DNA from: Candidatus Gygaella obscura
GTDB lineage: Bacteria; Omnitrophota; Gorgyraeia; Gygaellales; Gygaellaceae
Length of the DNA: 64,000 nt
Assembly: GCA_030765485.1 (NCBI GenBank)
Contig: JAVCCR010000031.1
Location: forward strand, 17,359 to 81,358
Direction: 5' to 3'
A program made the translations under genes and the position numbers. Each line of letters opens with the position of its first letter. The first letter of the stretch is position 1. Shown here piece after piece: positions 1 through 64,000 of this stretch. The notes under the pieces were generated by a model, which had not been told where the DNA came from, did not search any database, and saw nothing but the letters and a program-made list of their open reading frames with translations.

Positions 1-243
1 CTTTTAATTTCTTAAGCAGATGTTTGGTTGTTTATCATAATCCGAAAAGAAAAAATACCTTTGGTAAAAACGCTGCAGTTATAAATAGGATTTGTATGTT
101 TGAAAAAAACATTTCTCAGCACGAATTGGATTCAGGGGTAATTTCTGCTTCTTTGGCCCAAAAGGTGCGGGATGGTTTTATCAATCGTATAGATGTATAT
201 CTTTCCTAAGATTTTTCGTAAACTTCTAGTTAAATAATAGATT

Positions 244-272
244 TTGACAAAAATCACTTATTTTAATACAAT
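244..272 (+). promoter_or_regulatory. Putative sigma70-type promoter (-35 TTGACA, 17-nt spacer, -10 TACAAT) upstream of the Lrp-family gene
   Basis: Read directly: ttgaca at ~244-249, tacaat at ~267-272, about 45 nt upstream of the ATG at 318. GGAGAAAAG Shine-Dalgarno sits just before the start. Confidence 0.35.
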
Positions 273-317
273 AGAGAGTCAGTTGGTATTTTATTTATAA
301 TCCGGAAGGAGAAAAGA

Positions 318-803
318 ATGGATGAAATATTAGAAATTATGGAGAAGGATGCCCGTATAAGCCCTGAACAGATAGCAAAACTTACTAAAGGAAGCGTAAA
401 AGTTGTAAAAACAGCAATAAAAAAATACGAAAAAGATGGCGTTATCGTTCAATACAAAACTGTTATAAACAAGGAATTAGTTAAAAATAGCGATAATGAA
501 GTCAGAGCTTTGATTGAGGTTAATATTGCACCTCAGAAGGATGTTGGTTTTGATAGTATTGCAGAAAGGATTTATAAATTTCCCGAAGTAACCAGTTGTT
601 ATCTGCTTTCTGGTACATATGATTTGCTTCTTGTGGTCGAGGGGAAGAATTTGCATATGGTTTCTAATTTTGTCGCCGAAAAACTTTCTCCGATGCCGAA
701 TGTTCGAGGAACGGTTACGCATTTTCTGCTTAAAAAGTACAAGGAAGACGCGGTTATTTTAAAACATAAAGATGAGGATAAACGGATAGCTATATCTTAT
801 TAA
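318..803 (+). CDS. Lrp/AsnC family transcriptional regulator (HTH + RAM ligand-binding domain)
   Basis: 161 aa. N-terminal HTH-like 'ISPEQIAKLTKGSVKVVKTAIKKYEKDGVI'; C-terminal RAM-like 'VRALIEVNIAPQK...CYLLSGTYDLLLVV'. Size and layout typical of AsnC/Lrp. Confidence 0.8.
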   Translation: MDEILEIMEKDARISPEQIAKLTKGSVKVVKTAIKKYEKDGVIVQYKTVINKELVKNSDNEVRALIEVNIAPQKDVGFDSIAERIYKFPEVTSCYLLSGTYDLLLVVEGKNLHMVSNFVAEKLSPMPNVRGTVTHFLLKKYKEDAVILKHKDEDKRIAISY

Positions 804-814
804 AAGAGAGCAAT

Positions 815-1990
815 ATGAAGAATTTTGTATCAAAGGTAACAAAACAGCTTAAGCCTTCCGGAATCAGGGAGTTTTTTGACCTGGTTCTAGGGATGAAGGA
901 TGTGATTTCTCTTGGTGTGGGTGAACCGGATTTTGTAACACCTTGGCAGATTAGAGAAGCAGGTATTTATTCTCTGGAACAGGGTTTTACAAGTTATACC
1001 TCCAATAAAGGGCTTTATAAGCTCAGGCTCGCAATTAGCAAGCATTTATCTAAGAATTATAAGTTGGATTATTGTGCAGATGATGAAATTCTTATAACTG
1101 TGGGAGTGAGCGAGGCTTTGGATTTAGCTTTGCGCTCAATGATAAACCCGGGAGATAAGATTATTATTCCTGTACCCAGTTACGTTTCTTACGGACCGGT
1201 TACGGAATTAGCAGGTGGAAAGCCTATTTATATCGATACCACAAAGAATAATTTTAAGTTAAGCCCAAAGGATTTGCTTAGAAATATTGATAGTAAAACC
1301 AAGGCATTGATATTAAACTATCCTAATAATCCTACAGGCGTAACTTACACCAAAGAAGAGTTGATTGAATTTAATAGGATAATAAGCAAAAAAAATATCA
1401 TCTGTATAACCGATGAAGTTTATGGAGAGCTTACCTATGATTTTGAGCATGTGCCTTTTTCAACACTTAAGGGGGCAAAGAAACATACGTTATATCTAAA
1501 CGGTTTTTCTAAAAGTTATGCTATGACTGGTTGGCGCGTTGGTTATGCATGCGGGCCAAAGGATTTAATAGCGGCAATGACAAAGATTCATCAGTATACG
1601 ATTATGTGTGTTCCCAGTATATCTCAATGGGCATCTTGTGAGGCCTTACATTCTGGCAGGAAGTCTTTAGAAGTGATGAAACGCGAATATCGAAGACGAA
1701 GAGAATTTGTTTATGATGCCTTTAACAGTATAGGTCTTCCTTGTGTTAAGCCACAGGGCGCATTTTATTGTTTTGTTTCTATCAAAAGTACTGGTTTAAG
1801 TTCAGTGGAATTTTCTAAGAGGTTATTAAAACAATATAAGGTAGCAGTTGTTCCTGGAGTTGCTTTCGCAGAAAACGCAGAAGGTTATATTAGGGTATCC
1901 TATGCAGAGAATTTTGATAAACTCAAAGAGGCATTAAATAGGATTGAAGAGTTTGTAGAAAAAATAAATAATAAAAAAAAGGAAGATTGA
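815..1990 (+). CDS. Class I/II PLP-dependent aminotransferase (aspartate/aromatic aminotransferase family)
   Basis: 391 aa. Motifs 'NYPNNPTG' and 'SKSYAMTGWRVGY' (PLP-lysine region) are hallmark aminotransferase class I. Confidence 0.85.
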   Translation: MKNFVSKVTKQLKPSGIREFFDLVLGMKDVISLGVGEPDFVTPWQIREAGIYSLEQGFTSYTSNKGLYKLRLAISKHLSKNYKLDYCADDEILITVGVSEALDLALRSMINPGDKIIIPVPSYVSYGPVTELAGGKPIYIDTTKNNFKLSPKDLLRNIDSKTKALILNYPNNPTGVTYTKEELIEFNRIISKKNIICITDEVYGELTYDFEHVPFSTLKGAKKHTLYLNGFSKSYAMTGWRVGYACGPKDLIAAMTKIHQYTIMCVPSISQWASCEALHSGRKSLEVMKREYRRRREFVYDAFNSIGLPCVKPQGAFYCFVSIKSTGLSSVEFSKRLLKQYKVAVVPGVAFAENAEGYIRVSYAENFDKLKEALNRIEEFVEKINNKKKED

Positions 1991-1991
1991 T

Positions 1992-2357
1992 ATGCCGCAG
2001 AAAAATATTTTAGTAGTAGATGATGAGCTTTCAATTAGAGAGACAATGAAATCTTTATTAGAGGAGCATGGTTATTCTGTAAAGTTGGCAGATGACGGAG
2101 TTAGTGCTTTAAGTGCGATAAAAGAAGAGCTGCCTGATTTGATTATTTCCGATATAAAAATGAAAGATATGGACGGATATACATTGTTACAGGAGCTTAA
2201 AAAAAGAGATTTATCTACCAAGATTCCAGTAATCGTAGTGACCGGTTACAGCGATATGCAGGATTTGTTTAGTTTGCAGGAAGTTGCTGATTATGTCGTA
2301 AAGCCTTTTAATAACGAGGATTTACTTTTGAGAATTGCCCGTATTTTGAATAAATGA
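1992..2357 (+). CDS. Stand-alone response-regulator receiver (CheY-like REC) protein
   Basis: 121 aa. 'ILVVDDE' acidic pocket, 'ISDIKMKDMDG' phospho-acceptor Asp region, 'VKPF'. No output domain. ATGA overlap with the next gene. Confidence 0.8.
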   Translation: MPQKNILVVDDELSIRETMKSLLEEHGYSVKLADDGVSALSAIKEELPDLIISDIKMKDMDGYTLLQELKKRDLSTKIPVIVVTGYSDMQDLFSLQEVADYVVKPFNNEDLLLRIARILNK

Positions 2358-3061
2358 AAAAGAAAAAGTCCACTTCCTTTAAAAAACACATAGAAGGCCT
2401 TTCTAAAATAAGCGAAACGATAGTATCGGATTTATACCTGGAAGATATTTTAAAGCTTGTTGTTATGGTAACAGCTGAAGTTATGGATTCCAAGATTTGT
2501 TCATTACTTTTATTAGATTCTGATAAAAACGAACTGATTGTACGCGCAACACAATCGGTAAGTGAAGCATACAATAAGAAGCCGAATATAAAATTAGGTG
2601 AAGGTATTGCTGGTAAAGTTGCTTTAGAAAAAAAGCCCATAGTTGTGCTTGATGTTAGAAAAGAAGTGCTTTATAGAAATAGCGTTATTGCTAAAAAAGA
2701 AAAGCTTTGCTCTTTGTTATGTGTACCAATGTCGGTAAAGGGTAAGGTTATTGGGGTGTTGAATGTTTATACTTCAAAGAAGCATAAGTTTATCAAAGAG
2801 GAGATAGTTGTTTTAGGTGCTGTTGCAAATCAGGCGGCAATCGCAATAGAAAACGCAAGGCTTCTGATGTATTCAAAGACGATTGAACAGGAGTTGAAGG
2901 TGCGTAAACTCGTTGAGCGGGCCAAAGGAATATTAATGAAAAAACTAGGCCTTGGTGAAGAAGAGGCGTTTCGTAAAATCCAGAAACAAGCCATGAACAT
3001 GCGTAAAAGCATGCAGGAGATTGCCGAAGCGATTATTCTTAGCAAGGAAATAATATTATAG
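2354..3061 (+). CDS. GAF-ANTAR RNA-binding antitermination regulator
   Basis: 235 aa. GAF-like middle region. C-terminal ANTAR signature 'VERAKGILMKKLGLGEEEAFRKIQKQAMNMRKSMQEIAEAII'. Confidence 0.75.
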   Translation: MKKKKSTSFKKHIEGLSKISETIVSDLYLEDILKLVVMVTAEVMDSKICSLLLLDSDKNELIVRATQSVSEAYNKKPNIKLGEGIAGKVALEKKPIVVLDVRKEVLYRNSVIAKKEKLCSLLCVPMSVKGKVIGVLNVYTSKKHKFIKEEIVVLGAVANQAAIAIENARLLMYSKTIEQELKVRKLVERAKGILMKKLGLGEEEAFRKIQKQAMNMRKSMQEIAEAIILSKEIIL

Positions 3062-3070
3062 GATAAGATT

Positions 3071-4594
3071 ATGAAAAAGATAGGTTTTGATAATGAGAAG
3101 TATTTAAAAGAACAGACAAGTTCGATTATAGATAGAGTAAAAAAGTTTAACAATAAGCTTTATTTGGAGTTTGGGGGAAAGCTTTGTTATGACTATCATG
3201 CGGCAAGAGTTTTACCAGGGTATGACCCTAATGTAAAGTTGAGATTGCTACAGTCTTTAAAGGATAAGATAGATATTGTTTTGTGTGTTTATGCCTCTGA
3301 TATTGAAAATGGGAGGGTGAGAGGAGATTTTGGTATAACTTATGATGCAGCGACATTTAAGCTGATTGATGATTTGAGAGTTTGGGGCTTAGATATTTTA
3401 GCAGTTGTTATCACCCGTTATTCGGGACAACCTTCGGCAAAGATATTTAAAAATAAACTGGAGCGTCGTAATGTAAAGGTATATCTGTCTTATCCTATTG
3501 AAGGTTATCCTACGAATATTGATTCAGTTGTCAGTGAAGATGGTTTTGGAAAAAATGAATATGTGGAAACCAAAAAACCGATAGTGGTAGTTACTGCTCC
3601 TGGGCCAAACAGCGGAAAGCTTTCAACCTGTATTTCTCAGCTTTATCAGGAGCATAAAAGGGGAATTATTGCTGGATATGCTAAGTTTGAAACTTTTCCT
3701 ATATGGAATCTGCCTTTAAAGCATCCTATTAATGTTGCCTATGAGGCAGCAACTGCGGATATTCAGGATTTTAATCTTGTAGATCCGTTTCATCTTAGTG
3801 CATACCATAAAACTACGATTAATTACAATAGGGATGTGGAGAGTTTCCCTATTTTAAGAATTATGTTGAATAAAATTTACGAAAAAGACAAAAAAATTTC
3901 TTCCTATAAGTCTCCTACGGATATGGGAGTAAACAGGGCTTGTTTTGGTATTATTGATGATCAGGTAGTAAGAGCTGCTTCAAAGCAAGAGCTTATTAGA
4001 AGATATTTTCGTTATAATACAGAATATATTTTGGGAATAGAGAAAAAATCTACCGTAGAAAGAGTTGCTGCATTAATGGAAGAGTTGGCTGTAAAAATAT
4101 CTGATCGTAACGTTGTGGAGGTTGCACGTAAGGCTGCAGGAGAAGCTGAAAGTAAAGGTAAAGGAAATGAAGGAATTTTTTGCGGTGCGGCAATAGAACT
4201 TGCGAATAAGAAAATTATTTCCGGTAAAAATTCCAAGCATATGCATGCAGCATCAAGCGTGATTCTCAATTCTATTAAAGTGCTGGCTAATATTCCTGAT
4301 GAGATCCTGCTTTTATCTCCTCATGTAATAAGTCAGATTTCAAAACTTAAAGAAGGCGTTCTAAGTGGAGAATCGGAAAGCCTGGATTTAGAAGAGACTT
4401 TGATCGCTCTTTCTATAAGCGCTGCCACAAATCATGCTGTAGAGCTGGCTATGTCTAAATTAAAAGACTTAAGAGGCTGCGAAGTACATATGACCCATAT
4501 TCCTACTCCCGGCGATGAGGTTGGTTTTCAAAGGTTAGGGGTCAATTTGACTACAGACGGACAGTTTTCTTCAAGAAATCTTTTTGTAACTTAA
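3071..4594 (+). CDS. Conserved hypothetical protein, UPF0371/DUF1846-like (~500 aa)
   Basis: 507 aa. The N-terminus 'KIGFDNEKYLKEQTSSIIDRVKKFNNKLYLEFGGKLCYDYHAARVLPGYDPN' matches my recollection of the UPF0371 family. Cannot verify without a search. Confidence 0.45.
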   Translation: MKKIGFDNEKYLKEQTSSIIDRVKKFNNKLYLEFGGKLCYDYHAARVLPGYDPNVKLRLLQSLKDKIDIVLCVYASDIENGRVRGDFGITYDAATFKLIDDLRVWGLDILAVVITRYSGQPSAKIFKNKLERRNVKVYLSYPIEGYPTNIDSVVSEDGFGKNEYVETKKPIVVVTAPGPNSGKLSTCISQLYQEHKRGIIAGYAKFETFPIWNLPLKHPINVAYEAATADIQDFNLVDPFHLSAYHKTTINYNRDVESFPILRIMLNKIYEKDKKISSYKSPTDMGVNRACFGIIDDQVVRAASKQELIRRYFRYNTEYILGIEKKSTVERVAALMEELAVKISDRNVVEVARKAAGEAESKGKGNEGIFCGAAIELANKKIISGKNSKHMHAASSVILNSIKVLANIPDEILLLSPHVISQISKLKEGVLSGESESLDLEETLIALSISAATNHAVELAMSKLKDLRGCEVHMTHIPTPGDEVGFQRLGVNLTTDGQFSSRNLFVT

Positions 4595-4599
4595 ACAAT

Positions 4600-5985
4600 A
4601 TGGTTAAAGAATCCTGCGGGGTGTTTGGAGTTTATGGCGATAGAAACGCTTCTTTATTGACCTATTTAGGGCTTTACGCTCTTCAGCATAGAGGTCAGGA
4701 AAGCGCTGGTATTGTTGTAAGTGATAATGGTAACGTTTCTTTTCACAGGGGGTTGGGTTTAGTCAATGATGTTTTTAGTGAAGAGAAACTCAAAAAACTT
4801 AAAGGTGATATTGCTGTTGGACACGTACGTTATTCTACGACAGGTTCATCGTGTGTTAGAAATATTCAACCTTTTCTGGTAGAGCTTAAGACCTCTACTA
4901 TTGCTTTAGGTCATAACGGCAATCTTATCAACGCAGTGCAGTTGCATGATTTTTTAGAGAAAAAAGGCGTGATATTTCAATCTACTACAGATAGCGAGAT
5001 AATAGTTCATTTGATTACTCATGCTCAAGAGGAATTTTTAGAAAATAAAGTTATTTCCAGTATAAAAAAATTAAAGGGTGCTTTTTCGTTGGTGTTTATG
5101 ATGCAAGATGTTTTAATTGGTGCACGCGACCCTTTTGGTTTTAGACCGTTATGTCTGGGCAGATTGGGTAAATCTTTTATTTTGGCATCAGAGACTAGCG
5201 CATTGGATTTGATAAATGCAAAATACATCAGGGATATAAAGCCAGGGGAAGTGGTTTTTATCAGTAAGAAAGGTATAAAAAGCGTAATTGCTTCAGCAGT
5301 CAAAAGACAATCATTCTGTATGTTTGAATATATTTATTTTGCCAGACCAGATAGCAATATTTTCGGCCACAATGTTTATAAGGTGAGAAAGTCTCTTGGA
5401 GAGCAGCTGGCTGAAGAAGTTAATATCGATGCGGATTTAGTTGTGCCTATTCCGGATTCAGGTAATTATGCAGCTTTAGGTTTTGCTCAAAAAAAGAACA
5501 TTGTCTATGAACCCGCAGTAATACGCAATCATTATATCGGGAGAACTTTTATTGAACCCAGCCAGAGAATGAGGGATTTAAAGGTAAAATTAAAGCTTAA
5601 TCCGGCTAAAGAGGTCATAAAAGGAAAAAAAATCATAATTGTTGAAGATTCTATTGTAAGAGGTACAACTACTAAGGCCAGGATTGTGGCTTTACGCGAA
5701 GCAGGTGCAAAAAAGATTCATATGCTGGTTAGCTGTCCACCGATTAGATACCCTTGTTTTTATGGAATTGATTTTCCTACTAAAAAAGAATTGATCGCTT
5801 CTTCAAAATCAATTGAGGAGATAAGAAGGTTCTTAGGACTTGATTCTCTGCATTATTTAACCTTTAAGGGATTGCTCAGGGTAATGCACAGGCAAAAGAA
5901 CCAGTTATGTTTTGCTTGTTTTAATGGCAGGTATCCCGAGGCAGTCAATAAAAAGATATCAAAAACCAGTTTAGAGACAAGGTAG
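4600..5985 (+). CDS. purF: Amidophosphoribosyltransferase (glutamine-PRPP amidotransferase), Fe-S type with propeptide
   Basis: 461 aa. 'ESCGVFGVYG' (Ntn Cys after a short propeptide, B. subtilis-like). PRTase motif 'IIIVEDSIVRGTT'. C-terminal Cys cluster 'CFACFNGRYP'. Confidence 0.9.
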   Translation: MVKESCGVFGVYGDRNASLLTYLGLYALQHRGQESAGIVVSDNGNVSFHRGLGLVNDVFSEEKLKKLKGDIAVGHVRYSTTGSSCVRNIQPFLVELKTSTIALGHNGNLINAVQLHDFLEKKGVIFQSTTDSEIIVHLITHAQEEFLENKVISSIKKLKGAFSLVFMMQDVLIGARDPFGFRPLCLGRLGKSFILASETSALDLINAKYIRDIKPGEVVFISKKGIKSVIASAVKRQSFCMFEYIYFARPDSNIFGHNVYKVRKSLGEQLAEEVNIDADLVVPIPDSGNYAALGFAQKKNIVYEPAVIRNHYIGRTFIEPSQRMRDLKVKLKLNPAKEVIKGKKIIIVEDSIVRGTTTKARIVALREAGAKKIHMLVSCPPIRYPCFYGIDFPTKKELIASSKSIEEIRRFLGLDSLHYLTFKGLLRVMHRQKNQLCFACFNGRYPEAVNKKISKTSLETR

Positions 5986-5991
5986 GTATTT

Positions 5992-6321
5992 ATGAATAAA
6001 ATAGTTATAACTTTACAGTCAGCTTATTTGGTTCTTAAGCAGAATCTTCTTGATTTTCATTTTACAAGCAATAATCCCTGGTTATGGATTTGCGGAGGGA
6101 CAATTATTTTCTGGATGGTAAAACACTGGAATCTAAAGAAGATTATTTGGTTTATTATCAGCATGGGAACACTTTTTTTCTTAAAAGGCGTAGTTTATGA
6201 TTATATAGGTAAACTTATGCCCGGTGCAGGTAATAACTATGGTGATATGATTATAGGAATTGTTTTTTCTATTCTTGTGGTGATTGTATTGATATACTTT
6301 TTATTTATTAGGCAGGATTAG
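5992..6321 (+). CDS. Hypothetical small integral membrane protein
   Basis: 109 aa, three hydrophobic segments, no recognisable motif. Confidence 0.4.
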   Translation: MNKIVITLQSAYLVLKQNLLDFHFTSNNPWLWICGGTIIFWMVKHWNLKKIIWFIISMGTLFFLKGVVYDYIGKLMPGAGNNYGDMIIGIVFSILVVIVLIYFLFIRQD

Positions 6322-6341
6322 TTTATAATAAGGAGAGACAG

Positions 6342-6791
6342 ATGAGTTTAGAAAATGAAATATTAGAAGATTACAAAGCGGCATTAAAGAATAAAGATAA
6401 ATTAAAAGTTTTGGTGTTGAGTTTGTTGCGAGCGGAACTAAAAAACTATATTATCCAGACGCAGAATAAACAATTATCCGATGATGATGTAATAAAAATC
6501 ATTAAAAAACATACCGCAAGAAATCAAGATTCTATAAAGCAGTTTGAATCCGGCAATAGAGCTGATTTAGCCGAAAAAGAAAAGCAGGAATACCTTATTT
6601 TAAAAGCATATCTTCCTGAAGAGCTAAGTGAAGAAAAGGTTAGGCAGGTAATTGATTCAGCGATTACAGAGCTTAAAGCACAGGATATAAAGTCAATGGG
6701 TGCTGTGATGAAAGAGGTTTTATCAAAAATAGGCTCTCAGGCTGATGGTAAGTTGATAAGTGCTATTGTAAAAGCAAGACTCTCTCCGTAA
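6342..6791 (+). CDS. GatB/YqeY domain-containing protein
   Basis: 149 aa. N-terminal 'LEDYKAALKNKDKLKVLVLSLLRAELKN' resembles the YqeY family. Confidence 0.7.
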   Translation: MSLENEILEDYKAALKNKDKLKVLVLSLLRAELKNYIIQTQNKQLSDDDVIKIIKKHTARNQDSIKQFESGNRADLAEKEKQEYLILKAYLPEELSEEKVRQVIDSAITELKAQDIKSMGAVMKEVLSKIGSQADGKLISAIVKARLSP

Positions 6792-6801
6792 AACCAAATT
6801 T

Positions 6802-7944
6802 CTAAGAACAGATGAAGTTATTGATTATGGATGCGGCTCGTTGTGTAGCTCCGTTTTCTCCCAAGATTTTTTTTACCTGAATGAGTCTTTCTTTTATATA
6901 ATTGATTTTTTCAGGGTTATTTAATACTAGATTCATGTCATAAGCTATTCTTCGCGCCTGGGCGTCAAACTGGATGTATTCAGGGATTATTTTTTGTCCG
7001 GCTACAACATTGACCAGTCCGATATAATCTATTTTTATTAGCATTTTAGCAATAAGCCAGGTTAAGAAATTAACTTTATAAATGATAAACATAGGTTTAT
7101 TTAAGATTGCAGTTTCTAATGTTGCTGTTCCTGAGGCAACTAGGCAGAAGTCACTGGCACCTATTCCATTATAGGTATCGTTTTCAATTATTAATATTTT
7201 TAACGTTAATCGAGATGTTATTTCTTTAAACAGACCAATATTTAATTCCGCTGGTTTTAGAATGACGAATTGAGCGCTTCTGTTTTTTTTGGAGAATAAA
7301 AGGCAGCTTTTTAGCATTACAGAAAGATTTTTTTTGATTTCGTTTTTCCGGGAACCAGGTAATAATGCAATTAGTTTCTTATCCGAATCCAGATCGTATC
7401 TTTTTATAAATTCGTTTTTGTCTTTTGTGATATTTACCCAGTCTAAAAGAGGATGGCCGACAAAATCTACATCTACAGCCTCGTTTTTATATAGTGATTC
7501 TTCAAATTTAAAGAATACGACCATTTTGTCAACAACCTGTTTAATTAAACTTATTCTATTTTTATTCCAGGCCCATATCTGTGGGCTGATGTAGTAGACA
7601 ATTTTAATATTTTTATTTTTTTCCTTGATTTTTTTGGCAAGCCTTAAATTAAAACCAGGATAATCTACAAGTATAATTGCTTCAGGTTGTTTTTTTTCAA
7701 TATGAGTGAGTAGCTCTTCAAATATAGCTTTAATTTTTTTATAGTTTTTTAAAACCTCAAAGAAACCAACTACGGCCAGTTCGCTTAAGTTATGTAGGAT
7801 TTTTACTCCTTCTTTTTGCATCTGGTAACCGCCGAGACCGCTAAAGATTAATTCCGGGTTTGTATTCTTTAATTTTCTTACAAGATTAGCTGCGTGGGAG
7901 TCTCCGGAAGGTTCTCCGGCAACAATAACAATATTTTTATACAT
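6802..7944 (-). CDS. lpxB: Lipid-A-disaccharide synthase
   Basis: 380 aa. N-terminal 'IVIVAGEPSGDSHAANLVRKLK' matches the LpxB signature (AGExSGD). GT-B size. Confidence 0.85.
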   Translation of the reverse strand: MYKNIVIVAGEPSGDSHAANLVRKLKNTNPELIFSGLGGYQMQKEGVKILHNLSELAVVGFFEVLKNYKKIKAIFEELLTHIEKKQPEAIILVDYPGFNLRLAKKIKEKNKNIKIVYYISPQIWAWNKNRISLIKQVVDKMVVFFKFEESLYKNEAVDVDFVGHPLLDWVNITKDKNEFIKRYDLDSDKKLIALLPGSRKNEIKKNLSVMLKSCLLFSKKNRSAQFVILKPAELNIGLFKEITSRLTLKILIIENDTYNGIGASDFCLVASGTATLETAILNKPMFIIYKVNFLTWLIAKMLIKIDYIGLVNVVAGQKIIPEYIQFDAQARRIAYDMNLVLNNPEKINYIKERLIQVKKILGENGATQRAASIINNFICS

Positions 7945-8854
7945 TGATTTTTTTTATGATTCTTAAAGCAACGCAAAGCGCATCCCTGGCTTCAGTTCCT
8001 GAGACTATGGGTTTTTTCTTGGATTTTACGCATTCCAGGAATGAACAAAGCTCTTTCTTGAGGGGTTGTTCTTTTTCAATCGGTATAGCAGTTTTGCTGA
8101 TACCAGCCGCTGTTTTTTTATAAATGAAGGCTTCTTGTTTAAAATAATCCATGGAGATGTATTTATTAGAAAGGAAAATTCGAATTTTCCTCATATATTC
8201 ATCGGATATCCGGCTGGCAGTTAAGTTTACGCTGCATTTGTTTGAAAAAGTTAATCTTACATTGGCGATGTCTTCAAATTGCGTTAATACTTTTACTCCA
8301 ACGGCATCTATGTGTTTTATTTTGGATTTTACCAATCCTAGAACAATATCGATATCATGAATCATGATGTCTAAGACAGCGCCAACATCAAGGGATCTTC
8401 CTGGAAACGGGCTTAAGCGATGGCATTCGATAAACTTTGGGTTCTTGATATTTTTCTCAATGCTTTGATAAGCACAGTTAAAACGTTCTATATGCCCGAC
8501 TTGTAAAATAACTTTATGTTTTTTTGCTAGCTTAATCAGGTTGTCAGCCTGTTTAAGGTTGATAGCTATGGGTTTTTCTACCAGGCAATGAATTTTATTC
8601 TCCAGAAAATATTTAGCTATTTTGTAGTGTAAATATGTTGGTACGCATATGCTTACTGCTTTTAGGGTTTTTAAGGGGATTTTTTTGTAATCAGTATAAA
8701 AATTTCTTTTTAAGTCTTTAGAGAGATTATTTATTGTTTTAGGGTTATTATCACAAGTAGCTATGATACTTACAGTTTTGATTCTGTTATAATTTTCAAC
8801 ATGTTTTGAACCTAATTTTCCCAGTCCTATGATTGCAATATTTGTTTTTTTCAT
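7937..8854 (-). CDS. Gfo/Idh/MocA-family NAD(P)-dependent oxidoreductase adjacent to lpxB (possibly GnnA-like UDP-GlcNAc 3-dehydrogenase)
   Basis: 305 aa. Rossmann N-terminus 'NIAIIGLGKLGSKHVENY'; 'EKP' motif in 'LVEKPIAINL'. Overlaps lpxB by 8 nt on the same strand. Confidence 0.75.
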   Translation of the reverse strand: MKKTNIAIIGLGKLGSKHVENYNRIKTVSIIATCDNNPKTINNLSKDLKRNFYTDYKKIPLKTLKAVSICVPTYLHYKIAKYFLENKIHCLVEKPIAINLKQADNLIKLAKKHKVILQVGHIERFNCAYQSIEKNIKNPKFIECHRLSPFPGRSLDVGAVLDIMIHDIDIVLGLVKSKIKHIDAVGVKVLTQFEDIANVRLTFSNKCSVNLTASRISDEYMRKIRIFLSNKYISMDYFKQEAFIYKKTAAGISKTAIPIEKEQPLKKELCSFLECVKSKKKPIVSGTEARDALCVALRIIKKINV

Positions 8855-8897
8855 ATAGCTGTCATCATAGCAAAGCGCTTGATAAAAGTCAATAATT

Positions 8898-10709
8898 GTG
8901 ATAAAATATTTCGCTATGAAAGACTATTTGAAGTTGTTGAAGTTTGTAAAATCATATTGGTTTTTATTCATAATTGCCGCAGTTTTTATGGGTTTTACTG
9001 CCATCTTTGATGGTGCCTCGATTGGCATGATCGTTCCTTTGGCTGATAATGTTTTAACAGGCAAAAAAATAGTTGTTCCTGTTGAACTACCTCTTTTTTT
9101 GGATAGTTTTATAAATACAGTTAACCAAATGGCGCCTTTGTTGTTGTTAAAGATAATGGCTTTTGTGGTTTTGGCAGTGATTTTTCTAAAAGGTGTGGTA
9201 AGTTTTGTGTACAGTTATCTTATGTCTGATATAGGCCAGAAAGTTATGCGCGATATGCGCGCCATGCTTTATGGAAAGTTTTTGGATTTTTCGCTTGATT
9301 TCTATTCTAGAAAAAAAGCAGGGGAGCTTATTTCTAGGATTACAAATGATGTGCGTGTAGTTGAGAATGCAGTTTCATATGGGTTTACAGATCTTATCTA
9401 TCAATCTTTTCAGATAGTTGTTTTTACCTGCGTGGTTTTATTTATCAATTGGAAGCTGTCACTTTTTATTTTTGTAGCTTTGCCTTTATTGGTTATTCCG
9501 ATTGTAAAGGTGGGGAAAAAATTACGTAAGCTTTCTAAGGTTTCACAGGAAAAGATGGCTGATATAAATTCTTCTATAAATGAAACTATTTTTGGTATTA
9601 GAATCGTTAAGGCTTTTTGTGCCGAGCAGTATGAAAAAAACAAGTTCAATATGTTTAATATCAGTTATTATAAGGTGATGATGAAATCTATCAAAAGAAC
9701 GCTTATTTTATCTCCGGCAACGGAATTCGTCGGTGCAGCTGCAGGGATATTTGTGTTTTTCTTTGGTGGCAAAGAGGTAATTGAAGGAAGAATGTCTTTT
9801 GGGGTCTTTGGTCTATTTTTAGGTTCGTTATTATCAATGATTAGACCTTTTAAGAAATTAGGTCAGGTTAATTCTTTAATCCAACAGGCAGTTGCAGCCA
9901 GCGTGAGAATCTATGAGATAATCGATGAGCCGCCTTCTATTGTTGATACCGAAAATGCGGTAAAGTTAGAGGCTTTTAATGAAAAAATAGTTTTTGATAA
10001 TGTAAGATTTAGTTATGAGGTTCAGGAAGTTTTAAAAGGAATTAATTTGACGGTCAATAAAAACGAATTTATTGCAATAGTTGGTCCTAGCGGAGCAGGT
10101 AAAAGTACGCTTTTAGATTTGATTCCCAGGTTTTACGATCCGACAGGTGGAGGGATTACAATTGACGGTAGGGATGTAAGAGGATATAGCATCTTTTCTT
10201 TACGTAGACAGATCGGCATAGTTTCACAGGAGACAATTCTTTTTAATGATTCGGTAAAAGCAAATATTGCTTATGGTGTTAGCAATTATTCATCAGATGA
10301 TATAATGTCTGCTGCTAAAAAGGCTAATGCGCACGAGTTTATCATGAATCTGTCCAATGGATACGATACGGTTATCGGAGATAGAGGTTTTAAGCTTTCG
10401 GGTGGAGAAAAACAGCGTTTGGCTATAGCGCGGGCTATGCTAAAAAACCCGCAGATACTCATTTTAGATGAAGCAACAAGCCAGTTGGATACACAGTCAG
10501 AGCGGCTTGTTCAAGATGCATTGGATAGATTAATGGAGTCAAGGACTGTATTTGTTATAGCGCATAGACTTTCGACTGTAAAAAATGCCGATAGGATAAT
10601 GGTTATTGATAAAGGAAGCCTTGTTCAGCTTGGAACGCATACAGAATTAGTTAATAAAGAAGGCGTATATAAACATCTTTATGATATGCAGTTTGTTGAA
10701 AAGTCATAA
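8898..10709 (+). CDS. msbA: MsbA-like lipid A/lipid exporter, ABC transporter permease-ATPase fusion
   Basis: 603 aa. Six-TM N-terminal domain plus NBD with Walker A 'GPSGAGKST', signature 'LSGGEKQRLAIARAML', Walker B 'ILILDEATS'. The ORF-track start is GTG at 8898. ATG at 8916 ('MKDYLKLLKF...') is an alternative start. A ttgata/taaaat promoter-like pair sits immediately upstream. Confidence 0.85.
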   Translation: MIKYFAMKDYLKLLKFVKSYWFLFIIAAVFMGFTAIFDGASIGMIVPLADNVLTGKKIVVPVELPLFLDSFINTVNQMAPLLLLKIMAFVVLAVIFLKGVVSFVYSYLMSDIGQKVMRDMRAMLYGKFLDFSLDFYSRKKAGELISRITNDVRVVENAVSYGFTDLIYQSFQIVVFTCVVLFINWKLSLFIFVALPLLVIPIVKVGKKLRKLSKVSQEKMADINSSINETIFGIRIVKAFCAEQYEKNKFNMFNISYYKVMMKSIKRTLILSPATEFVGAAAGIFVFFFGGKEVIEGRMSFGVFGLFLGSLLSMIRPFKKLGQVNSLIQQAVAASVRIYEIIDEPPSIVDTENAVKLEAFNEKIVFDNVRFSYEVQEVLKGINLTVNKNEFIAIVGPSGAGKSTLLDLIPRFYDPTGGGITIDGRDVRGYSIFSLRRQIGIVSQETILFNDSVKANIAYGVSNYSSDDIMSAAKKANAHEFIMNLSNGYDTVIGDRGFKLSGGEKQRLAIARAMLKNPQILILDEATSQLDTQSERLVQDALDRLMESRTVFVIAHRLSTVKNADRIMVIDKGSLVQLGTHTELVNKEGVYKHLYDMQFVEKS

Positions 10710-10859
10710 AAACCCAAATAAAATCGGTTTTATTTAGAATTTTTTCCTCATTTTCCACATTTTATTAAATAAAAACTATTTTATAAAAAATCTTGGCTTT
10801 TTTTGGTAATTATGGTATATTGACGTTTCACTTTAAAAAAATGGAGGAAGTTAAATAAA

Positions 10860-11711
10860 ATGGTTAATGAGCTTATTAAGAAGTTACTGGAAGCAGGGGT
10901 TCATTTTGGTCACCAGACAAAGCGATGGAATCCCAAGATGAAGAAGTTCATTTTTGGCGAACGAAGCGGAATCTACATAATTGATTTAGAGAAAACCGCC
11001 GAGTGTGTCGAGAAAGCGAAGTCTTTTTTACAAGATTTAGCTACCAAGGGGGAAAACATTCTTTTTGTCGGTACAAAGAAGCAAGCTCAGCAGATAATCA
11101 AAGAAGAGGCGCAGCGCGCTTCAATGTTCTATGTTCATCATAGATGGCTGGGAGGATTACTGACTAATTTTCAGACAATCAACAAGTCAATCAAAAGATT
11201 CAAGGAAATCCAGAAGATGGAAGAGGATGGCACCTTCGATAATCTTGCTAAAAAGGAAGTTTTGATATTGAAGAAAGAGAAGGAAAAGTTTAGTAAGAAT
11301 TTAAGCGGTATCATTAATATGGAAAAAATCCCCGCAGCTGTTTTTATTATTGATGCCAAAAACGAAGAAACAGCGGTTAAAGAAGCAAAAAAGCTTAATA
11401 TCCCGATTGTTGCTTTAATCGATACTAATTGTAATCCTGATTTGATTGATTATCCTATTCCCGGTAATGATGACGCCATGAAGGCAGTTAAGCTTATTGT
11501 TTCAATGATGGCTGATGCGATTATCGAAGGAAGGAAAGATTTTTTATCGTATCTTTCTCAAGAAGGCGTAAAAAGAGAGGAAGAAGCTGCCTTAAAATCT
11601 GAATCAGGAGAAGAAGTTGAGAATTCTGAAGGAGAGATAGAGAAAGTAGACGGAGAAGAGAAGAAAAAAAGCAAAAAAGTAAGGCAAGTTAAAGAAAAAG
11701 ACGAAAATTAA
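10860..11711 (+). CDS. rpsB: 30S ribosomal protein S2
   Basis: 283 aa. '[37 protein letters not shown]' is canonical S2. Acidic C-terminal tail. Confidence 0.95.
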
Positions 11712-11745
11712 TAATAAAAAAAGATAAGCAAGGAGTAAAAGTGTT

Positions 11746-12270
11746 ATGGAAGTTTCTTTGGATAAGATCAAACAACTAAGAGAGAAAACACAAGTCAGCA
11801 TAAGCGACTGTAGAAGCGCTTTGATTGATGCTAATGGTGATATTAAAAAGGCGCAAGATATACTGAAAGAGAGAATGAAGGCTATTGCCGCCAAAAAAAC
11901 CGATAGGGTTACTTCCCAGGGAAGGATTGCTTCATATGTTCATTTTGATAGTAAAATCGGCGTTTTGGTAGAAGTAAATAGCGAAACTGATTTTGTTGCT
12001 AGAAATGAAGAATTCTGTAAGTTCTCTCAGGATGTGGCGTTACATATTGCTGCTTCAAACCCTGAGTATGTCAAGAAGGAGGATGTCCCTAAAGAGGCCC
12101 TAGAGGCAGAAGAGGATAAAGACGCCTTTTTAAAAGCCAAATGTTTATTGGAACAGAATTTTGTCAAGGACCCTTCTTTGGTTATTAAAGATTATCTTAT
12201 AAACATAATTGCTAAAACTGGTGAAAATGTTTCTATTAGCAGATTTGTAAGATATCATATTGGAAAGTAA
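11746..12270 (+). CDS. tsf: Elongation factor Ts (short form)
   Basis: 174 aa. 'IKQLREKTQVSISDCRSALIDANGDIKKAQDILKE' UBA-like N-terminus. Conserved rpsB-tsf-pyrH-frr order. Confidence 0.9.
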   Translation: MEVSLDKIKQLREKTQVSISDCRSALIDANGDIKKAQDILKERMKAIAAKKTDRVTSQGRIASYVHFDSKIGVLVEVNSETDFVARNEEFCKFSQDVALHIAASNPEYVKKEDVPKEALEAEEDKDAFLKAKCLLEQNFVKDPSLVIKDYLINIIAKTGENVSISRFVRYHIGK

Positions 12271-12279
12271 ACTTACAAA

Positions 12280-12999
12280 ATGAAAAGACAACCGTTATAT
12301 AAACGGATTGTATTAAAAATAAGCGGAGAAGCGCTTCAGGGTAAGCTAAAGCATGGTATTGATTTTGACTTTTGTGAAAAATTGGCTTTGGAGATAAAAG
12401 AAGTTTCCGCGCTTGGAATTCAGCTTGCCTTAGTTGTCGGCGGAGGTAATATTTTCCGTGGAGCAGAAAATACAAAGCGTTTAGGGATGGATCGTTCTGT
12501 AGCTGACTATATGGGTATGATGGCTACGGTTATAAACGGTATGGCCTTACAGGATATTTTAGAAAAATCAGGTGTCCCTACACGCGTTCAGACTTCTATT
12601 CAGATGCATGAAATTGCCGAACCCTACATAAGACGTAAAGCCATAAGACATCTGGAGAAAAAAAGAGTTGTTATTTTTGTTGCCGGTACGGGAAATCCTT
12701 ATTTTACAACTGACACAGCAGCAGCTCTTAAGGCAATGGAGATAAACGCGGATATTATATTAAAGGCAACAAAAGTTGATGGTGTATATTCAGCTGATCC
12801 GTTTAAGGTGAAGAAAGCAAAAAGATTTAAGACGCTTAAATATATTGATGTTTTAAAAAAAGGTCTCAAGGTAATGGATGCGACTGCTATAAGCTTATGT
12901 ATGGATAATAAGTTGCCGATTTTGGTTTTTGATCTTAATAAACCTGGCAATATTAAAAAAGCATTGTTTTCAAGTGAAATTGGAACCATGGTTAGATAA
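12280..12999 (+). CDS. pyrH: UMP kinase
   Basis: 239 aa. '[11 protein letters not shown]', '[10 protein letters not shown]', '[17 protein letters not shown]' motifs. Confidence 0.95.
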
Positions 13000-13018
13000 A
13001 AACAAAAAAGGTGATATT

Positions 13019-13579
13019 ATGAGCGTTAAAGAAGTTATTAAAAAAACCGAAGATAATATGAAGAAGGCTATTGTATCTTGTGCGAGAGAGTTTAATACGG
13101 TCCGCACCGGAAGAGCTTCGCCTTCTTTGGTGGAAGGTTTACATATTGATTATTATGGGACCCCGACTCTTTTAAAACAGCTGGCGAATATTTCTGTTCC
13201 TGATGCCCGTTTGATTGTTATCCAGCCATGGGATCTTTCGGCTATTGCTGAGATTGAAAAAGCAATTTTTTCATCCAATTTAGGGATTACTCCTTCTAAC
13301 GATGGTAAGGTTGTCAGGTTGGCAGTACCTCCTTTATCTGATGAAAGAAGAGAGGAGCTTGTAAAGGTTATAAAGCAGATGGTTGAAGAAACTCGAGTTT
13401 CAGTTCGTACCATAAGAAGAGATGCTAATGAGTCGGTAAAAAAACTTGAGTCTGAAAAGGTTATTTCTGAAGATGAAAAGTTTAAATCTCAGGATCAGAT
13501 TCAGAAGCTTACTAATAACTATATTGCGGAAGCAGATAAGCTTTTAGAAAATAAAGAAAAAGAGTTGAAGCAGTTTTAG
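13019..13579 (+). CDS. frr: Ribosome recycling factor
   Basis: Re-called start at ATG 13019 (M31 of the track ORF 12929..13579). This gives a 186 aa protein 'MSVKEVIKKTEDNMKKAI...' with RRF-typical 'RTGRASPSLVEGL' and 'LAVPPLSDERREELVKVIKQ'. The upstream extension overlaps the pyrH 3' end. Confidence 0.9.
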   Translation: MSVKEVIKKTEDNMKKAIVSCAREFNTVRTGRASPSLVEGLHIDYYGTPTLLKQLANISVPDARLIVIQPWDLSAIAEIEKAIFSSNLGITPSNDGKVVRLAVPPLSDERREELVKVIKQMVEETRVSVRTIRRDANESVKKLESEKVISEDEKFKSQDQIQKLTNNYIAEADKLLENKEKELKQF

Positions 13580-13581
13580 AT

Positions 13582-13654
13582 TAATATATTTGGGCCACTA
13601 GCTCATCTGGTAGAGCACCACCCTTTTAAGGTGGCTGTGCCGCGTTCGAGTCGC
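13582..13654 (+). tRNA. tRNA-Lys (anticodon TTT)
   Basis: Cloverleaf read by eye. Acceptor gggccac/gtggctc, anticodon stem ccacc/ggtgg with loop cTTTTaa, T-loop ttcgagt. Confidence 0.85.
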
Positions 13655-13681
13655 GGGTGGCTCATTAAATTTCTGCCTATA

Positions 13682-13773
13682 GGGCGGATGGCGGAATTGG
13701 CATACGCGGTAGCCTTAGGAGCTATTGGGGTAACCCATGGAGGTTCAAATCCTCTTCCGCCCATATGTGTTAA
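13682..13773 (+). tRNA. tRNA-Leu (anticodon TAG), type II with long variable arm
   Basis: gggcgga...ggcggaattgg D-loop typical of Leu. Anticodon loop cTTAGga. Variable arm tggggtaacccatgg. T-loop ggttcaaatcc. 3' tccgccc-a. Confidence 0.8.
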
Positions 13774-13792
13774 GAAAAATGCGTATGTTTGT

Positions 13793-13865
13793 GCGGGAGT
13801 AGCTCAGTTGGTAGAGCACTACCTTGCCAAGGTAGTTGTCGCGGGTTCGATGCCCGTCTCCCGCT
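13793..13865 (+). tRNA. tRNA-Gly (anticodon GCC)
   Basis: gcgggag acceptor, D-arm gctcagttggtagagc, anticodon stem ctacc/ggtag with loop ttGCCaa, T-loop ttcgatg. Confidence 0.85.
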
Positions 13866-13904
13866 TTAAATTATTAAAATCATTAATAAACAAAAGGGGA
13901 ACAG

Positions 13905-14375
13905 ATGAAGATTACCGATTTTCTTTCCAAAAAAGCAATTTCTGCAGAACTTAAAAGCACAAAAAAGGAAGATGTTATAAAAGAGATGGTTGATTTATTG
14001 ATTTCCGCAGGTGAAATCGAGAAAAAACACCGCAATAAATTAACGGAACTTCTAATGGCTAGAGAGGCCTTAGGTTCAACTGCTATCGGTCAAGGTGTTG
14101 CAATACCTCATGCTAAAATCGATTGCGTTAAACATTTGGTTGCAGCATTCGGCTTATCGAAAAAAGGAGTTAATTTTGATTCTTTAGATGGAGAGCCGGC
14201 ATATATATTCTTTTTATTGGTTGCTCCTCAGGATTCAGCAGGCCCACATCTGAAGGCATTAGCAAGGATATCCAGATTGTTAAAAGATAAATATTTTCGT
14301 GATAGTCTTAAGCAGGCCAAGGATATTGCTTTTATACTAAAAATTATTAATCAGGAAGATGACAAGAAGACTTAA
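13905..14375 (+). CDS. ptsN: PTS EIIA type-2 (nitrogen-regulatory IIA-Ntr-like)
   Basis: 156 aa. 'ALGSTAIGQGVAIPHAK' active-site His region of the fructose/mannitol/Ntr EIIA family. No EIIB/EIIC nearby. Confidence 0.75.
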   Translation: MKITDFLSKKAISAELKSTKKEDVIKEMVDLLISAGEIEKKHRNKLTELLMAREALGSTAIGQGVAIPHAKIDCVKHLVAAFGLSKKGVNFDSLDGEPAYIFFLLVAPQDSAGPHLKALARISRLLKDKYFRDSLKQAKDIAFILKIINQEDDKKT

Positions 14376-15600
14376 AATACTTTTTTTCTTTAGATGGCTT
14401 CAGCCTGGTCTAAGGATTAAACGCTGGGTTGCGCTTAGTCTTTGGGGAGTTTTTCTTATTTTGGTAGGCTCCAATAGATTGGGAATAGAGAAGCTGGTTT
14501 TTTTAAAAGCTTTGGAGTATTTTGTTATAGTTTTAGGCGTTGGTTTTTTATTCGTCGGTGTGATTGAACTTATATTATCAATTCTGTCATTATTTTTTCC
14601 GACAAAGAATAAGTCAGTTCGTAAAGTTGTAAAAATACGGCTTCTTGAGAAAGGACCCAAGATTGTTGCTATCGGGGGCGGAACAGGACTTGCTGTTCTT
14701 TTACAGGGAATAAAAGAGTATACTTCAAATATAAAAGCTGTAGTTACGGTTGCTGATGATGGTGGTTCTTCGGGTCGTTTAAGAGAGCAATTTGATATTT
14801 TGCCCCCGGGAGATATTAGGAACTGTCTTGTGGCTTTAGCTGATACAGAGCAGCTTATGCGTGACTTATTTCAGTTTAGGTTTAAAGGAGATTCAGAGCT
14901 TTCCGGCCATAGTTTCGGCAATTTGTTCATTACGGCTATGACACAGCTTACCGGTGATTTTGAAAAAGCGATAAAAGAATCTAGTAAGGTTTTAGCAATC
15001 AGGGGTCAGGTTGTTCCATCAACGCTTTATAAGGTAAATTTAGGGGCTGAGTATAATGATGGTTCTGTTGTTATCGGGGAAGCGGATATTCCTAAAAAGA
15101 AGCTTCCGATTAAAAGAGTATTTTTAAAATCTCAGCAGGATAGGCCTTTGGTTGCGACAGCTGAGGTTATTAAGTCGATCAATGAAGCAGATGCGATTAT
15201 TTTAGGTCCAGGCAGTTTATATACCAGTATTATTCCCAATCTTTTAATTACTGATATTGCTGATGCGATTGCTGCTTCAAATGCCAAAAAGTTTTATATC
15301 TGTAATGCCATGACTCAGGTTGGCGAGACAACGCAGTTTTCAGCATCAGACCATATCAGCACGCTTATCGCACACAGCAACAGACATATTTTAGATTACT
15401 GTGTTGTTAATAATAAAGTCATTCCTGAAGAGCTGTTGGATAGATATAAAAATGAAGGTTCTCAGCCGGTTGTTATCGATAGAGAAAAGGTTAGAACTAT
15501 GGGGTATAGGTTATTAGAGCAGGATCTGATTGCTGTTGATGGTTATGTAAGGCATGATTTTAGAAAATTAGCTAGGCTTTTGGTAAAATTAATAAAATAA
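14359..15600 (+). CDS. YvcK/CofD-family gluconeogenesis factor (UPF0052) with N-terminal membrane extension
   Basis: 413 aa. 'KIVAIGGGTGLAVLLQGIKEYT', 'VTVADDGGSSGRLRE', 'PPGDIRNCLVALAD' are YvcK/CofD signatures. The first ~85 aa are hydrophobic, so the true start may lie further in. 17-nt overlap with ptsN. Confidence 0.8.
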   Translation: MTRRLKILFFFRWLQPGLRIKRWVALSLWGVFLILVGSNRLGIEKLVFLKALEYFVIVLGVGFLFVGVIELILSILSLFFPTKNKSVRKVVKIRLLEKGPKIVAIGGGTGLAVLLQGIKEYTSNIKAVVTVADDGGSSGRLREQFDILPPGDIRNCLVALADTEQLMRDLFQFRFKGDSELSGHSFGNLFITAMTQLTGDFEKAIKESSKVLAIRGQVVPSTLYKVNLGAEYNDGSVVIGEADIPKKKLPIKRVFLKSQQDRPLVATAEVIKSINEADAIILGPGSLYTSIIPNLLITDIADAIAASNAKKFYICNAMTQVGETTQFSASDHISTLIAHSNRHILDYCVVNNKVIPEELLDRYKNEGSQPVVIDREKVRTMGYRLLEQDLIAVDGYVRHDFRKLARLLVKLIK

Positions 15601-15605
15601 ATTTA

Positions 15606-15869
15606 ATGTCAAAAATAAAAAAAGAGCTTATTGTAAAAAATAAACAAGGCCTACATGCAAGGCCAGCTGCACTATTCGTGCAGATTGCTAATAAGTATGA
15701 TGCGGAAATATCAGTAAAAAAAGAAGATGAAGAAGTTAATGGTAAATCGATCATGGGTATACTTTTATTGGGCGCGGAAAAAGATAGCAGAATAATGATT
15801 ATTGCTGATGGTGCCGATGCGAATGAGGCAATTGCAGAATTAGAAACCTTGATAAACAAAGAAGAATAA
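15606..15869 (+). CDS. ptsH: Phosphocarrier protein HPr (or NPr)
   Basis: 87 aa. 'NKQGLHARPAALFV' with the His15 phosphorylation site. 'GKSIMGILLLGA' Ser46 region. Confidence 0.85.
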   Translation: MSKIKKELIVKNKQGLHARPAALFVQIANKYDAEISVKKEDEEVNGKSIMGILLLGAEKDSRIMIIADGADANEAIAELETLINKEE

Positions 15870-15873
15870 TTAT

Positions 15874-17613
15874 ATGGAAAAATTAAAAGGAATATCAGCA
15901 GCCCCGGGAATTGGTATTGGTTCTGCTCATTTGGCAGGTAAGGAAGAGTTTAATGTTGTTCCTTATAAAGTCAGATTGCAGGATGTTCCTGTTCAGATTC
16001 AGCTATTCGAAGATGCTCTTATTAAGACAAGAAAAGAAATAATTGAATTACAGGATAAGATATCCAAGGATTTAGGCAGAGAAGAGGCTGAGATTTTTGA
16101 TGCGCACCTGCTTGTTTTAGAAGATAGGATTTTAATAGAGGAAGTAATCTTACAATTAAAGAAAGAGCATCTTAACGTAGCCTATGTATTTCAAGAGGTA
16201 ATCAAAAAATATATCAGAGTATTCTCGCGAATTGAAGACGAATATTTGAAGGAAAGGATATCTGATATAAATGATGTTGGTAGACGCGTTATCAAAAATC
16301 TTTTGGGAGAGAAGGGTTTTTCTCTGCAGAATAAAAAAGAGCAATTTATAGTTGTTGCGCATGATCTTTCTCCTTCCGATACAGCAACAATGCATAATAG
16401 TAGGATTTTAGGTTTTATTACTGATATCGGTAGCAAAACCTCTCATACGGCAATAATGGCTAAGTCTTTGGAGATTCCATCTGTGGTTGGACTTGAAGTA
16501 GCGACAACAAAGATTAAAAATGATGACCAGCTAATTGTTGATGGCTTTTCAGGCTTAGTTATAATTAATCCCGATAAAGCAACCTTGAAGGCCTATAGAA
16601 AGAAGGAAGAGGAGTTTAAAAGAATAAACAAGAAGTTTATTTCTTTGAAGTCTTTGCCTGCAAAGACAACAGATGGTAAAAGGGTAAGAGTTGTGGCTAA
16701 TATTGAGTTTCCTGAAGATATTCCTTCTTTGGTTCAGCATGGGGCAGAAGGTATCGGACTTTATAGAACTGAATATTTTTATATGAATAGAACCACGCTT
16801 CCTACTGAAAATGAACAGTTTGAAGCTTATAAGTTTGTAGCACAAGCTGTAAGTCCGTATTCGATTGTTATAAGGACTTTGGATTTAGGAGGAGATAAAT
16901 TCTTGTCTCAGCTGGCAGTGCCTAGAGAGATGTCTGCATTTTTAGGTTGGCGTGCAATACGTTTTTGTCTTGCTCAACCAGATATGTTTAAGGCACAATT
17001 AAGGGCGATACTGCGCGCTTCTAAGTTTGGAAAACTTAAACTTATGTATCCGATGATTTCTGGAGTAGATGAATTAAGGCAGGCAAATAAAATGCTTTCT
17101 GAGTGTAAGATAGAGCTGAAGAAAAAACATATTGAATTCGATGAAGAATTAGAAGTGGGAGTGATGATTGAAGTTCCTGCAGCTGCGATGACAGCAGATA
17201 TATTGGCTAAGGAGGCAGATTTTTTCAGTATTGGAACTAATGATTTAATTCAGTATTCTTTAGCAGTAGATAGAACCAATGAAAAAGTTGCCTATCTTTA
17301 TGAACCTGCTCATCCGGCAGTGTTGAGGATGGTCAAAAAAGTTATTGATGATGGTCATAATGCTGGAATATGGGTTGGTATGTGTGGTGAAATGGCAGGA
17401 GATCCGTATTTTTCGCTTTTACTTTTAGGACTTGGTTTGGATGAGTTCAGTATGCCTCCTGCAGTAGTACCGCAGATAAAACAGGTTGTAAGAAGTTTTA
17501 GTTTTTCCGATGCCCAAGATATTGCTAGAAAGGCGATGGAACATTCTACGGCAAAAGAGGTAGAAGAATTTACCAAGAAGTTTTTTAACAAAACAGAATT
17601 TAAAATATTTTAA
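15874..17613 (+). CDS. ptsI: Phosphoenolpyruvate-protein phosphotransferase (Enzyme I)
   Basis: 579 aa. 'GSKTSHTAIMAKSLEIPSVVG' phospho-His domain. PEP-utilising C-terminal TIM barrel 'GIGLYRTEYFYM', 'FFSIGTNDLIQY'. Confidence 0.9.
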   Translation: MEKLKGISAAPGIGIGSAHLAGKEEFNVVPYKVRLQDVPVQIQLFEDALIKTRKEIIELQDKISKDLGREEAEIFDAHLLVLEDRILIEEVILQLKKEHLNVAYVFQEVIKKYIRVFSRIEDEYLKERISDINDVGRRVIKNLLGEKGFSLQNKKEQFIVVAHDLSPSDTATMHNSRILGFITDIGSKTSHTAIMAKSLEIPSVVGLEVATTKIKNDDQLIVDGFSGLVIINPDKATLKAYRKKEEEFKRINKKFISLKSLPAKTTDGKRVRVVANIEFPEDIPSLVQHGAEGIGLYRTEYFYMNRTTLPTENEQFEAYKFVAQAVSPYSIVIRTLDLGGDKFLSQLAVPREMSAFLGWRAIRFCLAQPDMFKAQLRAILRASKFGKLKLMYPMISGVDELRQANKMLSECKIELKKKHIEFDEELEVGVMIEVPAAAMTADILAKEADFFSIGTNDLIQYSLAVDRTNEKVAYLYEPAHPAVLRMVKKVIDDGHNAGIWVGMCGEMAGDPYFSLLLLGLGLDEFSMPPAVVPQIKQVVRSFSFSDAQDIARKAMEHSTAKEVEEFTKKFFNKTEFKIF

Positions 17614-18369
17614 ATGAAGGCCTTATTACTTGCTGCTGGTTACGGAACAAGGCTTTATCCTTTGACGGAGAAAATCCCTAAACCTCTTCTGCCAATTGCC
17701 GGTAGACCTATTATTGATTATCTAATTACTCAAATTCAAAAAGCCGATCATATCAAAGAGGTATTTGTTGTATCTAATGATAAGTTCTTTGATGATTTTA
17801 AAGTATGGCAGCATAGCGCTAGAAAAAAACACGGGGATTTAAAGATCACTGTTATTAATGACGGTACAAAGTCGCCCGTAGAGCGTTTGGGCGCTATTGC
17901 TGATGTGCAGTTTGCTATAGCTAAGAAAAAAATTAAGGATAATCTTTTGATAGTTGGCGGAGATAATATTTTTGATTATAATTTAAAAAAGTTTATTTTA
18001 AAAGCAAAACAAAAAAGATCTATTAGTCTTGGTGTGCACGATGTCAAAGAAAAAAGAATTGCTACCCACTATGGGGTAGTAAGCTTTAACGGTAAAAAAA
18101 TCCTTAAAGAGTTTCAGGAAAAACCAAATCGGCCCAAGACTACCTTGGCAGCGATGTGCCTTTATTATTTCCCTAAAGAAAAACTAAAAGACATCGCTTT
18201 ATATCTTAATCAGCCTCATGACCGCAAAGATGCAATTGGAGATTATTTTAATTGGCTGCATAGAATTGAAGATGTTTACGTGCATGAGTTTAAGGGAAAG
18301 TGGTTTGATATTGGTAATCACGATTCATACAGAAGGGCAGAAACGTATTTTAATGCAAAATATAAATAG
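17614..18369 (+). CDS. Sugar-phosphate nucleotidyltransferase (NTP_transferase family)
   Basis: 251 aa. 'MKALLLAAGYGTRLYPLTEKIPKPLLPIAGRPIIDY' is the G-x-G-T-R-L NDP-sugar pyrophosphorylase signature. Specificity unknown. Confidence 0.7.
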   Translation: MKALLLAAGYGTRLYPLTEKIPKPLLPIAGRPIIDYLITQIQKADHIKEVFVVSNDKFFDDFKVWQHSARKKHGDLKITVINDGTKSPVERLGAIADVQFAIAKKKIKDNLLIVGGDNIFDYNLKKFILKAKQKRSISLGVHDVKEKRIATHYGVVSFNGKKILKEFQEKPNRPKTTLAAMCLYYFPKEKLKDIALYLNQPHDRKDAIGDYFNWLHRIEDVYVHEFKGKWFDIGNHDSYRRAETYFNAKYK

Positions 18370-18385
18370 TTAAAAAGGAGAAAAC

Positions 18386-19555
18386 ATGGTGCACAAAAAG
18401 CATTTTTTTACATCCGAATCTGTTGGAGAAGGACATCCGGATAAAGTCTGCGATCAAATTTCAGATGCAGTCTTAGATGAGGTTTTAAGAAACGATCCCT
18501 ATGGCCGTGTTGCCTGCGAGACTTATGTTACCATGGGACTTTTGATTGTAGGAGGTGAAATTACAACCACTACTTATATAGATGTACACAAAATTACAAG
18601 GGATTTACTAAAGAAAATCGGTTATAACCATCCCAAATATGGATTTGATTATCATACCTGTGCAATTGTTAATACTATAAATAGACAATCTCCTGATATT
18701 GCACAAGGTGTTGATAGGGGAGGTGCAGGTGATCAGGGTTTGATGGTTGGTTATGCTTGTCGTGAGACAAAAGAACTTATGCCGCTTGCGATAATGTTAT
18801 CTCATAGGTTAGTAAAACAGACTGCAGATGTAAGAAGAAAAGGAATTTTAAAATATTTAGGACCTGATTGCAAGTCTCAGGTTACTGTAGAATATCATGA
18901 CGGTAAACCAAAACGCGTTGATTCTGTTGTTTTGGCCTGTCAGCATACAACGGAAATTTTAGATTCCACAAAAGAGCAGATAACAAAGAAGGCAAAAAAA
19001 GAAATCATTGAGAAGATTGCCAAACCGATAGTGAAAGATTACGTTGATAAAAATACTAAATACTATATAAATGAGACGGGAAAATTTGTTGTTGGTGGTC
19101 CTCAGTCTGATACAGGTATGACTGGAAGAAAAATCGTAGTTGATACCTATGGTGGTACAGCTGCTCCAGGTGGTGGAGCCTTTTCGGGGAAAGACCCCAC
19201 TAAGGTGGATAGATCTGCTGCATATATGGCTAGATACATTGCAAAAAATCTTGTTGCCGCAGGCCTTGCAGATAAATGTCTTGTGCAGCTTGCCTATGTA
19301 ATAGGTAAGGCTGAGCCTTTATCGATTATGATTGATACTTCTGGAACAAGTAAGCTGAGCGAAACAAATTTAGTAAAACTGGTTAGGGATAATTTTGAGC
19401 TTACGCCTAAGGGGATGATTGCCTCGCTTAATTTACTTCGCCCTATATACGAAAAAACCGCTTGTTACGGTCATTTTGGCAGAACAGAAGTAGAGTTTAG
19501 CTGGGAGAATACGAACAAAGCAGCTACATTAAAAAAACAGGCATCTAAATTATAA
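18386..19555 (+). CDS. metK: S-adenosylmethionine synthetase
   Basis: 389 aa. '[24 protein letters not shown]', '[19 protein letters not shown]' are canonical MAT motifs. Confidence 0.95.
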
Positions 19556-19578
19556 GTTAAACAAACAAGGAGAAAATA

Positions 19579-20838
19579 TTGATGAAGTATCATATAAAAG
19601 ATATATCTTTAGCTAAAAAAGGAAAACTACGTATTGAATGGGCAAGTAATAATATGCCGGTATTAGCGTTGATTAGAAAACGTTTTGCCAAAGAGAAACC
19701 CTTAAAAGGGGTAAAACTTGCTGCGTGTTTGCATGTTACTACAGAAACCGGCGTATTAGCTCAGACTCTAAAGATGGGCGGAGCACAAGTTTTTGTCTGT
19801 GCATCTAATCTATTATCCACACAGGATGATGTAGCCGCTAGTCTTGTAAGAAATGATAAGATTCCTGTATTTTCAATTAGGGGAGAAGATACGAAAACTT
19901 ATTATAGTCATATAAAATCAGTTTTAGAGGTAAAGCCTGATATTACCATGGATGATGGTGCAGATTTAGTCAGTGTTGTTCATAAACGAGAAAACAAAGT
20001 TCATGCCAATATCATGGGTGGAACAGAAGAGACTACAACTGGTGTTATAAGGCTTAGGGCATTAGCGAATGAAAATAAACTTCGCTATCCGATTGTTGCT
20101 GTTAATGATGCATTGACCAAGCATTTGTTTGATAATCGCTATGGAACGGGTCAGTCTACTATGGACGGTATATTGCGCGCTACAAATAAACTTATTGCCG
20201 GAAGTAAATTAGTGGTCTGCGGATATGGTTGGTGTGGTAGGGGTGTAGCTTTAAGGGCTAAGGGAATGGCAGCGCATGTGATTGTTGCCGAGGTTGATCC
20301 CTTAAAGGCATTAGAGGCTACTATGGATGGATATGAAGTGATGACCTTAAAGAAAGCTGCACGCATAGGAGATATTTTCGTTACGGTAACTGGAGATGCT
20401 GCAGTAATCAGGAAGGAACATTTTTTATTGATGAAAGATGGTGCAATCGTTGCTAATGCAGGCCATTTTAACGTGGAGATAGATATCCCTTCTTTAGAAA
20501 AACTAAGTAAATCAAAAAGAGCTATAAGAGATTTTGTTATGGAGTATAACTTAAAAGGTAAACGCAGGATATATGTATTGGGCCAGGGTCGGCTTATTAA
20601 TCTGGCTGCAGCTGAAGGTCATCCGGCACAGGTTATGGATATGTCCTTTGCCAACCAGGCTTTAAGCGCCGAATACATTTTTAAGAATCATAAGAAAATG
20701 AAGCAGGCAGTTTATAAAGTGCCTGAAGCAATAGATAAAAAAATTGCATCTTTAAAGTTAAAGTCTATGGGTATTGGTATTGATAGCCTTACTAAAGAAC
20801 AAAAGAAATACCTCTGTAGCTGGGAGATAGGAACTTAA
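19579..20838 (+). CDS. ahcY: Adenosylhomocysteinase (SAH hydrolase)
   Basis: 419 aa. 'LAACLHVTTETGVLAQTL' and the NAD-binding 'VVCGYGWCGRGVA'. Adjacent to metK, forming a methyl-cycle pair. Confidence 0.95.
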   Translation: MMKYHIKDISLAKKGKLRIEWASNNMPVLALIRKRFAKEKPLKGVKLAACLHVTTETGVLAQTLKMGGAQVFVCASNLLSTQDDVAASLVRNDKIPVFSIRGEDTKTYYSHIKSVLEVKPDITMDDGADLVSVVHKRENKVHANIMGGTEETTTGVIRLRALANENKLRYPIVAVNDALTKHLFDNRYGTGQSTMDGILRATNKLIAGSKLVVCGYGWCGRGVALRAKGMAAHVIVAEVDPLKALEATMDGYEVMTLKKAARIGDIFVTVTGDAAVIRKEHFLLMKDGAIVANAGHFNVEIDIPSLEKLSKSKRAIRDFVMEYNLKGKRRIYVLGQGRLINLAAAEGHPAQVMDMSFANQALSAEYIFKNHKKMKQAVYKVPEAIDKKIASLKLKSMGIGIDSLTKEQKKYLCSWEIGT

Positions 20839-21804
20839 ATGCCGATAAAAAAAATTGCAGTTTTAACTTCCGGAGGAGACGCACCCGGGATGAACGCTGC
20901 TATAAGAGCAGTGGTGCGTTTTGCCACTTATAACAAGATTGATGTTATGGGTGTTTTCCGTGGTTATGAAGGTTTGATTCAGGCAGATTTAAAATCTTTA
21001 AACCATAGATCTGTTTCTAATATTATTAATCGCGGCGGGACAATTTTAAAGACCGCAAGAAGCGATGAGTTTTTAACTGAAGAGGGTCAAAAAAAGGCAG
21101 TTAAGGTATTAAAGGAAAATAGTATCGATGGACTTGTTTTAATCGGCGGTAATGGAACTTATAAAGGAGCAATAGCTTTAAGTAAAAAGTGGGATATTCC
21201 CTGTATTGGAATTCCAGGGACAATTGACAATGATATAAACGGAACAGATTCTACTTTAGGAGCTGATACAGCAGTAAATACTGCCCTAGAAGCAATTGAT
21301 AAAATCCGTGATACAGCAACCAGTATGGAAAGGATTTTCGTAATTGAGGTTATGGGTAGAGATTCTGGTTATATTGCTCTTACATCTGCCTTAGGCGGTG
21401 GCGCAGAAGAGGTAGTTTTGCCGGAGATGAAATTTGATTTTGATAATATGAATCAGGAGATTGTTGAAGGCAATATCCGCGGTAAGATTAGTTGGATTGT
21501 TGTTGTTGCAGAAGGCGCAGGAAAAGCAGAAGATGTTGCTGATAAAATTACCGAGACAACTGGATTAGAGGTTAGAGTTGTTGTTTTAGGTCATGTCCAG
21601 CGAGGGGGAATTCCTACTGCACGAGATAGAATCCTGGCAACGCGTATGGGAGTAAAGGCTGTGGAGTTATTGATTGCTGGTGAAAAATCAAAAGCGGTTG
21701 GAGTGATTTCAAATGATATAAATGTAGTCGATTTGGAATTTGCCGTAATAAAAAAAGCAATAAATGTAGAAAGTCTTTATAGGTTAGTAAAAATAGTAAC
21801 TTAA
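20839..21804 (+). CDS. pfkA: ATP-dependent 6-phosphofructokinase
   Basis: 321 aa. 'KIAVLTSGGDAPGMNAAIRAVV', 'GIPGTIDNDI', 'MGRDSGYIAL'. Confidence 0.9.
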   Translation: MPIKKIAVLTSGGDAPGMNAAIRAVVRFATYNKIDVMGVFRGYEGLIQADLKSLNHRSVSNIINRGGTILKTARSDEFLTEEGQKKAVKVLKENSIDGLVLIGGNGTYKGAIALSKKWDIPCIGIPGTIDNDINGTDSTLGADTAVNTALEAIDKIRDTATSMERIFVIEVMGRDSGYIALTSALGGGAEEVVLPEMKFDFDNMNQEIVEGNIRGKISWIVVVAEGAGKAEDVADKITETTGLEVRVVVLGHVQRGGIPTARDRILATRMGVKAVELLIAGEKSKAVGVISNDINVVDLEFAVIKKAINVESLYRLVKIVT

Positions 21805-21828
21805 TTTTATGAAAGGGGTGTTAGTTTT

Positions 21829-23154
21829 ATGGGTAGAAAGCCATTAGATATGACAAGGTTGGTAAAACAGTTGGTAAATACAGATGATTTAAATGAAAAA
21901 AAGAAAATCTCCAAGAAAATAAAGGATATTGCATATAAAAAAGGAGTGTATCCAGCAAGTATACATGATTTTTATATTGCAAGAGGCAAAAAAGAATATA
22001 ATGGTCTGACTGTTCCGGCAGTTAACATTAGAAGTCTTACATTTGATTTGGCGCGTGCAATGTTTAGGGTTGCTAAAAGGAATAATTCTGCAGCTTTTAT
22101 ATTTGAGATTGCCAAGTCAGAAATGGGTTATACTGCTCAGCCTCCGGTTGAATACTCTGCAGTTATTTTAGCAGCTGCTGTTAAGGAAGGCTATGAGGGA
22201 CCTGTTTTTATTCAAGGTGATCACTTCCAGGCAAATGTCAAAAAATACCAGGATAATCCGGAAAAAGAGATAGATGTTTTAAAGGCATTGATACAGGATT
22301 CTATAAATAACGGTTTTTATAATATTGATATAGATTCTTCTACTTTGGTTGATTTGTCAAAAAAAAGTATCAAAAAACAGCAATTTGCGAATTATGAAGT
22401 TTGTGCAAAACTTACGCAGTTTATTAGAAGGATTCAACCTCGTGGGGTTACAGTTTCTGTCGGTGGTGAGATCGGTGAGGTAGGACAAAAGAATTCTACG
22501 CCAGAGGATCTGCGTGCATTTATGGAAGGTTTTAATGAGCGTTTAAGAAAAGGCCTTACCGGAATTAGCAAGATTTCTGTGCAGACCGGTACTTCACACG
22601 GAGGAGTTGTTTTACCCGACGGTACTATTGCCCAGGTAAAGCTTGATTTTGAGACATTAAAGAATTTATCTGAAATTGCCAGAAATGAATTCTCAATGGC
22701 CGGAGCGGTTCAGCATGGTGCATCTACTCTTCCAGAGGACGCGTTTCATAAGTTTGTTGAATGCGAAGCTGCTGAGGTTCACTTGGCAACACAGTTTCAG
22801 AATATGATTTTTGACAGCAAGCATTTCCCAGAAGATTTAAGGGATAAGATATATGCCTGGATAAAGGAAAATTTGTCTTCAGAACACAAGGAAGGTCAAA
22901 CTGAAGAACAGTTTATTTATAAAACTCGCAAGAAGGCCTTAGGACCGTTTAAAAAGGATATCATGGCTTTGGATGAGTCGATAAAGGATGCAATTAGTAA
23001 AGAAATAGAAAATAAGTTTGAGTTTTTGTTTAAACAGCTTAATACGATAAATAACTCTGATTTAGTAAAAAAACATACAATTTTTAAAAGAGTGATTTCT
23101 CGAAAAAAAGAACAAGGTCCGGAAGCCATTCACGATGGCGAGGGTGATGATTAA
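21829..23154 (+). CDS. Class II (metal-dependent) fructose/tagatose-bisphosphate aldolase-like protein, long form
   Basis: 441 aa. 'VPAVNIRSLTFDLARAMFRVAKRNNSAAFIFEI' and 'QGDHF', 'QTGTSHGGV', 'VQHGASTLPED' resemble class II aldolase motifs. Directly follows pfkA. Length is atypical, so family-level call only. Confidence 0.5.
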   Translation: MGRKPLDMTRLVKQLVNTDDLNEKKKISKKIKDIAYKKGVYPASIHDFYIARGKKEYNGLTVPAVNIRSLTFDLARAMFRVAKRNNSAAFIFEIAKSEMGYTAQPPVEYSAVILAAAVKEGYEGPVFIQGDHFQANVKKYQDNPEKEIDVLKALIQDSINNGFYNIDIDSSTLVDLSKKSIKKQQFANYEVCAKLTQFIRRIQPRGVTVSVGGEIGEVGQKNSTPEDLRAFMEGFNERLRKGLTGISKISVQTGTSHGGVVLPDGTIAQVKLDFETLKNLSEIARNEFSMAGAVQHGASTLPEDAFHKFVECEAAEVHLATQFQNMIFDSKHFPEDLRDKIYAWIKENLSSEHKEGQTEEQFIYKTRKKALGPFKKDIMALDESIKDAISKEIENKFEFLFKQLNTINNSDLVKKHTIFKRVISRKKEQGPEAIHDGEGDD

Positions 23155-23163
23155 AAAGCATTA

Positions 23164-23191
23164 TTGTCAAAATTGTATATAATGCTATAAT
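23164..23191 (+). promoter_or_regulatory. Putative sigma70 promoter (-35 TTGTCA / -10 TATAAT) for the ilv-leu-aro operon
   Basis: ttgtca (~23164-23169), 16-nt spacer, tataat (~23186-23191), about 30 nt upstream of the ilvB ATG. No leader-peptide attenuator seen. Confidence 0.4.
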
Positions 23192-23219
23192 TTAAGGTAA
23201 GTTAATTTAAGGTGAAATT

Positions 23220-24884
23220 ATGACTGGTTCTGAAATTCTGTTGGAGTGTTTTAAAAGAGAAGGCGTTGAGATAATATTTGGTTATCCCGGAGGTTCTGTA
23301 TTGCCTCTTTTTGATAAGCTGTATGATTCAGATATTAAGTTTATCTTAACTCGCCACGAACAGGGCGCAGCGCATGCAGCAGATGGTTATGCGCGCGCAA
23401 CCGGTAAGGTGGGAGTTTGTATTGCTACTTCGGGGCCTGGTGCGACTAATCTAGTTACAGGTATTGCCACCGCCCATATGGATTCTATTCCTATGGTAGC
23501 AATTACCGGGCAGGTGAAGACTTTTTTAATCGGTAATGATGCTTTTCAAGAGGCGGATCTTACAGGAATAACGCGTTCAATAACTAAGCATAATTATCTG
23601 GTTAAGGATACAAAAGATTTGGCTAAGATAATTCGTGAGGCTTTTCATATTGCTTCAACCGGAAGGCCAGGGCCTGTTTTGATTGATATCCCTGTTGATG
23701 TGCAGATTGGGAAAACTGATTTTATTTGGCCGGAAGAAGTGGATATGAGAAGCTATCAACCAACATTTTTCGGTCATCCCGGACAGATAAAAAAAGCAGC
23801 TGGAATTATTGCAAAAGCCAAAAGACCTGTTATTTATGCAGGAGGCGGTATTATTATTTCCGGTGCAAGTCAGGAACTTAAAACTTTTGCTGAGAAAATT
23901 AAAACCCCTGTCACTTGGACCCTTATGGGTATTGGTGCATTTGCTTCTGAGCACGAGCTTTCTTTGGGGATGTTAGGGATGCATGGTACTGCTTATGCAA
24001 ACCATGCGATAATGGAGTCAGATTTAATTATTGCTGTTGGTGCGCGCTTTGACGATAGAGTTACGGGAAAAATTGATGAATTTGCACCTCACGCAAAGAT
24101 TATCCATATTGACATTGACCCGGCTTCAATCAGTAAAAATGTTAAGGTGGATGTTCCTATTGTAGGAGATGCTAAAAATATTTTAGTTCAGCTTATTGAA
24201 GAGATAAAGATTTCTCCTAAAACAGAAGATTGGTTTAAGAGTATCGAGGTCTGGAAAAACAAACATCCTATGGTGTATGAGAATGATATAAAAATTAAGC
24301 CCCAGTATGTGATTGAACAAATTTATGAAGCTACCAAGGGTGAAGCAATAATTACGACAGAGGTGGGTCAAAATCAGATGTGGGCAGCGCAGTGGTATAA
24401 GTATAAATATCCGCGTACCTATATTTCAAGTGGCGGTTTAGGCACTATGGGTTATGGTTTTCCTGCTGCTATAGGGGCAAAGATGGGTTGTCCGGAAAAG
24501 GAAGTTTTTGATATAGCAGGTGATGGTTCGATTCAGATGAATATTCAGGAATTGGCAACCTGTGTTTGTAACAAGATAAATGTAAAAGTAGCTATTTTAA
24601 ATAACGGGTATTTGGGTATGGTTAGACAGTGGCAGGAGTTGTTTTATAAAAAAAGATATTCTCATACTTGTATTTCTCATCCGGACTTTGTTAAACTTGC
24701 TGAAAGTTACGGTGCTTTGGGTATACTTGTTGAAAAAAAAGAAGATGTGCGTCCGGCAATTGAGAAGGCAATAAAAACAGACAATACTGTTATGATTGAT
24801 TTCAGGATTGATCCGGAGGAAAATGTTTTTCCTATGGTTCCTGCAGGACAAGCGATTAATAGAATGATAGGCGGCATGGCATAA
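23220..24884 (+). CDS. ilvB: Acetolactate synthase large (catalytic) subunit
   Basis: 554 aa. TPP enzyme with three-domain layout: '[12 protein letters not shown]', '[12 protein letters not shown]', TPP-binding '[14 protein letters not shown]'. Confidence 0.9.
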
Positions 24885-25360
24885 TGAGACATACAATTTC
24901 AGTTTTAGTGGAGAATAAATTCGGTGTGTTAGCGCGCATTGCCGGGCTTTTTAGCGCAAGAGGTTTTAATATCGATAGTCTAGCCGTAGGCGTAACGGAA
25001 GACCCAGAAGTTTCGCGCATGACCATAGTTGTAAATACGAAAGATGAACGAATCTTAGAGCAGATAAAGAAGCAGCTGAATAAGTTGATTGATGTTATAA
25101 CCGTAATTGATTTGACCAAAAGAGATTTTATCGGCAGAGAACTTGTGTTACTCAAGGTATCTTTAGAAAAGATAAAAAAGAGTACATTGTTAAAATTGCT
25201 TAAGAAACTCGATGGTAAGATTGTTAAAATAGCCTCAAGACAGGCAATAGTCGAGGTTTCTGCCGAACAGGATGATTTAAAAGAGCTTTTGTTTAAGCTT
25301 AAAGATGCAGGTTTAAAAGAATTAACGCGTACAGGCAGAATTGCTATAAGTATAAATTGA
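24884..25360 (+). CDS. ilvN: Acetolactate synthase small (regulatory ACT) subunit
   Basis: 158 aa. 'HTISVLVENKFGVLARIAGLFSARGFNIDSLAVG' ACT domain. Stop/start shared with ilvB. Confidence 0.85.
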   Translation: MRHTISVLVENKFGVLARIAGLFSARGFNIDSLAVGVTEDPEVSRMTIVVNTKDERILEQIKKQLNKLIDVITVIDLTKRDFIGRELVLLKVSLEKIKKSTLLKLLKKLDGKIVKIASRQAIVEVSAEQDDLKELLFKLKDAGLKELTRTGRIAISIN

Positions 25361-25361
25361 T

Positions 25362-26801
25362 ATGAATGCTAAAACAAAATCAAAGTTAGGCTCAATAGAA
25401 AAAGCACCGCTTATTCGTAAATTTACTGTTTTATTTATTGTGATGAGCCTTTTGCCTTTTTTGGTTATTGCCTATTTGTTTACACAGTATAATAATTTCG
25501 GCAGCATAAATATTGATCAGAATATTCTGGTTATTTTGCTGTTTTTAGTCGGTGCAGGAACGCTAGCTGGTTTTTATGGCATGAGACGTTCAATTATGAA
25601 GATTCAGCAGTTGACCAAAACAGCAACAAGTCTTGTTTCTAAAAAAATTCCCGGTTTAGGTGAAGTAAAACAAGAACAAAGTGAAATAAGTCAGCTTACC
25701 CATGCATTTAATGCTGTTACTCAGAATCTAGAAAATAATATTAAGCGTTTAGAGGCTTCAAAACGGACCATGCAGGATGTTTTATCAAAGCTTGCTTTGG
25801 GTTTATCTTCAGTCAAGACCATGGATACTTTCTTGGATTTGATTGTTGAGATAACAGCTAATGCCTTGGATGCCAAAAGAGGCGTATTGATGCTTATGGA
25901 TGAAAAACAAGAGCAGCTTTATGTTAAGGTGTCTTCTGGTTTTGATTTGCAGTTTACTAATATAAAGCTTAAGGTGGGTGAAGAAGCTCCTGGTTGGGTG
26001 GCAAAACACAAAAAACCCCTTTTGATACCTGTTGTAGAGAGTCAGCAACAAAGGGTTGAAGAGGTAGATCCTTTTGCGCCACCTCTTTTAAGTGCGCCTA
26101 TGTTATATCAAGATAGACTTATAGGAGTTTTAACTGTGGTGGGAAAAATCACCGGAGGAAACTTTCAGGAAGATGAGTTGATAATAATTCAGAATCTTGC
26201 AACGCAGACTGCGGTGGCGGTTGAAAACGACAGGCTTCATAAGGATGCGGAAAATACTTATATAGAAACTATTTCAGCGTTGGCTATGGCTGTTGAAGCT
26301 AGAGATCCTTATAGTCGTGGTCATTCGGATAGGGTAGCGAAGTATTCTGTTTCCGTAGCTAAGAAGTTAGGTTTAAGTGAAGATGAAATTCACGATATAG
26401 AACATGCGGGTGAGCTTCACGATGTGGGTAAAATCGGTATCAGCGATGAGATTTTACGCAAACCAGGTATTCTTAGTGAAGAAGAGAAAAAAGTAATGCA
26501 TAAACATCCGGTTATTGGAGAGGGGATAGTTAAACCTGTAAGGACATTATCGCGTTTATGTAGGACGATAAGACATCATCATGAGTGGATTGATGGCAGC
26601 GGATATCCAGATGGTATCGGCGGCAATGAAATTTCCATTGCTGCAAAGATTTTAGCTGTTGCTGATAGTTTTGATGCAATGACAACAGATAGGCCATATA
26701 GAAAAGGTCTTAGCGTAGAAAAAGCCAAAGATGAAATTAAAAAGTATTATGGCATTAGATATGACAAGAAAGTGGTGGATGCTTTTTTAAGCATAGTTTA
26801 A
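25362..26801 (+). CDS. Membrane-anchored GAF + HD-GYP domain protein (putative c-di-GMP phosphodiesterase)
   Basis: 479 aa. Two N-terminal TM segments, coiled-coil/HAMP-like linker, GAF-like middle. C-terminal HD ('HSDRVAKYS', 'HDVGKIGI') and GYP motif 'HHEWIDGSGYPDG'. Confidence 0.8.
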   Translation: MNAKTKSKLGSIEKAPLIRKFTVLFIVMSLLPFLVIAYLFTQYNNFGSINIDQNILVILLFLVGAGTLAGFYGMRRSIMKIQQLTKTATSLVSKKIPGLGEVKQEQSEISQLTHAFNAVTQNLENNIKRLEASKRTMQDVLSKLALGLSSVKTMDTFLDLIVEITANALDAKRGVLMLMDEKQEQLYVKVSSGFDLQFTNIKLKVGEEAPGWVAKHKKPLLIPVVESQQQRVEEVDPFAPPLLSAPMLYQDRLIGVLTVVGKITGGNFQEDELIIIQNLATQTAVAVENDRLHKDAENTYIETISALAMAVEARDPYSRGHSDRVAKYSVSVAKKLGLSEDEIHDIEHAGELHDVGKIGISDEILRKPGILSEEEKKVMHKHPVIGEGIVKPVRTLSRLCRTIRHHHEWIDGSGYPDGIGGNEISIAAKILAVADSFDAMTTDRPYRKGLSVEKAKDEIKKYYGIRYDKKVVDAFLSIV

Positions 26802-26821
26802 TGATAAAACCGTAAAGGAGA

Positions 26822-27820
26822 TTGAAGATGGCAAAGATATTTTATGACAAAGATGCTGACTTGGGTTTATTGAAGAATAAGGTTGTAGCGATAATAGGTT
26901 ATGGTATACAAGGTAGAGGTCAGGCACTTTGTTTAAGAGATAGTAAAGTTAATGTGATTGTTTCAGAGCTTTCCAATACACCTAATTTTAAGCAGGCGAA
27001 AAGAGATGGTTTTAAGCCTGTTTCAGCTAAAGAAGCTGCAAAAAAAGCTGATATAATCCAGATCCTAACTCAAGACCATGTGCAATCTTTTGTTTATAAT
27101 AATTCAATCAAGCCGTATCTAACAAAGAGCAAGGCTTTGTGTTTTTCTCACGGTTTTAATATCCATTTTAAAGAGATTAAACCGCCTAAATCTGTAGATG
27201 TGTTTATGGTTGCTCCTAAAGGTCCGGGTGCTTTAGTAAGAAAGATGTACGAAGAAGGAAAAGGTGTTCCTTCTTTGGTTGCGGTTTATCAGAATGCAAG
27301 TGGCAAGGCTTTAAAATTTGCTTTAGCCTATGCAAAGGCATTAAAGGCAACAACGGCGGGAGTTATTAAAACTACCTTTAAGGAAGAAACAGAAACAGAT
27401 CTTTTTGGTGAGCAGGCTGTTTTATGCGGTGGGGTAAGTGAGCTTATTACGGCTGGTTTTGATACTCTTATAAAGGCAGGCTATCAAAATGAGATTGCTT
27501 ATTTTGAGGTTTTGCATGAATTGAAACTGATCACTGATCTTATTCAGGAATATGGGATATCGGGTATGAGAAGACGAGTTTCTAATACAGCCTGTTATGG
27601 AGATCTTTCAAGGGGTAAAAGAATAATTACCAAAAAGACACGTCTTGAGATGAATAAAATTTTAAAGGAGATTAAGTCAGGAAAATTCGCTAGAGAGTGG
27701 ATTAGAGAAAATAAAAAAGGAAGACATAATTTTAACAGGCTTCTTATTCAGGGCGACAGGCATAAGATCGAGCAGGTCGGTAAGAAGTTAAGAAAAATGA
27801 TGCCTTGGATGAAGCATTAG
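26822..27820 (+). CDS. ilvC: Ketol-acid reductoisomerase (class I)
   Basis: 332 aa. '[22 protein letters not shown]' Rossmann, '[16 protein letters not shown]'. Confidence 0.9.
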
Positions 27821-27836
27821 ATAGAGGAATAATTTT

Positions 27837-29669
27837 ATGAAGAAAACCTTAACCTTTCTTTTAATTGGTACGTTTTTTATTATTTTGTTGTCAGCTGGGT
27901 TTTATTTTCTGCAGCAGAAGAAAACCTCGCTTGAGTTTACGGAATTGGCTGAACTTGTTTCTCAAGATGCAATGGCCTATATTTATGCGGATAATTTAAA
28001 TGAAGTTTTTGGTGAAATTACTCAGACTGCTTTAGCAAAAAATATCATCAAGTCTAGCCCTTGGAAGAATTTTATTAATTCAGATAAAGGAAAAAATGAA
28101 TATAAAAAGGCTTTACAGATAAAGGATTTGGTTTTAAGCGTGTTAAAGAAAAGATACTCTATAGCTTTTTACTCAAGAGAAAAAGTTGAGGTTGATTTTC
28201 TGCATTTGGTAGAATTAACGCCCGATAGCAGATTTAAGGAAAAAATATTAAAAATATTTTTGGACAAGAGTGGAAAAACAGATATTAAAAGTTCAAAATA
28301 TAAAAAGTTTGTCATCAATACAGTATATTTGGATAATTTCAATCTGTATTATACCGTTGCGGGCAGTATCGCTTTAATATCCAATAACCAACAACTTGTA
28401 AAAGATGCTTTGGATTTAGGTAGTAGTAGAAAAGATAAGTCTCTTGCCGATAGTAATCGTGTAAATAATATAAGGAAGAAGTTTAATAAGACCGAGCGTT
28501 TTATGTGGGCTTGGTTTGATGCAAGAAAATGGCAGGAGGTTTCTCAACAAGCTTTATTAAAGGAAAATAAAGATAATGCATTAGATGAGCAGTTAATCAA
28601 TGAGCTTAAGAGCCCTTTTAGCGATGTATGTTTGGAGTGTGTTTTTGATAATGGGTTTGAAATAAGAATAATTTCTATGGTCGATAAGTCCTTAACAAGC
28701 GATGATGATCAAATTAAGATATATAATCTTTTTGCCGATAAGATATCCGATAAGAGGCTGCTTAATGTTTTCCCCAAACAGTCTTTGGCTTTGGCCAGTG
28801 TCCATATTGAAAGTGTTTTAGATTGGTACGAATTATTTAAGGACTATCTGGACACACCTTTATTAAAATCACCTATTATGGGCAGTCAAGATTCTTTTAA
28901 AATAAGTGATTTTAAAAATAATGTTTTAGATTACTGCGGAATTGATTTAGAAAAAGAGGTTTTATCAAATATCGGTAAGGAATTAAGTGTCGGTTTTATT
29001 GGTTTTGAAAATTTCTCCATGCCTGGTTTAAACAAGATGCCTGGTAAGGTTAATTTAAGTATTCCTTTGCCTCAGTTGTTGTTAGCTTTCGAAGTTAGGG
29101 AAGCAACAAAGGCAAAAGATACAATGAAGAAGTTATATAATAAAGTGATATCTGATCGCAATGAGCAGATGTTTTCCCATATACAGATTCCGGAAACAGA
29201 AGAAAGCGATGAATCTGCATTTAAGATTCCAGAGTTTGAAATTCAAGAACGTGATTACAAAGGAAGTACAATCTATCAGGTGGGTATAAATAGTCCAGAG
29301 CTTCAAGGCAAGGCATCCTTAGCATCTTTGATGATGTTTCCCAGTTTTACAGTAAAAAATAATGATTTTCTTATCAGTTTTCCTTCATTGTCAGTGGACA
29401 GGGCTTTGGATGATTATGATACAAAACAAAATTCAATAAAAGATAATAGAAAAATATCCGATTTGTTAGATTCGGATTATACTTTTATGTTTTTTGTTGA
29501 TGTTAATAATATTATAAGTTCATTGGAGTTTATTTTAAAGGTTTTGCCGATACATGAAAGTATTTCCGAGGTTATAGATATTATAGCTTGTATTGATTTT
29601 GTAGCCTCGAGGATGGTTAATAAAAGCGAATACGCTGAGTCAAATCTTATCATAAAGTTAAAAAAGTAA
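27837..29669 (+). CDS. Hypothetical N-terminally anchored/exported 610-aa protein of unknown function
   Basis: Signal-anchor 'MKKTLTFLLIGTFFIILLSAGFYFL'. No catalytic motifs recognised. Sits between ilvC and leuA. Confidence 0.5.
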   Translation: MKKTLTFLLIGTFFIILLSAGFYFLQQKKTSLEFTELAELVSQDAMAYIYADNLNEVFGEITQTALAKNIIKSSPWKNFINSDKGKNEYKKALQIKDLVLSVLKKRYSIAFYSREKVEVDFLHLVELTPDSRFKEKILKIFLDKSGKTDIKSSKYKKFVINTVYLDNFNLYYTVAGSIALISNNQQLVKDALDLGSSRKDKSLADSNRVNNIRKKFNKTERFMWAWFDARKWQEVSQQALLKENKDNALDEQLINELKSPFSDVCLECVFDNGFEIRIISMVDKSLTSDDDQIKIYNLFADKISDKRLLNVFPKQSLALASVHIESVLDWYELFKDYLDTPLLKSPIMGSQDSFKISDFKNNVLDYCGIDLEKEVLSNIGKELSVGFIGFENFSMPGLNKMPGKVNLSIPLPQLLLAFEVREATKAKDTMKKLYNKVISDRNEQMFSHIQIPETEESDESAFKIPEFEIQERDYKGSTIYQVGINSPELQGKASLASLMMFPSFTVKNNDFLISFPSLSVDRALDDYDTKQNSIKDNRKISDLLDSDYTFMFFVDVNNIISSLEFILKVLPIHESISEVIDIIACIDFVASRMVNKSEYAESNLIIKLKK

Positions 29670-31177
29670 TGAATAATAAGGTTTATATTTTTGATACTAC
29701 CTTGCGTGATGGTGAGCAGGCTCCAGGAGCTAGCCTAAATGAGCAGGAAAAACTGGAGATTGCTTTCCAGCTGGAGAGATTAGGTGTAGATATTATTGAG
29801 GCGGGTTTTCCGATTTCGTCAAAAGGCGATTTTAATTCCGTTAAGCTTGTCGCATCAAGCCTTAAGAAAACAAAAATCTGCGCTTTAGCCAGGGCAACCA
29901 AGAAGGATATTGATGCTGCAGCGTTGGCTTTAAAACCTGCTGTTTCCGCGCGTCTGCATGTGTTCTTGGCAACTTCCAAGATACATATGAAGTATAAGCT
30001 AAAAAAAGCAGAAGAGGAAATTTTGCGTCTGGCTGTAGAGTCAGTAAAATATGCTAAGAAAAAATTCAGTGATGTAGAGTTTTCACCTGAAGACGCCTCT
30101 AGGACCGATAAAAGCTTTCTGTATAAAGTGGTAGAGGCAGTTATTGACGCAGGGGCAACTACAGTTAATATCCCTGATACCGTAGGTTATGTTGAACCAG
30201 AAGAATTCGGCACGCTTATTCATGATATATTCAACAATGTTTTTAATATCCATAAGGCCATTGTTAGCGTTCATTGTCATAATGATTTAGGTCTTGCTGT
30301 TGGCAATTCATTAAGTGCTGTAAAAAACGGGGCAAGGCAGGTGGAGTGTACTATTAATGGTATTGGAGAGCGTGCTGGTAACGCTGCCATGGAAGAAATC
30401 GTTATAGCCATAAAAACCAGACAAGATATTTTTAAACAGTTAAAGACTAATATTGACACTAAAAGTATAACAAAGGTGTCAAGGATTGTTAGTAAACTTA
30501 CCGGTTTTCCCGTTGCTCCCAATAAGGCAATAGTAGGCGCTAATGCCTTTAGGCATGAATCAGGGATACATCAGGATGGTGTGTTAAAGGAACGTTCTAC
30601 CTATGAGATTATAAGACCAGAGGATGTAGGCTTTAAGGAAGAAAGTCTTGTTTTGGGTAAACATTCAGGAAGACATGCCTTTAAAGAGCGTTTAAAATCA
30701 TTGGCAATAAAGTTGAGCGATAAAGATCTTGAGCGTGCTTTCAGTATGTTTAAGCATCTGGCAGATAAGAAAAAAACTGTTTACGATGATGATCTTATTG
30801 CTATTGTTAATGAACAGATTAGACATATTCAAGACAGATGGCAGCTTGTATCTTTTAAAATAACCAGTGGTACTGGCTTAACTCCTCAAGCCGAAGTAAG
30901 ATTAAAATATAAAAATAAAGAGATGTCTAAGATATCTTCTGGCGACGGTCCTGTTGATGCCTGCTGCAAGGCAATTGACAAGATTACCGGTAAGAAATCA
31001 AAATTACTAGAGTATAAACTCGGGGCAGTAACCTCGGGTAAGGATGCTTTGGGTGAAGTAAATGTGCGGGTTAGAGTCAATAAAGATATAATAATAGGTC
31101 GAGGTACAAGTACAGATGTTATTGAAGCTTCAATTAAAGCATATCTAAACGCAATTAATAAATCTTTCCGTGCCTAA
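29669..31177 (+). CDS. leuA: 2-isopropylmalate synthase
   Basis: 502 aa. 'IFDTTLRDGEQAPGASL', 'HCHNDLGLAVGNSLSAV'. C-terminal LeuA dimerisation/regulatory domain. Confidence 0.9.
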   Translation: MNNKVYIFDTTLRDGEQAPGASLNEQEKLEIAFQLERLGVDIIEAGFPISSKGDFNSVKLVASSLKKTKICALARATKKDIDAAALALKPAVSARLHVFLATSKIHMKYKLKKAEEEILRLAVESVKYAKKKFSDVEFSPEDASRTDKSFLYKVVEAVIDAGATTVNIPDTVGYVEPEEFGTLIHDIFNNVFNIHKAIVSVHCHNDLGLAVGNSLSAVKNGARQVECTINGIGERAGNAAMEEIVIAIKTRQDIFKQLKTNIDTKSITKVSRIVSKLTGFPVAPNKAIVGANAFRHESGIHQDGVLKERSTYEIIRPEDVGFKEESLVLGKHSGRHAFKERLKSLAIKLSDKDLERAFSMFKHLADKKKTVYDDDLIAIVNEQIRHIQDRWQLVSFKITSGTGLTPQAEVRLKYKNKEMSKISSGDGPVDACCKAIDKITGKKSKLLEYKLGAVTSGKDALGEVNVRVRVNKDIIIGRGTSTDVIEASIKAYLNAINKSFRA

Positions 31178-31617
31178 TGGGCAATAGATACTTTGCTAAA
31201 ATATTAATTTCTAGTTTAATAATTTTGATTGTTGTTATTTTTTTAAACCAAGCCTCCATCAGAAACGCTTTTCAGAACTCATCCTCTTTTTTGGAAACAG
31301 CTAAAGATAATTTTTCTTCTCAGTTTGATAAAAAAAGATCAGCACCTATTACTTTGATTGAGAAAGAAGAAAATCTTAAAATATTTATGGGTGCTTTGGT
31401 GCATAATTTTACCCAAGAGGACTGGGATAATTTCTGGGTCATTATCTACGGAATGCAGGAAAGAGAGTCGGACAACCCATTTTTACCAAAACAATTGTAT
31501 CAATATAGCATACAAGAAGCCCAGGATGAATTAAGGCGTATGTTTCCTAATAGTTTTGGTAAATTAGGTTCGCAGCATTGGTCATATGTCTGGAAAGAGA
31601 TAATAAAAATCAACTAG
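31177..31617 (+). CDS. Hypothetical membrane-anchored protein
   Basis: 146 aa. N-terminal TM 'ILISSLIILIVVIFL'. No motif. Confidence 0.4.
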   Translation: MGNRYFAKILISSLIILIVVIFLNQASIRNAFQNSSSFLETAKDNFSSQFDKKRSAPITLIEKEENLKIFMGALVHNFTQEDWDNFWVIIYGMQERESDNPFLPKQLYQYSIQEAQDELRRMFPNSFGKLGSQHWSYVWKEIIKIN

Positions 31618-31618
31618 T

Positions 31619-32581
31619 ATGAATGATAAAAAAAGAATTTTTGGTCTTATAGGTTATCCTGTAGATCATAGTCTTTCGCCAGTTATGCATAATGCAGGTT
31701 TTAGAGCGCTTGGTATAAATGCAGAATATAGATTGTTTGAGGTGTCTGAGGAGAGGTTGAAAGATTTTCTTATTGGCGAAGGAGTGTTTTCTGATATCGA
31801 GGGTAATGAATTTAATGCCCAAGATATAGAAGGTTTTAACATAACTATTCCATATAAGGTAAGAGCAAAAGAGATTCTTGAGAAACTTGTTGATACAAAA
31901 AAGATGCTTAAAACAATTCCACAGGAAATAAATGCAAACAAATACGGAGCAGTAAATACAGTCAGAAGAAAAGACGGCAATATCGAATATTGTAATACCG
32001 ACGGAAAAGGCTTTTGGATGTCTTTATGGAATGATTTAGAATTCGATAGTAGAAATAAAACTGTTATTGTCTTTGGCTGTGGAGGAGCAGGCCGAACGAT
32101 AGGATCAGCTTTGAGCATGTATAAAAATAACCATGTTAATAAGTTATATATGTATGACTTAAATCCCACAGCAGTTGATATGGTAAAGAGCCATTTTGAT
32201 TATTTAGCTAATTATGAAAATGATGACAAAGATATAATAAAAAGGATAGAGTTTGTTGATAAAAAAGATATTCCTTCAGTTTTAAATGGCTGTGATTTAT
32301 TAGTTAATGCTTCCAGTCTTGGCATGAAAGAGAATGACTCCTCGGTAGTTGATAAGCAATTTCTGCATAAGGGCTTATCTGTTTATGATATAATATATCA
32401 TCGAAAGACTCAGCTTCTAAAGGATGCTGAAAGTGTTGGTTGTAAGTGGGTTGATGGCAGAGGTATGCTTTTATATCAGGGTATAGTTGCTTTTATTTGG
32501 TGGTTAGGCCCGAAAGATAATACACATGCTGAGCCTATGAAGCAGGCTTTATACGATGTATTGGATAAAGGAAATAAATAA
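31619..32581 (+). CDS. aroE: Shikimate dehydrogenase (long form)
   Basis: 320 aa. 'IFGLIGYPVDHSLSPVMHNAGF' substrate-binding N-terminus. Rossmann 'VIVFGCGGAGRTIG'. Confidence 0.8.
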   Translation: MNDKKRIFGLIGYPVDHSLSPVMHNAGFRALGINAEYRLFEVSEERLKDFLIGEGVFSDIEGNEFNAQDIEGFNITIPYKVRAKEILEKLVDTKKMLKTIPQEINANKYGAVNTVRRKDGNIEYCNTDGKGFWMSLWNDLEFDSRNKTVIVFGCGGAGRTIGSALSMYKNNHVNKLYMYDLNPTAVDMVKSHFDYLANYENDDKDIIKRIEFVDKKDIPSVLNGCDLLVNASSLGMKENDSSVVDKQFLHKGLSVYDIIYHRKTQLLKDAESVGCKWVDGRGMLLYQGIVAFIWWLGPKDNTHAEPMKQALYDVLDKGNK

Positions 32582-33397
32582 ATGTTTAATACAATTATTA
32601 TGTTTTTATTTGGGTTAATTGTGGGAAGTTTTTTGAATGTTTGTATTTTCCGCATGCCCAGGGGGATTTCAGTGGTAAAGCCCAGATCATTTTGCCCGAA
32701 TTGTAAGAAGATGATCCGCTGGTATGAGAATATTCCTTTGTTAAGTTATATCGCACTGCGCGGTGAATGCCCTAATTGTAAAGCTAGAATTAGTTTCCGT
32801 TATTTTTTTGTTGAGCTGATTACTGGAATTGGGTTTTTAGCACTTTATTTTGAATTTTCTTTAACCTTGGAGTTTTTTGCAATCCTAGTATTGATGTCCG
32901 GTCTTATAATTGCTACTTTTGTAGATATAGATTTTCGTGAGATACCGGATGAGGTTACTATGGGCGGAATGGTAGTGGGGCTTTTATTCGGGCTGATAAA
33001 AAGTTTTACAACCGGTTTTAGTTTAAGTTGGAATCTTCCAATTGTAAAGTCGCTTGTGGGTTTACTTGTTGGTGGAGGGGTTCTTTATCTTACTGGACTT
33101 TTTGGTAACTTTTTATTTTTTAAGCTCATGAAAAGAGATAATATTGACGGAGAGACGGAAAGCATGGGTGGGGGAGATATAAAACTTCTGGCTATGATCG
33201 GCAGTTTCCTAGGTTGGGAAATGGCATTATTGGTATTTTTTATTGCTCCCTTTATAGGTTCTTTTGCAGGAATCTATGAATTAGTAAAGAAAAAAAAACA
33301 TACGATTCCTTATGGTCCGTCTATTGCCTTAGCGAGCGTGATTTCAATTTTCTGGGTAGATAGAATCGTATTTTGGCTTTTTGGCATTAGAATGTAA
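32582..33397 (+). CDS. pilD: Type IV prepilin leader peptidase (A24 family)
   Basis: 271 aa. N-terminal tetra-Cys zinc site 'CPNCKKMIRW...CPNCKARI'. Catalytic Asp regions 'TFVDIDFREIPDE' and 'GGGDIKLLAMIG'. Confidence 0.85.
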   Translation: MFNTIIMFLFGLIVGSFLNVCIFRMPRGISVVKPRSFCPNCKKMIRWYENIPLLSYIALRGECPNCKARISFRYFFVELITGIGFLALYFEFSLTLEFFAILVLMSGLIIATFVDIDFREIPDEVTMGGMVVGLLFGLIKSFTTGFSLSWNLPIVKSLVGLLVGGGVLYLTGLFGNFLFFKLMKRDNIDGETESMGGGDIKLLAMIGSFLGWEMALLVFFIAPFIGSFAGIYELVKKKKHTIPYGPSIALASVISIFWVDRIVFWLFGIRM

Positions 33398-33417
33398 TTT
33401 TATTTAAGGAGGATGAA

Positions 33418-34458
33418 ATGTTAAGGTATCTGACCGCTGGCGAGTCTCATGGGAAATGTCTTGTGGGGATTTTAGAAGGTATGCCTTCGGGTGTAAAAAT
33501 AGATGAGAAAAAGATAAACAGCGAACTTGAACGCAGGCAGTCTGGTTATGGCAGGGGCCCGCGCATGAAGATAGAGTTTGATAAAATAGAAGTTTTATCC
33601 GGCGTAAGAAGATTAGCTACAATCGGGTCTCCCATAGCAATGATGATAAAAAATAAGGATCACTCCATTGATATGTTGGAGGGTTTTTCTAATCCTCGCC
33701 CAGGGCATGCGGATTTACCAGGTGCATTAAAGTATGGTTTTAGCGATATGCGTAATGTCCTAGAACGTGCATCAGCAAGAAAAACCGCAATTGATGTTGC
33801 TATTGGTGCAATTTGTAAACAATTAATCAGTAATTTTAAAATATCTTTATCCAGTAGGCTCGTAAGCGCAGGCGGACAAAATTCTATTTCCAAAATTCAT
33901 AAGGCGATCGACATTGCAAAAAAGAACAAAGATACCCTTGGGGGAGTGTTTGAGGTATCTGCTAAGGGAGTTCCTGTAGGTTTAGGTAGTTATGTGCATG
34001 CAGACAGGCGCCTTAATGCAGCAATTGCAGCATCTTTAATGGGCATACCGGGAATAAAGAGTGTTGAGTTTGGTTTGGGAATTGTTTTTGCTGAAAAGTT
34101 AGGTTCTGAAGTTCATGATGTTATAACATATGCAAAAAACAAAGGTTTTTACAGGAAAACTAATAATGCCGGAGGTATTGAAGGTGGAATGTCCAATGGA
34201 GAAGATATAATCGTACGTTGCGCGATGAAACCCATAACTACTTTATCTAACCCATTAGATAGCATAGATTTAAGGACAAAGAAAAAGACTAAAGCAACAG
34301 TGCAGCGTGCTGATATATGTGCGATTGAAGCTGCAGGAGTAATTGCCGAAGGTCTTCTTGCTTTTGAATTAGCAAAGGTTTTTATGGAAAAGTTTGGCAG
34401 CGATTCTTTGGTTGAGATAAAGAACAATTTTCAAAGCTATATAAAGAAAATCCGATAA
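33418..34458 (+). CDS. aroC: Chorismate synthase
   Basis: 346 aa. 'LRYLTAGESHGKCLVGILEGMPSG', 'GRSSARETA-like ERASARKTA'. Confidence 0.95.
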   Translation: MLRYLTAGESHGKCLVGILEGMPSGVKIDEKKINSELERRQSGYGRGPRMKIEFDKIEVLSGVRRLATIGSPIAMMIKNKDHSIDMLEGFSNPRPGHADLPGALKYGFSDMRNVLERASARKTAIDVAIGAICKQLISNFKISLSSRLVSAGGQNSISKIHKAIDIAKKNKDTLGGVFEVSAKGVPVGLGSYVHADRRLNAAIAASLMGIPGIKSVEFGLGIVFAEKLGSEVHDVITYAKNKGFYRKTNNAGGIEGGMSNGEDIIVRCAMKPITTLSNPLDSIDLRTKKKTKATVQRADICAIEAAGVIAEGLLAFELAKVFMEKFGSDSLVEIKNNFQSYIKKIR

Positions 34459-34482
34459 TTTTTGGCCAGGTTCGACAAATAG

Positions 34483-34513
34483 GCCCCACTATTTTAGTGG
34501 GGCAGTTTTTTTT
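34483..34513 (+). terminator. Rho-independent terminator (9-bp GC-rich stem, T8 tail)
   Basis: gccccacta-ttt-tagtggggc followed by agtttttttt, immediately after the aroC stop. Confidence 0.65.
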
Positions 34514-34539
34514 GACATAGGTTTGTAACTATGTTAAAA
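34511..34539 (+). promoter_or_regulatory. Consensus sigma70 promoter (TTGACA-17 nt-TAAAAT) driving aroK-dprA-topA-xerC-LPS operon
   Basis: ttgaca (34511-34516), 17-nt spacer, taaaat (34534-34539), 11 nt upstream of the aroK ATG. Overlaps the T-tail of the preceding terminator. Confidence 0.55.
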
Positions 34540-34549
34540 TCATAGCATT

Positions 34550-35059
34550 ATGAAAAATATCTATTTAGTAGGTTTTATGGGGACAGGTAAAACCGCAGTT
34601 GGCCGTATTACAGCCAGACTTTTGTCCAGAGATTTTGTGGATTTGGATATTTCAATAGAGACTTTAGAGTCAAGTAGCATTAATGATATTTTTCGCAAAA
34701 AAGGCGAAGTGTTTTTTAGAGATTTAGAAACCAAGTATCTTAATGACGTTTCTCAAAAAAATAATCTTATTGTTGCCTGCGGAGGCGGGATTGTTATAAA
34801 AAAAGATAATATCGATATTATGAAAAATACCGGTTTAGTTATTTGTTTAAAAGCTGATGCTTCTGTTATTTTTGAAAGAGTTAAATTAAATAAAAATCGT
34901 CCTCTTCTAAACGTAGAAGAGCCGTTAAAAAGGATAAATGAGCTTCTTGAAAAAAGAAGATTCTTCTATGGGCTTTCAGATTTCCAGCTAGATACGTCTA
35001 GCCTTAGCGAAGAACAAGCAGCAGGTATGATAGTTGAAATTGTAAAGAATAATGAATGA
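34550..35059 (+). CDS. aroK: Shikimate kinase
   Basis: 169 aa. P-loop 'LVGFMGTGKTAVGR'. Confidence 0.85.
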   Translation: MKNIYLVGFMGTGKTAVGRITARLLSRDFVDLDISIETLESSSINDIFRKKGEVFFRDLETKYLNDVSQKNNLIVACGGGIVIKKDNIDIMKNTGLVICLKADASVIFERVKLNKNRPLLNVEEPLKRINELLEKRRFFYGLSDFQLDTSSLSEEQAAGMIVEIVKNNE

Positions 35060-36179
35060 TAAAGAAGCTTTTATATTATTGAACATGGTTTCTGGTTTGG
35101 GGATTAAGAGACTTAATCTTTTATTGGAAACTTTTGGTTCAGCTGTTGCTATTTTAACATCAAAACTTGAAGATCTGCAAAAGCTTCCTTCAATCGGTTT
35201 TAATATCGCCTTAGGTATAAGGAAAGTAAATGACACTCAATTGCTTGAGCAGGAATTTAAACTGATTAGGGATAATTCGGTTGTTGTGCATAATTTTTTT
35301 GATGATGAGTATCCCTTTTCTTTAAAACAGATTTATGACCCTCCGATATTGATTTACAGAAAAGGAAAAATTGGCACCTGCAATAATGTAGGTGTTGGTA
35401 TAGTTGGTTCTAGGAAAGCTTCAAGTTATGGTTTAAAGATGGCTAGGGATTTTTCCTCTAAATTGGCAGAGGCTAAGATAGTTGTTGTTTCTGGCTTGGC
35501 TCGGGGTATTGATACTGCATCTCATAAGGCTGTTTTAGAGTCAAGAGGAGCTACGGTTGCGGTTTTAGGAAGCGGTTTGGCAAATATATATCCTGTGGAA
35601 AATAAGGCTTTGGCTGAACAGATAACAAAGACTGGTGAATTGATTTCTGAATTTCCTATGAAGGAAATTCCCAAGGCGAATAATTTTCCTAGAAGAAACC
35701 GTATTATCAGCGCTTTGTCTAGAGTTGTTTTGGTAGTTGAGGCAGCGCAAAAAAGCGGTGCCTTAATTACTGCAGATTTTGCCCTTGAGCAGGGAAAAGA
35801 TGTCTATGCTGTTCCTGGGGATTTGGATAATCCTAATTCTGCAGGGACTAATAATCTTATTAAGCAAGGTGCTGGGTTGATAGAAAGCGCAGAAGAATTA
35901 TTAAAAGAATTAAGTCTTGATATAAAAAAGGATCTGGATAGAAAAATAGATAAAAACAAAAAAGGATTATTTACCAGTATGTCTTTAAGTGAAGAACAGC
36001 TTAGGGTGATTAGTATTCTATCGGATGATCCTGTTGATATGGAAAATATTGTTCAAGCGGTTAAAATAAACCCAGACAAGCTGATGGATACACTTATACA
36101 GCTGGAAATGAATAATCTTATTAAGCAGCTTCCGGGTAAACGTTTTGTATTAAAAAAGGAGTCTTTTTTATATGAGTAA
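35052..36179 (+). CDS. dprA: DNA-processing protein A (Smf)
   Basis: 375 aa. 'GIVGSRKASSYGLKMARDFSSKLAEAKIVVVSGLARGIDTASHKA' Rossmann-like DprA core. C-terminal winged helix. Confidence 0.85.
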   Translation: MNDKEAFILLNMVSGLGIKRLNLLLETFGSAVAILTSKLEDLQKLPSIGFNIALGIRKVNDTQLLEQEFKLIRDNSVVVHNFFDDEYPFSLKQIYDPPILIYRKGKIGTCNNVGVGIVGSRKASSYGLKMARDFSSKLAEAKIVVVSGLARGIDTASHKAVLESRGATVAVLGSGLANIYPVENKALAEQITKTGELISEFPMKEIPKANNFPRRNRIISALSRVVLVVEAAQKSGALITADFALEQGKDVYAVPGDLDNPNSAGTNNLIKQGAGLIESAEELLKELSLDIKKDLDRKIDKNKKGLFTSMSLSEEQLRVISILSDDPVDMENIVQAVKINPDKLMDTLIQLEMNNLIKQLPGKRFVLKKESFLYE

Positions 36180-38136
36180 AACACTGGTTATCGTTGAGTC
36201 TCCCACAAAAGCAAAGACAATCCAAGGCATTTTAGGAAAAGATGTAAAAACAATACCTAGCATGGGTCACATTATTGATCTTCCTCAGAAACAGATCGGT
36301 ATAGAAGTTGAGGATAATTTCAAGCCGACTTATACTGTTTTAAAAGGAAGAGCTAAGGTCCTGCAGCAGATAAAAAAAGCTGCCAAGGATGCGGATAAAA
36401 TTTATCTTGCCACTGACCCTGATAGAGAGGGCGAAGCTATTGGTTGGCACTTAAAAGAAAAATTAAAGCTGAAAAAGAAATATTTTCGTGTTATCTTGCA
36501 TGAGATAACTAAGCCGAGTATAAAAGAGGCGTTTGCTCATCCTGAGGAGCTTGATCTAAACAAAGTTAAGGCTCAGCAGACCAGAAGAATATTGGATAGG
36601 CTCGTAGGGTATTTTTTAAGTCCTTTTCTCTGGCGTAAGGTTGCAAGGGGTTTAAGCGCTGGAAGGGTTCAGTCAGTTGCTTTACGTTTAATAGTAGAAC
36701 GGGAGCGTAAGATTACTGAATTTAAACCTAAAGAATATTGGCAGATAGAGGCACAGCTAAATAAGAAAAAAGGTAAAGGAAAGTTTATTGCGAAATTAAA
36801 CAAGATTAACGGTGCTAATTATGAATTGCAAAACGAGACGGAAACTAAAAAAGTAACCGACGATATAAAAAATAAAGATTTTAAAGTTGTAAAGGTTGTG
36901 CTTAAACAGAAAAAACGATACGCCTCAGCACCTTTTATCACAAGCACTCTTCAGCAGGAAGCTTTCAATAAGCTTAGGTTTATTGCTAAAAGGACAATGA
37001 TGGTTGCCCAACAGCTATATGAAGGGATTGAGCTTCCTAAAGACGGTTCAGTTGGTCTTATTACTTATATGAGAACAGATTCTACCAGAGTGTACCAACC
37101 TTTTATTGATCATGCCAGGAACTTTATTGCAGAAAAGTTCGGTAAGGAATATCTTCCGGAAAAGGCTAATTATTTTAAGGTTAGAAAGACTGCTCAGCAG
37201 GCGCACGAAGCTATAAGACCGACGTCATTAGAAAAGACGCCTGATTCAATAAAGGAATTTTTAACCCATGATCAGTTTAGGCTGTATCAGCTTATTTATA
37301 ATAGGTTTTTAGCTAGTCAGATGAATCCAGCCAGGTTTAATGCTACAAGTGTAGTGATAAATGTCGGTATCTATGAATTTAGCGCAAGCGGACAGATATT
37401 GTTATTTGACGGCTTTTTAAAGCTTTATAATATTGAAGATGATGAAAAACAAGATAACAACAAAAATAAATTACCTGTTTTAAGCGAAAATGAATTATTA
37501 GATCTTGAGAAATTGCTTCCGCAGCAGAGTTTTACAAAGCCGCCTGCAAGATTTTCCGAAAGCTCACTTATCAAGATTTTAGAAGAGCTGGGAGTAGGAA
37601 GACCGTCTACATACGCACCGATTATACAGACTTTGGTAATACGTAGCTATGTCCATAGACTTAGAGGATATTTTGAGGCAACGGAATTAGGTATGACAGT
37701 TAGTGATATTTTGGTTGATAATTTTCCAAAGGTAATGGATGTGAAATTTACAGCTGGGCTTGAGGAAGAGCTTGATCAAATAGAGGAAGGTAAAATTGAT
37801 TATTTGAAAGTGTTGAATGATTTTTATACTCCTTTCAAGGAAAACTTAGATTATGCAAAAAAACACGTGAAAAAAGAGGTTATTACTGCTGACGAGAATT
37901 GTCCGCAGTGTGGAAGCGTACTTGTTTATAAATGGGGTAGGCGCGGACGCTTTTTAAGCTGTTCTAAGTTTCCTACGTGTAAATTCTCTAAATCCATAAC
38001 TACCGGCGTTAAGTGTCCGTCGGAAGACTGTGATGGCGAATTAATCCAGAGGCATTCTAAAAGAGGCGTATTTTACGGATGTTCTAAGTTTCCCAAATGC
38101 AGGTATATTACAGATAAGCTTCCTCAGTCGGAGTAA
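36172..38136 (+). CDS. topA: DNA topoisomerase I
   Basis: 654 aa. Toprim 'TLVIVESPTKAKTI', 'DPDREGEAIGWH', active-site Tyr region 'GLITYMRTDSTR'. Two C-terminal C4 zinc ribbons. Confidence 0.9.
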   Translation: MSKTLVIVESPTKAKTIQGILGKDVKTIPSMGHIIDLPQKQIGIEVEDNFKPTYTVLKGRAKVLQQIKKAAKDADKIYLATDPDREGEAIGWHLKEKLKLKKKYFRVILHEITKPSIKEAFAHPEELDLNKVKAQQTRRILDRLVGYFLSPFLWRKVARGLSAGRVQSVALRLIVERERKITEFKPKEYWQIEAQLNKKKGKGKFIAKLNKINGANYELQNETETKKVTDDIKNKDFKVVKVVLKQKKRYASAPFITSTLQQEAFNKLRFIAKRTMMVAQQLYEGIELPKDGSVGLITYMRTDSTRVYQPFIDHARNFIAEKFGKEYLPEKANYFKVRKTAQQAHEAIRPTSLEKTPDSIKEFLTHDQFRLYQLIYNRFLASQMNPARFNATSVVINVGIYEFSASGQILLFDGFLKLYNIEDDEKQDNNKNKLPVLSENELLDLEKLLPQQSFTKPPARFSESSLIKILEELGVGRPSTYAPIIQTLVIRSYVHRLRGYFEATELGMTVSDILVDNFPKVMDVKFTAGLEEELDQIEEGKIDYLKVLNDFYTPFKENLDYAKKHVKKEVITADENCPQCGSVLVYKWGRRGRFLSCSKFPTCKFSKSITTGVKCPSEDCDGELIQRHSKRGVFYGCSKFPKCRYITDKLPQSE

Positions 38137-38138
38137 TT

Positions 38139-38999
38139 ATGCAGCGTTATCTTGAAAAATTCCTGAGATATCTTGAAATAGAGAAGAACTATTCTTCCCA
38201 TACCCTGCTTAATTACGGAATAGACCTTAAAGATTTTACAAAATATATTGCTGAGACGCCGCTTGAGAAGGTAAGCTATCTTATCTTGAGAAAATACCTG
38301 GCACTGCTTAAAGAAAGAGGTCTTAAAAACAGATCTATTGCCAGAAAGCTTGCTAGCATTAGGAGTTTTTATCGTTTTTTAACTAGAGAAGGCTATGTTA
38401 AGGAAAATCCTACTCTTGTATTGGCAAGCCTTAAATTGGATAAAAAGCTTCCTCTTTTTCTAACTGAAGAACAGATGAATAATTTAATTGAGGCTCCGGA
38501 TTTAAAAAGTAAGCTTGGTTTAAGGGATAAGGCAATACTGGAGTTACTTTATTCAACAGGGATGCGTATAGGTGAGATGACGGCTTTAGATATTGATGCC
38601 GTAGATTTTATATCCGGAGTAATCAAGGTTGCCGGTAAGGGCAAAAAAGAGCGGCTTGTTCCTGTTGGCGATAAGGCAATAGAAGTACTTAGACAGTATC
38701 TTGATAAACGAAAGAAGCAGTCAAAGAAGCTTTTTCTGAATAAAAACAATACCCCTTTAGGCGCAAGGGGAGTAAGGGTTATCCTTGATAAATATATTCG
38801 TTTAACAGCGATTAAAGAGAAAATATCTCCACATACATTAAGACATTCTTTCGCAACTCATTTATTAAATAGGGGGGCTGATTTAAGGAGTGTCCAGGAA
38901 TTATTAGGGCATGCAAATATTGCTACAACCCAGATTTATACACATCTGACTACTCAGCGCTTGAAAGAAGTTTATAACAAGGCGCACCCGCGGGCATAA
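38139..38999 (+). CDS. xerC: Tyrosine site-specific recombinase XerC/XerD (chromosome dimer resolution)
   Basis: 286 aa. 'HTLRHSFATHLLNRGADLRSVQELLGHANIATTQIYTH' catalytic R-H-R-Y box. Sits in the conserved dprA-topA-xerC neighbourhood, so chromosomal rather than phage integrase. Confidence 0.85.
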   Translation: MQRYLEKFLRYLEIEKNYSSHTLLNYGIDLKDFTKYIAETPLEKVSYLILRKYLALLKERGLKNRSIARKLASIRSFYRFLTREGYVKENPTLVLASLKLDKKLPLFLTEEQMNNLIEAPDLKSKLGLRDKAILELLYSTGMRIGEMTALDIDAVDFISGVIKVAGKGKKERLVPVGDKAIEVLRQYLDKRKKQSKKLFLNKNNTPLGARGVRVILDKYIRLTAIKEKISPHTLRHSFATHLLNRGADLRSVQELLGHANIATTQIYTHLTTQRLKEVYNKAHPRA

Positions 39000-39003
39000 A
39001 TTT

Positions 39004-40239
39004 ATGTATATATTATACGATTTGTTTTTTTTGGGAGTTTTTATCTTTGGTTTAGTCTACTACTTTTTAAAGGCTAAGTTCCATAGGGATATTTTACTGC
39101 GCATAAAACTTTTTAAGATGGAGTTTTTATCCGGATCTATCTGGATACACGCTGTAAGTGTAGGCGAAGCAAAAATTGCAAAAGTTCTATATTTTATGAT
39201 TAAAGATAAATTTCCCGAAAAGACAGTGGTGATATCAACTGTAACTCGAACAGGAAACAAAATCGTCAAGTCATTTATTTCAGGTTCGGACAAGTTGATT
39301 TATTTTCCATTGGATTTTAGTTTTATCGTGAAGAGTTTCATCAAAACAATAAATCCGAATGTTTTTATTTCAATCGAAACGGAAATCTGGCCAAACCTTT
39401 TTTATTTTTTAAATAAAAACAATACGCCTATTATCATCTTAAACGGCAGGATTTCCCCGGCATCATTTATGAGGTATAAAGTTGTAAGAGGATTATTTAA
39501 GAATGTATTAAAGAAAGTATCTTTGTTCTGTATGCAGACACAGACAGATGCGGATCGAATAGTTTCTTTAGGCGCAGACAGTGAAAAGGTAATAAAAACT
39601 GGCAGTATCAAGTTTGATATTGCAATAAAAGAAGATATTTATTTTAAAAATAGTCTTGGAATAAATGAAGATGAGCTTGTTTTTCTTGCAGGAAGTACGC
39701 ATCCTGGGGAAGAATTAATTATTTTTAACGTGTTTAAGAACATAAAAAGACAATTTCCTAATTTGAAATTAGTTTTAGCTCCTCGACATACAGAGAGGGT
39801 GGAAACAATTGAGGCTTTGCTAAGGAATATGGATTTAAGTTTTATCCGGTTTTCTGCTGTTTCAGGGAAAATGAATGAGGATATAATTATTGTAGATATT
39901 ATGGGTAAGCTAGCGCAGATTTATGCAGCAGCAGATGTGGTTTTTGTGGGAGGCAGTCTTATAAAAAAAGGAGGCCAAAATATATTAGAACCTGCTTTTT
40001 TTGCAAAACCGATAATATTTGGTCCTTTTATGTTTAATTTTAGCCAGATCAGCGAACTTTTTATTAAGGAAAACGCTGCAAAAATGGTTTTTAACCAGGA
40101 AGAGCTGTATGAGACAGTAAAGGAATTGTTAGAAGATAATAAAAAAAGATTTTCTCTTGGATTAAAGGCTAAGGAGATTCTTGATAGGAATAAGGGAGCG
40201 CTGCAGGACACCTTTAGCAAGATAGAAAAGTTTTTATAA
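39004..40239 (+). CDS. waaA: 3-deoxy-D-manno-octulosonic acid (Kdo) transferase
   Basis: 411 aa. 'IWIHAVSVGEAKIAKVL' signature. GT-B C-terminus 'VVFVGGSLIKKGGQNILEP'. Confidence 0.85.
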   Translation: MYILYDLFFLGVFIFGLVYYFLKAKFHRDILLRIKLFKMEFLSGSIWIHAVSVGEAKIAKVLYFMIKDKFPEKTVVISTVTRTGNKIVKSFISGSDKLIYFPLDFSFIVKSFIKTINPNVFISIETEIWPNLFYFLNKNNTPIIILNGRISPASFMRYKVVRGLFKNVLKKVSLFCMQTQTDADRIVSLGADSEKVIKTGSIKFDIAIKEDIYFKNSLGINEDELVFLAGSTHPGEELIIFNVFKNIKRQFPNLKLVLAPRHTERVETIEALLRNMDLSFIRFSAVSGKMNEDIIIVDIMGKLAQIYAAADVVFVGGSLIKKGGQNILEPAFFAKPIIFGPFMFNFSQISELFIKENAAKMVFNQEELYETVKELLEDNKKRFSLGLKAKEILDRNKGALQDTFSKIEKFL

Positions 40240-41303
40240 TGAAAAAATATTTTTATTTATTGGCAAACGATAAAATAAATGGTTTTATACCCGGAATTGT
40301 GAAGTTTACAATGCTTATTTTGTCTTTTGTCTATCAGGGCGCGCTTTATATTTTAAAGATTCTTTATTGTTGTAAGATTCTTAAACAGGAAAGATTAGGC
40401 GTTAAAGTTATAAGTGTCGGCAATTTAACTTTAGGCGGAACAGGCAAGACTCCCTTGGAAGAACTTATTGCTGACTATTTGTTGTTAAGGGGCAAAGATG
40501 TAGTTGTTTTAACTAGGGGTTATAAAGCCTTAGATACGGTTTCAGGCTTAAGTGGCGATGAAGCAATGATTTTAAAGAATAACCTTGGGGTTGTTGTTAT
40601 TGAAGGTAAAAACAGAGTTATCAATGCAAAAAGAGCATTAAATAAATATCATTGTGATACGATTTTACTCGATGATGCTTTTCAACACTGGAGATTATTT
40701 CGTGATTTGGATATTATTACTATTGATGCGACAAATCCTTTTGGCAATAGTTTTCTTATCCCTAGAGGCATTTTACGTGAATCAAAAAAGGCAATTAAGC
40801 GCGCAGATTTGGTAGTATTTACAAAGACCGATAGGTGCGGGAATATTGATGCTTTGGTAAAAGAGATATCAGTAATAAATAAAAAAGTTGCTTTTGTCTA
40901 TAGTAGGCATCAGGCATTAGATTTTGTCAATCTTATTAACGGCAGCAGGTTGCATTATTTAGACTTTTCTAAGGTCGAAGACATTTGTTTTGTTTGCGGT
41001 ATTGCAGATCCGAGTTACTTTAAGCATACACTTACAGATATTGGTTTGAATGTAGGTTTAAGTTTTGTTTTTCCCGATCATTATCGCTATACAAAGGATG
41101 AATTTGTCAAAATAGTTAATGAATGTAAACGTAAGGGGATAAAGAATATTATTCTTACTCAGAAGGATGCAGTAAAACTGGGATTTCTTAAGGATTTAAA
41201 AGAAAGCATTGGTTTGGATTTCTGGTTTTTACGGATTAAGATGAAGTTAACAAAAAACGAAGATGAACTTTTTAATAAACTGGATAACTTATATATCGGC
41301 TAG
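40239..41303 (+). CDS. lpxK: Tetraacyldisaccharide 4'-kinase
   Basis: 354 aa. P-loop 'ISVGNLTLGGTGKTP'. Shared stop/start with waaA. Confidence 0.85.
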   Translation: MKKYFYLLANDKINGFIPGIVKFTMLILSFVYQGALYILKILYCCKILKQERLGVKVISVGNLTLGGTGKTPLEELIADYLLLRGKDVVVLTRGYKALDTVSGLSGDEAMILKNNLGVVVIEGKNRVINAKRALNKYHCDTILLDDAFQHWRLFRDLDIITIDATNPFGNSFLIPRGILRESKKAIKRADLVVFTKTDRCGNIDALVKEISVINKKVAFVYSRHQALDFVNLINGSRLHYLDFSKVEDICFVCGIADPSYFKHTLTDIGLNVGLSFVFPDHYRYTKDEFVKIVNECKRKGIKNIILTQKDAVKLGFLKDLKESIGLDFWFLRIKMKLTKNEDELFNKLDNLYIG

Positions 41304-43197
41304 AATTCTTGTAGGGGTATTTTCTATTTTAAAGCCAGAATCAGCGCTTTTAATTGCAAGAATAATTGCCAGATTAATCTATATGTTTAGTTTTAAGTAT
41401 AAAAGAATTGCCTATGTCAACTTGAGGCGTGTATTTGCTGAAAAAAAGTCACGAAAAGATCTTGAATCAATATTAAAGAAGTCTTTTATAAACCTAATTC
41501 AGGATATTGTAGAGACCTTCAGGCTTTCTAAGATTGATTCTGATTATATTAATAAGTACATCAAATTAGAGGGAGTTGAATATATCGATCAGGTCTTAAA
41601 AGCACAAAAAGGGGTAATTTTGGTAGGAAGTCATTTCGGCAGTTGGGAAATGGCCAATGTTATTTTTTCATTATTGGGTTATGACTATAATGTTTTTGCA
41701 AAGGAGCAGGCAAGATATAACAAGACGTTTCTCTATCTTAATAAGTTAAGAAAGGATAAAGGTATTAAGGTTTACATGGAAGGAAATGCCCTTTTAAAGA
41801 TTGCCCATGCCCTCAAACAGAATAAGGTTGTAGTTATGGTTGCTGACCATGGAGGTAAAAACGGAGTGGTTGTACCGTTTTTTGATATTCCTGTACCTAC
41901 TCCTTCGGGCGCAGTGAGGCTTGCCTTGAGGTTTGATACTTCTATTATGCTATGTAGTATCAGACGGATAAAAGGGCCTTACCATATTTTAAGGATAAAC
42001 CCTTTAAGTTTAACAAAAGCCACTTCTTTAGAAGATAGCTTAAAGATAAATTTAAATAAAATAAACGCAGAAATTGAAGATTTGATAAATAGATATCCTG
42101 AGCAAAACCTATGGCGCTACAGAAGGTGGAAATATTCTGCCCTTAAGAGGGTGTTGGTGTTAAGTGATGATAAAGCAGGTCATATGAATCAGTCTAGGGC
42201 TATAGTGGATTTGTTAGGGAAAGGGAATAATATTATTGAGCAAAAAGTTATTAGAGTAAAGTTTAAACATAGATTTTATAAGGTTATTTTGAGATTTTTT
42301 TCTTTGTTTATATCAATGCGCATGGTTGGTTCTTTAAGGTATTTGAAGTTTGCCCTTGAAAAGGATTCATTCGAGCGTCTTATCAGAACACATGCAGATA
42401 TAATTATTTCTGCTGGTTCTAGTTTAGCAGCAGTTAATCTTTATTTAAAACGGGAAAACCAAGCCAGGTCTATCTGTATTATGAATCCGGGTTTCTTAAG
42501 AAAGTCTTTATTTGATTTAATAATAGCGCCAAGGCATGATCCCTTATCTTTAAAAGAAAATATTGTTTTTACTGATGCAGCTGTTAATCGTATTGATGAA
42601 GACTTTCTTCAGAAGGGACGTATTGAATTGGAAGGTTTCTTAAAAAAGAGAGACATTGCATTAAAGCCAGATGTTTTAGGTGTGTTTTTTGGAGGAGACA
42701 CCAAGGCCTTTAAGTATAAACAGCAAAGCTTAATTGCTTTAATTGAGAAAATAAAAAGTTTTATTAAAGGTAATGAATTTGATTTGTTTTTTACTACTTC
42801 TAGAAGAACATCTGTTATTCAAGAGAGGCTTTTTGAAGGGCAACTTAAAACAAGTGCAAAGTTTCTTGTTGTCGCCAATAAAAACAATCCTGAATATGCT
42901 TTTGCAGGTATTCTAGCTATAAGCACTATCATTTTAGTAAGCGCAGAAAGTATTTCCATGGTCTCAGAAGCTGTAGCAGGTTCGAAGAAAGTAGTGGTTT
43001 TTCTTCCCAGTGTTTTGTCTTTAAGGCGACGGCATAAGATTTTCCTTGATAATCTGAAAGAAAAAGGTTTGATAGCTATAGCTGATGAAAATAATCTTTA
43101 TGAGGTTTTAGTTGTTGTTTCAGCAGGTAAAATTTCATCTACAGGTTTTAGTGATCGGGATAATATAATAAATGCATTAAGGGAAAAGATTTTATGA
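41263..43197 (+). CDS. Fusion protein: LpxL/HtrB-family lipid A late acyltransferase (N-terminal) + ELM1/DUF1022-like domain (C-terminal)
   Basis: 644 aa. N-terminal ~290 aa with H(X)4E acyltransferase motif 'GSHFGSWE' and HtrB-like layout. C-terminal ~350 aa begins 'RVLVLSDDKAGHMNQSRAIVDLLG', matching my recollection of the bacterial ELM1/DUF1022 N-terminal signature. Confidence 0.65.
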   Translation: MNFLINWITYISARILVGVFSILKPESALLIARIIARLIYMFSFKYKRIAYVNLRRVFAEKKSRKDLESILKKSFINLIQDIVETFRLSKIDSDYINKYIKLEGVEYIDQVLKAQKGVILVGSHFGSWEMANVIFSLLGYDYNVFAKEQARYNKTFLYLNKLRKDKGIKVYMEGNALLKIAHALKQNKVVVMVADHGGKNGVVVPFFDIPVPTPSGAVRLALRFDTSIMLCSIRRIKGPYHILRINPLSLTKATSLEDSLKINLNKINAEIEDLINRYPEQNLWRYRRWKYSALKRVLVLSDDKAGHMNQSRAIVDLLGKGNNIIEQKVIRVKFKHRFYKVILRFFSLFISMRMVGSLRYLKFALEKDSFERLIRTHADIIISAGSSLAAVNLYLKRENQARSICIMNPGFLRKSLFDLIIAPRHDPLSLKENIVFTDAAVNRIDEDFLQKGRIELEGFLKKRDIALKPDVLGVFFGGDTKAFKYKQQSLIALIEKIKSFIKGNEFDLFFTTSRRTSVIQERLFEGQLKTSAKFLVVANKNNPEYAFAGILAISTIILVSAESISMVSEAVAGSKKVVVFLPSVLSLRRRHKIFLDNLKEKGLIAIADENNLYEVLVVVSAGKISSTGFSDRDNIINALREKIL

Positions 43198-45284
43198 ATA
43201 TATTACAGATCTTACCACAACTTAATGTCGGAGGGGTAGAGACAGGAGTTGTTGATTTGTCCCGCCGTTTGGTCGAGGATGGACATAAGGTTGTTGTTGT
43301 TTCTTCTGGCGGAATGTTGGTTTCCGATCTTGAAAAGAGCGGCGTTAAGCATTATACATTGGCGGTTCACAGGAAGAACCCTTTTGTTTTGATAAAGACT
43401 ATCCCGCAATTGGCTAAGATTATTAAAGATGAGCATATTGAAGTTATCCACGGTCGTTCGCGCGTTCCGGCATGGGTAGGTTTTATTGTCTCTTTTAAAA
43501 CAGGGGTTAATTTTGTTACTACTTGTCATGGTTATTATTCCAGGCATTTCTTTAGTAGGGTTATGGCATTAGGCAAATATGTAATTTGTCCCAGCAATAT
43601 CATAGCGCGTCATATGGTTGATGATTTTTCTGTCAAGAGGGACAATATAGTTATAATTCCAAGAGGCGTTGACATATCAAAATATAGCTTTATCAGGCCG
43701 GATGAAAGAAATAAGCAGGATTTTACTATAGGGATTATTGGAAGACTCACTCCATTAAAGGGGCATGTCCATTTTTTGAATGCTGCAGCAAAGCTGCATA
43801 GAATTATTCCTAATCTGCGTATCTGGATAGTGGGAGATGCTGCTAAGAATAAACAGGATTACAAAGAGGAGTTAAAGACACTTTGCAGGAAGTTAGGCAT
43901 AGCCGAGCGCGTAGATTTTTTAGGCTATCAGAAAGATATTGCTTCTATACTTTCAAAGATGAACATTTTAGTGCTTTCAACTGTAACCGAAGAGGCTTTT
44001 GGCAGGGTGATAATTGAATCACAGGCAGCGGGCGTTCCGGTTGTAGCGACAAGAGTGGGCGGAGTTATTGATATTATAAAAGATAACGAAACAGGCATTT
44101 TGGTTAATCCTGCGGATTCAGAGGCAATTAAAAATGCGGTAATAAGGTTTTATAATGATGATAGCTTCACTAATAGTTTGGCGTTGAAGGCTAGGGCTTA
44201 TGTTGAGGAGAGGTTTACTCTAGAGAACATGTATCAGAAAACACTTTCTGTTTACAAAAAGACGATAGTCAAGAAAAGGATTATTGTTATTAAATTAACT
44301 GCTTTAGGCGATGTTATCTTGGCTGTACCCAGCCTTCGGGCGATAAAGAAAAAATTCAAAAATCATACTATTACTTGTTTGGTAAACAAGAATTTTAGTT
44401 CTCTTTTATGGGATTGTCCTTATGTGGATGATTTGATAGTCGATGATAAGGATATTCAACATAAAGGATTCTTTGGTTTATTGCGATTGGCCAAAAAGAT
44501 TATTTATTATAGATTTGATATTTCGATTGATCTGCAGAATAATAAACGCAGCCACTTATTGTCTTTTTTGGGAATAATTGCTGAAAGGTATGGTTTTTTT
44601 ATTAAAAGAAAGCTGAGTTTTCTTATTAACCGTACAGTATCTCTGCCGCAACAGGTTGAACATCCTGTAAGACATCAATTAAATGTATTACGGTTGTTGG
44701 ATATAAAGGATATGGATGATTCTTTGGAATTGTGGGTTAATAAGGACGCAAAGAAGTTAATGAACAGTTTTCTGGAAAAGCATTGGTTAACTGAAGACCA
44801 AAAACTGATAGGGATAAATATTGGAGCAAGCAGTCGTTGGAAGTCTAAATGCTGGCCGAGCGCTAATATTGTGAAGCTTTGTGATATGCTTAAAACTAAG
44901 AATATGCGTGTTGTTTTTACAGGCACAAAAGCTGATCTTGCAATTGCCCAGGAAGTGACTGCTAGATTAAAGGATTTTAAACCGATAATCGCCTGCGGTC
45001 AAACTAATCTTGCGCAGCTTATCGCTTTGGTTGATAGATGCAGTGTTCTTATCAGCGGAGATTCAGCTCCGATTCATATTGCTTCTAGCCTTAATGTTCC
45101 TTTTGTTGCTCTTTTTGGACCGACCGATCCTTCAAAACATCTTCATCCTAAAGGAAAATACAGGCTGTTAAGAAAGGAAGTGCCTTGTTCTCCTTGCTAC
45201 AGATCAAAATGTAAAAAGAATATATGCATGAAGCTTATTACATCAAAAGAGGTTTTTGAAAAAGTAGAGGAGCTGTTGGTTTAA
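43194..45284 (+). CDS. Bifunctional glycosyltransferase: GT4 (group 1) N-terminal domain + GT9 heptosyltransferase-like C-terminal domain
   Basis: 696 aa. N-terminus 'ILQILPQLNVGGVETGVVDL', E-X7-E 'EAFGRVIIESQAAGVPVVATRVGG' (GT4). C-terminal half begins 'IIVIKLTALGDVILAVPSLRAIKKKF' (GT9 LPS heptosyltransferase signature). Confidence 0.7.
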   Translation: MNILQILPQLNVGGVETGVVDLSRRLVEDGHKVVVVSSGGMLVSDLEKSGVKHYTLAVHRKNPFVLIKTIPQLAKIIKDEHIEVIHGRSRVPAWVGFIVSFKTGVNFVTTCHGYYSRHFFSRVMALGKYVICPSNIIARHMVDDFSVKRDNIVIIPRGVDISKYSFIRPDERNKQDFTIGIIGRLTPLKGHVHFLNAAAKLHRIIPNLRIWIVGDAAKNKQDYKEELKTLCRKLGIAERVDFLGYQKDIASILSKMNILVLSTVTEEAFGRVIIESQAAGVPVVATRVGGVIDIIKDNETGILVNPADSEAIKNAVIRFYNDDSFTNSLALKARAYVEERFTLENMYQKTLSVYKKTIVKKRIIVIKLTALGDVILAVPSLRAIKKKFKNHTITCLVNKNFSSLLWDCPYVDDLIVDDKDIQHKGFFGLLRLAKKIIYYRFDISIDLQNNKRSHLLSFLGIIAERYGFFIKRKLSFLINRTVSLPQQVEHPVRHQLNVLRLLDIKDMDDSLELWVNKDAKKLMNSFLEKHWLTEDQKLIGINIGASSRWKSKCWPSANIVKLCDMLKTKNMRVVFTGTKADLAIAQEVTARLKDFKPIIACGQTNLAQLIALVDRCSVLISGDSAPIHIASSLNVPFVALFGPTDPSKHLHPKGKYRLLRKEVPCSPCYRSKCKKNICMKLITSKEVFEKVEELLV

Positions 45285-46381
45285 TGAATGTACTGTTAGT
45301 GACTAAACATTTAAATATTGGGGGGATTTCACGCTATGTAGTTAATTTAGCCAAAGGATTAAAACAGAATAATATAAATGTTTTTGTCGCTTCAGGAACA
45401 GGTGTTTTAAAGAGTGAATTGGATAAGCATAAAATCAACCATTATAAGATCGATTTTAATACTAAAAATGAATTTAATCCGTTTCTTTTTAGGCAGTATT
45501 TACAGCTTAGAAAGATAGTTAAAGATAATGATATTGATATAGTCCATGCACAGGAAAGAGTGACTCAGGTTTTATGTGGACTTATTGCTAAATATAATGA
45601 TATAAAGGTTATTTCTACATGTCATGGGATATATCGGGTAAGGTTTTTGCGTAAAATCTTTCCTTTTTTTGGAGATAGGGTAATAGCGGTCAGCGATTAT
45701 TGCCGCAGGCTTATTCTGGATAATTTCAAAATAAAAGAAAAAAAAGTAAAGCTTATCAATAATGGTATAGATTTATCTAGGTTTAATCAGTTGGATTCTC
45801 TTGAAAAAGAGGCATTGAGAAATAAATATGGTTTAGAAAAGACTGATCTTGTAATCGGTAATATAGCGCGTTTTTCTCCTGATAAGGGTCTTGATTTATT
45901 ATTGGAAGTTTTTAAACGAGTACATGATTTTTTACCGCAGGCTAAATTAGTTATTGTTGGAGGAGGGCCGCAGGAAGAGTCTCTGCGTTTTAAGGCAAAG
46001 GCTTTAGGTATAACTAATGATGTTAGGTTTTTAGGGTTTGTGAATGAAACAAAAGAACCACTTTCCGTGATGGATGTTTTTTGTACTACGACCAAATACG
46101 AATCGTTTGGATTGTCGGTTTTAGAGGCTATGGCTGTAGGGGTTACGGTTGTTGTTTCTTGTGTGGGAGGGTTAAAAGAATTGGTTCAAGATTCAGTTAA
46201 TGGTTATTGTGTAGAATATGATAAATTGGATTGTTTTACTGATAGATTAATAGAGCTTTTAAGCAATAATTCTTTGCGGTTAGGGATGGCTGCGCAAGCA
46301 CAAAAGTTTTGTTTTGAGAATTTTAATATAGATAATTGTGTAAAAAAGACAATAGAGGTTTATAAGCAGGTTTTAATATAA
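45284..46381 (+). CDS. Group 1 (GT4) glycosyltransferase
   Basis: 365 aa. 'VLLVTKHLNIGGISRYVVNLAKGL', E-X7-E 'ESFGLSVLEAMAVGVTVVVSCVGG'. Confidence 0.8.
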   Translation: MNVLLVTKHLNIGGISRYVVNLAKGLKQNNINVFVASGTGVLKSELDKHKINHYKIDFNTKNEFNPFLFRQYLQLRKIVKDNDIDIVHAQERVTQVLCGLIAKYNDIKVISTCHGIYRVRFLRKIFPFFGDRVIAVSDYCRRLILDNFKIKEKKVKLINNGIDLSRFNQLDSLEKEALRNKYGLEKTDLVIGNIARFSPDKGLDLLLEVFKRVHDFLPQAKLVIVGGGPQEESLRFKAKALGITNDVRFLGFVNETKEPLSVMDVFCTTTKYESFGLSVLEAMAVGVTVVVSCVGGLKELVQDSVNGYCVEYDKLDCFTDRLIELLSNNSLRLGMAAQAQKFCFENFNIDNCVKKTIEVYKQVLI

Positions 46382-46395
46382 TTAATGAGAAAGAG

Positions 46396-47214
46396 ATGAA
46401 GATAAAGAAAATAAAGATACTTCTGGTTATTTTAGCTGTTTCTATTTTTGTATCGGTATTTTTTATTTTAAGGCGCGAATATGTTGTACCTATATTTATG
46501 TATCATTCTGTGAGAAAGGATAATCCGTCAAGCACTAAGTTGATTGTAAGCCCTAAGGCATTTGAGGAGCAAATGAGGTTTCTTGCTAAAAATTCTTATA
46601 ATGTAATAAGTCTTTCATGCCTTGCGCGCATCATACAGGAGAATAAAAAAATCCCTCCTAAGACCGTAGTTGTTACTTTTGATGACGGCTACAGGGATAA
46701 TTTTTTAAATGCTAAGCCGATTTTAGAAAAGTATCTTATTCCGGCAACCATATTTATTGCTGTAGATTTTATTGGGCAGCAAATTAAGCAAAGTAGTTAT
46801 TTTGTAGATAGTTCTGAATTTATGTCAATAGAGGAACTTAAAAGTTTAGTTGATTCTGAGTTTATCGATCTAGGCATTCATACGTTTAGCCATGTAGATC
46901 TGGTAAAGCTTGATGAACAAAACGATTTAATCCATGAGATAAAAGAGCCTAAGGAATTTCTTGAAGAACAGCTTGACTGTGAAATGGATTTATTCAGTTA
47001 TCCTTTCGGCTCCTTTGATAAAAGAAGCCGTAGTATTGTTTTGCAATCCGGTTATGTGGCAGCTGTGGCAACAAACCCCGGAAGAGATTACCCAAAAAAT
47101 GACGTATTTGTATTAAAAAGAATCCGCATCAGCGAAAAAGACAGTAATCCTTTTATCCTCTGGGTAAAGGCAAGCGGTTTTTACACATTATTAAAAGAAT
47201 TAAGAGATGACTAA
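46396..47214 (+). CDS. Polysaccharide deacetylase (NodB-homology, CE4) with N-terminal membrane anchor
   Basis: 272 aa. TM 'ILLVILAVSIFVSVFFIL'. 'VVVTFDDGYRDNF' Asp-Asp metal motif. 'HTFSHVDL' His motif. Confidence 0.8.
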   Translation: MKIKKIKILLVILAVSIFVSVFFILRREYVVPIFMYHSVRKDNPSSTKLIVSPKAFEEQMRFLAKNSYNVISLSCLARIIQENKKIPPKTVVVTFDDGYRDNFLNAKPILEKYLIPATIFIAVDFIGQQIKQSSYFVDSSEFMSIEELKSLVDSEFIDLGIHTFSHVDLVKLDEQNDLIHEIKEPKEFLEEQLDCEMDLFSYPFGSFDKRSRSIVLQSGYVAAVATNPGRDYPKNDVFVLKRIRISEKDSNPFILWVKASGFYTLLKELRDD

Positions 47215-48241
47215 AGTTTATAAAAGAATTCTGGTTTTTAACGTCAATTGGCTTGGGGATGTGCTTTTTACCACTCCGGCAATACGTGTTTTAAGAAAAA
47301 GTTTTCCTGATAGTTATATTGCCTGTGCTGCGCCTGCCAGGTGCGCGCAGCTTTTAAAGAATAACCCTAGTATAAATGAGTTTATTTCTTTTGATGAAAG
47401 AGGCAGTTTCAAGAGTGTGTTTTCAAAGATAGCGTTTATTTTTTCTTTGAGAAAGAAAAAATTTGATGCGGTATTTTTATTTCACCGTTCCTTTACAAGA
47501 CTTATGATTTGTTTTTTTGCTGGGATAAAAAATAGAATTGGATATAGCCGCAGGAAGAATAATCTGCTGTTGACCGGTAAGATCGATCCTATTGAGCGTG
47601 ATTCTGTTCATCGTATTGATTACTTTTTGAATATCGTCAGGCCTTATGTTGGTAAGATTGATGATAAATCTTATGAACTTAAGGTAAACAAAAGAGACAT
47701 CTTAGATGTAAGGAATATATTGGAAGAAAAAGGAGTGAAAAGTTCTGATCAATTGGTTGTGCTTAATCCTGGTGCAAATTGGCCTCTTAAGCGTTGGCCG
47801 GTTGATAATTTTGCAAAGCTTATTAATCTTTTGTCAAAAGAACCTGGTTTAAAAGTTATTGTTGTTGGGGCAAAAGAAGATCAAGGTTTGGTGGAGAAGA
47901 TCTTAAGTCTATCTAAATCTGAAGCGGTTGTATTAACAGGGCAGCTTAATCTTATTCAGCTTGCTGCATTGTTTAGTTTAAGCAGTATTGTCATAAGCGC
48001 TGATTCAGGGCCGATGCATATTGCCATTGCAGTTGAGGTCAGTGTTATTGCATTGTTTGGGCCCACTGATTATAGGATTACAGGACCTGTTGATGTTGAT
48101 AAAAACACTGTTTTGAAAAAAGATATAGATTGTGATATCCCGTGTTTTAAACTTGATTGCGCGGATAATATCTGTATGAGTCAGATAACTGCGGAAGAAG
48201 TACTTGAAGTCATAAAAACAAAACTATTAATGCGCCCATAG
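47207..48241 (+). CDS. ADP-heptose:LPS heptosyltransferase (GT9, WaaC/WaaF-like)
   Basis: 344 aa. 'ILVFNVNWLGDVLFTTPAIRVLRKSFPD', 'VLNPGANWPLKRWP', 'SADSGPMHIAIAV'. Confidence 0.8.
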   Translation: MTKVYKRILVFNVNWLGDVLFTTPAIRVLRKSFPDSYIACAAPARCAQLLKNNPSINEFISFDERGSFKSVFSKIAFIFSLRKKKFDAVFLFHRSFTRLMICFFAGIKNRIGYSRRKNNLLLTGKIDPIERDSVHRIDYFLNIVRPYVGKIDDKSYELKVNKRDILDVRNILEEKGVKSSDQLVVLNPGANWPLKRWPVDNFAKLINLLSKEPGLKVIVVGAKEDQGLVEKILSLSKSEAVVLTGQLNLIQLAALFSLSSIVISADSGPMHIAIAVEVSVIALFGPTDYRITGPVDVDKNTVLKKDIDCDIPCFKLDCADNICMSQITAEEVLEVIKTKLLMRP

Positions 48242-48305
48242 CTCAATTGGATAGAGCGCCAGTCTTCGGAACTGGATGTTGCAGGTTCGATTCCTGCTGG
48301 GCGCG
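48232..48305 (+). tRNA. tRNA-Arg (anticodon TCG)
   Basis: gcgccca acceptor, D-arm gctcaattggatagagc, anticodon stem ccagt/actgg with loop cTTCGga, T-arm gcaggttcgattcctgc. Overlaps the heptosyltransferase stop by ~10 nt. Confidence 0.85.
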
Positions 48306-48312
48306 AAAAAAA

Positions 48313-48909
48313 ATGAAAACATGCCCGTTTTGTACAAAAGAAATCGCTGAAGGGGATACAACCTGTAAGCACTGCAATAGGTCTCTAACTCAAGAGTTGG
48401 GGGAAAGGTTTTCTTATCAAAAAGAAGAGGTCTTTTCTAATATAGTACCGATTAAGAAATTTATTTTCTTAAGCGTAATCAGTTTAGGGTTGTATGAGAT
48501 TTACTGGATGTATAAGAATTGGCAGTTTATTAAAGAAAAAAGAAAACTAAAAATAATTCCTATGGCTAGAGCAATATTTTCTTTATTTTTTATATACAGT
48601 TTTTTTAAGAATATATTCCTTATTACAGCTGAAAAAGGTTATGAGGAAAAGTATTCCCCTATTTTACTAAGCGCTTGTTTTATAATGCTTAATCTTCTGG
48701 CCAATAAGGATAACCTTATGTGGTTTATGGCTATATTCTCGTTTGTTCCGCTTGTTGTTGCTTTAAATGCAGTTAATTTCTATTGGCAAAAAACCCAACC
48801 TAAAAAAAGGATAAGGACTAATTTTAGCAAGGAAGAGTTATTGATGTTATATTTTGGTTTATTATTAATACTTATGAGTGTTATTTCTATGTTTACTGTG
48901 GTTAAATAG
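48313..48909 (+). CDS. Zinc-ribbon-containing membrane protein (hypothetical)
   Basis: Re-called start at ATG 48313, because the track ORF start 48247 lies inside the tRNA. 198 aa. N-terminal CPFC...CKHC zinc ribbon followed by 4-5 TM helices. Confidence 0.5.
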   Translation: MKTCPFCTKEIAEGDTTCKHCNRSLTQELGERFSYQKEEVFSNIVPIKKFIFLSVISLGLYEIYWMYKNWQFIKEKRKLKIIPMARAIFSLFFIYSFFKNIFLITAEKGYEEKYSPILLSACFIMLNLLANKDNLMWFMAIFSFVPLVVALNAVNFYWQKTQPKKRIRTNFSKEELLMLYFGLLLILMSVISMFTVVK

Positions 48910-49129
48910 TTTTGTAACAAGGAGGAGTACAATGGTGTTAAGAAAAATAGATAAAATAGTTTTGGTGAATTGTCCTTTGTTTTTTGGTTTAGTGCTTTTA
49001 TTGACTGCAATAATGATTTCAAGACATCAAGCTGGAACTATTCATGAGCTTATTATGATTTCTTCAGGATTGATATGTGTTTCTATTTATTGCATAAGCT
49101 CATTGTTAGTCAGATTGATTGAAAAATAG
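48878..49129 (+). CDS. Possible small membrane protein (83 aa)
   Basis: Two hydrophobic helices. Overlaps the previous gene's end by 32 nt. Weak support. Confidence 0.25.
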   Translation: MLFLCLLWLNSFVTRRSTMVLRKIDKIVLVNCPLFFGLVLLLTAIMISRHQAGTIHELIMISSGLICVSIYCISSLLVRLIEK

Positions 49130-49137
49130 TCTTTTTT

Positions 49138-49818
49138 ATGCGCAAAAACAAAAGGCTTATCAGTATCGTTGTTTTGGTTTTTTTAGTTTTTGTAATTTTA
49201 TTTTCCAGTATCTATCTAGATATAGATAAGACAAAGATAGATAATTTCCTTTCTTCTTACCCCGGTTATCTTCAGTGGGTTTTATTTGTATTTTTGTATT
49301 CTGTGGTCGCTTATTTTATCTGGGTGATAAAAGATCCATTAAAAATCATCGCTGCTGTAATTTTTGGCGTATATATAAGTAGTTTACTTATATGGATAGC
49401 TGAGATAATCAATTGTTTTTTATTGTTTTTTACCTCCAGGATATTAATTCGAGGTTCTTTTTCACAGCGGTTTAAATCTAAATGGGTCAGTGTGCTAGAT
49501 AATAGGATTAAGAATTTAAGCCCGAGTTGGATTTTTCTTCTTAGGTTTGTTCCGTTAATTCCTTACAGGGTTTTAGATACGACGTTTGGTTTTACCAAGA
49601 TTAGTTTTAAAAAATACCTATTCATTATTATAATTGCTTCTCCGGTTAGGATATTCTGGGTTCAATATATAATCAGCGCAGTAGGTGCAAATATTTTGAA
49701 GAATCCCAAAGCTATAGCCAGGTATTTTAATACTGATCCGTTGTTGATGGTTTTAAGCTCTGTGTATTTTATTTTAATGTTGGTAGTTATTTTTAAGCTG
49801 AAGAGAAAAGCTAGATAG
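49138..49818 (+). CDS. TVP38/TMEM64 (DedA-superfamily, VTT domain) membrane protein
   Basis: 226 aa. 'LRFVPLIPYRVLDTTFGFTKISFKKYLFIIIIASPVRIFW' resembles the VTT-domain core. Confidence 0.55.
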   Translation: MRKNKRLISIVVLVFLVFVILFSSIYLDIDKTKIDNFLSSYPGYLQWVLFVFLYSVVAYFIWVIKDPLKIIAAVIFGVYISSLLIWIAEIINCFLLFFTSRILIRGSFSQRFKSKWVSVLDNRIKNLSPSWIFLLRFVPLIPYRVLDTTFGFTKISFKKYLFIIIIASPVRIFWVQYIISAVGANILKNPKAIARYFNTDPLLMVLSSVYFILMLVVIFKLKRKAR

Positions 49819-50833
49819 TTCTTTGCAGGGCAAGGTAGACGATTTTATTGATCAGCTGTTCGTAACTTACGCCGGTTTTTTCAGCAGCCTGGGCTACTTC
49901 ATCAATATAGGCAAGGCATGGGTTTGCATTAGGTTCTAGGATATAAATTATTCCTTTATCAGGTGTAATCCTTATATCAAATCTGGCATAACTTTGAAAT
50001 TCCAAAGCCCTGTACGCACGCTTACAGACTTCCTCGATTTTTTTAGCCATTCCATTGGGCAGTTTTCCAGCATAGACGCTTTTTATTCCCCATTTATCGC
50101 GGTATTTGTCATCCCATTTTGCTTTATATGTGGCGATTCTAGGTTCATCTTCGGGCAGCTCTCCGAATTTTAACTCTCGAGCAGGCAAGACTGTTAATCT
50201 TTTATTGCCGATGACAGTTACGTATAGTTCTCTGCCATCAACATATTCCTCGGCTATGGCATCCATGGACATGCTTTCATGGATAAATTTTATTCTTTCA
50301 ATCAAAGAGTCTTCATTATCCACTATGGAACTTTGTGCAATACCTCGGGAAGCTTCTTCGCACAGAGGTTTTATTACAAGAGGAAGCTTCAGGTATTTAG
50401 GGAGCCAAACCTTATGGTTTCTTTTAAAAGTATAGAATCTAGGTACACGCAAACGGTGGAACCTAAGAATTTTTTTACTTAGCGCTTTGTTGTTGCAGAT
50501 AAACAACACTCCTGAGGAAGCCCCAGTATAAGGGATTTCCAGTATTTCTAAAAGTGACGCAACATTTTTGTCCAGATAGGTCTTATTATTAAATACTTCA
50601 GTAAGGTTAAATACTAAATCTGGTTTGAAATCTTTGATTTCTTCTAAAAGTGCGTTTATGTCATTAAATAGACCCAGTAATCTTACTTCATGGCCGTTTT
50701 TAATCAGGGCCTGATATACGTCGCGTTCGGTATACCAGTTTTCTTCATCTTTAAATTCTTTGTCAAAGGAGTATTCTTTGGGTGTAAAGTATGGAGTATC
50801 GAAAAGTAAGATGATTTTTAGTTTCTTTTTCAT
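49811..50833 (-). CDS. ATP-grasp ligase, D-Ala-D-Ala-ligase-like family
   Basis: 340 aa. Ddl-like N-terminus 'KIILLFDTPYFTPKEYSF...HEVRLLGL...DLVFNLTE'. ATP-grasp core 'LPLVIKPLCEEASRGI', 'EEYVDGRELYVTVIG', 'ARFDIRITPDKGIIYILEPNANP'. Confidence 0.75.
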   Translation of the reverse strand: MKKKLKIILLFDTPYFTPKEYSFDKEFKDEENWYTERDVYQALIKNGHEVRLLGLFNDINALLEEIKDFKPDLVFNLTEVFNNKTYLDKNVASLLEILEIPYTGASSGVLFICNNKALSKKILRFHRLRVPRFYTFKRNHKVWLPKYLKLPLVIKPLCEEASRGIAQSSIVDNEDSLIERIKFIHESMSMDAIAEEYVDGRELYVTVIGNKRLTVLPARELKFGELPEDEPRIATYKAKWDDKYRDKWGIKSVYAGKLPNGMAKKIEEVCKRAYRALEFQSYARFDIRITPDKGIIYILEPNANPCLAYIDEVAQAAEKTGVSYEQLINKIVYLALQRTI

Positions 50834-51840
50834 TTTCTGGTTTTTAAACGCCCGGTATGTAGATAGTTCATTACTAAAGTTGTTATATAGGCGGTAATCT
50901 TTGAAATAATCGTGGTTTCGTCTTTACTGCTAACAAGTTTTAACTTCTTGCAGCGGGATTTTATATTTTTTAATACATCGTTTATGATATATTTTTTTTC
51001 ACCTGTCCAGGCAGAGACATTATTTAGGATTTCTTTTTTGTAGCGATTAATTATATCATATGCCTTGGGAAGTTTTTGGGTTTCTTCAGTATAGGCAGTA
51101 AATATCTTGGATAGATTTGTATCATGAAAGTCAGGGAAGTCCTCTAAACTGAAGTTTTTTCTTTTCTTGTAGTAATTTTTTAAGGTTGATTTTATTCTTG
51201 AAGCCTGCCAGTATTTTTTTCCCTTTTTAACCAATGCAGGATGTTTTTTTATTTTGTTCATCAGAGAATCCATATACTCAAGCTTTTTTAAGGCTTTCCA
51301 GTTTTTGTATCTATTTTGCCAATTCGAATCTGGAGTAAGCCATACGGCAAATGTTTCTGCAAAGTCTTCATCAGGGTGGTACTGTGCATAATAATCTTCC
51401 AAATGTCTTACGAATGCTTTACTGTAAGGTCTGAATCGGTATGTATCGGCGTAGGTTGCAGAAGGACTACCGAAAACTTTTTTCCATTTTGGCTTTTTGA
51501 AGAGCTGATAAGCATAATTTATGGCATGTCCTGTTTCATGGCGAAGTAGTTTCATACACCATTCTTTTGTGCCGCCTTCGACTTCTAGCATCATTTTTTT
51601 TTCTAGTCTCATAAGGGCTTCATCAGCCAGATAAAAGGGGATACCGATTATGGGTTCTCCTTCAGGGGTAAGCCATTCGTCTGCTAAGTAACAACTGGGA
51701 CGAAATAACAGGTTTTTTAGTTGAAGCTCTTCATAAAGCTTATTGATGCATTCAGACAGCCAGGTATTTTCAATTTTTACCGGTAGATCCCTAATTCTTA
51801 GATCCAGTATTTGTTCTTCGTTAAGATTTGATAGGTTCAT
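50830..51840 (-). CDS. Zincin-like putative metallopeptidase (HExxH), cytoplasmic
   Basis: 336 aa. 'LLRHETGHAINYAYQL' HExxH, with downstream 'HPDEDFAETFAVWLTPD' supplying a candidate third ligand/Glu. No signal peptide. Stop overlaps the ATP-grasp gene's start (ATGA). Confidence 0.6.
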   Translation of the reverse strand: MNLSNLNEEQILDLRIRDLPVKIENTWLSECINKLYEELQLKNLLFRPSCYLADEWLTPEGEPIIGIPFYLADEALMRLEKKMMLEVEGGTKEWCMKLLRHETGHAINYAYQLFKKPKWKKVFGSPSATYADTYRFRPYSKAFVRHLEDYYAQYHPDEDFAETFAVWLTPDSNWQNRYKNWKALKKLEYMDSLMNKIKKHPALVKKGKKYWQASRIKSTLKNYYKKRKNFSLEDFPDFHDTNLSKIFTAYTEETQKLPKAYDIINRYKKEILNNVSAWTGEKKYIINDVLKNIKSRCKKLKLVSSKDETTIISKITAYITTLVMNYLHTGRLKTRK

Positions 51841-51957
51841 AGTGTTTTAGTTATAAGTAGTTGCTTTAGGTTATATTCTAACAAATTCACTCAAAAATTC
51901 TATTAAAATTATAAAACAATAGTATAATAGTTTTAAGGTATAACAAAAGGAGGGGAT

Positions 51958-52320
51958 ATGTTTGCTAATATTATTGGATGGCTTTTAATCATATGGGGGA
52001 TACTTTTTATTATGAAGCCGGAATTTTTAAGAAAAAAGCTTCAGAAAAAAAGCCAGAAAACCATTAAAAAAATAATTCTGGGGATTACAGTTTCGTTTTC
52101 AGTGCTTATCATTATTGCCGCTTTTAAGACAGAAGGCATGGTTTCTAAGATTTTAGCTGTTTTGGCTATTATTGCCGTTATCAAGGCATTTTTGATGGTT
52201 AAATCAAAGGTTTCGGATAAACTTATCGAGTGGTATATGAAACTGTCGGTTAAGGTATTGGTTTTAGGCGGTGCAATGCAGGTTTTAATAGGCGTATCAA
52301 TTTTGGTAGTTAATAAATAA
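51958..52320 (+). CDS. Hypothetical small membrane protein
   Basis: 120 aa, three TM helices. A good SD 'aaaggagggg' upstream. Its last ~32 codons are duplicated at 53711-53807. Confidence 0.45.
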   Translation: MFANIIGWLLIIWGILFIMKPEFLRKKLQKKSQKTIKKIILGITVSFSVLIIIAAFKTEGMVSKILAVLAIIAVIKAFLMVKSKVSDKLIEWYMKLSVKVLVLGGAMQVLIGVSILVVNK

Positions 52321-52353
52321 AGTCTATGAGAAGATTTGTTATTGTTAGTTTAA
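52224..52353. repeat. 130-bp direct repeat, copy A (3' end of the 120-aa gene + intergenic + truncated 5' copy of the DUF481 gene)
   Basis: Aligned by eye to 53711-53840: ~95% identity (about 6 mismatches in 130 nt). Confidence 0.8.
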
Positions 52354-52405
52354 TAGTCACGATTAGTTTAATGATTTTTAATATGTTTAATTAAGTTATG
52401 GAGCA

Positions 52406-53653
52406 GTGATGAAAAAAATTATTTTATTTATATTTTTTCATTTTTTATATTCTTTTTCTTTTGCCCAAGAGGTTGAGGAAATCCGCATTGTTACTTATTA
52501 TCCAGCCCCTTACGGAAGTTATACTGAGTTGACTACTGAGCGAATGAAGATCGGTCCGACTTTTTCTCAGAGTGGTACAACTGTTGGTGACGGTAATTTA
52601 ATTGTAGAAAATAATGTTGCAATAGGCACGGATACGCCAATTAGTGGAGTACCAGGATCAGATAAGATTTTGACGATTGGTGGCACAAACCCGACACTAA
52701 GGTTTGATGATTTAGATGTAGGTGATAATGATATGGAAATACACGTACAAAACGGAGAGATGGGTTTTTATGAGCTAAGTACTTTAAGAATGATGTTAAA
52801 AGGGGGCTATTTGGGAATTGGTACGGATTCTCCTTCTGACAAATTGACTGTAGAAGAAGGAGTTATTAATATAAGGTCAGCAGGTGGTGCTTTGAAATTT
52901 ACAGATACCAATGAAAATGATGCAGGGCAAATTAGGTTAGCTACGCTATCGGTAAAAGGGCTAGAATTTTTGGTTGATTCAAATGGTGATAAGATAGCAG
53001 AACTTATTGCGATGAATATAGATCCTGACGGTAATGTGGGTATTGGTACAACTAACCCGGAAGCAAAGTTACATATTTTAGACACTAGCGATGGTTCTTC
53101 CGGAGGTTCGGCGCCAGCTGGTTCGGATAGATTGGTTATAGAAGGAGGGTTTAACGCCTATATCAATGAGATTTCCCATCCCAATGCATGGGGAGGAATT
53201 CTCTTTTCCGATGATGTTAGGGGAAGAGGATCAATTAAATATGGACACTTTAACGATGTGCTTGAGATTAACGTTGCCGGTTCATCGGCGATGTCCATTG
53301 ATAAAAGCGGTAATATCACGGGAACTTATGGAAGTTATCATGTCGCTTCGGATGAGCGGTTAAAGAAAGATATTACTACGATTCAGGATGCATTGGATAA
53401 AGTTTTAAGTTTGAGGGGTGTGAATTTTCACTGGAAAGATTCTAATTTAAATCAAGGTAAATTGCGTATGGGGTTAGTTGCACAAGAGGTTGAAAAAGTT
53501 GTTCCCGAGGTTGTTCATACTGTAGATGATGAAATGCAGACAAAGGCAGTTGAATATCAATATTTGGTTGGTTTATTGATAGAAGCAATTAAAGATCAGC
53601 AGAAGCAGATAAATAATTTAAAAACAGAAGTTGAAATACTTAAGAATAATTAA
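52406..53653 (+). CDS. Secreted fibre-like protein with C-terminal peptidase S74 (intramolecular-chaperone, self-cleaving) domain
   Basis: 415 aa. Signal peptide 'MMKKIILFIFFHFLYSFSFAQE'. Repeated 'N-V-(A/G)-IGT-(D/T)-x-P' motifs at three positions, resembling tail-fibre/beta-helix repeats. C-terminus 'ASDERLKKDITTIQDALDKVLSLRGVNFHWKD...GLVAQEVEKVVPEVV' matches the endosialidase-type chaperone domain that autocleaves at Ser. Confidence 0.75.
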   Translation: MMKKIILFIFFHFLYSFSFAQEVEEIRIVTYYPAPYGSYTELTTERMKIGPTFSQSGTTVGDGNLIVENNVAIGTDTPISGVPGSDKILTIGGTNPTLRFDDLDVGDNDMEIHVQNGEMGFYELSTLRMMLKGGYLGIGTDSPSDKLTVEEGVINIRSAGGALKFTDTNENDAGQIRLATLSVKGLEFLVDSNGDKIAELIAMNIDPDGNVGIGTTNPEAKLHILDTSDGSSGGSAPAGSDRLVIEGGFNAYINEISHPNAWGGILFSDDVRGRGSIKYGHFNDVLEINVAGSSAMSIDKSGNITGTYGSYHVASDERLKKDITTIQDALDKVLSLRGVNFHWKDSNLNQGKLRMGLVAQEVEKVVPEVVHTVDDEMQTKAVEYQYLVGLLIEAIKDQQKQINNLKTEVEILKNN

Positions 53654-53710
53654 TAAAAAACAATATGAAAAAAATACTTAACTGGCAGTTTCATATACCA
53701 CTCGATAAGT

Positions 53711-53840
53711 TTATCGAGTGGTATATGAAGTTACCGGTTAAGGTTTTGGTTTTAGGTGGTGCAATGCAGGTTTTAATAAGCGTATCAATTTTGGTAGTTA
53801 ATAAATAAAGTCTATGAGAAGATTTGTTATTGTTAGTTTA
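53711..53840. repeat. 130-bp direct repeat, copy B (orphan 3' fragment of the 120-aa gene + intact start of the DUF481 gene)
   Basis: Contains an out-of-context '...EWYMKLPVKVLVLGGAMQVLISVSILVVNK*' remnant with no start, and the intact ATG of the 53814 gene. Confidence 0.8.
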
Positions 53841-54719
53841 TTAGTTTTAGTTTTAGCAAGCATTTGTTTTGCTCAAGATATTTCAAAGGTCGTACTGGAT
53901 AATGGCGATATTATAAATGCAAAGATCGTTCAAGAGAATAAAGATAGCATAACTATAGAAAGCGATATCTTAGGCAGACTTTATATTGAGAAGAAACATG
54001 TTAAAGATATCGTTTTTTTAGGGCAAGATGGGGTCAAGGAAAAGCCTCAGAAATCAGCAAAAGACTCTTTGTGGAAGAAAGAAATTTCTTTGGGTTTAAA
54101 TAAAGTTAGTGGCAATACGAGAAGCTCTAAGACGAACAGTTCAATATTTTTAAACAGAAAAACTTCTACTGATGAGTTTACCATCAAAGCCAATACTCTT
54201 TACGGCTCATCCAGCAATAAGATGGATACGCAGAAATGGTATACGATGCTGCGTTATGCCTTTAGTTTCAAAGATAAAAGGTGGTACAACTTTTATAAGC
54301 TTGAAAGCGATCACGATAGGTTTACGAATATAGATTATAGAATTACTCCGACAACCGGATTAGGTTATTGGTTTAGTGATGCAGATAATTTTAAGGCAAT
54401 GGTAGAATTAGGTGTAGGTTGTGAACACACAAGCTTCAGGGATAATACAAAAAATAAGAATGAGGCGATTTTGATTCCCCGTGCATTTTTAGAAAAGCAG
54501 CTTTTTGATAAGTTAAGGTTTTCCCAGGAATTAGTATTATACCCAAAGCTTGAGAATGCCGGAGACTTCAGGCTGCATTCTGAGAGTGTAGTTAAAAATT
54601 ATATAGATGAGAATTCATTCATCGCCTTAAGTTTTATAGATGATTATAATTCAAAACCCGATAGCAATACAAAAAAGAACGATTCTCGGTTTATGACTAG
54701 TTTAAATTATGAGTTTTAG
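53814..54719 (+). CDS. DUF481-family putative outer-membrane beta-barrel protein
   Basis: 301 aa. Signal peptide 'MRRFVIVSLLVLVLASICFAQD'. N-terminal 'VVLDNGDIINAKIVQENKDSITIESDILGRLYIEKKHVKDIVF' beta-hairpin module typical of DUF481. Alternating-hydrophobic strands. C-terminal 'LNYEF' aromatic terminus. Confidence 0.6.
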   Translation: MRRFVIVSLLVLVLASICFAQDISKVVLDNGDIINAKIVQENKDSITIESDILGRLYIEKKHVKDIVFLGQDGVKEKPQKSAKDSLWKKEISLGLNKVSGNTRSSKTNSSIFLNRKTSTDEFTIKANTLYGSSSNKMDTQKWYTMLRYAFSFKDKRWYNFYKLESDHDRFTNIDYRITPTTGLGYWFSDADNFKAMVELGVGCEHTSFRDNTKNKNEAILIPRAFLEKQLFDKLRFSQELVLYPKLENAGDFRLHSESVVKNYIDENSFIALSFIDDYNSKPDSNTKKNDSRFMTSLNYEF

Positions 54720-54730
54720 GAGTCAAAATA

Positions 54731-55474
54731 ATGAAGAAAATTCTTAATTGGCAGCTTATTTTAGGATTATTATTGATTGCGCTTTCTGCAGGAGTTTATT
54801 ATCTTCATTTTTTGATCTTTAGAGACATTCACCATATATTTATATATCTTGTGGGAGATATTGCTTTTGTATTCTTTGAGGTTTTGCTGGTTACTTTAGT
54901 GTTACATAACCTGCTGCATTTTCGTGAAAAGAGGTCTCTTTTAAAAAAACTTAACATGGTAATAGGTTCTTTTTTCACTGAATTGGGCACCGATTTATTA
55001 AAGACTTTTTCCGAGTTTGATCATAATAGCAAGATATTAGCAAAGGCGTTGATTGTTTCTGATAAATGGCTTGAAAAAGATTTTATAAGAGTGTGCAGGT
55101 TGGTAAAAAGACATACAAGTGATTTAAATATAAACAAAGATAGCCTTAATTCATTAAAAGAGTTCTTGAATAGGAAAAGAGATTTTCTGTTAAGTTTATT
55201 AGGTAATTCTAATCTCCTAGAACATGAGTCTTTTACCGATTTATTATGGGCGGTTTTTCATCTTACAGAAGAACTTTCTTACCGGGTTGATTTTAAACAG
55301 TTGCCCCAGACAGATATAGAGCACTTAACTAATGATGTGAAGCGGGTCTACGCACAGCTTTTGTCCGAATGGATTATGTACATGGCTCATTTAAAGAATA
55401 ATTATCCATATTTATTTTCATTGGCTTTAAGGACTAATCCTTTTGATAAAGAAGTTTCTGTTGTTGTAGCATAG
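54731..55474 (+). CDS. Hypothetical membrane protein (N-terminal TM pair + cytoplasmic helical domain)
   Basis: 247 aa. No recognisable motif. Confidence 0.45.
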   Translation: MKKILNWQLILGLLLIALSAGVYYLHFLIFRDIHHIFIYLVGDIAFVFFEVLLVTLVLHNLLHFREKRSLLKKLNMVIGSFFTELGTDLLKTFSEFDHNSKILAKALIVSDKWLEKDFIRVCRLVKRHTSDLNINKDSLNSLKEFLNRKRDFLLSLLGNSNLLEHESFTDLLWAVFHLTEELSYRVDFKQLPQTDIEHLTNDVKRVYAQLLSEWIMYMAHLKNNYPYLFSLALRTNPFDKEVSVVVA

Positions 55475-55568
55475 GCAGGCTATAAAAACATCCTTTACAG
55501 TTGCGGGAAAATCTGGTAATATTTATTTTTGTTTGCAACCATTGGTAAATAAACAAGAAGTAGATTTC

Positions 55569-55641
55569 GGGCCGTTAGCTCAATTGGTAGAGCGGCAGAC
55601 TCTTAATCTGTAGGTTGCAGGTTCGATTCCTGCACGGCTCA
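55569..55641 (+). tRNA. tRNA-Lys (anticodon CTT)
   Basis: gggccgt acceptor, D-arm gctcaattggtagagc, anticodon stem gcaga/tctgt with loop cTCTTaa, T-arm gcaggttcgattcctgc. Confidence 0.85.
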
Positions 55642-55655
55642 TAAATTTAATAATA

Positions 55656-56075
55656 GTGAAGGCCAATATATACGAGTTAATCAGTCATACTGCAGATATT
55701 GGTATCAGGTTAAAGGCCAACTCTTTAGAAGACGTTTTTTGTAGTGCTGCCAGTGCCATGTTTGATATCATGGCAAAAACAAAATCTCCTGTCAAAATAA
55801 AACAATCCTTAGATATAAATTTAACTGCTGATTCTTATGAGGATCTTCTTGTCTATTGGTTGAATGAATTGCTTTCACTTTCACAGGTCAAGCAGCTTGT
55901 TTTTAGTGGATTTGTTATTAAGGAACTTAAAAAAAATAAGCTCAAAGCTGTTGTAGAGGGGAGAGCTTTAAATAGTTATACAATAAATACAGAGATTAAG
56001 GCAGCGACGTTTCATGGTTTGAAGTTAACTCAGATTAAAGGTAGTTGGCAGTTAGAATTAATTTTTGATGTATAA
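55656..56075 (+). CDS. Archease (RtcB activator)
   Basis: 139 aa. 'YELISHTADIGIRLKANSLEDVFCSAASAMFDIM' and 'EDLLVYWLNELLSL' are archease signatures. Confidence 0.8.
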   Translation: MKANIYELISHTADIGIRLKANSLEDVFCSAASAMFDIMAKTKSPVKIKQSLDINLTADSYEDLLVYWLNELLSLSQVKQLVFSGFVIKELKKNKLKAVVEGRALNSYTINTEIKAATFHGLKLTQIKGSWQLELIFDV

Positions 56076-56093
56076 GGAAAAAAGGAGACAGAA

Positions 56094-57509
56094 ATGAAAA
56101 AGATTTTTTTGGGCCTCGTAGGGTTAATTTTTTTATATAGCATAAATTTATTTGCCAGCGAACAGCAGGCTGTTGAATTAACCGTCTACAACCAGAATTT
56201 TGCATTGGTTAAAGATAAAAGATCGCTAGAGTTAAAAAAAGGAATTAACGATATTAGATTTTCAGATGTAGCTTCCTATATTGAACCGGAATCAGTTCAT
56301 TTTAAATCTTTAACTGATCCTTTAGGATGTCTTATTCAGGAGCAAAACTATGAGTATGATTTGGTAAGCGCGGATAAGCTGCTTAAAAAATATATTGATA
56401 ATAGTATTAAGCTTTTAACTGAAAACGGCAAGCTTTATGAGGGAAAATTATTAAGTTACGATGGTAACAATATTGTTATTGTTGATAGTACAGGAATTAA
56501 TATGGTAACACGTAAAGATAATATTATTAATATTGCTTTTCCTGAGCTTCCTGAGGGGTTGATTACAAAGCCGACTTTGATGTGGCAGATTAAAAATAGA
56601 AAAAGTGGAAAGCATTTAATCGAAGTGTCATATTTAACTAAAAATATAAGATGGAATGCTGATTATGTAGTGGTGGTTGATAAACTGGATAAAAAGATAG
56701 ACTTATCCGGTTGGGTTACGATTGATAACAGAAGTGGTGCAACCTATAAGGATGCAAGGTTAAAGCTTATTGCAGGTGATGTTAATCGTGTGCAGGAAAA
56801 TTTTATAGGAGGTAGTGTTCAAAAAAGTTTTGCCGCAAGAGAAATGGTGGATGATGAACAGTTTTCAGAAAAAGCATTTTTTGAATATCATATGTATACT
56901 TTAGAGCGCTCAACTACCGTCAAAAATAATCAGACTAAGCAGGTTTCTTTATTATCAGCCGAATCTGTGCCTGTACAGAAGTTGTTTGTTTATGACCCGG
57001 TTGATTACTATGGTTGGAGGTGGTTTGATTATGACAATTCTTCTTCCAAGAAGCAAAAAATAAAAGTAAAGTTAGAATTTAAAAACAGCAAAAAAGATAA
57101 TTTGGGTATGCCTTTACCTAAAGGCAAAGTTAAGGTTTATAAGAAAGATACGGATGAGAGTTTGCAGTTTATTGGCGAGAATATGATTGACCATACGCCC
57201 AAGGATGAAAAAATCCGACTTTATTTAGGTGATGCTTTTGATGTTGTCGGGGAGCGTAAAAAAATGAATTACCGCGAAGATCATAAAGCCCGATGGTCAG
57301 AGGAGACTTTTGAGATTTCATTGCGTAACCACAAGGATACGGATATTGTAGTTAATGTTATTGAGCATCTCTGGAGATATACGAATTGGAAAATAATCAG
57401 TAAAACCCATGAGTTTGAAAAAAAAGACGCCCAGACAATTCAGTTTAATGTCCCTGTAAAAAAAGATTCAGAGGTAAAGTTGGAATATGTTGTAAGATAC
57501 AGATGGTGA
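56094..57509 (+). CDS. Exported DUF4139/DUF4140-like protein
   Basis: 471 aa. Signal peptide 'MKKIFLGLVGLIFLYSINLFASEQ'. 'VELTVYNQNFALVKDKRSLEL' N-terminal module, then 'LSGWVTIDNRSGATYKDARLKLIAGDVNRV'. Family call from memory, unverified. Confidence 0.5.
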   Translation: MKKIFLGLVGLIFLYSINLFASEQQAVELTVYNQNFALVKDKRSLELKKGINDIRFSDVASYIEPESVHFKSLTDPLGCLIQEQNYEYDLVSADKLLKKYIDNSIKLLTENGKLYEGKLLSYDGNNIVIVDSTGINMVTRKDNIINIAFPELPEGLITKPTLMWQIKNRKSGKHLIEVSYLTKNIRWNADYVVVVDKLDKKIDLSGWVTIDNRSGATYKDARLKLIAGDVNRVQENFIGGSVQKSFAAREMVDDEQFSEKAFFEYHMYTLERSTTVKNNQTKQVSLLSAESVPVQKLFVYDPVDYYGWRWFDYDNSSSKKQKIKVKLEFKNSKKDNLGMPLPKGKVKVYKKDTDESLQFIGENMIDHTPKDEKIRLYLGDAFDVVGERKKMNYREDHKARWSEETFEISLRNHKDTDIVVNVIEHLWRYTNWKIISKTHEFEKKDAQTIQFNVPVKKDSEVKLEYVVRYRW

Positions 57510-58970
57510 TTGCTTATTATGGATAGAGATGTTTTAGAGAGGATTGATGAATTTACTTGGCGCATTCCTAAGAGTTATAAAAAAGGCATGCGCGTTGACG
57601 GAGTTATTTATGCAAATGAAAAGCTACTTGAAGATTTATTGAAAGATAAGGCTACCGAACAGGTAGCTAATGTTGCGTTTTTGCCTGGTATTGTCAAAGC
57701 TTCTTTGGCCATGCCTGATATTCACTGGGGTTATGGTTTTCCCATAGGTGGTGTGGCAGCAACAGATATTGAAGCAGGCGGAGTGATTTCTCCCGGTGGA
57801 GTAGGTTTTGATATTAATTGTGGGGTAAGGCTTTTAAGGAGTGACCTAGAAGTTAAAGACATAAAAACAAAACTAGAATTATTAATAAACACGATGTTTA
57901 GTGATATTCCAAGTGGAGTAGGTTCAAGCGGTCAGATTGTATTAAATAGTAAAGACTCAAAAGAGATTCTAATTAAAGGTGCAAGATGGGCTGTTGAAAA
58001 AGGTTTTGGTACAGAGCAGGATTTAGAGGTTACAGAAGATAATGGTTTTATGGAAGGCGCTGATATTGAAACTGTATCTAAAAGGGCATTGGAAAGAGGT
58101 AAGTTTCAATCAGGTACCTTAGGTTCAGGTAATCACTTTTTGGAAGTTCAGGTCGTGGATGAAATCTTCGATGAAAAAATAGCACAAACTTTAGGTTTGT
58201 TTAAGAATCAGGTGACGGTTATGATTCATTCCGGTTCAAGGGGTTTTGGTTATCAGGTATGTGATGAGTATGCTCGTAAGATGATACGATGTCTTGATAA
58301 ATATGATATAAGTGTTCCTGATAAGCAGCTTGCATGCGCTCCTTTAAACTCAGCTGAGGGGAAAAGTTACTTTTGTGCTATGAAATGTGCTGCTAATTAT
58401 GCCTGGGCAAATAGGCAGTGCCTGATGCATTTGGTGCGCAGCTGCTTTGCAAAAGTCTTTAATGCTTCCTGGAGTTCTTTAGGTTTACAGCTTATATATG
58501 ATGTTGCGCATAATATAGCAAAGATTGAAAAGCATGTTGTGGATGGTAAACAGAAACTTCTTTGCGTACACAGAAAAGGCGCAACGCGCTCCTTTGGACC
58601 AGGTCAAAGCGAACTGCCTTTAAAATACAGGTCTATAGGGCAACCTGTTATTGTGCCGGGAGACATGGGGACAAGTTCTTATTTATGCGTGGGAACAGAT
58701 ACGGCTATGGAAAAGACCTTTGGGAGTTCTTGTCATGGTGCAGGAAGGGTTAAATCAAGGACACAGGCGGCGCGAACGATAAATTTAAATGTATTATTGA
58801 AGGAATTGCAATCTAAAGGTATAATAGTCAAAGCAAAAGGCAATAAAACTATAGTTGAGGAAGCGCCTTCTGCTTATAAGGATATAGATCAGGTAATCGA
58901 AGTTGTAAATGCCTCTGGTATAGCTAAAAAGATTGTTCGCTTTAAGCCATTAGGTGTAATAAAAGGATAA
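57510..58970 (+). CDS. rtcB: RNA-splicing ligase RtcB (3'-phosphate/5'-OH RNA ligase)
   Basis: 486 aa. 'MPDIHWGYGFPIGGVAA', 'GSGNHFLEVQ', 'HNIAKIE', 'HRKGATR', 'SSCHGAGR' cover the metal/GMP-His site motifs. Confidence 0.9.
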   Translation: MLIMDRDVLERIDEFTWRIPKSYKKGMRVDGVIYANEKLLEDLLKDKATEQVANVAFLPGIVKASLAMPDIHWGYGFPIGGVAATDIEAGGVISPGGVGFDINCGVRLLRSDLEVKDIKTKLELLINTMFSDIPSGVGSSGQIVLNSKDSKEILIKGARWAVEKGFGTEQDLEVTEDNGFMEGADIETVSKRALERGKFQSGTLGSGNHFLEVQVVDEIFDEKIAQTLGLFKNQVTVMIHSGSRGFGYQVCDEYARKMIRCLDKYDISVPDKQLACAPLNSAEGKSYFCAMKCAANYAWANRQCLMHLVRSCFAKVFNASWSSLGLQLIYDVAHNIAKIEKHVVDGKQKLLCVHRKGATRSFGPGQSELPLKYRSIGQPVIVPGDMGTSSYLCVGTDTAMEKTFGSSCHGAGRVKSRTQAARTINLNVLLKELQSKGIIVKAKGNKTIVEEAPSAYKDIDQVIEVVNASGIAKKIVRFKPLGVIKG

Positions 58971-58971
58971 A

Positions 58972-60240
58972 ATGCTAGATATAAAGTTTATTGCAGAAAA
59001 TAAAGAATTGGTTGAAAAGTCTTTAAAAGACAGAAAACTCGAGATTGATCTTGATCATATCTTAGAGCTTAATGAGAAGCGCAAGAAAGTTCTTGTTGAG
59101 CTGGATGAATTGCGCAGAAAACAAAATTTGGCTAACGATGGAATAACAAAGCTTCTTAAAGAGAAAAAAGATGCTAAAGAGACTATTGCTTCCATGAAGG
59201 CAATCTCTCATGCAAAAGATAAACTCGAGGATGATTCAAAGAATATCATTAATGTTTTAAATAAGCTGCTTTTAACTATACCTAACTTGGTAGATTTGTC
59301 AGTTCCCGTAGGTAGTGCGCAGGTTAATAAGATAATTAGAACCGAGGATAATATAAGAAAGTTTGATTTTAAGCCGGCAACTCATATTGAGTTAAGCGAG
59401 CAGCTTGATGTTATTGATTTTGCCAGGGCCGCTAAGCTTACGGGGTCAAACTTCGTTCTTTTTAAAGGCTGGGGTGCAAGGTTAGAGCGTGCTTTGATAA
59501 ATTTTATGTTGGATTTTCATCAGAAGAATCATGGATATAAGGAAGTTCTTGTACCATTTTTGGTAAATGCTGATTCTATGACTGGCACAGGACAGCTTCC
59601 TAAAATGGAAGACGATATGTATGCTTTAAAAGAAGATGGGTTATATTTAATTCCCACTGCAGAAGTTCCTATTACTAATATTCACCGTAATGAAATTCTA
59701 GACGAAGAAACGCTGCCTATTTATTATATGGGTTATTCAGCATGTTTTAGAAGAGAAGCCGGTTCATACGGTAAAGACACGCGCGGTTTATCAAGAGTAC
59801 ATCAGTTCGATAAAGTGGAGTTGGTGAAATTTGTAAAACCTGCTGATTCATATAAGGAATTAGAAAGTTTGGTAAATAATGCAGAGGCAATCCTTAAAGC
59901 ACTTGATTTGTCTTATAGGGTGGTTTTACTGTCTACTCAAGATTTAAGTTTTGCATCAAGCAAGACTTACGACTTGGAAATTTATGCATCAGGAATTGAT
60001 AAGTGGCTTGAGGTTTCAAGCTGCAGCAATTTCGAAAGTTTCCAGGCAAGGCGTGCCAATATCCGTTTTAGGGGGAAAGAAACTAAAAAACTACAGTATG
60101 TGCATACTCTTAACGGTTCCGGAGTTGCGTTGCCGCGGCTTGTAATTGCGATTATGGAGAATTATCAGAATTCCGATGGCAGCATTACGATACCAGAGGT
60201 TTTAAGAAAATATTTGGATGGACAGACAAAAATTAGCTAG
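58972..60240 (+). CDS. serS: Seryl-tRNA synthetase
   Basis: 422 aa. N-terminal coiled-coil arm. Class II motifs 'FRREAGSYGKDTRGLSRVHQFDKVE', 'GSGVALPRLVIAIMENYQ'. Confidence 0.9.
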   Translation: MLDIKFIAENKELVEKSLKDRKLEIDLDHILELNEKRKKVLVELDELRRKQNLANDGITKLLKEKKDAKETIASMKAISHAKDKLEDDSKNIINVLNKLLLTIPNLVDLSVPVGSAQVNKIIRTEDNIRKFDFKPATHIELSEQLDVIDFARAAKLTGSNFVLFKGWGARLERALINFMLDFHQKNHGYKEVLVPFLVNADSMTGTGQLPKMEDDMYALKEDGLYLIPTAEVPITNIHRNEILDEETLPIYYMGYSACFRREAGSYGKDTRGLSRVHQFDKVELVKFVKPADSYKELESLVNNAEAILKALDLSYRVVLLSTQDLSFASSKTYDLEIYASGIDKWLEVSSCSNFESFQARRANIRFRGKETKKLQYVHTLNGSGVALPRLVIAIMENYQNSDGSITIPEVLRKYLDGQTKIS

Positions 60241-60838
60241 GATATTTTTAAATACATTAAAGCTTATTCTGGGGTTGTTGATACTTCCTTTTGTAATAAG
60301 CGTGACCATAGTTTTTATTAAGTACATTTCTCAGATTGAAAAAGTTGCGCTGAGCTATTTTATAAACGGGATGGTGTTTTTTTTGGTGTTGTATCTATTT
60401 GTGTATGAACCGAGGTTTTTTTATAAGAAGGGTCAGCATTTTTTAGAGGTGGTATTCCGTTTTTTTGCTCCTTTGGTTAAGACTGCTCCTTATGTTTTAC
60501 CGATATATGTGATTATTTTCGGTCTTCTACATTTTGTTTTAAGATTATTTAGCGATTCTGTTTATATTTTATATTATTCGCTTTTTTTATGTAGTTTTTC
60601 ACTAATCATGCATCTGAGTTTTAGTGCTCGGATTTTACGTCCAAAAAGAATTGAATATGCTAGTATCGCTAATTATATTTTTGCGATTTCTATAATATAT
60701 ATTGTAAATATTTTAGTTTTTGGTAGTATACTTAATTTTATGTTGGAGTCTTTTTCTTTTTCCGGATTATTCAATGGATCTGTGGATTTGACAAAAGCGA
60801 TTTATTCAAGTATTTTCAATCAGTTATTTGTCAGTTAG
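60218..60838 (+). CDS. Hypothetical polytopic membrane protein
   Basis: 206 aa, 5-6 hydrophobic helices, Phe/Leu-rich. Overlaps the serS end by 23 nt. Confidence 0.4.
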   Translation: MDRQKLARIFLNTLKLILGLLILPFVISVTIVFIKYISQIEKVALSYFINGMVFFLVLYLFVYEPRFFYKKGQHFLEVVFRFFAPLVKTAPYVLPIYVIIFGLLHFVLRLFSDSVYILYYSLFLCSFSLIMHLSFSARILRPKRIEYASIANYIFAISIIYIVNILVFGSILNFMLESFSFSGLFNGSVDLTKAIYSSIFNQLFVS

Positions 60839-60844
60839 GTATAG

Positions 60845-60939
60845 GGAGGAGTGGCAGAGTGGTCGAATGCGGCGGTCTTGAAAACCGTTGAGGCGCAAGT
60901 TTCCAGGGGTTCGAATCCTCTCTCCTCCGCCATTTTAAA
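60845..60939 (+). tRNA. tRNA-Ser (anticodon TGA), type II
   Basis: ggaggag acceptor, D-arm gcagagtggtcgaatgc, anticodon loop cTTGAaa, long variable arm, T-arm ggggttcgaatcctc, ctcctcc-g then CCA encoded. Confidence 0.85.
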
Positions 60940-60961
60940 CAGAAGAAAAAAGGAGGGAAGT

Positions 60962-61237
60962 ATGGAAGAATTAACAATTTTTGACTTTATGAAGGATTTT
61001 GTTCTTTGGTTAAGCCCGGTTGTGTTTGCTGTTGGGGTACTTCTTGTTTTGTCTCCTAAGTTATTTGGAAAGATAGAAGGTTCTTTAGGTAAGGAAATTG
61101 GCGGGATAAAGAAAAAAGTTATTCCTCAACTTGAGATGAATATTGAAAGTTTTCAAAATTGGATGTTAAAAAAGAATAATGTTGTTGGTCTTATTTTAGT
61201 GGTTTTATCATTTGTTTTCTTTTTGCTGCTTAGATAA
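60962..61237 (+). CDS. Small membrane protein (91 aa) with a TatA-like amphipathic hinge motif
   Basis: Re-called start at ATG 60962 after strong SD 'aaggaggga', because the track ORF start 60851 lies inside the tRNA. 'LLVLSPKLFGKIEGSLGKEIGGIKKKV' loosely resembles the TatA/E hinge 'FGxKKLPELGRSLGKGIREFKKA'. Second C-terminal TM. Confidence 0.4.
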   Translation: MEELTIFDFMKDFVLWLSPVVFAVGVLLVLSPKLFGKIEGSLGKEIGGIKKKVIPQLEMNIESFQNWMLKKNNVVGLILVVLSFVFFLLLR

Positions 61238-61250
61238 TAGTCTTTTTCCT

Positions 61251-61338
61251 GGAGAGATGCCAGAGTGGTTGAATGGGCCTGTCTCGAAAACAGGTAGGTG
61301 CTTATAGTGCCTCGCAGGTTCAAATCCTGCTCTCTCCG
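61251..61338 (+). tRNA. tRNA-Ser (anticodon CGA), type II
   Basis: ggagaga acceptor, anticodon stem cctgt/acagg with loop cTCGAaa, variable arm taggtgcttatagtgcctc, T-arm gcaggttcaaatcctgc. No encoded CCA. Confidence 0.85.
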
Positions 61339-61355
61339 AAAAAAATACCATTCAT

Positions 61356-61446
<91 letters not shown>

Positions 61447-61515
61447 GTTTATTAACTGCAGTTTATTCTTAGAGTATTTGATATGATATACTTGTTAATA
61501 GTATAATAGATTACT

Positions 61516-61791
61516 TTGAAAAGAGAAAATAGTATAAAATTAAATTCTGGATTTGTGGGAATATTGGGTATTTTGTTTACATTGGTTATAATTTGTATTC
61601 TTATTCTTATTATGTTTAAAGGTTATGGCAATAAGGGAATTTTTAATAAAGAGATGAAAAGAGTCTTGTCAAAAGAAGGTATAGACACCTCAACTTATAA
61701 GACAACTATTGATTCTACAAAGAAAAAATTAAATAGAATTAATAAAGATTATAACGATCGTTTAAAACAATTAGATCAGTTAGGGCAGTAG
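61516..61791 (+). CDS. Small protein with pilin-like N-terminal architecture (charged leader ending in Gly, then Phe + 22-aa hydrophobic helix); lacks Glu5
   Basis: 91 aa 'MKRENSIKLNSG/FVGILGILFTLVIICILILIMF...'. Resembles a class III (prepilin) signal, but position +5 is Leu. Could simply be a type II membrane anchor. Confidence 0.3.
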   Translation: MKRENSIKLNSGFVGILGILFTLVIICILILIMFKGYGNKGIFNKEMKRVLSKEGIDTSTYKTTIDSTKKKLNRINKDYNDRLKQLDQLGQ

Positions 61792-61795
61792 CTTA

Positions 61796-62317
61796 GTGAG
61801 AAAAAAGATTTTTTTATGTATTTGTTGTTTAGTTTTTGTTTTTTTTGCTAAAGATGTTAGCTATTCCCAAGAAACCCGTACGGGCGCAACCCCACCTTAT
61901 AAAAAACCGCTTTTGGATATCAAGGTAACTACTGATAAAGAGTTTTATTTGTCCACAGATTTGGTAAAAATAACAATAAAAAATAATATTGATAAGAGTA
62001 TTTTTATGCATATAAATACTTTTTGTATAAACCATATTGGTTCTTATGATGGTGAGAAGTTTTCAGCTTATTGTGATTATCCTGATTGTGTCTATGATAT
62101 GGATGCTCCCGATGAGATAAAACCCGGCGAAAGCGTAGAATTTATGTGGCAGCTGCGTTATTACAATAGAACAAAAAAAGAAATGGCAGATTTAATACCT
62201 GGTGATTATTGTTTAGTTACTTCATACCAGATTAGAGAAGGTGATGAAAGTGTTAGATGGAAGTGGTTATTGCAGAATTCCAATAAATTTACTATTGCAG
62301 AAATACCTGTTGAATAA
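61796..62317 (+). CDS. Hypothetical secreted protein
   Basis: 173 aa. Signal peptide 'MRKKIFLCICCLVFVFFAKDVSYSQE'. Cys-containing mature domain. No motif. Confidence 0.45.
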   Translation: MRKKIFLCICCLVFVFFAKDVSYSQETRTGATPPYKKPLLDIKVTTDKEFYLSTDLVKITIKNNIDKSIFMHINTFCINHIGSYDGEKFSAYCDYPDCVYDMDAPDEIKPGESVEFMWQLRYYNRTKKEMADLIPGDYCLVTSYQIREGDESVRWKWLLQNSNKFTIAEIPVE

Positions 62318-62387
62318 AAGTTAATTAATTGACAATTAAGGGCTGTTGATGTAATATACCACTCACTGTTTTAGATATTCTACCTTG

Positions 62388-62463
62388 CGCCTGTAGCTCA
62401 ATTGGATAGAGCATCAGCCTACGGAGCTGGTTGTTGCAGGTTCGAATCCTGCCAGGCGCATAA
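62388..62463 (+). tRNA. tRNA-Arg (anticodon ACG), the substrate of TadA
   Basis: gcgcctg acceptor, D-arm gctcaattggatagagc, anticodon loop cTACGga, T-arm gcaggttcgaatcctgc, caggcgc-a. Confidence 0.85.
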
Positions 62464-62472
62464 TTATATGTA

Positions 62473-62937
62473 ATGATAAATTCTCACCAAAAATTCATGC
62501 AACTAGCTTTAAAAGAAGCAGTTAGAGCTTCTGAAGAAGATGAAGTTCCTGTTGGTGCTGTTGTTGTCTACAAAGATAGGGTCATTGGCAAGTCATACAA
62601 TCAGGTAGAGCGCCTTAAAGACCCAACAGCTCATGCTGAGATGATCGCTATTACCCAGGCAAGCCATTTTTTAAACTGCAAATGGTTGAATGATTGTTCT
62701 GTTTATGTTACAATTGAGCCTTGCCCGATGTGTGCTGGAGCTCTTGTGCTAGCTAGGGTTAAAAACGTTATTTTTGCAGCAGCTGATCTAAAATCTGGTG
62801 CATGCGGTTCAGTGGTTGATATAACTAACAGTAAAGAACTTAATCACCGTATCAAGATAACAAAAGGTATCCTAGAGCAGGAAGCAAGAGATCTTTTACA
62901 GGAGTTTTTTAGGAAAAAAAGAAAAGCAAAAACTTGA
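62473..62937 (+). CDS. tadA: tRNA-specific adenosine-34 deaminase
   Basis: 154 aa. CDA-fold zinc motifs 'HAEMIAI' and 'PCPMCAGAL'. 'VPVGAVVV'. An alternative start at M9 (62497) is possible. Confidence 0.85.
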   Translation: MINSHQKFMQLALKEAVRASEEDEVPVGAVVVYKDRVIGKSYNQVERLKDPTAHAEMIAITQASHFLNCKWLNDCSVYVTIEPCPMCAGALVLARVKNVIFAAADLKSGACGSVVDITNSKELNHRIKITKGILEQEARDLLQEFFRKKRKAKT

Positions 62938-62941
62938 GCTT

Positions 62942-63031
62942 GGAGAGGTGGCTGAGTGGCCGAAAGCAGTTGCCTGCTAAGCAATTGGTCCGGGTAACTG
63001 GACCCCTGGGTTCGAATCCCAGCCTCTCCGC
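62942..63031 (+). tRNA. tRNA-Ser (anticodon GCT), type II
   Basis: ggagagg acceptor, D-arm gctgagtggccgaaagc, anticodon loop cTGCTaa, variable arm ttggtccgggtaactggacc, T-arm gggttcgaatccc, cctctcc-g-CCA. Confidence 0.85.
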
Positions 63032-63046
63032 CATTATAAAAAAGCT

Positions 63047-63676
63047 ATGGAAAAAATAAAAATATTGATTTTAGTTATATTGTTGATGTTTTCTACATCA
63101 GTTTGTTTTTCCTATTGGCAGGAGCCAGTTTATAAAATAGATACTGGTTATAGATATGACTTGAGACATCCGGATAAGGATATTTATTTTGTCTCTTTAC
63201 AGGCTAGCTTAGAATATGAAGATTTGTTTGAAGATTTAGATGTTATTATTAGGCCGTTTGTTAATTTTAACTGGAATCAGGATAGGAATATCTGGGAGCA
63301 TAAAGAGCTAGCAGTTGCGCTAGATGTGCCTTTGACAGATTGGTTTACTTTAACGCAGGATGTGAGGGCAAGTTGGTATAAGGAAGACATGCGCAATTAC
63401 GGCATCATTGAAAAAGAGTATTTCACGGAAAGCGCAACCACGATTTTGTTAAAGCATGTTTTACTGGATAATACAAAATTAAAATTAGAAGGATTTTTTG
63501 CTAATACCTACCTTTTTAATCTTGATAAAGGTGAAGCAACGCGTAATGAATTATGCGTTGGTTTCATCTTTCCGGTTAATGAACATTTTAAATCACAGAT
63601 TGACTGGCGTCATATCGACAGGATCCATTATTACGATTCAGATACTTTAGAAGCTTTAATTACTTGGGAATTTTAG
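63047..63676 (+). CDS. Hypothetical exported protein
   Basis: 209 aa. Signal peptide 'MEKIKILILVILLMFSTSVCFSYWQE'. Alternating-polarity strands suggest a beta-rich, possibly outer-membrane protein. Confidence 0.45.
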   Translation: MEKIKILILVILLMFSTSVCFSYWQEPVYKIDTGYRYDLRHPDKDIYFVSLQASLEYEDLFEDLDVIIRPFVNFNWNQDRNIWEHKELAVALDVPLTDWFTLTQDVRASWYKEDMRNYGIIEKEYFTESATTILLKHVLLDNTKLKLEGFFANTYLFNLDKGEATRNELCVGFIFPVNEHFKSQIDWRHIDRIHYYDSDTLEALITWEF

Positions 63677-63678
63677 AT

Positions 63679-64000
63679 ATGTCTTATGTAGTCTTTGCCA
63701 GAAAATGGCGACCACAGAACTTTAAGCAGGTTATTGGCCAAGATGAGGTTGTAAAGCGGCTTAAAAATGCGATTACTCAAGATCGTTTAGGGCATGCTTT
63801 TTTGTTTGCCGGGCCACACGGCGTGGGTAAGACTTCTACAGCCAGAATATTGGCTAAGTCTTTGAATTGTTTAAAAAACGGCGCATCAGTTAATCCTTGT
63901 AATGAGTGTGCTTCATGTAAGGAGATTGCCGAAGGAAGGAGTCTTGATGTTATTGAAATCGACGGCGCCTCCAATAGAGGTATTGATGAGATTCGCTCCT
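63679..64000 (+). CDS. dnaX: DNA polymerase III subunit gamma/tau, 5' partial (runs off window end)
   Basis: Translation from ATG 63679: 'MSYVVFARKWRPQNFKQVIGQDEVVKRLKNAITQDRLGHAFLFAGPHGVGKTSTARILAKSLNC...CNECASCKEI...IEIDGAS'. AAA+ Walker A plus zinc module is canonical DnaX. Not in the ORF track because no stop falls within the window. Confidence 0.85.
   Translation, partial: MSYVVFARKWRPQNFKQVIGQDEVVKRLKNAITQDRLGHAFLFAGPHGVGKTSTARILAKSLNCLKNGASVNPCNECASCKEIAEGRSLDVIEIDGASNRGIDEIRS

What the first reader, a model, noticed from the sequence alone, without database searches (positions are those of the whole stretch)
41263..43197. Lipid A late acyltransferase fused to an ELM1/DUF1022-like domain
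The N-terminal half has the H(X)4E motif ('GSHFGSWE') and the layout of LpxL/LpxM/HtrB. The C-terminal ~350 aa start with 'RVLVLSDDKAGHMNQSRAIVDLLG'. That matches my memory of the N-terminal signature of bacterial ELM1 (mitochondrial-fission ELM1, formerly DUF1022) proteins, a GT-B-like family of unknown function often misannotated as sugar epimerases. A covalent fusion within a waaA-lpxK-lpxL operon would be the first direct functional clue tying DUF1022 to lipid A/Kdo-lipid A late steps.
Basis: partly seen in the sequence, partly recalled or inferred. Interest (0 to 1): 0.55.

Follow-up and report, generated by a model that had tools for sequence, protein, structure and literature searches.

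The report
LpxL acyltransferase fused to KdoT-type glycosyltransferase
This gene from an Omnitrophota bacterium really does join a lipid A late acyltransferase to an "ELM1" domain, but that domain's family was shown in 2024-2025 to be a Kdo sugar transferase (KdoT) of the outer-membrane lipid core, so this is a new fused variant of known enzymes, not a first clue to an unknown family.

Summary
ORF 41263-43197 (+) encodes 644 aa with Lip_A_acyltrans (aa 4-290) and Mito_fiss_Elm1 (aa 305-609), both far above the Pfam cut-offs. It sits in the cluster waaA, lpxK, fusion, GT4::GT9, GT4, deacetylase, GT9.

The fusion is not an artefact. The best 80 of 538 species-genome matches are all full-length fusions. 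In 79 of those 80 (nearly all Omnitrophota) it is one intact ORF with a rigid linker of about 4 residues.

The ELM1 family was predicted to be an LOS glycosyltransferase in 2014 (GtrOC1). The A. baumannii member was shown to be KdoT, a CMP-Kdo:Kdo2-lipid IVA transferase, in 2024-2025.

I retrieved authentic KdoT. All eight published residues (D8, H13, H109, D110, S178-R-R-T181) align with invariant residues here (D302, H307, H425, D426, S513-T516).

The downstream GT4 domain is the counterpart of GnaT, KdoT's partner enzyme. Close stand-alone relatives sit in kdsA-kdsD-kdsB-ELM1 operons or waaA-lpxK-ELM1-GT4 clusters. A Methylophaga-like contig has lpxL, kdoT and gnaT as separate adjacent genes.

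Best reading: a bifunctional enzyme that adds both a secondary acyl chain and an extra Kdo to Kdo2-lipid IVA. The donor sugar is inferred, not shown. Verdict: a new variant of a known kind, of moderate interest.

The parts
39004..40239 (+). waaA (Kdo transferase, GT30). It makes the Kdo-lipid IVA acceptor.
   Evidence: Pfam Glycos_transf_N E 1e-53. NCBIfam NF004388 scores 358 bits, below its equivalog cut-off of 438. It lies upstream of lpxK in most of the 80 Omnitrophota loci, sometimes separated by a 1-3 kb insert.
40239..41303 (+). lpxK (tetraacyldisaccharide 4'-kinase). It makes lipid IVA.
   Evidence: Pfam LpxK E 3.6e-72. TIGR00682 scores 167.5 bits against a cut-off of 92. It is directly upstream of the fusion in 70 of 71 loci.
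41263..43197 (+). The fusion ORF, 644 aa: an LpxL/LpxM-type acyltransferase joined to a KdoT-family (ELM1/GtrOC1) GT-B glycosyltransferase.
   Evidence: AlphaFold2 model: mean pLDDT 90.1, pTM 0.87.
41263..42138 (+). N-terminal lipid A secondary acyltransferase domain (aa 1-292), with two N-terminal amphipathic or hydrophobic helices (aa 2-42).
   Evidence: PF03279 at aa 4-290. Foldseek: LpxM 5KN7 at E 8e-15 and TM 0.70, then PatA. 24% identity and E 4e-13 to A. baumannii LpxL. All NCBIfam LpxL/LpxM equivalog models score below their cut-offs.
41632..41649 (+). Catalytic H124-x4-E129 dyad of the acyltransferase.
   Evidence: Located. H124 and E129 are invariant in 26 fusion homologues.
42112..42147 (+). 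Domain junction (aa 284-295): W-x-Y-[KR]-x-W-K-Y-S, then about 4 residues, then the first beta-strand of the GT-B domain.
   Evidence: No indels across 26 homologues at 30-61% identity. W284 and K290 are invariant. pLDDT is 87-94 across the junction.
42139..43194 (+). C-terminal KdoT-family GT-B glycosyltransferase domain (aa 293-644).
   Evidence: PF06258 at 152 bits. BLASTP to authentic A. baumannii KdoT: 24% identity over 319 aa, E 1e-11. To the KdoT-like P0235: 27% over 287 aa, E 5e-22. Foldseek hits are GT-B enzymes.
42166..42183 (+). D302-x4-H307, equivalent to KdoT D8 and H13.
   Evidence: MAFFT alignment with authentic KdoT; the columns are invariant in 15 sequences. D-x4-H is present in 103 of the 104 fusions that carry an exact SRRT.
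42535..42540 (+). H425-D426, equivalent to KdoT H109 and D110.
   Evidence: Invariant in the fusion family.
42799..42810 (+). S513-R514-R515-T516, equivalent to the KdoT SRRT motif. R180, which aligns with R515, is the functionally important residue.
   Evidence: Mutagenesis of R179 and R180 is in PMC12856342. [ST]RR[ST] occurs in 257 of 264 family members.
43194..44267 (+). GnaT/LpsB-like GT4 domain, the N-terminal half of a GT4::GT9 fusion.
   Evidence: A. baumannii GnaT matches this domain at 31% identity and 185 bits, against 94 bits for the second GT4. GT4 genes next to stand-alone ELM1 genes in 5 contexts are all of this type. It is directly downstream of the fusion in 69 of 70 loci.
44268..45284 (+). 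GT9 (heptosyltransferase-family) domain fused to the GT4.
   Evidence: Pfam Glyco_transf_9 E 4.5e-35. TIGR02195 scores 128.6 bits, just below its cut-off of 134.6. Fused in 68 of 69 loci.
45284..48241 (+). Rest of the core-oligosaccharide cluster: GT4 (45284-46381), polysaccharide deacetylase (46396-47214) and GT9 (47207-48241).
   Evidence: Pfam. Conserved order in Omnitrophota.

Best explanation
The ORF encodes a genuine bifunctional enzyme of Kdo-lipid A maturation. It works at the cytoplasmic face of the inner membrane, on the product of the two genes upstream. LpxK makes lipid IVA and WaaA adds Kdo. The N-terminal domain is an LpxL/LpxM-type secondary acyltransferase that uses the H124/E129 dyad to add an acyl chain to the lipid A moiety. 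The C-terminal domain is a member of the KdoT (ELM1/GtrOC1, PF06258) family of inverting GT-B glycosyltransferases. It most likely transfers one further Kdo from CMP-Kdo onto the inner-core Kdo of the same Kdo(2)-lipid IVA/lipid A molecule, with the SRRT arginines (R514/R515) positioning the donor. The GnaT-like GT4 domain encoded immediately downstream then glycosylates that new Kdo, and the GT9 and GT4 enzymes extend the core. Fusing the two domains through a rigid linker of about 4 residues tethers the soluble-type KdoT domain to the membrane-associated acyltransferase, and places two enzymes that share one lipid acceptor side by side. Shown here: the domain identities, the conservation of catalytic and motif residues, the fold, the phylum-wide conservation of the fusion, and the gene neighbourhoods. 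Inferred: the donor sugar (Kdo), the acceptor position, the order of the two reactions, and any channelling. Sub-probabilities: about 0.9 that it is a real two-domain LPS enzyme made of an acyltransferase and an inner-core glycosyltransferase, and about 0.6 that the donor is specifically CMP-Kdo.
For: (1) Both domains score far above the Pfam cut-offs. HX4E is invariant. The N-terminal domain superposes on LpxM 5KN7. (2) The experimentally characterised family member is KdoT, which transfers Kdo from CMP-Kdo to Kdo2-lipid IVA in vitro (PMC12856342). I retrieved the authentic A. baumannii gene from its published position, ilvE followed by gtrOC1, and its residue numbering matches the paper exactly. 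All 8 published residues align with invariant residues of the window protein. (3) Close stand-alone relatives of the domain sit at the end of CMP-Kdo synthesis operons. In L088 and L089 the order is kdsA-kdsD-kdsB-ELM1 with overlapping genes, and KdsA, KdsD and KdsB all exceed curated NCBIfam cut-offs. L092 has kdsD-kdsB-ELM1. (4) Another relative lies in msbA-DUF374-waaA-lpxK-x-ELM1-GT4. (5) The ELM1-plus-GnaT-like-GT4 module recurs in 6 or more contexts, and the window's adjacent GT4 domain is the GnaT counterpart. (6) The genes are linked in several combinations. lpxL, kdoT and gnaT are separate adjacent genes in a Methylophaga-like Tara scaffold. lpxL and kdoT form one 674-aa CDS in M. pinxianii. 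lpxL lies next to gnaT in A. baumannii. (7) The fusion is a single intact ORF in 79 of 80 species genomes with an invariant-length junction. The AF2 pTM of 0.87 indicates a defined inter-domain arrangement.
Against: There is no biochemical or structural LPS data for any Omnitrophota. Identity to authentic KdoT is only 24%. The SRRT motif is family-wide (257 of 264), so it does not discriminate a Kdo-specific subgroup. A. baumannii OC loci carry further PF06258 paralogues (GtrOC14, GtrOC19 and GtrOC22) in the variable outer-core region that probably use other donors, and I could not obtain them for comparison. The cluster also holds GT9 heptosyltransferase-like enzymes, which in E. coli-type cores use the KdoI O5 position that KdoIII occupies in Acinetobacter. 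The N-terminal domain scores below every NCBIfam LpxL/LpxM equivalog cut-off, so its acyl chain and position specificity are unknown. The N-terminal helix is only moderately hydrophobic.
Confidence: 0.62

Rival explanations
1. The architecture is as described, but the ELM1 domain transfers a sugar other than Kdo (for example a hexose, a hexuronic acid or another ulosonic acid) to the inner core.
For: PF06258 has several paralogues in the variable Acinetobacter outer-core loci (GtrOC14, GtrOC19 and GtrOC22), so the family is probably not mono-specific. SRRT is family-wide. Identity to KdoT is only 24%. In a rough NJ tree the Omnitrophota domains form their own clade.
Against: The nearest stand-alone groups are linked to kdsA, kdsD and kdsB, to waaA-lpxK, or are positional KdoT orthologues. 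The partner GT4 is GnaT-like, and GnaT's acceptor is KdoIII. D8, H13, H109 and D110 equivalents are all retained, although H13 is reported not to be conserved outside Acinetobacter.
Confidence: 0.22
2. The ELM1 domain is catalytically inactive and serves as a scaffold, regulator or substrate-binding module for the acyltransferase or for the downstream glycosyltransferases.
For: The mBio 2024 paper raised an 'assistive' role for A1S_2903 before the biochemistry was done. No catalytic base was identified in KdoT.
Against: KdoT alone is catalytically sufficient in vitro. All 19 columns that are invariant between KdoT and its relatives, including SRRT, GG and S-x-S-M-x-x-E, are kept across Omnitrophota proteins at 30-61% identity. 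This is the pattern expected of an active enzyme.
Confidence: 0.05
3. The N-terminal domain is not a lipid A acyltransferase. It acylates another glycolipid, in the manner of PatA or a lysophospholipid acyltransferase.
For: PF03279 also covers PatA. Foldseek ranks PatA close behind LpxM. All NCBIfam LpxL/LpxM equivalogs score below their cut-offs, and 'lysophospholipid acyltransferase' models also hit.
Against: The gene overlaps lpxK and follows waaA in 70 of 71 loci. The best structural match is LpxM. The fused partner acts on Kdo2-lipid IVA. No other PF03279 gene lies in this cluster.
Confidence: 0.06
4. The fusion is an assembly, frameshift or gene-calling artefact.
For: One related locus (L087) shows the gene split, and one (L059) has an internal stop.
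Against: L087 has many other fragmented genes (topA, waaA), so it looks like a low-quality assembly. L059's stop is inside the ELM1 domain, not at the junction. 79 of 80 independent species genomes have one intact ORF with an invariant-length junction.
Confidence: 0.01

Closest known systems
KdoT (A1S_2903, GtrOC1) of Acinetobacter baumannii: CMP-Kdo:Kdo2-lipid IVA Kdo transferase, ELM1/GtrOC1 family, PF06258 (PMC12856342, PMC10936431, PMC4172580)
   Same: Same Pfam family (152 bits here, 203.5 bits for KdoT). GT-B fold. All published residues are conserved in register: D8, H13, H109, D110 and SRRT. It is followed functionally, and here also physically, by a GnaT-like GT4. It sits in an LPS core cluster that includes a polysaccharide deacetylase.
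   Different: Only 24% identity. It is covalently fused to an LpxL-type acyltransferase. It has two insertions relative to KdoT, of roughly 25 and 15 residues. It lies next to waaA-lpxK, not at an ilvE-flanked OC locus. It comes from Omnitrophota, not Proteobacteria. Activity is untested.
LpxL/LpxM (HtrB/MsbB) lipid A secondary acyltransferases, PF03279; solved structure: A. baumannii LpxM 5KN7
   Same: Pfam hit across the whole domain. Invariant HX4E dyad. Best structural match. N-terminal helical anchor region. Encoded with lpxK and waaA.
   Different: Scores below all NCBIfam equivalog cut-offs. 24% identity to A. baumannii LpxL. Carries a C-terminal glycosyltransferase domain. Acyl chain, position and Kdo dependence are unknown.
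GnaT (LpsB) of A. baumannii: the UDP-GlcNAcA transferase that acts on KdoIII (GT4)
   Same: The window's GT4 domain at 43194-44267 is its best match in the cluster (31% identity, 185 bits against 94 bits). It has an EX7E motif. It directly follows the KdoT-type domain.
   Different: It is fused to a GT9 domain. No gna (UDP-GlcNAc dehydrogenase) gene was found among the ORFs of the window that were scanned, so the donor may differ.
Separate-gene version: lpxL-kdoT-gnaT in a Methylophaga-like Tara Oceans scaffold (L096) and the 674-aa LpxL-KdoT CDS of Methylophaga pinxianii TMB1265 (WP_226069883.1)
   Same: Same three activities in the same order. In M. pinxianii they are even one CDS with PF03279 plus PF06258.
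   Different: The gammaproteobacterial domains are much closer to A. baumannii LpxL and KdoT than to the Omnitrophota domains. The M. pinxianii linker is about 70 residues and corresponds to the spacer between separate genes in L096, so that fusion is recent and lineage-specific. The Omnitrophota fusion is ancient and phylum-wide.
WaaA (KdtA, GT30): the canonical mono- to tetra-functional Kdo transferase
   Same: Inverting GT-B enzyme that uses CMP-Kdo on lipid IVA-derived acceptors. It is encoded two genes upstream.
   Different: A different family: Glycos_transf_N/GT30 as against PF06258. The ELM1 domain gives no sequence hit to any PDB entry, WaaA included. KdoT cannot act on lipid IVA lacking Kdo (supplement of PMC12856342).

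Membership tests
KdoT / ELM1-GtrOC1 family (PF06258) | Significant match to the family profile over the whole domain | tested here: met
   PF06258 at 151.6 bits (cut-off 27), profile positions 1-280 of 304. Authentic KdoT scores 203.5 bits on the same model.
KdoT / ELM1-GtrOC1 family (PF06258) | Invariant SRRT motif, with R180 functionally important | tested here: met
   S513-R514-R515-T516 aligns with KdoT S178-T181. S, R and R are invariant and T is at least 90% conserved in 26 fusions. Caveat: the motif is family-wide (257 of 264).
KdoT / ELM1-GtrOC1 family (PF06258) | Active-site cluster D8, H13, H109 and D110 (conserved, although individually non-essential in KdoT) | tested here: met
   D302, H307, H425 and D426 align exactly and are invariant.
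KdoT / ELM1-GtrOC1 family (PF06258) | GT-B fold of two Rossmann-like domains | tested here: met
KdoT / ELM1-GtrOC1 family (PF06258) | Direct homology to the experimentally validated enzyme | tested here: met
   BLASTP against A. baumannii KdoT (L093:5989-6876): 24% identity over 319 aa, E 1e-11. This shows homology. It does not prove orthology.
KdoT / ELM1-GtrOC1 family (PF06258) | Genomic association with Kdo / Kdo2-lipid IVA synthesis and with a GnaT-type GT4 | tested here: met
   waaA-lpxK lie upstream and a GnaT-like GT4 downstream. Relatives sit in kdsA-kdsD-kdsB-ELM1 operons.
KdoT / ELM1-GtrOC1 family (PF06258) | Uses CMP-Kdo as donor and Kdo2-lipid IVA as acceptor (the activity that defines KdoT as opposed to other GtrOC paralogues) | not testable with these tools
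   This needs an enzyme assay or complementation of ΔkdoT. The GtrOC14, GtrOC19 and GtrOC22 paralogues could not be retrieved for a specificity comparison.
LpxL/LpxM lipid A secondary acyltransferases (PF03279) | Match to the family profile over the whole domain | tested here: met
   PF03279 at 139 bits (cut-off 22.3), profile positions 11-294 of 295.
LpxL/LpxM lipid A secondary acyltransferases (PF03279) | Catalytic HX4D/E dyad | tested here: met
   H124 and E129 are invariant in 26 homologues. The 5KNK entry is the E127A catalytic mutant of LpxM.
LpxL/LpxM lipid A secondary acyltransferases (PF03279) | Structural similarity to a solved member | tested here: met
   Foldseek against 5KN7 (LpxM): E 8e-15, TM 0.70 normalised to the target, 279 aligned columns.
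LpxL/LpxM lipid A secondary acyltransferases (PF03279) | Equivalog-level assignment to LpxL, LpxM or LpxP | tested here: not met
   The best NCBIfam model scores 98.6 bits against a cut-off of 248, and all 17 models score below their cut-offs. It is therefore filed as LpxL/LpxM-type and not as a specific orthologue.
LpxL/LpxM lipid A secondary acyltransferases (PF03279) | N-terminal membrane anchor | tested here: inconclusive
   The model has helices at aa 2-22 and 25-42. The maximum Kyte-Doolittle 19-residue mean is 1.59 here and 0.7-2.4 in homologues.
LpxL/LpxM lipid A secondary acyltransferases (PF03279) | Acyl-ACP-dependent acylation of (Kdo2-)lipid IVA | not testable with these tools
   This needs an enzyme assay or lipid A mass spectrometry.

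The most novel reading that the evidence does not exclude
The fusion could be more than a tether. On this reading LpxL, KdoT and GnaT form an obligatorily coupled assembly line on one Kdo2-lipid IVA molecule. In Omnitrophota it is hard-wired as two polypeptides that carry four catalytic domains (LpxL::KdoT and GnaT-like::GT9). Secondary acylation and the extra Kdo addition would then be mutually dependent or channelled. This would be the physical explanation for the unexplained in-vivo co-dependence of KdoT and GnaT reported in A. baumannii. It would also explain the recurring linkage of lpxL with kdoT and gnaT: adjacency in Methylophaga-like genomes, lpxL-gnaT adjacency in A. baumannii, and fusion in Omnitrophota. 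A variant of this reading is that Omnitrophota WaaA is monofunctional and the ELM1 domain supplies KdoII.
Probability: 0.2. Interest if true: 0.6.

Novelty: new variant of a known kind. Interest (0 to 1): 0.45.

Why it matters
KdoT was characterised only in December 2025, and its authors reported homologues only in Acinetobacter and Rickettsia.

This locus and its relatives show that the KdoT/GnaT two-step inner-core pathway reaches well beyond Proteobacteria. In Omnitrophota it appears as the standard, phylum-wide arrangement.

The kdsA-kdsD-kdsB-ELM1 operons give independent comparative-genomic support for CMP-Kdo as the family's donor.

lpxL is repeatedly linked to kdoT and gnaT, by fusion or by adjacency. 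This points to a functional coupling between late acylation and inner-core extension that the published work has not addressed. It offers a testable lead on why KdoT needs GnaT in vivo.

Practically, the two annotations seen for this protein family, 'ELM1/GtrOC1 family putative glycosyltransferase' and 'KDO2-lipid IV(A) lauroyltransferase', each name only one of the two domains. A cultured organism, Methylophaga pinxianii, offers a tractable system with both the fused and the nearly fused state.

Tried and rejected
- **Frameshift or assembly artefact:** rejected.
- **Literature on 'DUF1022':** no hits. 'Omnitrophota' plus 'lipid A' returned nothing relevant. Searches on Mito_fiss_Elm1/PF06258 and KdoT/ELM1 found no description of this fusion.
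- **Supplement of PMC12856342:** its KdoT alignment is held only as an image, so it gave no sequences.
- **Word-indexed protein searches:** they did not reach any named Acinetobacter or Rickettsia protein. Authentic KdoT and GnaT came instead from A. baumannii chromosomes filed in the plasmid collection.
- **Profile search of the ELM1 domain against PDB sequences:** zero hits.
- **SRRT as a Kdo-specific marker:** rejected, because the motif is family-wide.
- **Methylophaga pinxianii CDS as a robust independent fusion:** I first read it that way. I downgraded it after a relative at about 75% identity showed separate adjacent genes, with the 'linker' corresponding to the spacer.
- **L087 'split' fusion:** rejected as a true split, because many other genes in that contig are also fragmented.
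- **Other lpxL loci:** 78 further metagenomic lpxL loci related to the Methylophaga gene had no ELM1 gene nearby. The lpxL-kdoT linkage is therefore lineage-specific, not universal.
- **Stand-alone ELM1 loci without LPS context:** L001 shows none. L084 has only a distant GT4 on the opposite strand.

Full report
**1. The observation**

One search lists a single ORF at exactly 41263..43197 on the + strand. It encodes 644 aa and overlaps the 3' end of the upstream gene by 41 nt.

Pfam finds two domains:
- Lip_A_acyltrans (PF03279) at aa 4-290: E 2e-40, 139 bits, cut-off 22.
- Mito_fiss_Elm1 (PF06258, formerly DUF1022) at aa 305-609: E 3e-44, 152 bits, cut-off 27.

GSHFGSWE lies at aa 122-129, giving H124-x4-E129, and RVLVLSDDKAGH lies at aa 296-307.

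| Coordinates | Gene or domain |
|---|---|
| 39004-40239 | waaA |
| 40239-41303 | lpxK |
| 41263-43197 | the fusion |
| 43194-45284 | GT4::GT9 fusion |
| 45284-46381 | GT4 |
| 46396-47214 | polysaccharide deacetylase |
| 47207-48241 | GT9 |

All lie on one strand and abut or overlap. The cluster is flanked by unrelated housekeeping genes. No paralogue of either domain occurs elsewhere in the window.

**2. The fusion is real and ancient**

The identical protein is on record from the MAG 'Candidatus Gygaella obscura', which belongs to the phylum Omnitrophota in the PVC group.

The same two-domain architecture occurs in about 50 protein clusters at 30-61% identity, and in about 70 more found with a profile of the C-terminal domain.

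A scan of one genome per species found 538 relatives. The best 80 are all full-length fusions in Omnitrophota MAGs, a few of them labelled 'uncultured Planctomycetales'.

Using the window's proteins as tblastn probes:
- The two domains form one intact ORF in 79 of 80 loci. The exception, L059, has a single stop inside the ELM1 domain and not at the junction.
- lpxK is directly upstream in 70 of 71 loci.
- A GT4 is directly downstream in 69 of 70 loci.
- The order topA, xerC, waaA, lpxK, LpxL::ELM1, GT4::GT9, GT4, PDA, GT9(x1-3) is conserved across the phylum.

The junction (W-x-Y-K-x-W-K-Y-S, about 4 residues, then the first beta-strand) has no indel in 26 homologues, and W284 and K290 are invariant.

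An AlphaFold2 model built on those homologues is confident, with mean pLDDT 90.1 and pTM 0.87. The pTM implies a defined inter-domain arrangement.

**3. The N-terminal half**

Foldseek against the PDB puts A. baumannii LpxM first (5KN7, E 8e-15, TM 0.70 relative to the target). The mycobacterial acyltransferase PatA follows.

H124 and E129 are invariant.

Every NCBIfam LpxL/LpxM/LpxP equivalog model hits but scores below its curated cut-off; the best is 98.6 bits against 248. I therefore call it an LpxL/LpxM-type secondary acyltransferase and do not assign chain or position specificity.

**4. The C-terminal half, and the literature**

NCBI names this protein 'ELM1/GtrOC1 family putative glycosyltransferase'. 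Three papers bear on the family:
- **Kenyon et al. 2014 (PMC4172580):** placed GtrOC1, the first gene of the A. baumannii outer-core locus next to ilvE, in Pfam Mito_fiss_Elm1 (GT-B clan CL0113). They predicted it to be a glycosyltransferase and noted that homologues are misannotated as sugar epimerases.
- **VanOtterloo et al. 2024 (PMC10936431):** showed that deleting the ELM1-like gene A1S_2903 leaves a Kdo2 core.
- **VanOtterloo, Voss and Trent 2025 (PMC12856342):** purified the protein and named it KdoT. It transfers a third Kdo from CMP-Kdo to Kdo2-lipid IVA, and the GT4 enzyme GnaT (LpsB) then adds GlcNAcA. They described an invariant SRRT motif in which R180 is important. They also described the conserved but individually dispensable residues D8, H13, H109 and D110.

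The family's link to Kdo-lipid A is therefore established.

**5. Direct comparison with authentic KdoT**

Word-indexed searches did not reach Acinetobacter.

A KdoT-like stand-alone protein, P0235, sits in glnE-ilvE-x-ELM1-...-GT4-GT9-GT9. Used as a tblastn query against the plasmid collection, it hit A. baumannii chromosome-sized records.

The region has the published layout: glnE, ilvE, a 296-aa 'nucleoside-diphosphate sugar epimerase', a GT, pda and a GT2. Its translation has D8, H13, H109, D110 and S178-R179-R180-T181 exactly as numbered in the paper.

BLASTP of the window's domain against it gives 24% identity over 319 aa, E 1e-11. Against P0235 it gives 27% over 287 aa, E 5e-22.

A 15-sequence MAFFT alignment maps the published residues as follows:

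| KdoT | Window protein |
|---|---|
| D8 | D302 |
| H13 | H307 |
| H109 | H425 |
| D110 | D426 |
| S178-T181 | S513-T516 |

Nineteen columns are invariant across all 15 sequences. The fusion domains carry two insertions relative to KdoT.

One caveat applies. [ST]RR[ST] is present in 257 of 264 family members. It defines the family, not Kdo specificity. Acinetobacter also has further PF06258 paralogues in the variable outer-core region.

No solved structure exists for the family by sequence search. Foldseek gives generic GT-B hits.

**6. Independent context evidence for the donor and the pathway**

| Locus | Gene order |
|---|---|
| L088, L089 (P0129) | fbaA-kdsA-kdsD-x-kdsB-ELM1; ELM1 overlaps kdsB |
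| L092 (P0126, 62% identical to P0129) | kdsD-kdsB-ELM1 |
| L002 (P0127) | msbA-DUF374-waaA-lpxK-x-ELM1-GT4 |
| L003, L090 | ELM1 followed by an overlapping GT4 |
| L085, L086 | ELM1 with GT4 and GT9 genes |

In L088, KdsA, KdsD and KdsB all exceed curated NCBIfam cut-offs.

The GT4 genes next to ELM1 in five of these contexts are all much closer to the window's adjacent GT4 domain (127-245 bits) than to its second GT4 (70-117 bits).

Authentic A. baumannii GnaT has its EX7E motif at E283, as published. It matches those ELM1-adjacent GT4s at 31-47% identity. It matches the window's GT4a domain at 31% and 185 bits, against 94 bits for GT4b.

The cluster therefore encodes the KdoT-then-GnaT two-step module. 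A rough NJ tree puts the fusion clade beside the D-x4-H stand-alone groups (kdsB-linked, KdoT-like and waaA-lpxK-linked). The alphaproteobacterial clades lie further away.

**7. Are the halves separate adjacent genes elsewhere?**

Yes.
- A Tara Oceans scaffold (L096) has lpxL (307 aa), kdoT-like (331 aa) and gnaT-like (373 aa) as consecutive separate genes.
- Its relative at about 75% identity, the cultured Methylophaga pinxianii TMB1265, has lpxL and kdoT as one 674-aa CDS (PF03279 at 261 bits plus PF06258 at 207 bits), followed by gnaT-like.
- Both Methylophaga domains are far closer to A. baumannii LpxL and KdoT than to the Omnitrophota domains. The linker of about 70 residues corresponds to the spacer in L096. 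This is therefore a recent, separate joining event, or a read-through, and not shared ancestry with the Omnitrophota fusion.
- In A. baumannii itself, lpxL lies directly upstream of lpsB/gnaT.
- 78 other lpxL loci from metagenomes showed no ELM1 nearby, so the linkage is recurrent but not universal.

**8. Mechanism**

Established pathway knowledge (E. coli Raetz pathway): LpxK produces lipid IVA, WaaA adds Kdo, and LpxL-type enzymes add secondary acyl chains. In E. coli this happens only after Kdo addition.

KdoT acts on Kdo2-lipid IVA and not on lipid IVA (PMC12856342 and its supplement).

Both domains of the fusion are thus expected to use the same lipid acceptor at the same membrane face. 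The fusion tethers the otherwise soluble-type GT-B domain to the membrane-associated acyltransferase. The next enzyme, GnaT-like and fused to a GT9, is encoded immediately downstream.

What remains inferred: the donor sugar, the linkage, the reaction order and any channelling.

**9. Verdict**

The object is a new, phylum-wide fused variant of two known enzyme kinds (LpxL-type plus KdoT-type). It is not described in the searchable literature.

Interest is moderate. It extends a just-described pathway to a distant phylum. It adds comparative support for the Kdo donor. It also suggests coupling among LpxL, KdoT and GnaT that could be tested directly.

Noticed in passing
window 43194-45284: The next gene is itself a fusion of a GT4 and a GT9 (696 aa), fused in 68 of 69 Omnitrophota loci. 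Its GT4 half is the counterpart of A. baumannii GnaT/LpsB (31% identity, 185 bits). Two consecutive polypeptides therefore carry four catalytic domains of inner-core assembly.
   Followed up: partly
L088:2000-5787, L089, L092:1039-3816: Stand-alone ELM1 genes lie at the end of CMP-Kdo biosynthesis operons (kdsA-kdsD-kdsB-ELM1, with ELM1 overlapping kdsB). This is independent genomic evidence that this branch of PF06258 uses CMP-Kdo. I did not find it mentioned in the papers I read.
   Followed up: yes
L095:4958-6982 (Methylophaga pinxianii pWTT2411) and L096:3989-7139 (Tara scaffold): A cultured gammaproteobacterium has a 674-aa LpxL-KdoT CDS with a linker of about 70 residues. A relative at about 75% identity has lpxL, kdoT and gnaT as separate adjacent genes. 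This looks like a recent fusion or stop-codon loss, separate from the Omnitrophota fusion.
   Followed up: partly
L094:309-2610 (A. baumannii CP035931.1): In A. baumannii the lpxL-type 'lauroyl acyltransferase' gene lies directly upstream of lpsB/gnaT on the same strand. This is another linkage between late acylation and the KdoT/GnaT step.
   Followed up: no
L016, L030, L037 and others, between waaA and lpxK: Many Omnitrophota loci carry a variable insert of 1-3 kb between waaA and lpxK that is absent from the window. Its content was not examined.
   Followed up: no
window 48247-48909: A 220-aa ORF with a TTG start and no Pfam hit sits at the end of the LPS cluster, where most related Omnitrophota loci have two further GT9 genes.
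   Followed up: no
window 27837-29669: A 610-aa ORF between ilvC and leuA-like genes has no Pfam match at E <= 1e-4.
   Followed up: no
window 52406-53653: A 415-aa protein carries a C-terminal Peptidase_S74 domain (the intramolecular chaperone of endosialidase and tail fibres; E 8e-18). This domain is typical of phage tail fibres. It was not investigated further.
   Followed up: no
L002:1711-2379: The stand-alone ELM1 locus L002 has a DUF374 gene between msbA and waaA. From memory, DUF374 is the LpxJ family of late lipid A acyltransferases. If so, a different acyltransferase family may occupy the equivalent operon slot there.
   Followed up: no
L087 (ENA contig_25074) and L059: L087 shows the fusion, topA and waaA all fragmented into pieces, which points to an error-rich assembly. 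L059 has one in-frame TAG inside the ELM1 domain. Neither is a true domain split.
   Followed up: yes
PLSDB records NZ_CP077849.1, NZ_CP064203.1, NZ_CP104448.1, CP040041.1, CP035931.1: Records of 0.56-4.1 Mb labelled as A. baumannii 'plasmids' are chromosomal sequence. This is useful for retrieving chromosomal genes, but it is a data-quality issue. Several MAGs labelled 'uncultured Planctomycetales' likewise carry the Omnitrophota-type locus.
   Followed up: no

Follow-up and report, generated by a model that had tools for sequence, protein, structure and literature searches.

A translationally coupled pair of a predicted Ddl-fold amide ligase and a gluzincin-type metallopeptidase conserved in several bacterial phyla

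ATP-grasp amide ligases can be paired or fused with a hydrolase whose substrates are small amides of the class that the ligase makes, as in VanA/VanX and in glutathionylspermidine synthetase/amidase. The hydrolases of these systems are of different types: VanX is an M15-type D,D-dipeptidase and the glutathionylspermidine amidase is a CHAP cysteine amidase, neither being an HExxH gluzincin. In the RimK/RimB system, an ATP-grasp ligase shares a transcript with a protease that targets the same RpsF modification, the two forming an add/remove cycle (PMC7343187, PMC11957791). For the ligase-peptidase pair described here, we found no study and no characterised member in the literature, and an earlier prediction of the neighbourhood is possible in Iyer et al. 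(2009, Mol Biosyst 5:1636). Database names for both families are all generic, and JGI labels such ligase genes 'D-alanine-D-alanine ligase'.

The pair lies on the minus strand of the window, which is the whole 64,000-nucleotide stretch of Candidatus Gygaella obscura DNA that was analysed. The upstream gene (50830-51840) encodes the 336-aa peptidase and the downstream gene (49811-50833) the 340-aa ligase, and the TGA of the former overlaps the ATG of the latter in a 4-nt ATGA (50830-50833, minus strand; junction sequence AGAAAATGAAAAAG). Both the ORF list and the junction sequence agree with the initial annotation on this arrangement. That annotation had also taken the two genes to be the only ones on the minus strand after 8.9 kb, which holds in a greedy non-overlapping call of ORFs of at least 80 aa, except for two short and probably spurious ORFs (13153-13413, 86 aa; 15572-15859, 95 aa). 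The peptidase was rightly described as devoid of a signal peptide: neither the peptidase nor the ligase has a signal-peptide-like N-terminus or a TM-grade segment (maximum Kyte-Doolittle 19-residue means of 1.01 and 1.29). Flanking genes are, as proposed, unrelated to the pair and encode envelope proteins: a VTT/DedA-type membrane protein (49138-49818), a small membrane ORF (51958-52320), a Peptidase_S74-tailed secreted protein (52406-53653) and a DUF481 protein (53814-54719).

The region had further been viewed as a tRNA-bounded accessory stretch. A tRNA-Arg (48231-48306) and a tRNA-Lys (55569-55641) do bracket it, but we reject the accessory-island reading: the flanks are syntenic with those of a different species at 66-89% amino acid identity, GC content is ordinary (0.367 for the pair and 0.357 for the window, taken as equal), and the pair occurs throughout the lineage, not sporadically. 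A phage or defence origin was likewise rejected, with no PADLOC hit and no meaningful PHROG hit. Promoter and terminator scans around the pair stayed at chance level. A sigma-70-like match (TTAAAA-17-TATAAT, 10/12; 51908-51936, minus strand) lies some 68 nt ahead of the peptidase start and has positional plausibility only, the count of such matches in the region not exceeding the shuffled expectation. The leader upstream of the peptidase shows no Rfam element, riboswitch or other RNA element, and no significant fold (z = -0.78).

The 340-aa protein is a predicted amide ligase of D-Ala-D-Ala-ligase fold, and is not a Ddl. It matches Dala_Dala_lig_C at 81.9 bits and falls below the cutoff of every NCBIfam Ddl model (125.8 versus 243 for PRK01372; 102.3 versus 245.65 for TIGR01205), while the VanA model scores 45.8 bits against a cutoff of 775. 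PF01820, the Ddl N-terminal domain, is absent from its Pfam matches, and no RimK-type family appears among its top Pfam or NCBIfam matches, the nearest families being all Ddl. The AF2 model (pLDDT 88.2) aligns in Foldseek with Ddl structures at a TM of about 0.75 and an E-value of about 1e-23, with 20-23% identity. Nine residues are invariant in 68 ligases (K116, K155, E195, E202, K239, R284, D286, E300 and N302) and correspond, in this order, to K97, K144, E180, E187, K215, R255, D257, E270 and N272 of DdlB, whose reference sequence is identical to PDB 1IOV/2DLN. Since the fold and the ATP, magnesium and transition-state residues are shared with Ddl, the ligase almost certainly uses the same acyl-phosphate mechanism, as judged from these alignments.

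The residues that bind D-Ala present another picture. DdlB S150 is replaced by alanine (A161) and Y216 by tryptophan (W240), each in 66 of the 68 ligases, and G276 by cysteine, serine or asparagine at position 306 across the family. At the D-Ala2 carboxylate site, DdlB S281-L282 gives way to an acidic pair, D311-E312 (49898-49903, minus strand), both columns holding aspartate or glutamate in 67-68 of the 68 sequences (63 D and 5 E at the first, 63 E and 4 D at the second), counts on which two independent alignments, by MAFFT and by HMM, agree. Because the ATP and magnesium residues are kept and the D-Ala-specific ones replaced, we predict an active amide ligase other than Ddl. The earlier label of 'D-Ala-D-Ala-ligase-like' ATP-grasp enzyme is thus sound as regards the fold, and fails as regards D-Ala binding and the Ddl family cutoffs.

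Two further elements set the active site apart from that of DdlB. The omega-loop lid is enlarged (residues 228-258; 50060-50152, minus strand), with insertions of 6 and 5 aa relative to DdlB in the HMM alignment, and contains the conserved block A234-T-Y-K-A-K239-W240-D-x-x-Y244-R-x-K-W248-G-I-K; pLDDT is low in this part of the model, as expected for a mobile lid. In place of the short Gly-rich loop that precedes helix α1, the ligase has a conserved loop of 25 residues. DdlB E15, the Glu that contacts the alpha-amino group of the first D-Ala, falls on a variable column of the MAFFT alignment, a placement that we judged unreliable, and the HMM local alignment begins only at residue 87. Motif and helix register make E36 the likelier, though ambiguous, counterpart: the T35-E36-R-D-V that opens helix 34-45 resembles A-E15-R-E-V of DdlB, and E36 is found in 66 of 68 ligases. 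What we say below on substrates from D311-E312 and W240 derives from alignment to DdlB, not from the structure of a complex.

The 336-aa protein is a predicted cytoplasmic metallopeptidase of gluzincin type, with an N-terminal catalytic domain (residues ~1-180) and a family-specific C-terminal helical domain (~183-330). The 'HETGHAINY' and 'EDFAETFA' segments pointed out in the initial annotation occupy residues 101-109 and 158-165. The first contains the HExxH zinc-binding and catalytic helix (codons H101-E102-T103-G104-H105; 51526-51540, minus strand), of which H101, E102, G104 and H105 are invariant in 85 sequences; HExxH is present in 148 of 150 representatives at 50% identity. The second belongs to the segment Y151-A-Q-Y-H155-P-D-E158-D-F-A-E162-T-F164 (51349-51390, minus strand), which displays the Y-x6-E-x-F-x-E arrangement of anthrax lethal factor (LF) and carries the proposed third zinc ligand, a Glu, and the proposed transition-state Tyr. 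These two roles are assigned by likeness to LF, where the counterparts are Y728 and E735. Across 148 representatives this segment reads YAQxHPxED[F/W]AE[T/S]FAVWL, near-invariant and at a fixed distance of 57-58 residues from HExxH. The family signature, RHExGH…YAQxHPxED[F/W]AETFAVWL, is itself near-invariant. E158 and E162, within ED[F/W]AE[T/S]F, are likewise near-invariant and lie on a predicted helix (156-168). The HExxH motif and the downstream acidic block are conserved in at least 98% of 66 genome-derived members; the lack of a conserved HExxH, which the initial annotation named as grounds against a functional pair, is thus not observed.

The peptidase does match the 'putative zinc-binding metallopeptidase' family suggested for it, PF15887 (Peptidase_Mx), at 30.7 bits for a gathering threshold of 27. 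Membership is marginal, since only the motif core aligns, from residue 99 to residue 168 and over positions 90-164 of the 236 in the model. All 85 family members match PF15887 at E <= 1 (best 1e-09), 40 match PF15890, and 11 match Pfam ATLF weakly; the TIGR04549 lipoprotein model scores 21.9 for a cutoff of 75. Sequence and profile searches against PDB returned spurious matches only. With the AF2 model (mean pLDDT 87.9), the top PDB matches in Foldseek are all LF catalytic domains, a resemblance that is local (probability up to 0.99), weak over the whole fold (TM ~0.27) and short of significance (best E = 0.034). The family is basic throughout (pI 8.4-10.2). Two relatives (L162 and L164) are Sod_Fe_C fusions that lack the C-terminal helical domain and also lack an adjoining ligase.

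Of 80 species-representative genome loci, 77 have the two genes side by side in the same orientation. A contig end cuts two of the remaining three, and one (L056) keeps the peptidase without an adjoining ligase. Among metagenome loci with room downstream, 72 of 75 have the genes adjacent, and the ligase is found slightly further downstream in three more. The homologues therefore co-occur well outside the window, and the refuting case named in the initial annotation, in which they never do, does not hold: about 150 of some 155 loci with enough sequence carry both genes, and chance falls far short of explaining an adjacency found independently in about 150 loci. Pairing is maintained at ligase identities as low as 36% (~36-40%) and spans Omnitrophota, Planctomycetota (including cultured Rhodopirellula), Acidobacteriota, Elusimicrobia and Pseudomonadota-labelled MAGs. 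A 4-nt NTGA overlap links the genes in 36 of 58 full-length homologous pairs, and in most others they lie within a few tens of nucleotides of each other. At 50% identity, the peptidase family (E <= 1e-30) falls into about 966 clusters from several phyla; in 2.9 M viral contigs (IMG/VR), we found only four relatives, just one of which comes with the pair. Comparison of peptidase and ligase divergence gives a Pearson r of 0.72 that is driven by clade structure, and a non-significant Spearman rho of 0.20 (p = 0.13).

The description of the pair as a self-contained two-gene unit is borne out by the clustering of all ORFs, 40 aa or longer, in the surroundings of 107 pairs, where no third conserved gene emerged: no other neighbour is present in more than 18 loci and recurrent ones are housekeeping genes. 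Lineage-specific ORFs downstream vary, being DapA-like, unclassified or weakly EF-Tu-D2-like (84 aa). The mur, fts or van genes are never neighbours of the pair in the loci examined, nor does conservation in its surroundings extend to any gene for a transporter, for cell-wall recycling or related to an acceptor. The loci L056 and L113, where the ligase is missing, offer no alternative partner, and no natural peptidase-ligase fusion was seen among top matches. A functional link between peptidase and ligase is strongly supported. Gene adjacency indicates such a linkage, and is not proof that the peptidase cleaves the ligase product.

As a working model, to which we give a probability of about 0.45, we propose a matched enzyme pair, expressed from a translationally coupled cytoplasmic operon, in which both enzymes act on the same amide-linked product, a small peptide or peptide-type tail, and hold it at a steady-state level. 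The ligase would use ATP and acyl-phosphate chemistry to join an amino-acid-type carboxylate to an amine, which is probably cationic or devoid of an alpha-carboxylate because D311-E312 is conserved where Ddl binds the D-Ala2 carboxylate. The peptidase would then hydrolyse or trim this linkage, and the two activities together would fix the level of the peptide or tail. Such a ligate-and-cleave scheme is plausible, given the conserved coupling and the analogy with known systems; a shared substrate or product, the directions of the reactions in vivo and the kind of substrate are all inferred. As to the latter, we give about an even chance to a small metabolite of di- or oligopeptide type; a protein or peptide tail is rather unlikely, and a substrate of some other kind is less probable still. 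One elaboration, which we hold to be unlikely, is a widespread bacterial system of reversible post-translational tailing, where the Ddl-derived ligase would add one or more amino acids to a conserved cellular protein and the LF-like gluzincin would take them off again, held in place by its C-terminal helical domain. Since both enzymes are uniformly basic in pI, the target could be acidic or ribosome-associated.

One alternative to the working model is a sequential salvage or recycling pathway: the peptidase would act first on a peptide, for instance a fragment of cell wall or storage material, and free an amino acid or amine, which the ligase would re-attach to a different acceptor. The enzymes would then not oppose each other on a single bond. 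A peptidase gene placed upstream of the ligase and coupled to it fits equimolar enzymes of consecutive steps, tight co-inheritance is explained equally well, and E36, plausibly located where Ddl binds the free alpha-amino group, suggests a free amino acid as a substrate. Nevertheless, gene order alone does not set pathway order, no evidence points to a source of peptide, and the acceptor-related, transporter or recycling genes are, as mentioned, not conserved nearby; we hold this pathway to be unlikely. That the adjacency is fortuitous or merely syntenic, with the enzymes engaged in unrelated processes, could be argued from L056, which has no ligase, and from some flanking housekeeping genes that are also syntenic within Omnitrophota. 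The pair, however, persists across phyla while other neighbours change, and conserved co-occurrence (~150 of ~155 loci) and overlap (36/58 pairs) effectively refute this view.

Cell-wall editing of the VanA/VanX kind is suggested by the association of a ligase with a zinc hydrolase, which resembles that established system, by the PDB relatives of the ligase, all Ddl/VanA-type, and by the tryptophan found in place of Y216, a position that decides between Ddl and Van-type specificity. Here the ligase would supply peptidoglycan with an alternative D-Ala-D-X (or X-D-Ala) dipeptide or depsipeptide, and the peptidase would destroy the normal dipeptide that competes with it. We consider this improbable: S150, S281 and L282, which bind D-Ala, are all replaced and G276 is lost, the ligase scores far below every Ddl/Van NCBIfam cutoff and lacks a detectable PF01820, the peptidase is an HExxH gluzincin and not a VanX/M15-type enzyme, and mur, fts or van genes are not linked. 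In a further alternative, the ligase would be the polymerase and the peptidase the depolymerase of a storage polymer or poly-amino acid in the cytoplasm, either cyanophycin-like or poly-acidic. ATP-grasp polymerases are established in RimK and in the G domain of cyanophycin synthetase (CphA), and the basic character of both proteins, above all the peptidase (pI 8.4-10.2), would suit an acidic polymer. Yet the ligase appears to have a Ddl-type pocket under a conserved lid instead of the open groove of polymerising ATP-grasp enzymes, its similarity to RimK or CphA does not rise above the Ddl matches, and a Mur-ligase-like second domain as in CphA is absent; we consider the polymer improbable as well.

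The module is neither rare nor restricted to a single lineage, its carriers include cultured and genetically approachable Planctomycetes, and both enzyme types are chemically well understood, so that its function should be directly testable. A solution would give a function to genes now annotated by the thousand as 'ATP-grasp domain-containing protein' or 'putative zinc-binding metallopeptidase', tell how the Ddl scaffold was retargeted, and could uncover, in PVC-group bacteria, either a peptide metabolite of the cytoplasm or a reversible modification of proteins that is new. A tailing pair, if real, would be a prokaryotic counterpart of tubulin tyrosination/detyrosination or of RimK/RimB that relies on a wholly different set of protein families. 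In the meantime, the 'D-alanine-D-alanine ligase' labels attached to such genes by MAG pipelines are not trustworthy, which affects peptidoglycan inferences in candidate phyla.

Compared with known systems, the ligase shares with Ddl/VanA the three-domain fold and the ATP, magnesium and transition-state residues. It differs from Ddl by its identity of only 20-23%, its altered pocket (S150→A, Y216→W, G276→C/S/N, S281-L282→D-E), an omega loop longer by 6 + 5 residues, a conserved 25-residue loop before helix α1, and its location outside cell-wall gene clusters with a peptidase as partner; nor does its pocket match that of VanA. The peptidase has in common with Peptidase_Mx/Mx1 (PF15887, PF15890) and with LF-type gluzincins (MEROPS M34) the HExxH helix, the downstream E-x-F-x-E and the Tyr seven residues upstream; MtfA/M90 are further gluzincins of this comparison group. 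It matches only ~75 of the 236 Peptidase_Mx model positions, just over threshold, has its own N-terminal region and a C-terminal helical domain of ~150 residues, and is predicted to be cytoplasmic, neither a toxin nor a lipoprotein. Among characterised systems, RimK-RimB, part of RimABK, which controls glutamylation of ribosomal protein S6 in Pseudomonas, comes nearest in function to the logic proposed here. The likeness is one of logic only, with no homology beyond the ATP-grasp superfamily: RimK is an ATP-grasp enzyme of RimK/GshB type whereas the ligase is of Ddl type, RimB is a retropepsin-like aspartic protease whereas the peptidase is of zinc type, and RimA, a c-di-GMP phosphodiesterase, has no counterpart in the pair. 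We regard the pair as an ATP-grasp ligase with a dedicated peptidase, a kind of association known from RimK/RimB.

The two genes of the pair lie on the minus strand, a peptidase gene at 50830-51840 (-) encoding 336 aa and a ligase gene at 49811-50833 (-) encoding a 340-aa ATP-grasp enzyme resembling D-alanine--D-alanine ligase (Ddl). Both ORFs are present as the initial annotation had them, as is the stop/start overlap, in which the TGA of the peptidase shares an ATGA with the ligase ATG; the reported peptidase motifs HETGHAINY and EDFAETFA fall at residues 101-109 and 158-165. The peptidase was said to lack a signal peptide; in both proteins the N-terminus is unlike a signal peptide, and no segment is hydrophobic to a transmembrane grade. 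The statement that these are the only minus-strand genes after 8.9 kb stands, apart from two short, probably spurious minus-strand ORFs (-). The neighbouring genes are unrelated, as proposed. They encode envelope proteins: one of the VTT/DedA type, one from a small membrane ORF, a secreted protein with a Peptidase_S74 tail and a DUF481 protein. No riboswitch or structured leader was found in the leader of the pair.

The pair had also been placed in a tRNA-bounded accessory stretch. tRNA-Arg and tRNA-Lys genes do occur on either side, but a mobile island is not evident: the flanks are syntenic with those of a different species at 66-89% amino acid identity, apart from two inserted genes, and the GC content of the pair is typical of the window, so that we rejected an obviously mobile island. 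Comparison with defence, phage and viral-contig sequences led us to reject a defence system or phage module. The genes at 52406-53653 (+) and 54731-55474 have no counterpart in the closest relative (L001), elsewhere syntenic, and look like local insertions beside the pair. The former encodes a 415-aa secreted-looking protein that ends in a Peptidase_S74 domain ('chaperone of endosialidase', E = 8e-18), as is usual in auto-processing proteins of the phage tail-fibre or tailspike-like kind. Around tRNA-Arg(TCG), at 48231-48306, a heptosyltransferase-family gene (47207-48241) has its 3' end just within the tRNA gene, and a mechanically called 220-aa ORF (48247-48909, +) overlaps it; the true start of the latter is probably an internal Met ('MKTCPFC…'), from which a zinc-ribbon and DUF4234-like membrane protein is read. 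Further along, at 60845-63033, four tRNA-Ser genes (TGA, CGA, GGA, GCT) and tRNA-Arg(ACG) are gathered in ~2.2 kb, with small ORFs between them. Database proteins 100% identical to the two belong to a MAG of 'Candidatus Gygaella obscura' (Omnitrophota), a taxon whose name goes back to an Antarctic lake study (PMC8542988).

Co-occurrence of the two genes elsewhere, on which the proposed pairing had been made to depend, is very general. Among 80 loci encoding a peptidase relative in one-genome-per-species contigs, 77 carry a ligase homologue as the next gene downstream, in the same orientation; of the other three, two are truncated by a contig end, and the one true exception, the Omnitrophota locus L056, has an intact peptidase gene (1044-2060) followed by unrelated secretion-type genes and no ligase. 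Relocation or loss may account for the missing ligase, and the locus would then be a natural test case for a peptidase working alone. In an independent scan of metagenomes, for which the best-conserved motifs served as seeds, the ligase was adjacent in 72 of the 75 loci with downstream room and slightly further along in three more; another metagenome locus (L113) has less than 1 kb of downstream sequence, with no ligase within it. Identities among paired homologues go down to ~36-40%, and carriers are labelled Omnitrophota, Planctomycetota, Auribacterota, Acidobacteriota, Elusimicrobia and Pseudomonadota, with Rhodopirellula baltica, Rubripirellula and Novipirellula among the cultured ones. 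A 4-nt NTGA overlap is found in 36 of 58 full-length pairs. The description of a self-contained two-gene system is borne out, no third gene being conserved around the pair: the most frequent neighbour is present at 18 of 107 loci, and those that recur are housekeeping genes (NadA-, MnmA-, PfkB- and GreA-like) shared through synteny within Omnitrophota. In 11 Omnitrophota loci (e.g. L024:8053-8307) the ligase is directly followed by a co-oriented, conserved 84-aa ORF, which the window lacks. The sole hint of its function is weak similarity to EF-Tu domain 2 (PF03144, E = 0.009); it may be an accessory partner confined to the lineage, or its position may simply reflect synteny.

Although the initial annotation left the family of the peptidase unassigned, a match to the Pfam 'putative zinc-binding metallo-peptidase' family, which it had raised, was found: Peptidase_Mx (PF15887), marginal in the window protein (30.7 bits against a threshold of 27, residues 99-168 only), is matched by all 85 aligned relatives, Peptidase_Mx1 by 40 of them and the anthrax lethal factor (LF) family weakly by 11. 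The HExxH is kept in 148 of 150 representatives at 50% identity, with YAQxHPxED[F/W]AE[T/S]FAVWL a constant 57-58 residues beyond it, and H101, E102, G104, H105, Y151, H155, P156, D159, F160, E162 and F164 are fixed or almost fixed (66 and 85 sequences). The order Y-x6-E-x-F-x-E after HExxH is that of anthrax LF (Y728, E735). Sequence and profile searches of the PDB detected no related structure. A confident AlphaFold2 model (mean pLDDT 87.9) divides into an N-terminal α/β half of zincin-like form and a C-terminal domain made up wholly of helices (~183-330); Foldseek returned no significant PDB match (best E-value 0.034), and nearly all of its top matches are to the LF catalytic domain (local probability as high as 0.99). 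We conclude that the peptidase is a cytoplasmic LF/Peptidase_Mx-type gluzincin, predicted to be catalytically competent, in a distinct family without a structurally characterised member.

An exhaustive HMM search of 1.84 billion representatives gave 966 clusters at an E-value cutoff of 1e-30 and 2,968 at one of 1e-3, nearly all of ~340 aa, and no fusion among the best 150 matches. On high-GC IMG/VR contigs there are three distant relatives that align with the N-terminal catalytic part only, and none of the three has a ligase next to it. On two of these contigs, viral-labelled, proteins of 531-558 aa (L162:4560-6236, +; L164:4569-6164, +) carry the same gluzincin catalytic module, RHExGH…YAQKHPDEDWAETFAVWL, fused to the C-terminal domain of an Fe/Mn superoxide dismutase (PF02777, E = 3e-13 and 4e-10), which stands in for the helical domain; no ATP-grasp gene adjoins these two. 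The three cases, a small sample, hint at a tie between the helical domain and partnership with the ligase; the peptidase-dismutase architecture looks unreported.

The ligase matches Dala_Dala_lig_C at 81.9 bits, all its PDB relatives are Ddl/VanA enzymes, and its AlphaFold2 model (pLDDT 88.2) superposes on Ddl structures with a TM-score of ~0.75 at 20-23% identity (Foldseek). It falls far under every curated Ddl/Van model (best score 125.8 bits, cutoff 243); with the D-Ala-specific residues also replaced, we rejected a canonical Ddl. Mapped on E. coli DdlB (sequence identical to PDB 1IOV/2DLN), the full ATP/Mg/transition-state set is invariant in the family (K116, K155, E195, E202, K239, R284, D286, E300, N302), and two independent alignments agree on family-wide changes at D-Ala-specific positions: S150 to A161, Y216 to W240, G276 to C/S/N306, and S281-L282 to the acidic D311-E312. 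The omega-loop lid is longer by 6 and 5 residues and bears a conserved block, ATYKAKWDxxYRxKWGIK, and a conserved ~25-residue loop replaces the short Gly-rich loop before helix α1. MAFFT puts DdlB E15, which binds the α-amino group of the first substrate, at a variable ligase column; T-E36-R-D-V, at the start of helix 34-45, mirrors DdlB A-E15-R-E-V, with E36 present in 66 of 68 sequences. From the invariant catalytic set and the replaced positions we infer that the ligase would almost certainly form an acyl-phosphate and an amide bond, with a product other than D-Ala-D-Ala. The D311-E312 pair, where Ddl binds the carboxylate of the second substrate, suggests a nucleophile that is cationic or carboxylate-free.

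The analysis establishes two intact active sites, near-obligate co-inheritance, conserved translational coupling, a cytoplasmic location for both proteins and a remodelled ligase pocket. In the best-supported model, to which we give a probability of roughly 45%, the ligase would activate an amino-acid-type carboxylate as an acyl phosphate and join it to a probably cationic amine; the gluzincin would then hydrolyse or trim the same amide linkage, and the opposing activities would control the level of a small peptide or peptide-type tail. A pocket of Ddl type, closed by its lid, and an E36 that may be the retained counterpart of DdlB E15 speak for small substrates. A protein target is left open by the LF-type nature of the peptidase, the additional conserved loops, a helical domain of ~150 residues and the uniformly basic pI of the peptidase family. 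The peptidase family has a median pI of 9.2 (range 8.4-10.2, 66 sequences from L001-L080, the genome loci), regardless of phylum and GC content, and the ligase family is basic in most members (median 8.7, 68 sequences from the same loci), which suggests an acidic substrate or partner.

Rival readings appear less probable. A sequential salvage pathway is unlikely. Cell-wall editing of the VanA/VanX kind is very improbable, and so is the synthesis and degradation of a polymer. Fortuitous adjacency is hardly credible beside the survey counts.

Building and hydrolysing a linkage by paired enzymes is a familiar logic, followed by VanA/VanX, glutathionylspermidine synthetase/amidase and the tubulin TTL/detyrosinase cycle, and we rate the pair as belonging to this known type of module, an ATP-grasp ligase with a dedicated peptidase, here widespread and experimentally tractable. 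Its components stand apart from their nearest kin: Ddl/VanA enzymes are the closest homologues of the ligase, which lacks their defining specificity features, and Peptidase_Mx/LF-type gluzincins are those of the peptidase, which fits their profile only marginally. The closest functional analogue of the pair, although its components are not orthologous, is RimK/RimB, an ATP-grasp ligase and a co-transcribed protease that act on RpsF glutamylation (PMC7343187, PMC11957791).

Follow-up and report, generated by a model that had tools for sequence, protein, structure and literature searches.

How does a single surface-fibre gene come to lie between two copies of one and the same gene junction? In the window (the whole 64-kb stretch of DNA analysed here, from an uncultivated Antarctic-lake bacterium), a 142-nt sequence at 52216-52357 (copy A, + strand) is found again in direct orientation at 53704-53845 (copy B, + strand), the two copies aligning ungapped at an offset of 1488 with 10 mismatches (93% identity) and bracketing a single S74 fibre gene. 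Long direct repeats at a gene junction had been proposed in the original prediction, together with a self-BLASTN to establish their exact ends; this comparison recovers the pair with E = 1.7e-56, without any third copy in the 64 kb, and the repeats are real and slightly longer than described (inside the bounds first given, 52224-52353 and 53711-53840, 122 of the 130 positions are identical, about 94%). The longest perfect block shared by both spans 61 nt (52292-52352). A second repeat pair in the window (48231 / 62386) corresponds to two tRNA-Arg genes.

The content of the repeats is likewise as predicted: each one runs from the 3' end of a gene for a 120-aa membrane protein (gene A) across a 5-nt spacer into a DUF481 gene, of which 11 codons are included, with an intact gene end and a truncated DUF481 start in copy A, and an orphan gene end and an intact DUF481 in copy B. 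Gene A itself (51958-52320, + strand, from the ORF list) has its last 35 codons inside copy A; it has no Pfam family, and only one homologue, 78% identical and encoded in the genome of a relative, was found among 5.8 billion proteins. The truncated DUF481 start, read from the sequence, is a 22-codon mini-ORF (52326-52394, + strand), MRRFVIVSLIVTISLMIFNMFN plus stop, whose DUF481 homology stops at 52357 and which ends 11-14 nt upstream of the fibre start. On the right, the intact DUF481 gene (53814-54719, + strand; 301 aa; PF04338, E = 1.7e-35) is followed by an MJ1433-like gene for a 247-aa membrane protein (54731-55474, + strand), so named from precomputed Pfam matches to MJ1433_N/C and with zero matches in the separate hmmscan of this analysis.

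What lies between the repeats is, as had been claimed, one inserted gene with an S74 domain (52409-53653, + strand; 414 aa; Peptidase_S74, PF13884, E = 8e-18, profile positions 1-58 of 58 covered). It is preceded by a unique 51-nt leader (52358-52408, + strand, read from the sequence), which carries GGAG (52400-52403) upstream of a GTG (52406) and an ATG (52409) start and has no similarity to the region upstream of the relative's paralogue. The encoded fibre comprises a signal peptide, a conserved N-terminal module that ends near codon 131 (nt 52801), a shaft of repeated GNVGIGTxxPxxKL motifs and a C-terminal S74 intramolecular-chaperone/protease domain. Its SDERLK motif (Ser314 codon at 53348-53350) provides S314 and K319, both invariant in a family alignment of 16 homologues, and the C-terminal PF13884 domain and this Ser-Lys dyad (SDxxxK) assign the protein, on sequence, to the Peptidase S74 family, with self-cleavage as a putative activity. 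Sequence matches in the PDB are Bd2133 (8OND; phmmer E = 3.4e-8, aa 101-243) and a phage tail-fibre chaperone (6F45). The top Foldseek matches of the fibre model (Bd2133, Bd3182, Bd1334 and Bd2439) have poor TM-scores, and the prediction itself is poor (mean pLDDT 57, below 50 in the N-terminal module). By its repeated motifs and the match to Bd2133, the shaft agrees with the beta-helix repeats (capping motif V-G-G/N-pi-x-x-P-x-x-x-L) of the MAT (mosaic adhesive trimer) superfamily, and the fibre as a whole resembles the MAT prey-recognition fibres of Bdellovibrio.

The N-module is conserved across Omnitrophota, it is 79% identical in DNA to the relative's paralogue over exactly 52411-52801, and the ~130-aa module is common to the fibre and a non-S74 paralogue in the relative (about 85% aa identity); it is missing from 2.9 million viral contigs, phage matches being confined to the shaft and the S74 end at ≤45% identity. 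A prophage remnant was rejected, the window being core chromosome. The fibre family thus identified is large, almost restricted to Omnitrophota and of Bdellovibrio MAT layout, its genes being flanked by housekeeping genes, either as lone cassettes or in arrays. Neither a donor allele nor a close homologue was found for this member (none above 68% identity, the best one in the N-module only), and the relative's paralogue, P0004, has no flanking repeats.

Is the cassette an addition, or were the flanking genes always apart? The predicted empty site is present in GCA_018400015.1 (L019), the closest relative and the only one known, where, inside a ~20-kb syntenic region, gene A (10001-10363) is directly followed by DUF481 (10369-11274) with the identical 5-nt spacing. 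Both repeats match this single junction, so that they represent two copies of one chromosomal segment and the relative provides the empty target; compared with L019, no recipient DNA has been lost, sequence having been duplicated instead. The sequence comparison therefore supports the cassette as an insertion relative to an ancestral state in which the 120-aa gene adjoined DUF481, and DUF481 is the ancestral occupant of the slot. The MJ1433-like gene is absent from L019 save for a relic of its start.

The right junction holds further structure, and its inverted arm and palindrome, as well as the pieces of both neighbours inside the inserted block, had gone unnoticed in the first reading. The fibre stop is followed by 11 nt, by a copy of 24-30 nt of the MJ1433-like start and by 27-39 nt of the start of the repeat in inverted orientation. 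The first of these pieces (53662-53691, + strand) encodes MKKILNWQ and keeps the 11-nt stop-to-ATG spacing of the native gene; 53665-53688 matches 54731-54754 at 21 of 24 positions, all three differences being synonymous, and no other place in the window matches it with ≤5 mismatches. Against the relic in the relative (L019 from 11283), the fragment matches at 26 of 30 positions. Its resemblance to the gene at 54731 had been seen correctly and rightly taken as a hint to its source, but more than one recombination event, as was then suspected, is not needed for it, the fragment being the downstream end of the incoming allele. In the second piece (53677-53715, - strand), the initial 39 nt of the repeat return inverted (95% complementary); this arm includes a 30/30 exact reverse complement of 52216-52245 (equalled in 0 of 100 shuffles) and overlaps the MJ1433 fragment, with an imperfect microhomology of about 12-15 nt between them. 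At three diagnostic sites (52242, 52243 and 52245) it has the states of copy A, and because it matches copy A where copy B differs, 52216-53715 would be one contiguous type and copy B another, an assignment that depends on those three sites.

Together with copy B, the inverted arm forms a near-perfect palindrome (53672-53747, with 37-nt arms around the centre 53709/53710) that has a natural quasi-palindrome, GATAA-NN-TTATC, as its basis. The corresponding RNA would give a 21+9 bp hairpin followed by GUUUUGGUUUU, with a fold of -45.4 kcal/mol (z = -7.1; 0 of 200 shuffles equally stable), and this newly formed hairpin may terminate transcription or be a site of processing; promoter and terminator scans gave counts equal to shuffle expectation. 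Reading through the junction is a chimeric 47-codon ORF (53665-53808, + strand, from the ORF list; a hypothetical protein according to NCBI) composed of the MJ1433 start, the inverted arm and the orphan gene A 3' end, whose stop lies 5 nt upstream of the DUF481 ATG, the same spacing that gene A has at the empty site of L019. This in-frame orphan probably preserves the 5-nt stop/start coupling into DUF481, and the fibre is likely co-transcribed with the 120-aa gene.

If the junction was duplicated, were the copies once identical? Between the duplicated coding pieces there are 9 synonymous and 4 non-synonymous changes, a ratio with a probability of 1.6e-4 if both copies drift, 0.004 if one drifts and 0.79 if both are constrained; pS between them is about 0.27, compared with 0.63 to the relative. 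Such mostly synonymous differences indicate that two diverged functional alleles were joined and that the duplication did not arise in place (selection on the chimeric 47-codon ORF could in principle imitate the synonymous bias). Furthermore, the block carries partial copies of all three neighbours (gene A 3' end, DUF481 5' end and MJ1433-like 5' end), which points to an origin at the same locus. To judge from its sequence, then, the block is a diverged allele of this locus and not an unrelated circle.

What kind of event could leave such a structure? We consider it probable that the region is the scar of insertion-type (Campbell-like, single-crossover, 'ends-in') homologous recombination, which set two diverged alleles head to tail. 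One half of the earlier idea of a Campbell-type insertion is thereby kept, since the duplication fits a single crossover, and the other half, the unrelated circle, is given up, since the block is apparently a same-locus allele. The scar is a known mechanism in a new setting and not a new mobile element, and no integrase or transposase is involved. From its anatomy we infer, as follows, which way the DNA was transferred, in what order the steps took place and how the DNA entered. The ancestral order would have been the 120-aa gene, DUF481 and the MJ1433-like gene, and in a related lineage a MAT-like fibre gene would have replaced DUF481 from codon 12 to the stop. A fragment of one allele, spanning from inside the 3' end of the 120-aa gene to the first ~8 MJ1433-like codons, would then have met a chromosome with the other allele, DNA uptake from a relative being the likeliest entry route (genes for DprA and a prepilin peptidase are present; we know of no demonstration of natural competence in Omnitrophota). 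The far end of this fragment may have closed onto its own start by snap-back, its 3' end annealing through ~12 nt of imperfect microhomology to the opposite strand, at the 3' end of the 120-aa gene, being extended by about 27 nt and turning at the quasi-palindrome GATAA-NN-TTATC. Of a circular or end-joined intermediate, the trace visible in the sequence is this closing joint (53662-53715). Recombination in the shared 142 nt would finally have inserted the block and duplicated the junction, leaving the truncated DUF481 start on the left and the orphan gene end on the right. A single event of this kind needs both the snap-back and the turn at the quasi-palindrome, which is plausible but complex, and two other loci of similar architecture (see below) are without an inverted arm.

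The known classes of mobile elements do not account for the locus. No integrase, transposase or phage genes occur in the 64 kb beyond a housekeeping-type xerC/D, and neither the cassette nor its ends recur in the window, among 5.8 billion proteins or in 2.9 million viral contigs; with the machinery absent nearby and the cassette unique, there is no evidence for an autonomous circular element. A transposon or IS was rejected (the fibre is the only gene of the insert, the duplication has 142 nt instead of the 2-15 bp of a target-site duplication, and the inverted copy is at one end only and consists of target sequence), and so were an integrase island, a prophage and an IMEX (the nearest integrase is 13 kb off and XerC/D-like, and the cassette is unique). 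A diversity-generating retroelement (DGR) was dismissed too, the mismatches between the repeats (A>G, C>T, G>A, T>C, A>T and others, in both directions) not being adenine-specific and no RT being found among the scanned ORFs. Classical homology-facilitated illegitimate recombination (HFIR), which has one homologous and one illegitimate end and entails a deletion, was rejected on the grounds that no recipient DNA is missing versus L019; microhomology does exist at the joint of the MJ1433 fragment and the inverted arm.

Could the copies have been made in cis, by the replication error of a tandem-inversion duplication (TID)? According to this explanation, snap-back at the quasi-palindrome would have copied a segment that begins in the 3' end of gene A, includes DUF481 and reaches into the 5' end of the MJ1433-like gene; the inverted middle copy would have been largely deleted and, later, the fibre would have replaced the body of the left DUF481. 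The hallmarks are there: two direct copies, a short inverted remnant between them, a palindromic join at a naturally occurring quasi-palindrome, and microhomology where the MJ1433 5' end meets inverted gene A sequence. TID, like U-turn template switching, is a recognized process (Kugelberg et al. 2010; PMC4417113). Nonetheless, TID copies begin identical, and the 9:4 bias, to which the 8-codon MJ1433 fragment contributes 3/3 synonymous changes, rejects the drift of a redundant copy (P = 0.004); a second, ORF-precise replacement would be required, and a foreign replacement of the left copy predicts an inverted arm like copy B, whereas that of copy A is observed. Moreover, the L112 locus is stacked likewise (pS 0.35) without any inverted arm. 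We regard a TID as possible but rather unlikely.

Less likely still, and improbable in our view, is that the repeats are the attL/attR of a small non-autonomous integrative element, carrying a replacement for the 3' end of its target and mobilized in trans by a tyrosine recombinase. The geometry, with an intact end on the left and an orphan on the right, is like that of islands in gene 3' ends, and a gene of the Phage_integrase family does exist at 38139-38999. However, its 286-aa XerC/D-type product, encoded 13 kb away, looks housekeeping because the gene adjoins dprA and topA. In addition, DUF481 and MJ1433-like fragments, which an att site does not need, are aboard, the 10 repeat differences are scattered instead of leaving a defined core with divergent arms, and neither the cassette nor its ends have a second copy in any of the three collections searched.

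Phages Mu and P1 switch their tail fibres by inversion, and the 39-nt inverted repeats flanking the fibre (52216-52254 / 53677-53715, 95% complementary) could suggest that an invertase flips a 1.42-kb fibre segment in a programmed, phase-variable manner, but this is very improbable: no invertase gene was found nearby, every contig of every assembly has the same orientation, a flip would truncate the 120-aa gene and make a ~140-nt perfect palindrome, and the right arm is accounted for as a by-product of the junction.

An assembly artefact, for which the original prediction had left room, has equally little in its favour. The arrangement, repeats included, is 100% identical in contigs of at least five assemblies (ENA ERZ27315452 and ERZ27315476, JGI 3300025649 and 3300025697, and Logan SRR5458846), a sixth contig having one SNP, the only variant found, so that a one-off misassembly does not explain it. 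Two strain haplotypes might still have been concatenated, or the inverted junction might be a chimeric amplification product, given that the two halves look like different alleles and that contigs break at the repeat or palindrome (L009 and L011 end at 52321 and L017 at 53715, and L018 spans 52323-53809); yet the unique junction 53654-53715 belongs to neither simple allele, it is identical in k=141 MEGAHIT, JGI and Logan contigs from different samples and runs, the contig with the private SNP also spans it, and the microhomologies are far below any assembler k-mer, which makes this explanation highly improbable.

Is the locus a single curiosity? The proposal of a recombination hot-spot where cassettes are swapped survives in part: two other Omnitrophota fibre loci are scarred alike, but no alternative cassettes or presence/absence variants were seen at this one (all contigs are identical and the proteins form singleton clusters), and public data contain neither a second strain of the species nor the unduplicated fibre allele or its donor. 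Both other loci have the same allele-stacking architecture. In L112/L111/L028, the order is argH, fibre 1, an orphan argH 3' end, fibre 2 and lysA, the orphan argH differing from the intact one by 14 synonymous and 3 non-synonymous changes (P = 3e-5); in L070, it is uvrB, an orphan coaX 5' end, a second uvrB 3' end, the fibre and coaX, joined at a GCTAAAAAAA microhomology. Further flank repeats at other loci were set aside as REP- or terminator-like palindromes, tandem fibre paralogues or scaffold-gap artefacts. Omnitrophota have small cells, for which a life on or off other cells is widely suspected. It is conceivable, although we would not expect it, that they routinely diversify their MAT-like fibre repertoire by allele stacking, DNA from related lineages being added and not swapped. 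If so, flanking core-gene ends would serve as homology anchors, old and new cassettes would stand side by side, and in-frame orphan ends would be retained, preserving translational coupling into the next gene; gene flow between strains of an uncultivated phylum would have a recognizable genomic mark. Should stacking be general, it would mark where uncultivated bacteria exchange and accumulate cell-surface recognition genes, with orphan core-gene ends as a simple search handle, and the synonymous-to-non-synonymous ratio in orphan fragments can tell DNA of another lineage from local duplication. The window offers a fully resolved natural case of duplicative, homology-anchored gene addition, with joints readable to the base and an empty site available.

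How does this compare with known systems? One of the closest mechanisms is a by-product of HFIR experiments, in which linear DNA that is homologous to the chromosome on one side recircularises and is integrated through a single crossover, with 109-950 bp of the homologous locus duplicated; RecA-type recombination is needed for it and a dedicated recombinase is not (Amarir-Bouhram, Goin & Petit 2011, PMC3240628). Classical HFIR instead combines an insertion with a deletion and uses 3-10 bp of microhomology (PMC3240628). The 142-nt duplication and the single-gene insert of the window fit the former, but the event is natural and ancient enough for fixation in the population, the foreign DNA is apparently a diverged allele of the same locus, and the closing joint has a templated inverted segment instead of a simple ligation. 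In U-turn switching, a 3' end pairs with a short inverted microhomology in the opposite strand, from which it is elongated; the junctions contain an inverted segment and have short natural inverted repeats at their centre (Zampini et al. 2015, PMC4417113). The joint at 53677-53747 matches this, and it matches TID; however, a purely in-cis process yields identical copies and those of the window are allelic, so only the joint, and not the whole structure, fits.

Regarding the fibre, the MAT fibres of Bdellovibrio bacteriovorus, which include an S74 subgroup, consist of a signal peptide, a conserved ~130-aa N-module, a beta-helical shaft with capping motifs of the V-G-G/N-x-x-x-P-x-x-x-L type and a variable tip with S74 SDxxxK, and S74 and non-S74 members share the N-module in one genome (Caulton et al. 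2024, PMC10769870). The window fibre has this layout, with a putative homology of the N-modules, and it differs in coming from another phylum and in its length (414 aa versus about 900-1000).

Finally, the architecture recalls Rhs C-terminal displacement, CDI orphan cdiA-CT/cdiI modules and T6SS arrays, in all of which cassettes are added at an anchor. In the displacement of T6SS effector-immunity modules in V. cholerae, cassettes from other strains join at a conserved anchor, the old cassette is kept downstream after a repeated piece of the conserved upstream sequence, and the phylogeny or divergence of the copies shows an origin in different strains and not a duplication (Kirchberger et al. 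2017, PMC5361080). The L112 locus, with fibre 1, an orphan argH end and fibre 2, is a direct analogue of such orphan-module toxin arrays, and allele stacking, if true, would be the fibre counterpart of the Rhs, CDI and T6SS orphan arrays. Unlike them, the Omnitrophota loci carry a surface fibre and not a toxin-immunity pair, they are anchored in the end of an adjacent housekeeping gene (in L112 also in the fibre 5' module) where the toxin arrays use the conserved body of the toxin gene, and the occupant displaced in the window is an unrelated gene, DUF481.

Two direct repeats, at 52216-52357 (copy A) and 53704-53845 (copy B), flank the fibre gene of Candidatus Gygaella obscura, whose MAG, from the Omnitrophota, was originally reported from Ace Lake in Antarctica. 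Their ungapped alignment covers 142 nt and contains 10 mismatches (93% identity; E = 1.7e-56 in a self-blastn of the window, which gave no third copy within the 64 kb), and their longest perfect block, 52292-52352, measures 61 nt. This confirms the original prediction of near-identical repeats spanning the end of one gene, an intergenic stretch and the start of the next: each copy contains the last 35 codons of gene A (a 120-aa membrane-protein gene, 51958-52320, + strand), a 5-nt spacer and the first 11 codons of the DUF481 gene. At copy A, DUF481 is reduced to a 22-codon ORF (52326-52394) behind an intact gene A; at copy B, the 3' end of gene A stands alone and precedes the intact DUF481 gene (53814-54719). 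The sole gene between the copies is that of the fibre (52409-53653, 414 aa, with a full-length Peptidase_S74 match).

The right-hand junction is more complex. After the fibre stop codon (53651-53653) and an 11-nt spacer comes a 5' fragment of the third gene (53662-53691), i.e., of the 247-aa MJ1433-like gene at 54731-55474 that normally follows DUF481. The fragment matches 54731-54754 at 21/24 positions, the only such match in the window, which bears out the noted likeness of its 'MKKILNWQ' peptide to the gene at 54731. It also matches, at 26/30 positions, the relic of this gene after DUF481 in a relative genome, and the stop-to-ATG distance is 11 nt in all three places (fibre/fragment, DUF481/third gene and the relative's relic). 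Overlapping the fragment by about 12-15 nt lies an inverted arm (53677-53715), a reverse-complement copy of the repeat's initial 39 nt, with 30/30 nt exact against 52216-52245 (a match given by 0/100 shuffles). This arm is contiguous with copy B, and the two make up a palindrome (37-nt arms, centre 53709/53710) superimposed on a small natural quasi-palindrome, GATAA-NN-TTATC, already present in gene A. The 'MKKILNWQ' fragment is both a copy of the start of the downstream gene and a strand-switch point; the repeat boundary and the fragment had been recognised before, and the inverted arm and the palindrome had been overlooked.

The structure is real DNA and not a one-off misassembly, because the same arrangement (100% identical) is found in ENA, JGI and Logan contigs assembled from different samples; an assembly artefact, the caveat attached to the original prediction, is thereby made very unlikely. 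Some assemblies have contigs that break at the repeat or the palindrome, which is the expected behaviour of a genuine repeat. The only public sequence variant of the fibre locus is a private C>A SNP at 53686, carried by one contig (ERZ27316532, corresponding to 53519-54288), which hits a CAG common to the MJ1433 fragment and the inverted arm and causes Q8K in a 47-codon ORF. Public data hold no second strain of the species, and no cassette-loss variant is on record in public contigs or proteins, a loss that the 61-nt perfect block would permit through RecA.

A homologue of gene A was found only once among 5.8 billion proteins (78% identity), in the Omnitrophota MAG GCA_018400015.1, which is syntenic with the window over about 20 kb (glycosyltransferases, VTT, D-Ala ligase-like, Peptidase_Mx, gene A, DUF481, tRNA-Lys, archease, DUF4139, RtcB, SerRS). 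The predicted empty site is present there: DUF481 starts 5 nt past gene A, with no fibre, duplication or palindrome at the junction. Independently of the relative, the ancestral uninterrupted order can be read as gene A, DUF481 and third gene from the partial copies that the window retains (the truncated DUF481 start, the orphan gene A end and the third-gene fragment). The relative lacks the 247-aa MJ1433-like gene (11275-11330 of its locus L019 compared with window 54720-55474) and keeps a start relic of it (ATGAGAAAAATATTTAACTGTCAG) 11 nt past the DUF481 stop, followed by the syntenic tRNA-Lys(CTT), which implies that this slot also underwent deletion in the other lineage.

Where do the two copies come from? 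In the gene A frame they differ at 9 positions, 6 synonymous and 3 non-synonymous, giving a pN/pS of 0.14, which is taken as equivalent to the level of orthologues (0.18-0.25); the third-gene fragment differs from the real start at 3 positions, all synonymous, so that both encode MKKILNWQ. The pooled count over the duplicated coding pieces (9 synonymous to 4 non-synonymous) has P = 1.6e-4 under drift of both copies, P = 0.004 under constraint on one and drift of the redundant other, and P = 0.79 under constraint on both. This orthologue-like synonymous bias argues against the duplication in place of one sequence. The differences thus appear to have arisen mostly while both versions belonged to working genes, and since they are mostly synonymous, fitting constraint on both versions, the two halves of the structure are best read as coming from two diverged lineages. 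The pS between the copies is about 0.27, under half of the divergence to the relative genome (0.63). At all three sites in the arm that distinguish the copies (52242, 52243 and 52245), it carries the copy-A state, which unites copy A, the fibre, the third-gene fragment and the snap-back arm in a single contiguous block (52216-53715), with copy B onward as the putative other block.

The left block would then be an allele of the locus in which a fibre gene replaces DUF481 from codon 12 to the stop, and the right block the ordinary allele, although either may be the arriving one. Insertion-type homologous recombination (single-crossover, Campbell-like or 'ends-in') would place the two alleles head to tail and duplicate the shared segment, its substrate being a fragment whose two ends were brought together: the 3' end, in the first codons of the third gene, would anneal at an imperfect microhomology to the other strand at the 3' end of gene A, be extended by about 27 nt and then turn at the quasi-palindrome. 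Kugelberg et al. (2010) reportedly document events of this U-turn or snap-back type, and such switching is well documented elsewhere (PMC4417113). The Campbell-type topology originally proposed was right, as was the expected empty site; the implied dedicated circular cassette was not, the inserted block being instead a diverged version of this very locus whose ends were joined by snap-back. No mobile-element recombinase is needed, and none is encoded in the 64-kb window, all of which is core chromosome. Its sole integrase-family gene is of the XerC/D type (38139-38999), 13 kb from the fibre locus and beside dprA (35052-36179) and topA (36172-38136), with an A24 prepilin peptidase gene (32582-33397) slightly upstream of that cluster. 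DprA and the prepilin peptidase are parts of DNA-uptake pathways, so DNA-uptake and processing genes are present in the G. obscura genome. Elsewhere in the window, self-comparison gave a 74-nt repeat (48231-48306 and 62386-62461, 85% identical) that corresponds to two tRNA-Arg genes (anticodons TCG and ACG), out of 10 tRNA genes that include a cluster of four tRNA-Ser at 60.8-63.0 kb; a 610-aa ORF among amino-acid biosynthesis genes (27837-29669) matches no Pfam family at E <= 1e-5.

The fibre comprises a signal peptide, an N-terminal module of about 130 aa, a shaft and an S74 domain. The module bears the motif I(V/T)TYYP(A/S)PYG (listed also as I(V/T)TYYP(A/S)PYG(S)Y) after the signal peptide; the shaft repeats GNVGIGTxxPxxKL and matches the solved Bdellovibrio fibre Bd2133 (8OND, E = 3.4e-8); the S74 domain begins at SDERLK and aligns to a phage tail-fibre chaperone (6F45), with S314 and K319 invariant across 16 homologues. 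This arrangement resembles the layout of the mosaic adhesive trimer (MAT) fibres of Bdellovibrio, which sit on the predator surface and recognise prey (PMC10769870); the AlphaFold model is poor (mean pLDDT 57), and its fold matches are led by MAT fibres with low TM-scores. Between rho and rpmE, the relative genome encodes a non-S74 paralogue (P0004, 403 aa, 10001-11212 of its locus L020) that has only the N-module in common with the window fibre (the first ~131 codons). At the DNA level the similarity runs from precisely the ATG to the vicinity of codon 131, with 79% identity, about the genome-wide orthologue level; the module is thus native to the clade, and tips are exchanged at its boundary. 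N-module matches were confirmed in at least 211 cases in species-representative genomes and at least 298 in JGI metagenomes; the module (window 52409-52801) is abundant and, among the matches listed, almost confined to Omnitrophota. Across the fetched loci L021-L181 it occurs in hundreds of proteins, often several per genome and often in tandem arrays with differing distal parts (e.g., L023, L027, L061, L087, L088 and L125). In 2.9 million viral contigs the module is essentially missing, phage matches being confined to the shaft and S74 end of the fibre, and no literature linking Omnitrophota with tail-fibre genes was found.

For recurrence, the sequences on either side of each ORF of >=100 aa were compared in 160 fetched fibre loci. 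Flank repeats were mostly tandem fibre paralogues with a common 5' module at fibre genes, and REP- or terminator-like palindromes at other genes; true duplication of a neighbour's coding end affected 2/124 fibre ORFs vs 0/757 other ORFs (Fisher p = 0.02, on small numbers). Palindromic intergenic repeats of 60-95 nt, direct or inverted, flank housekeeping genes in other Omnitrophota (L059 4599-4693/5856-5948; L091 3253-3313/4519-4579; L083 3631-3722/5861-5952). Of the two loci with a duplicated coding end, one (L070, 5480-6610) reads uvrB, spacer, orphan coaX 5' end (80 nt, 97.5% identical), second uvrB 3' end, 174-aa fibre and coaX, the orphan being fused at a GCTAAAAAAA microhomology to the second uvrB end; it is a third junction-duplicating scar beside a fibre gene. 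The other (L112, 2389-5295; the same locus as L111 and L028 in two further assemblies) reads argG, argH, fibre 1, orphan argH 3' end, fibre 2 with a different tip, and lysA. Its orphan is in frame over 62 codons, with 14 synonymous and 3 non-synonymous differences from intact argH (pS 0.35, pN 0.02; P = 3e-5 against one-copy drift), and the stretch of about 35 nt downstream of fibre 1 is similar to the beginning of the spacer that follows fibre 2. The locus is a second and clearer example of alleles stacked at a fibre slot. Neither locus has an inverted arm. With them, the head-to-tail stacking of two diverged alleles recurs, a recurrence resting on three loci. Its nearest published counterpart is the way in which orphan modules accumulate at Rhs, CDI and T6SS effector-immunity loci (PMC5361080).

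As for expression, the fibre is probably co-transcribed with gene A, since its 51-nt leader leaves no room for a promoter. Promoter-scan counts equalled those expected from shuffled sequence. The 47-codon chimeric ORF (53665-53808) ends 5 nt ahead of the DUF481 start, the same distance as gene A at the ancestral junction, and so may preserve translational coupling into DUF481; the orphan argH ORF stands in the same relation to fibre 2. In RNA form, the palindrome region gives a hairpin of 21+9 bp (-45.4 kcal/mol, z = -7.1) with GUUUUGGUUUU after it, and this new structure could end the transcript between fibre and DUF481 or serve for its processing there.

The mechanism itself is already known. 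In E. coli, linear DNA homologous at one end is mostly recircularised and integrated by a single crossover, leaving 109-950 bp duplications of the homologous locus, the classical insertion-plus-deletion HFIR events being much rarer (PMC3240628), and this is a direct experimental precedent for the overall outcome seen here. New is the setting, i.e., MAT-like fibre genes in an uncultivated phylum, with neighbouring core genes as homology anchors and a signature of synonymous divergence.
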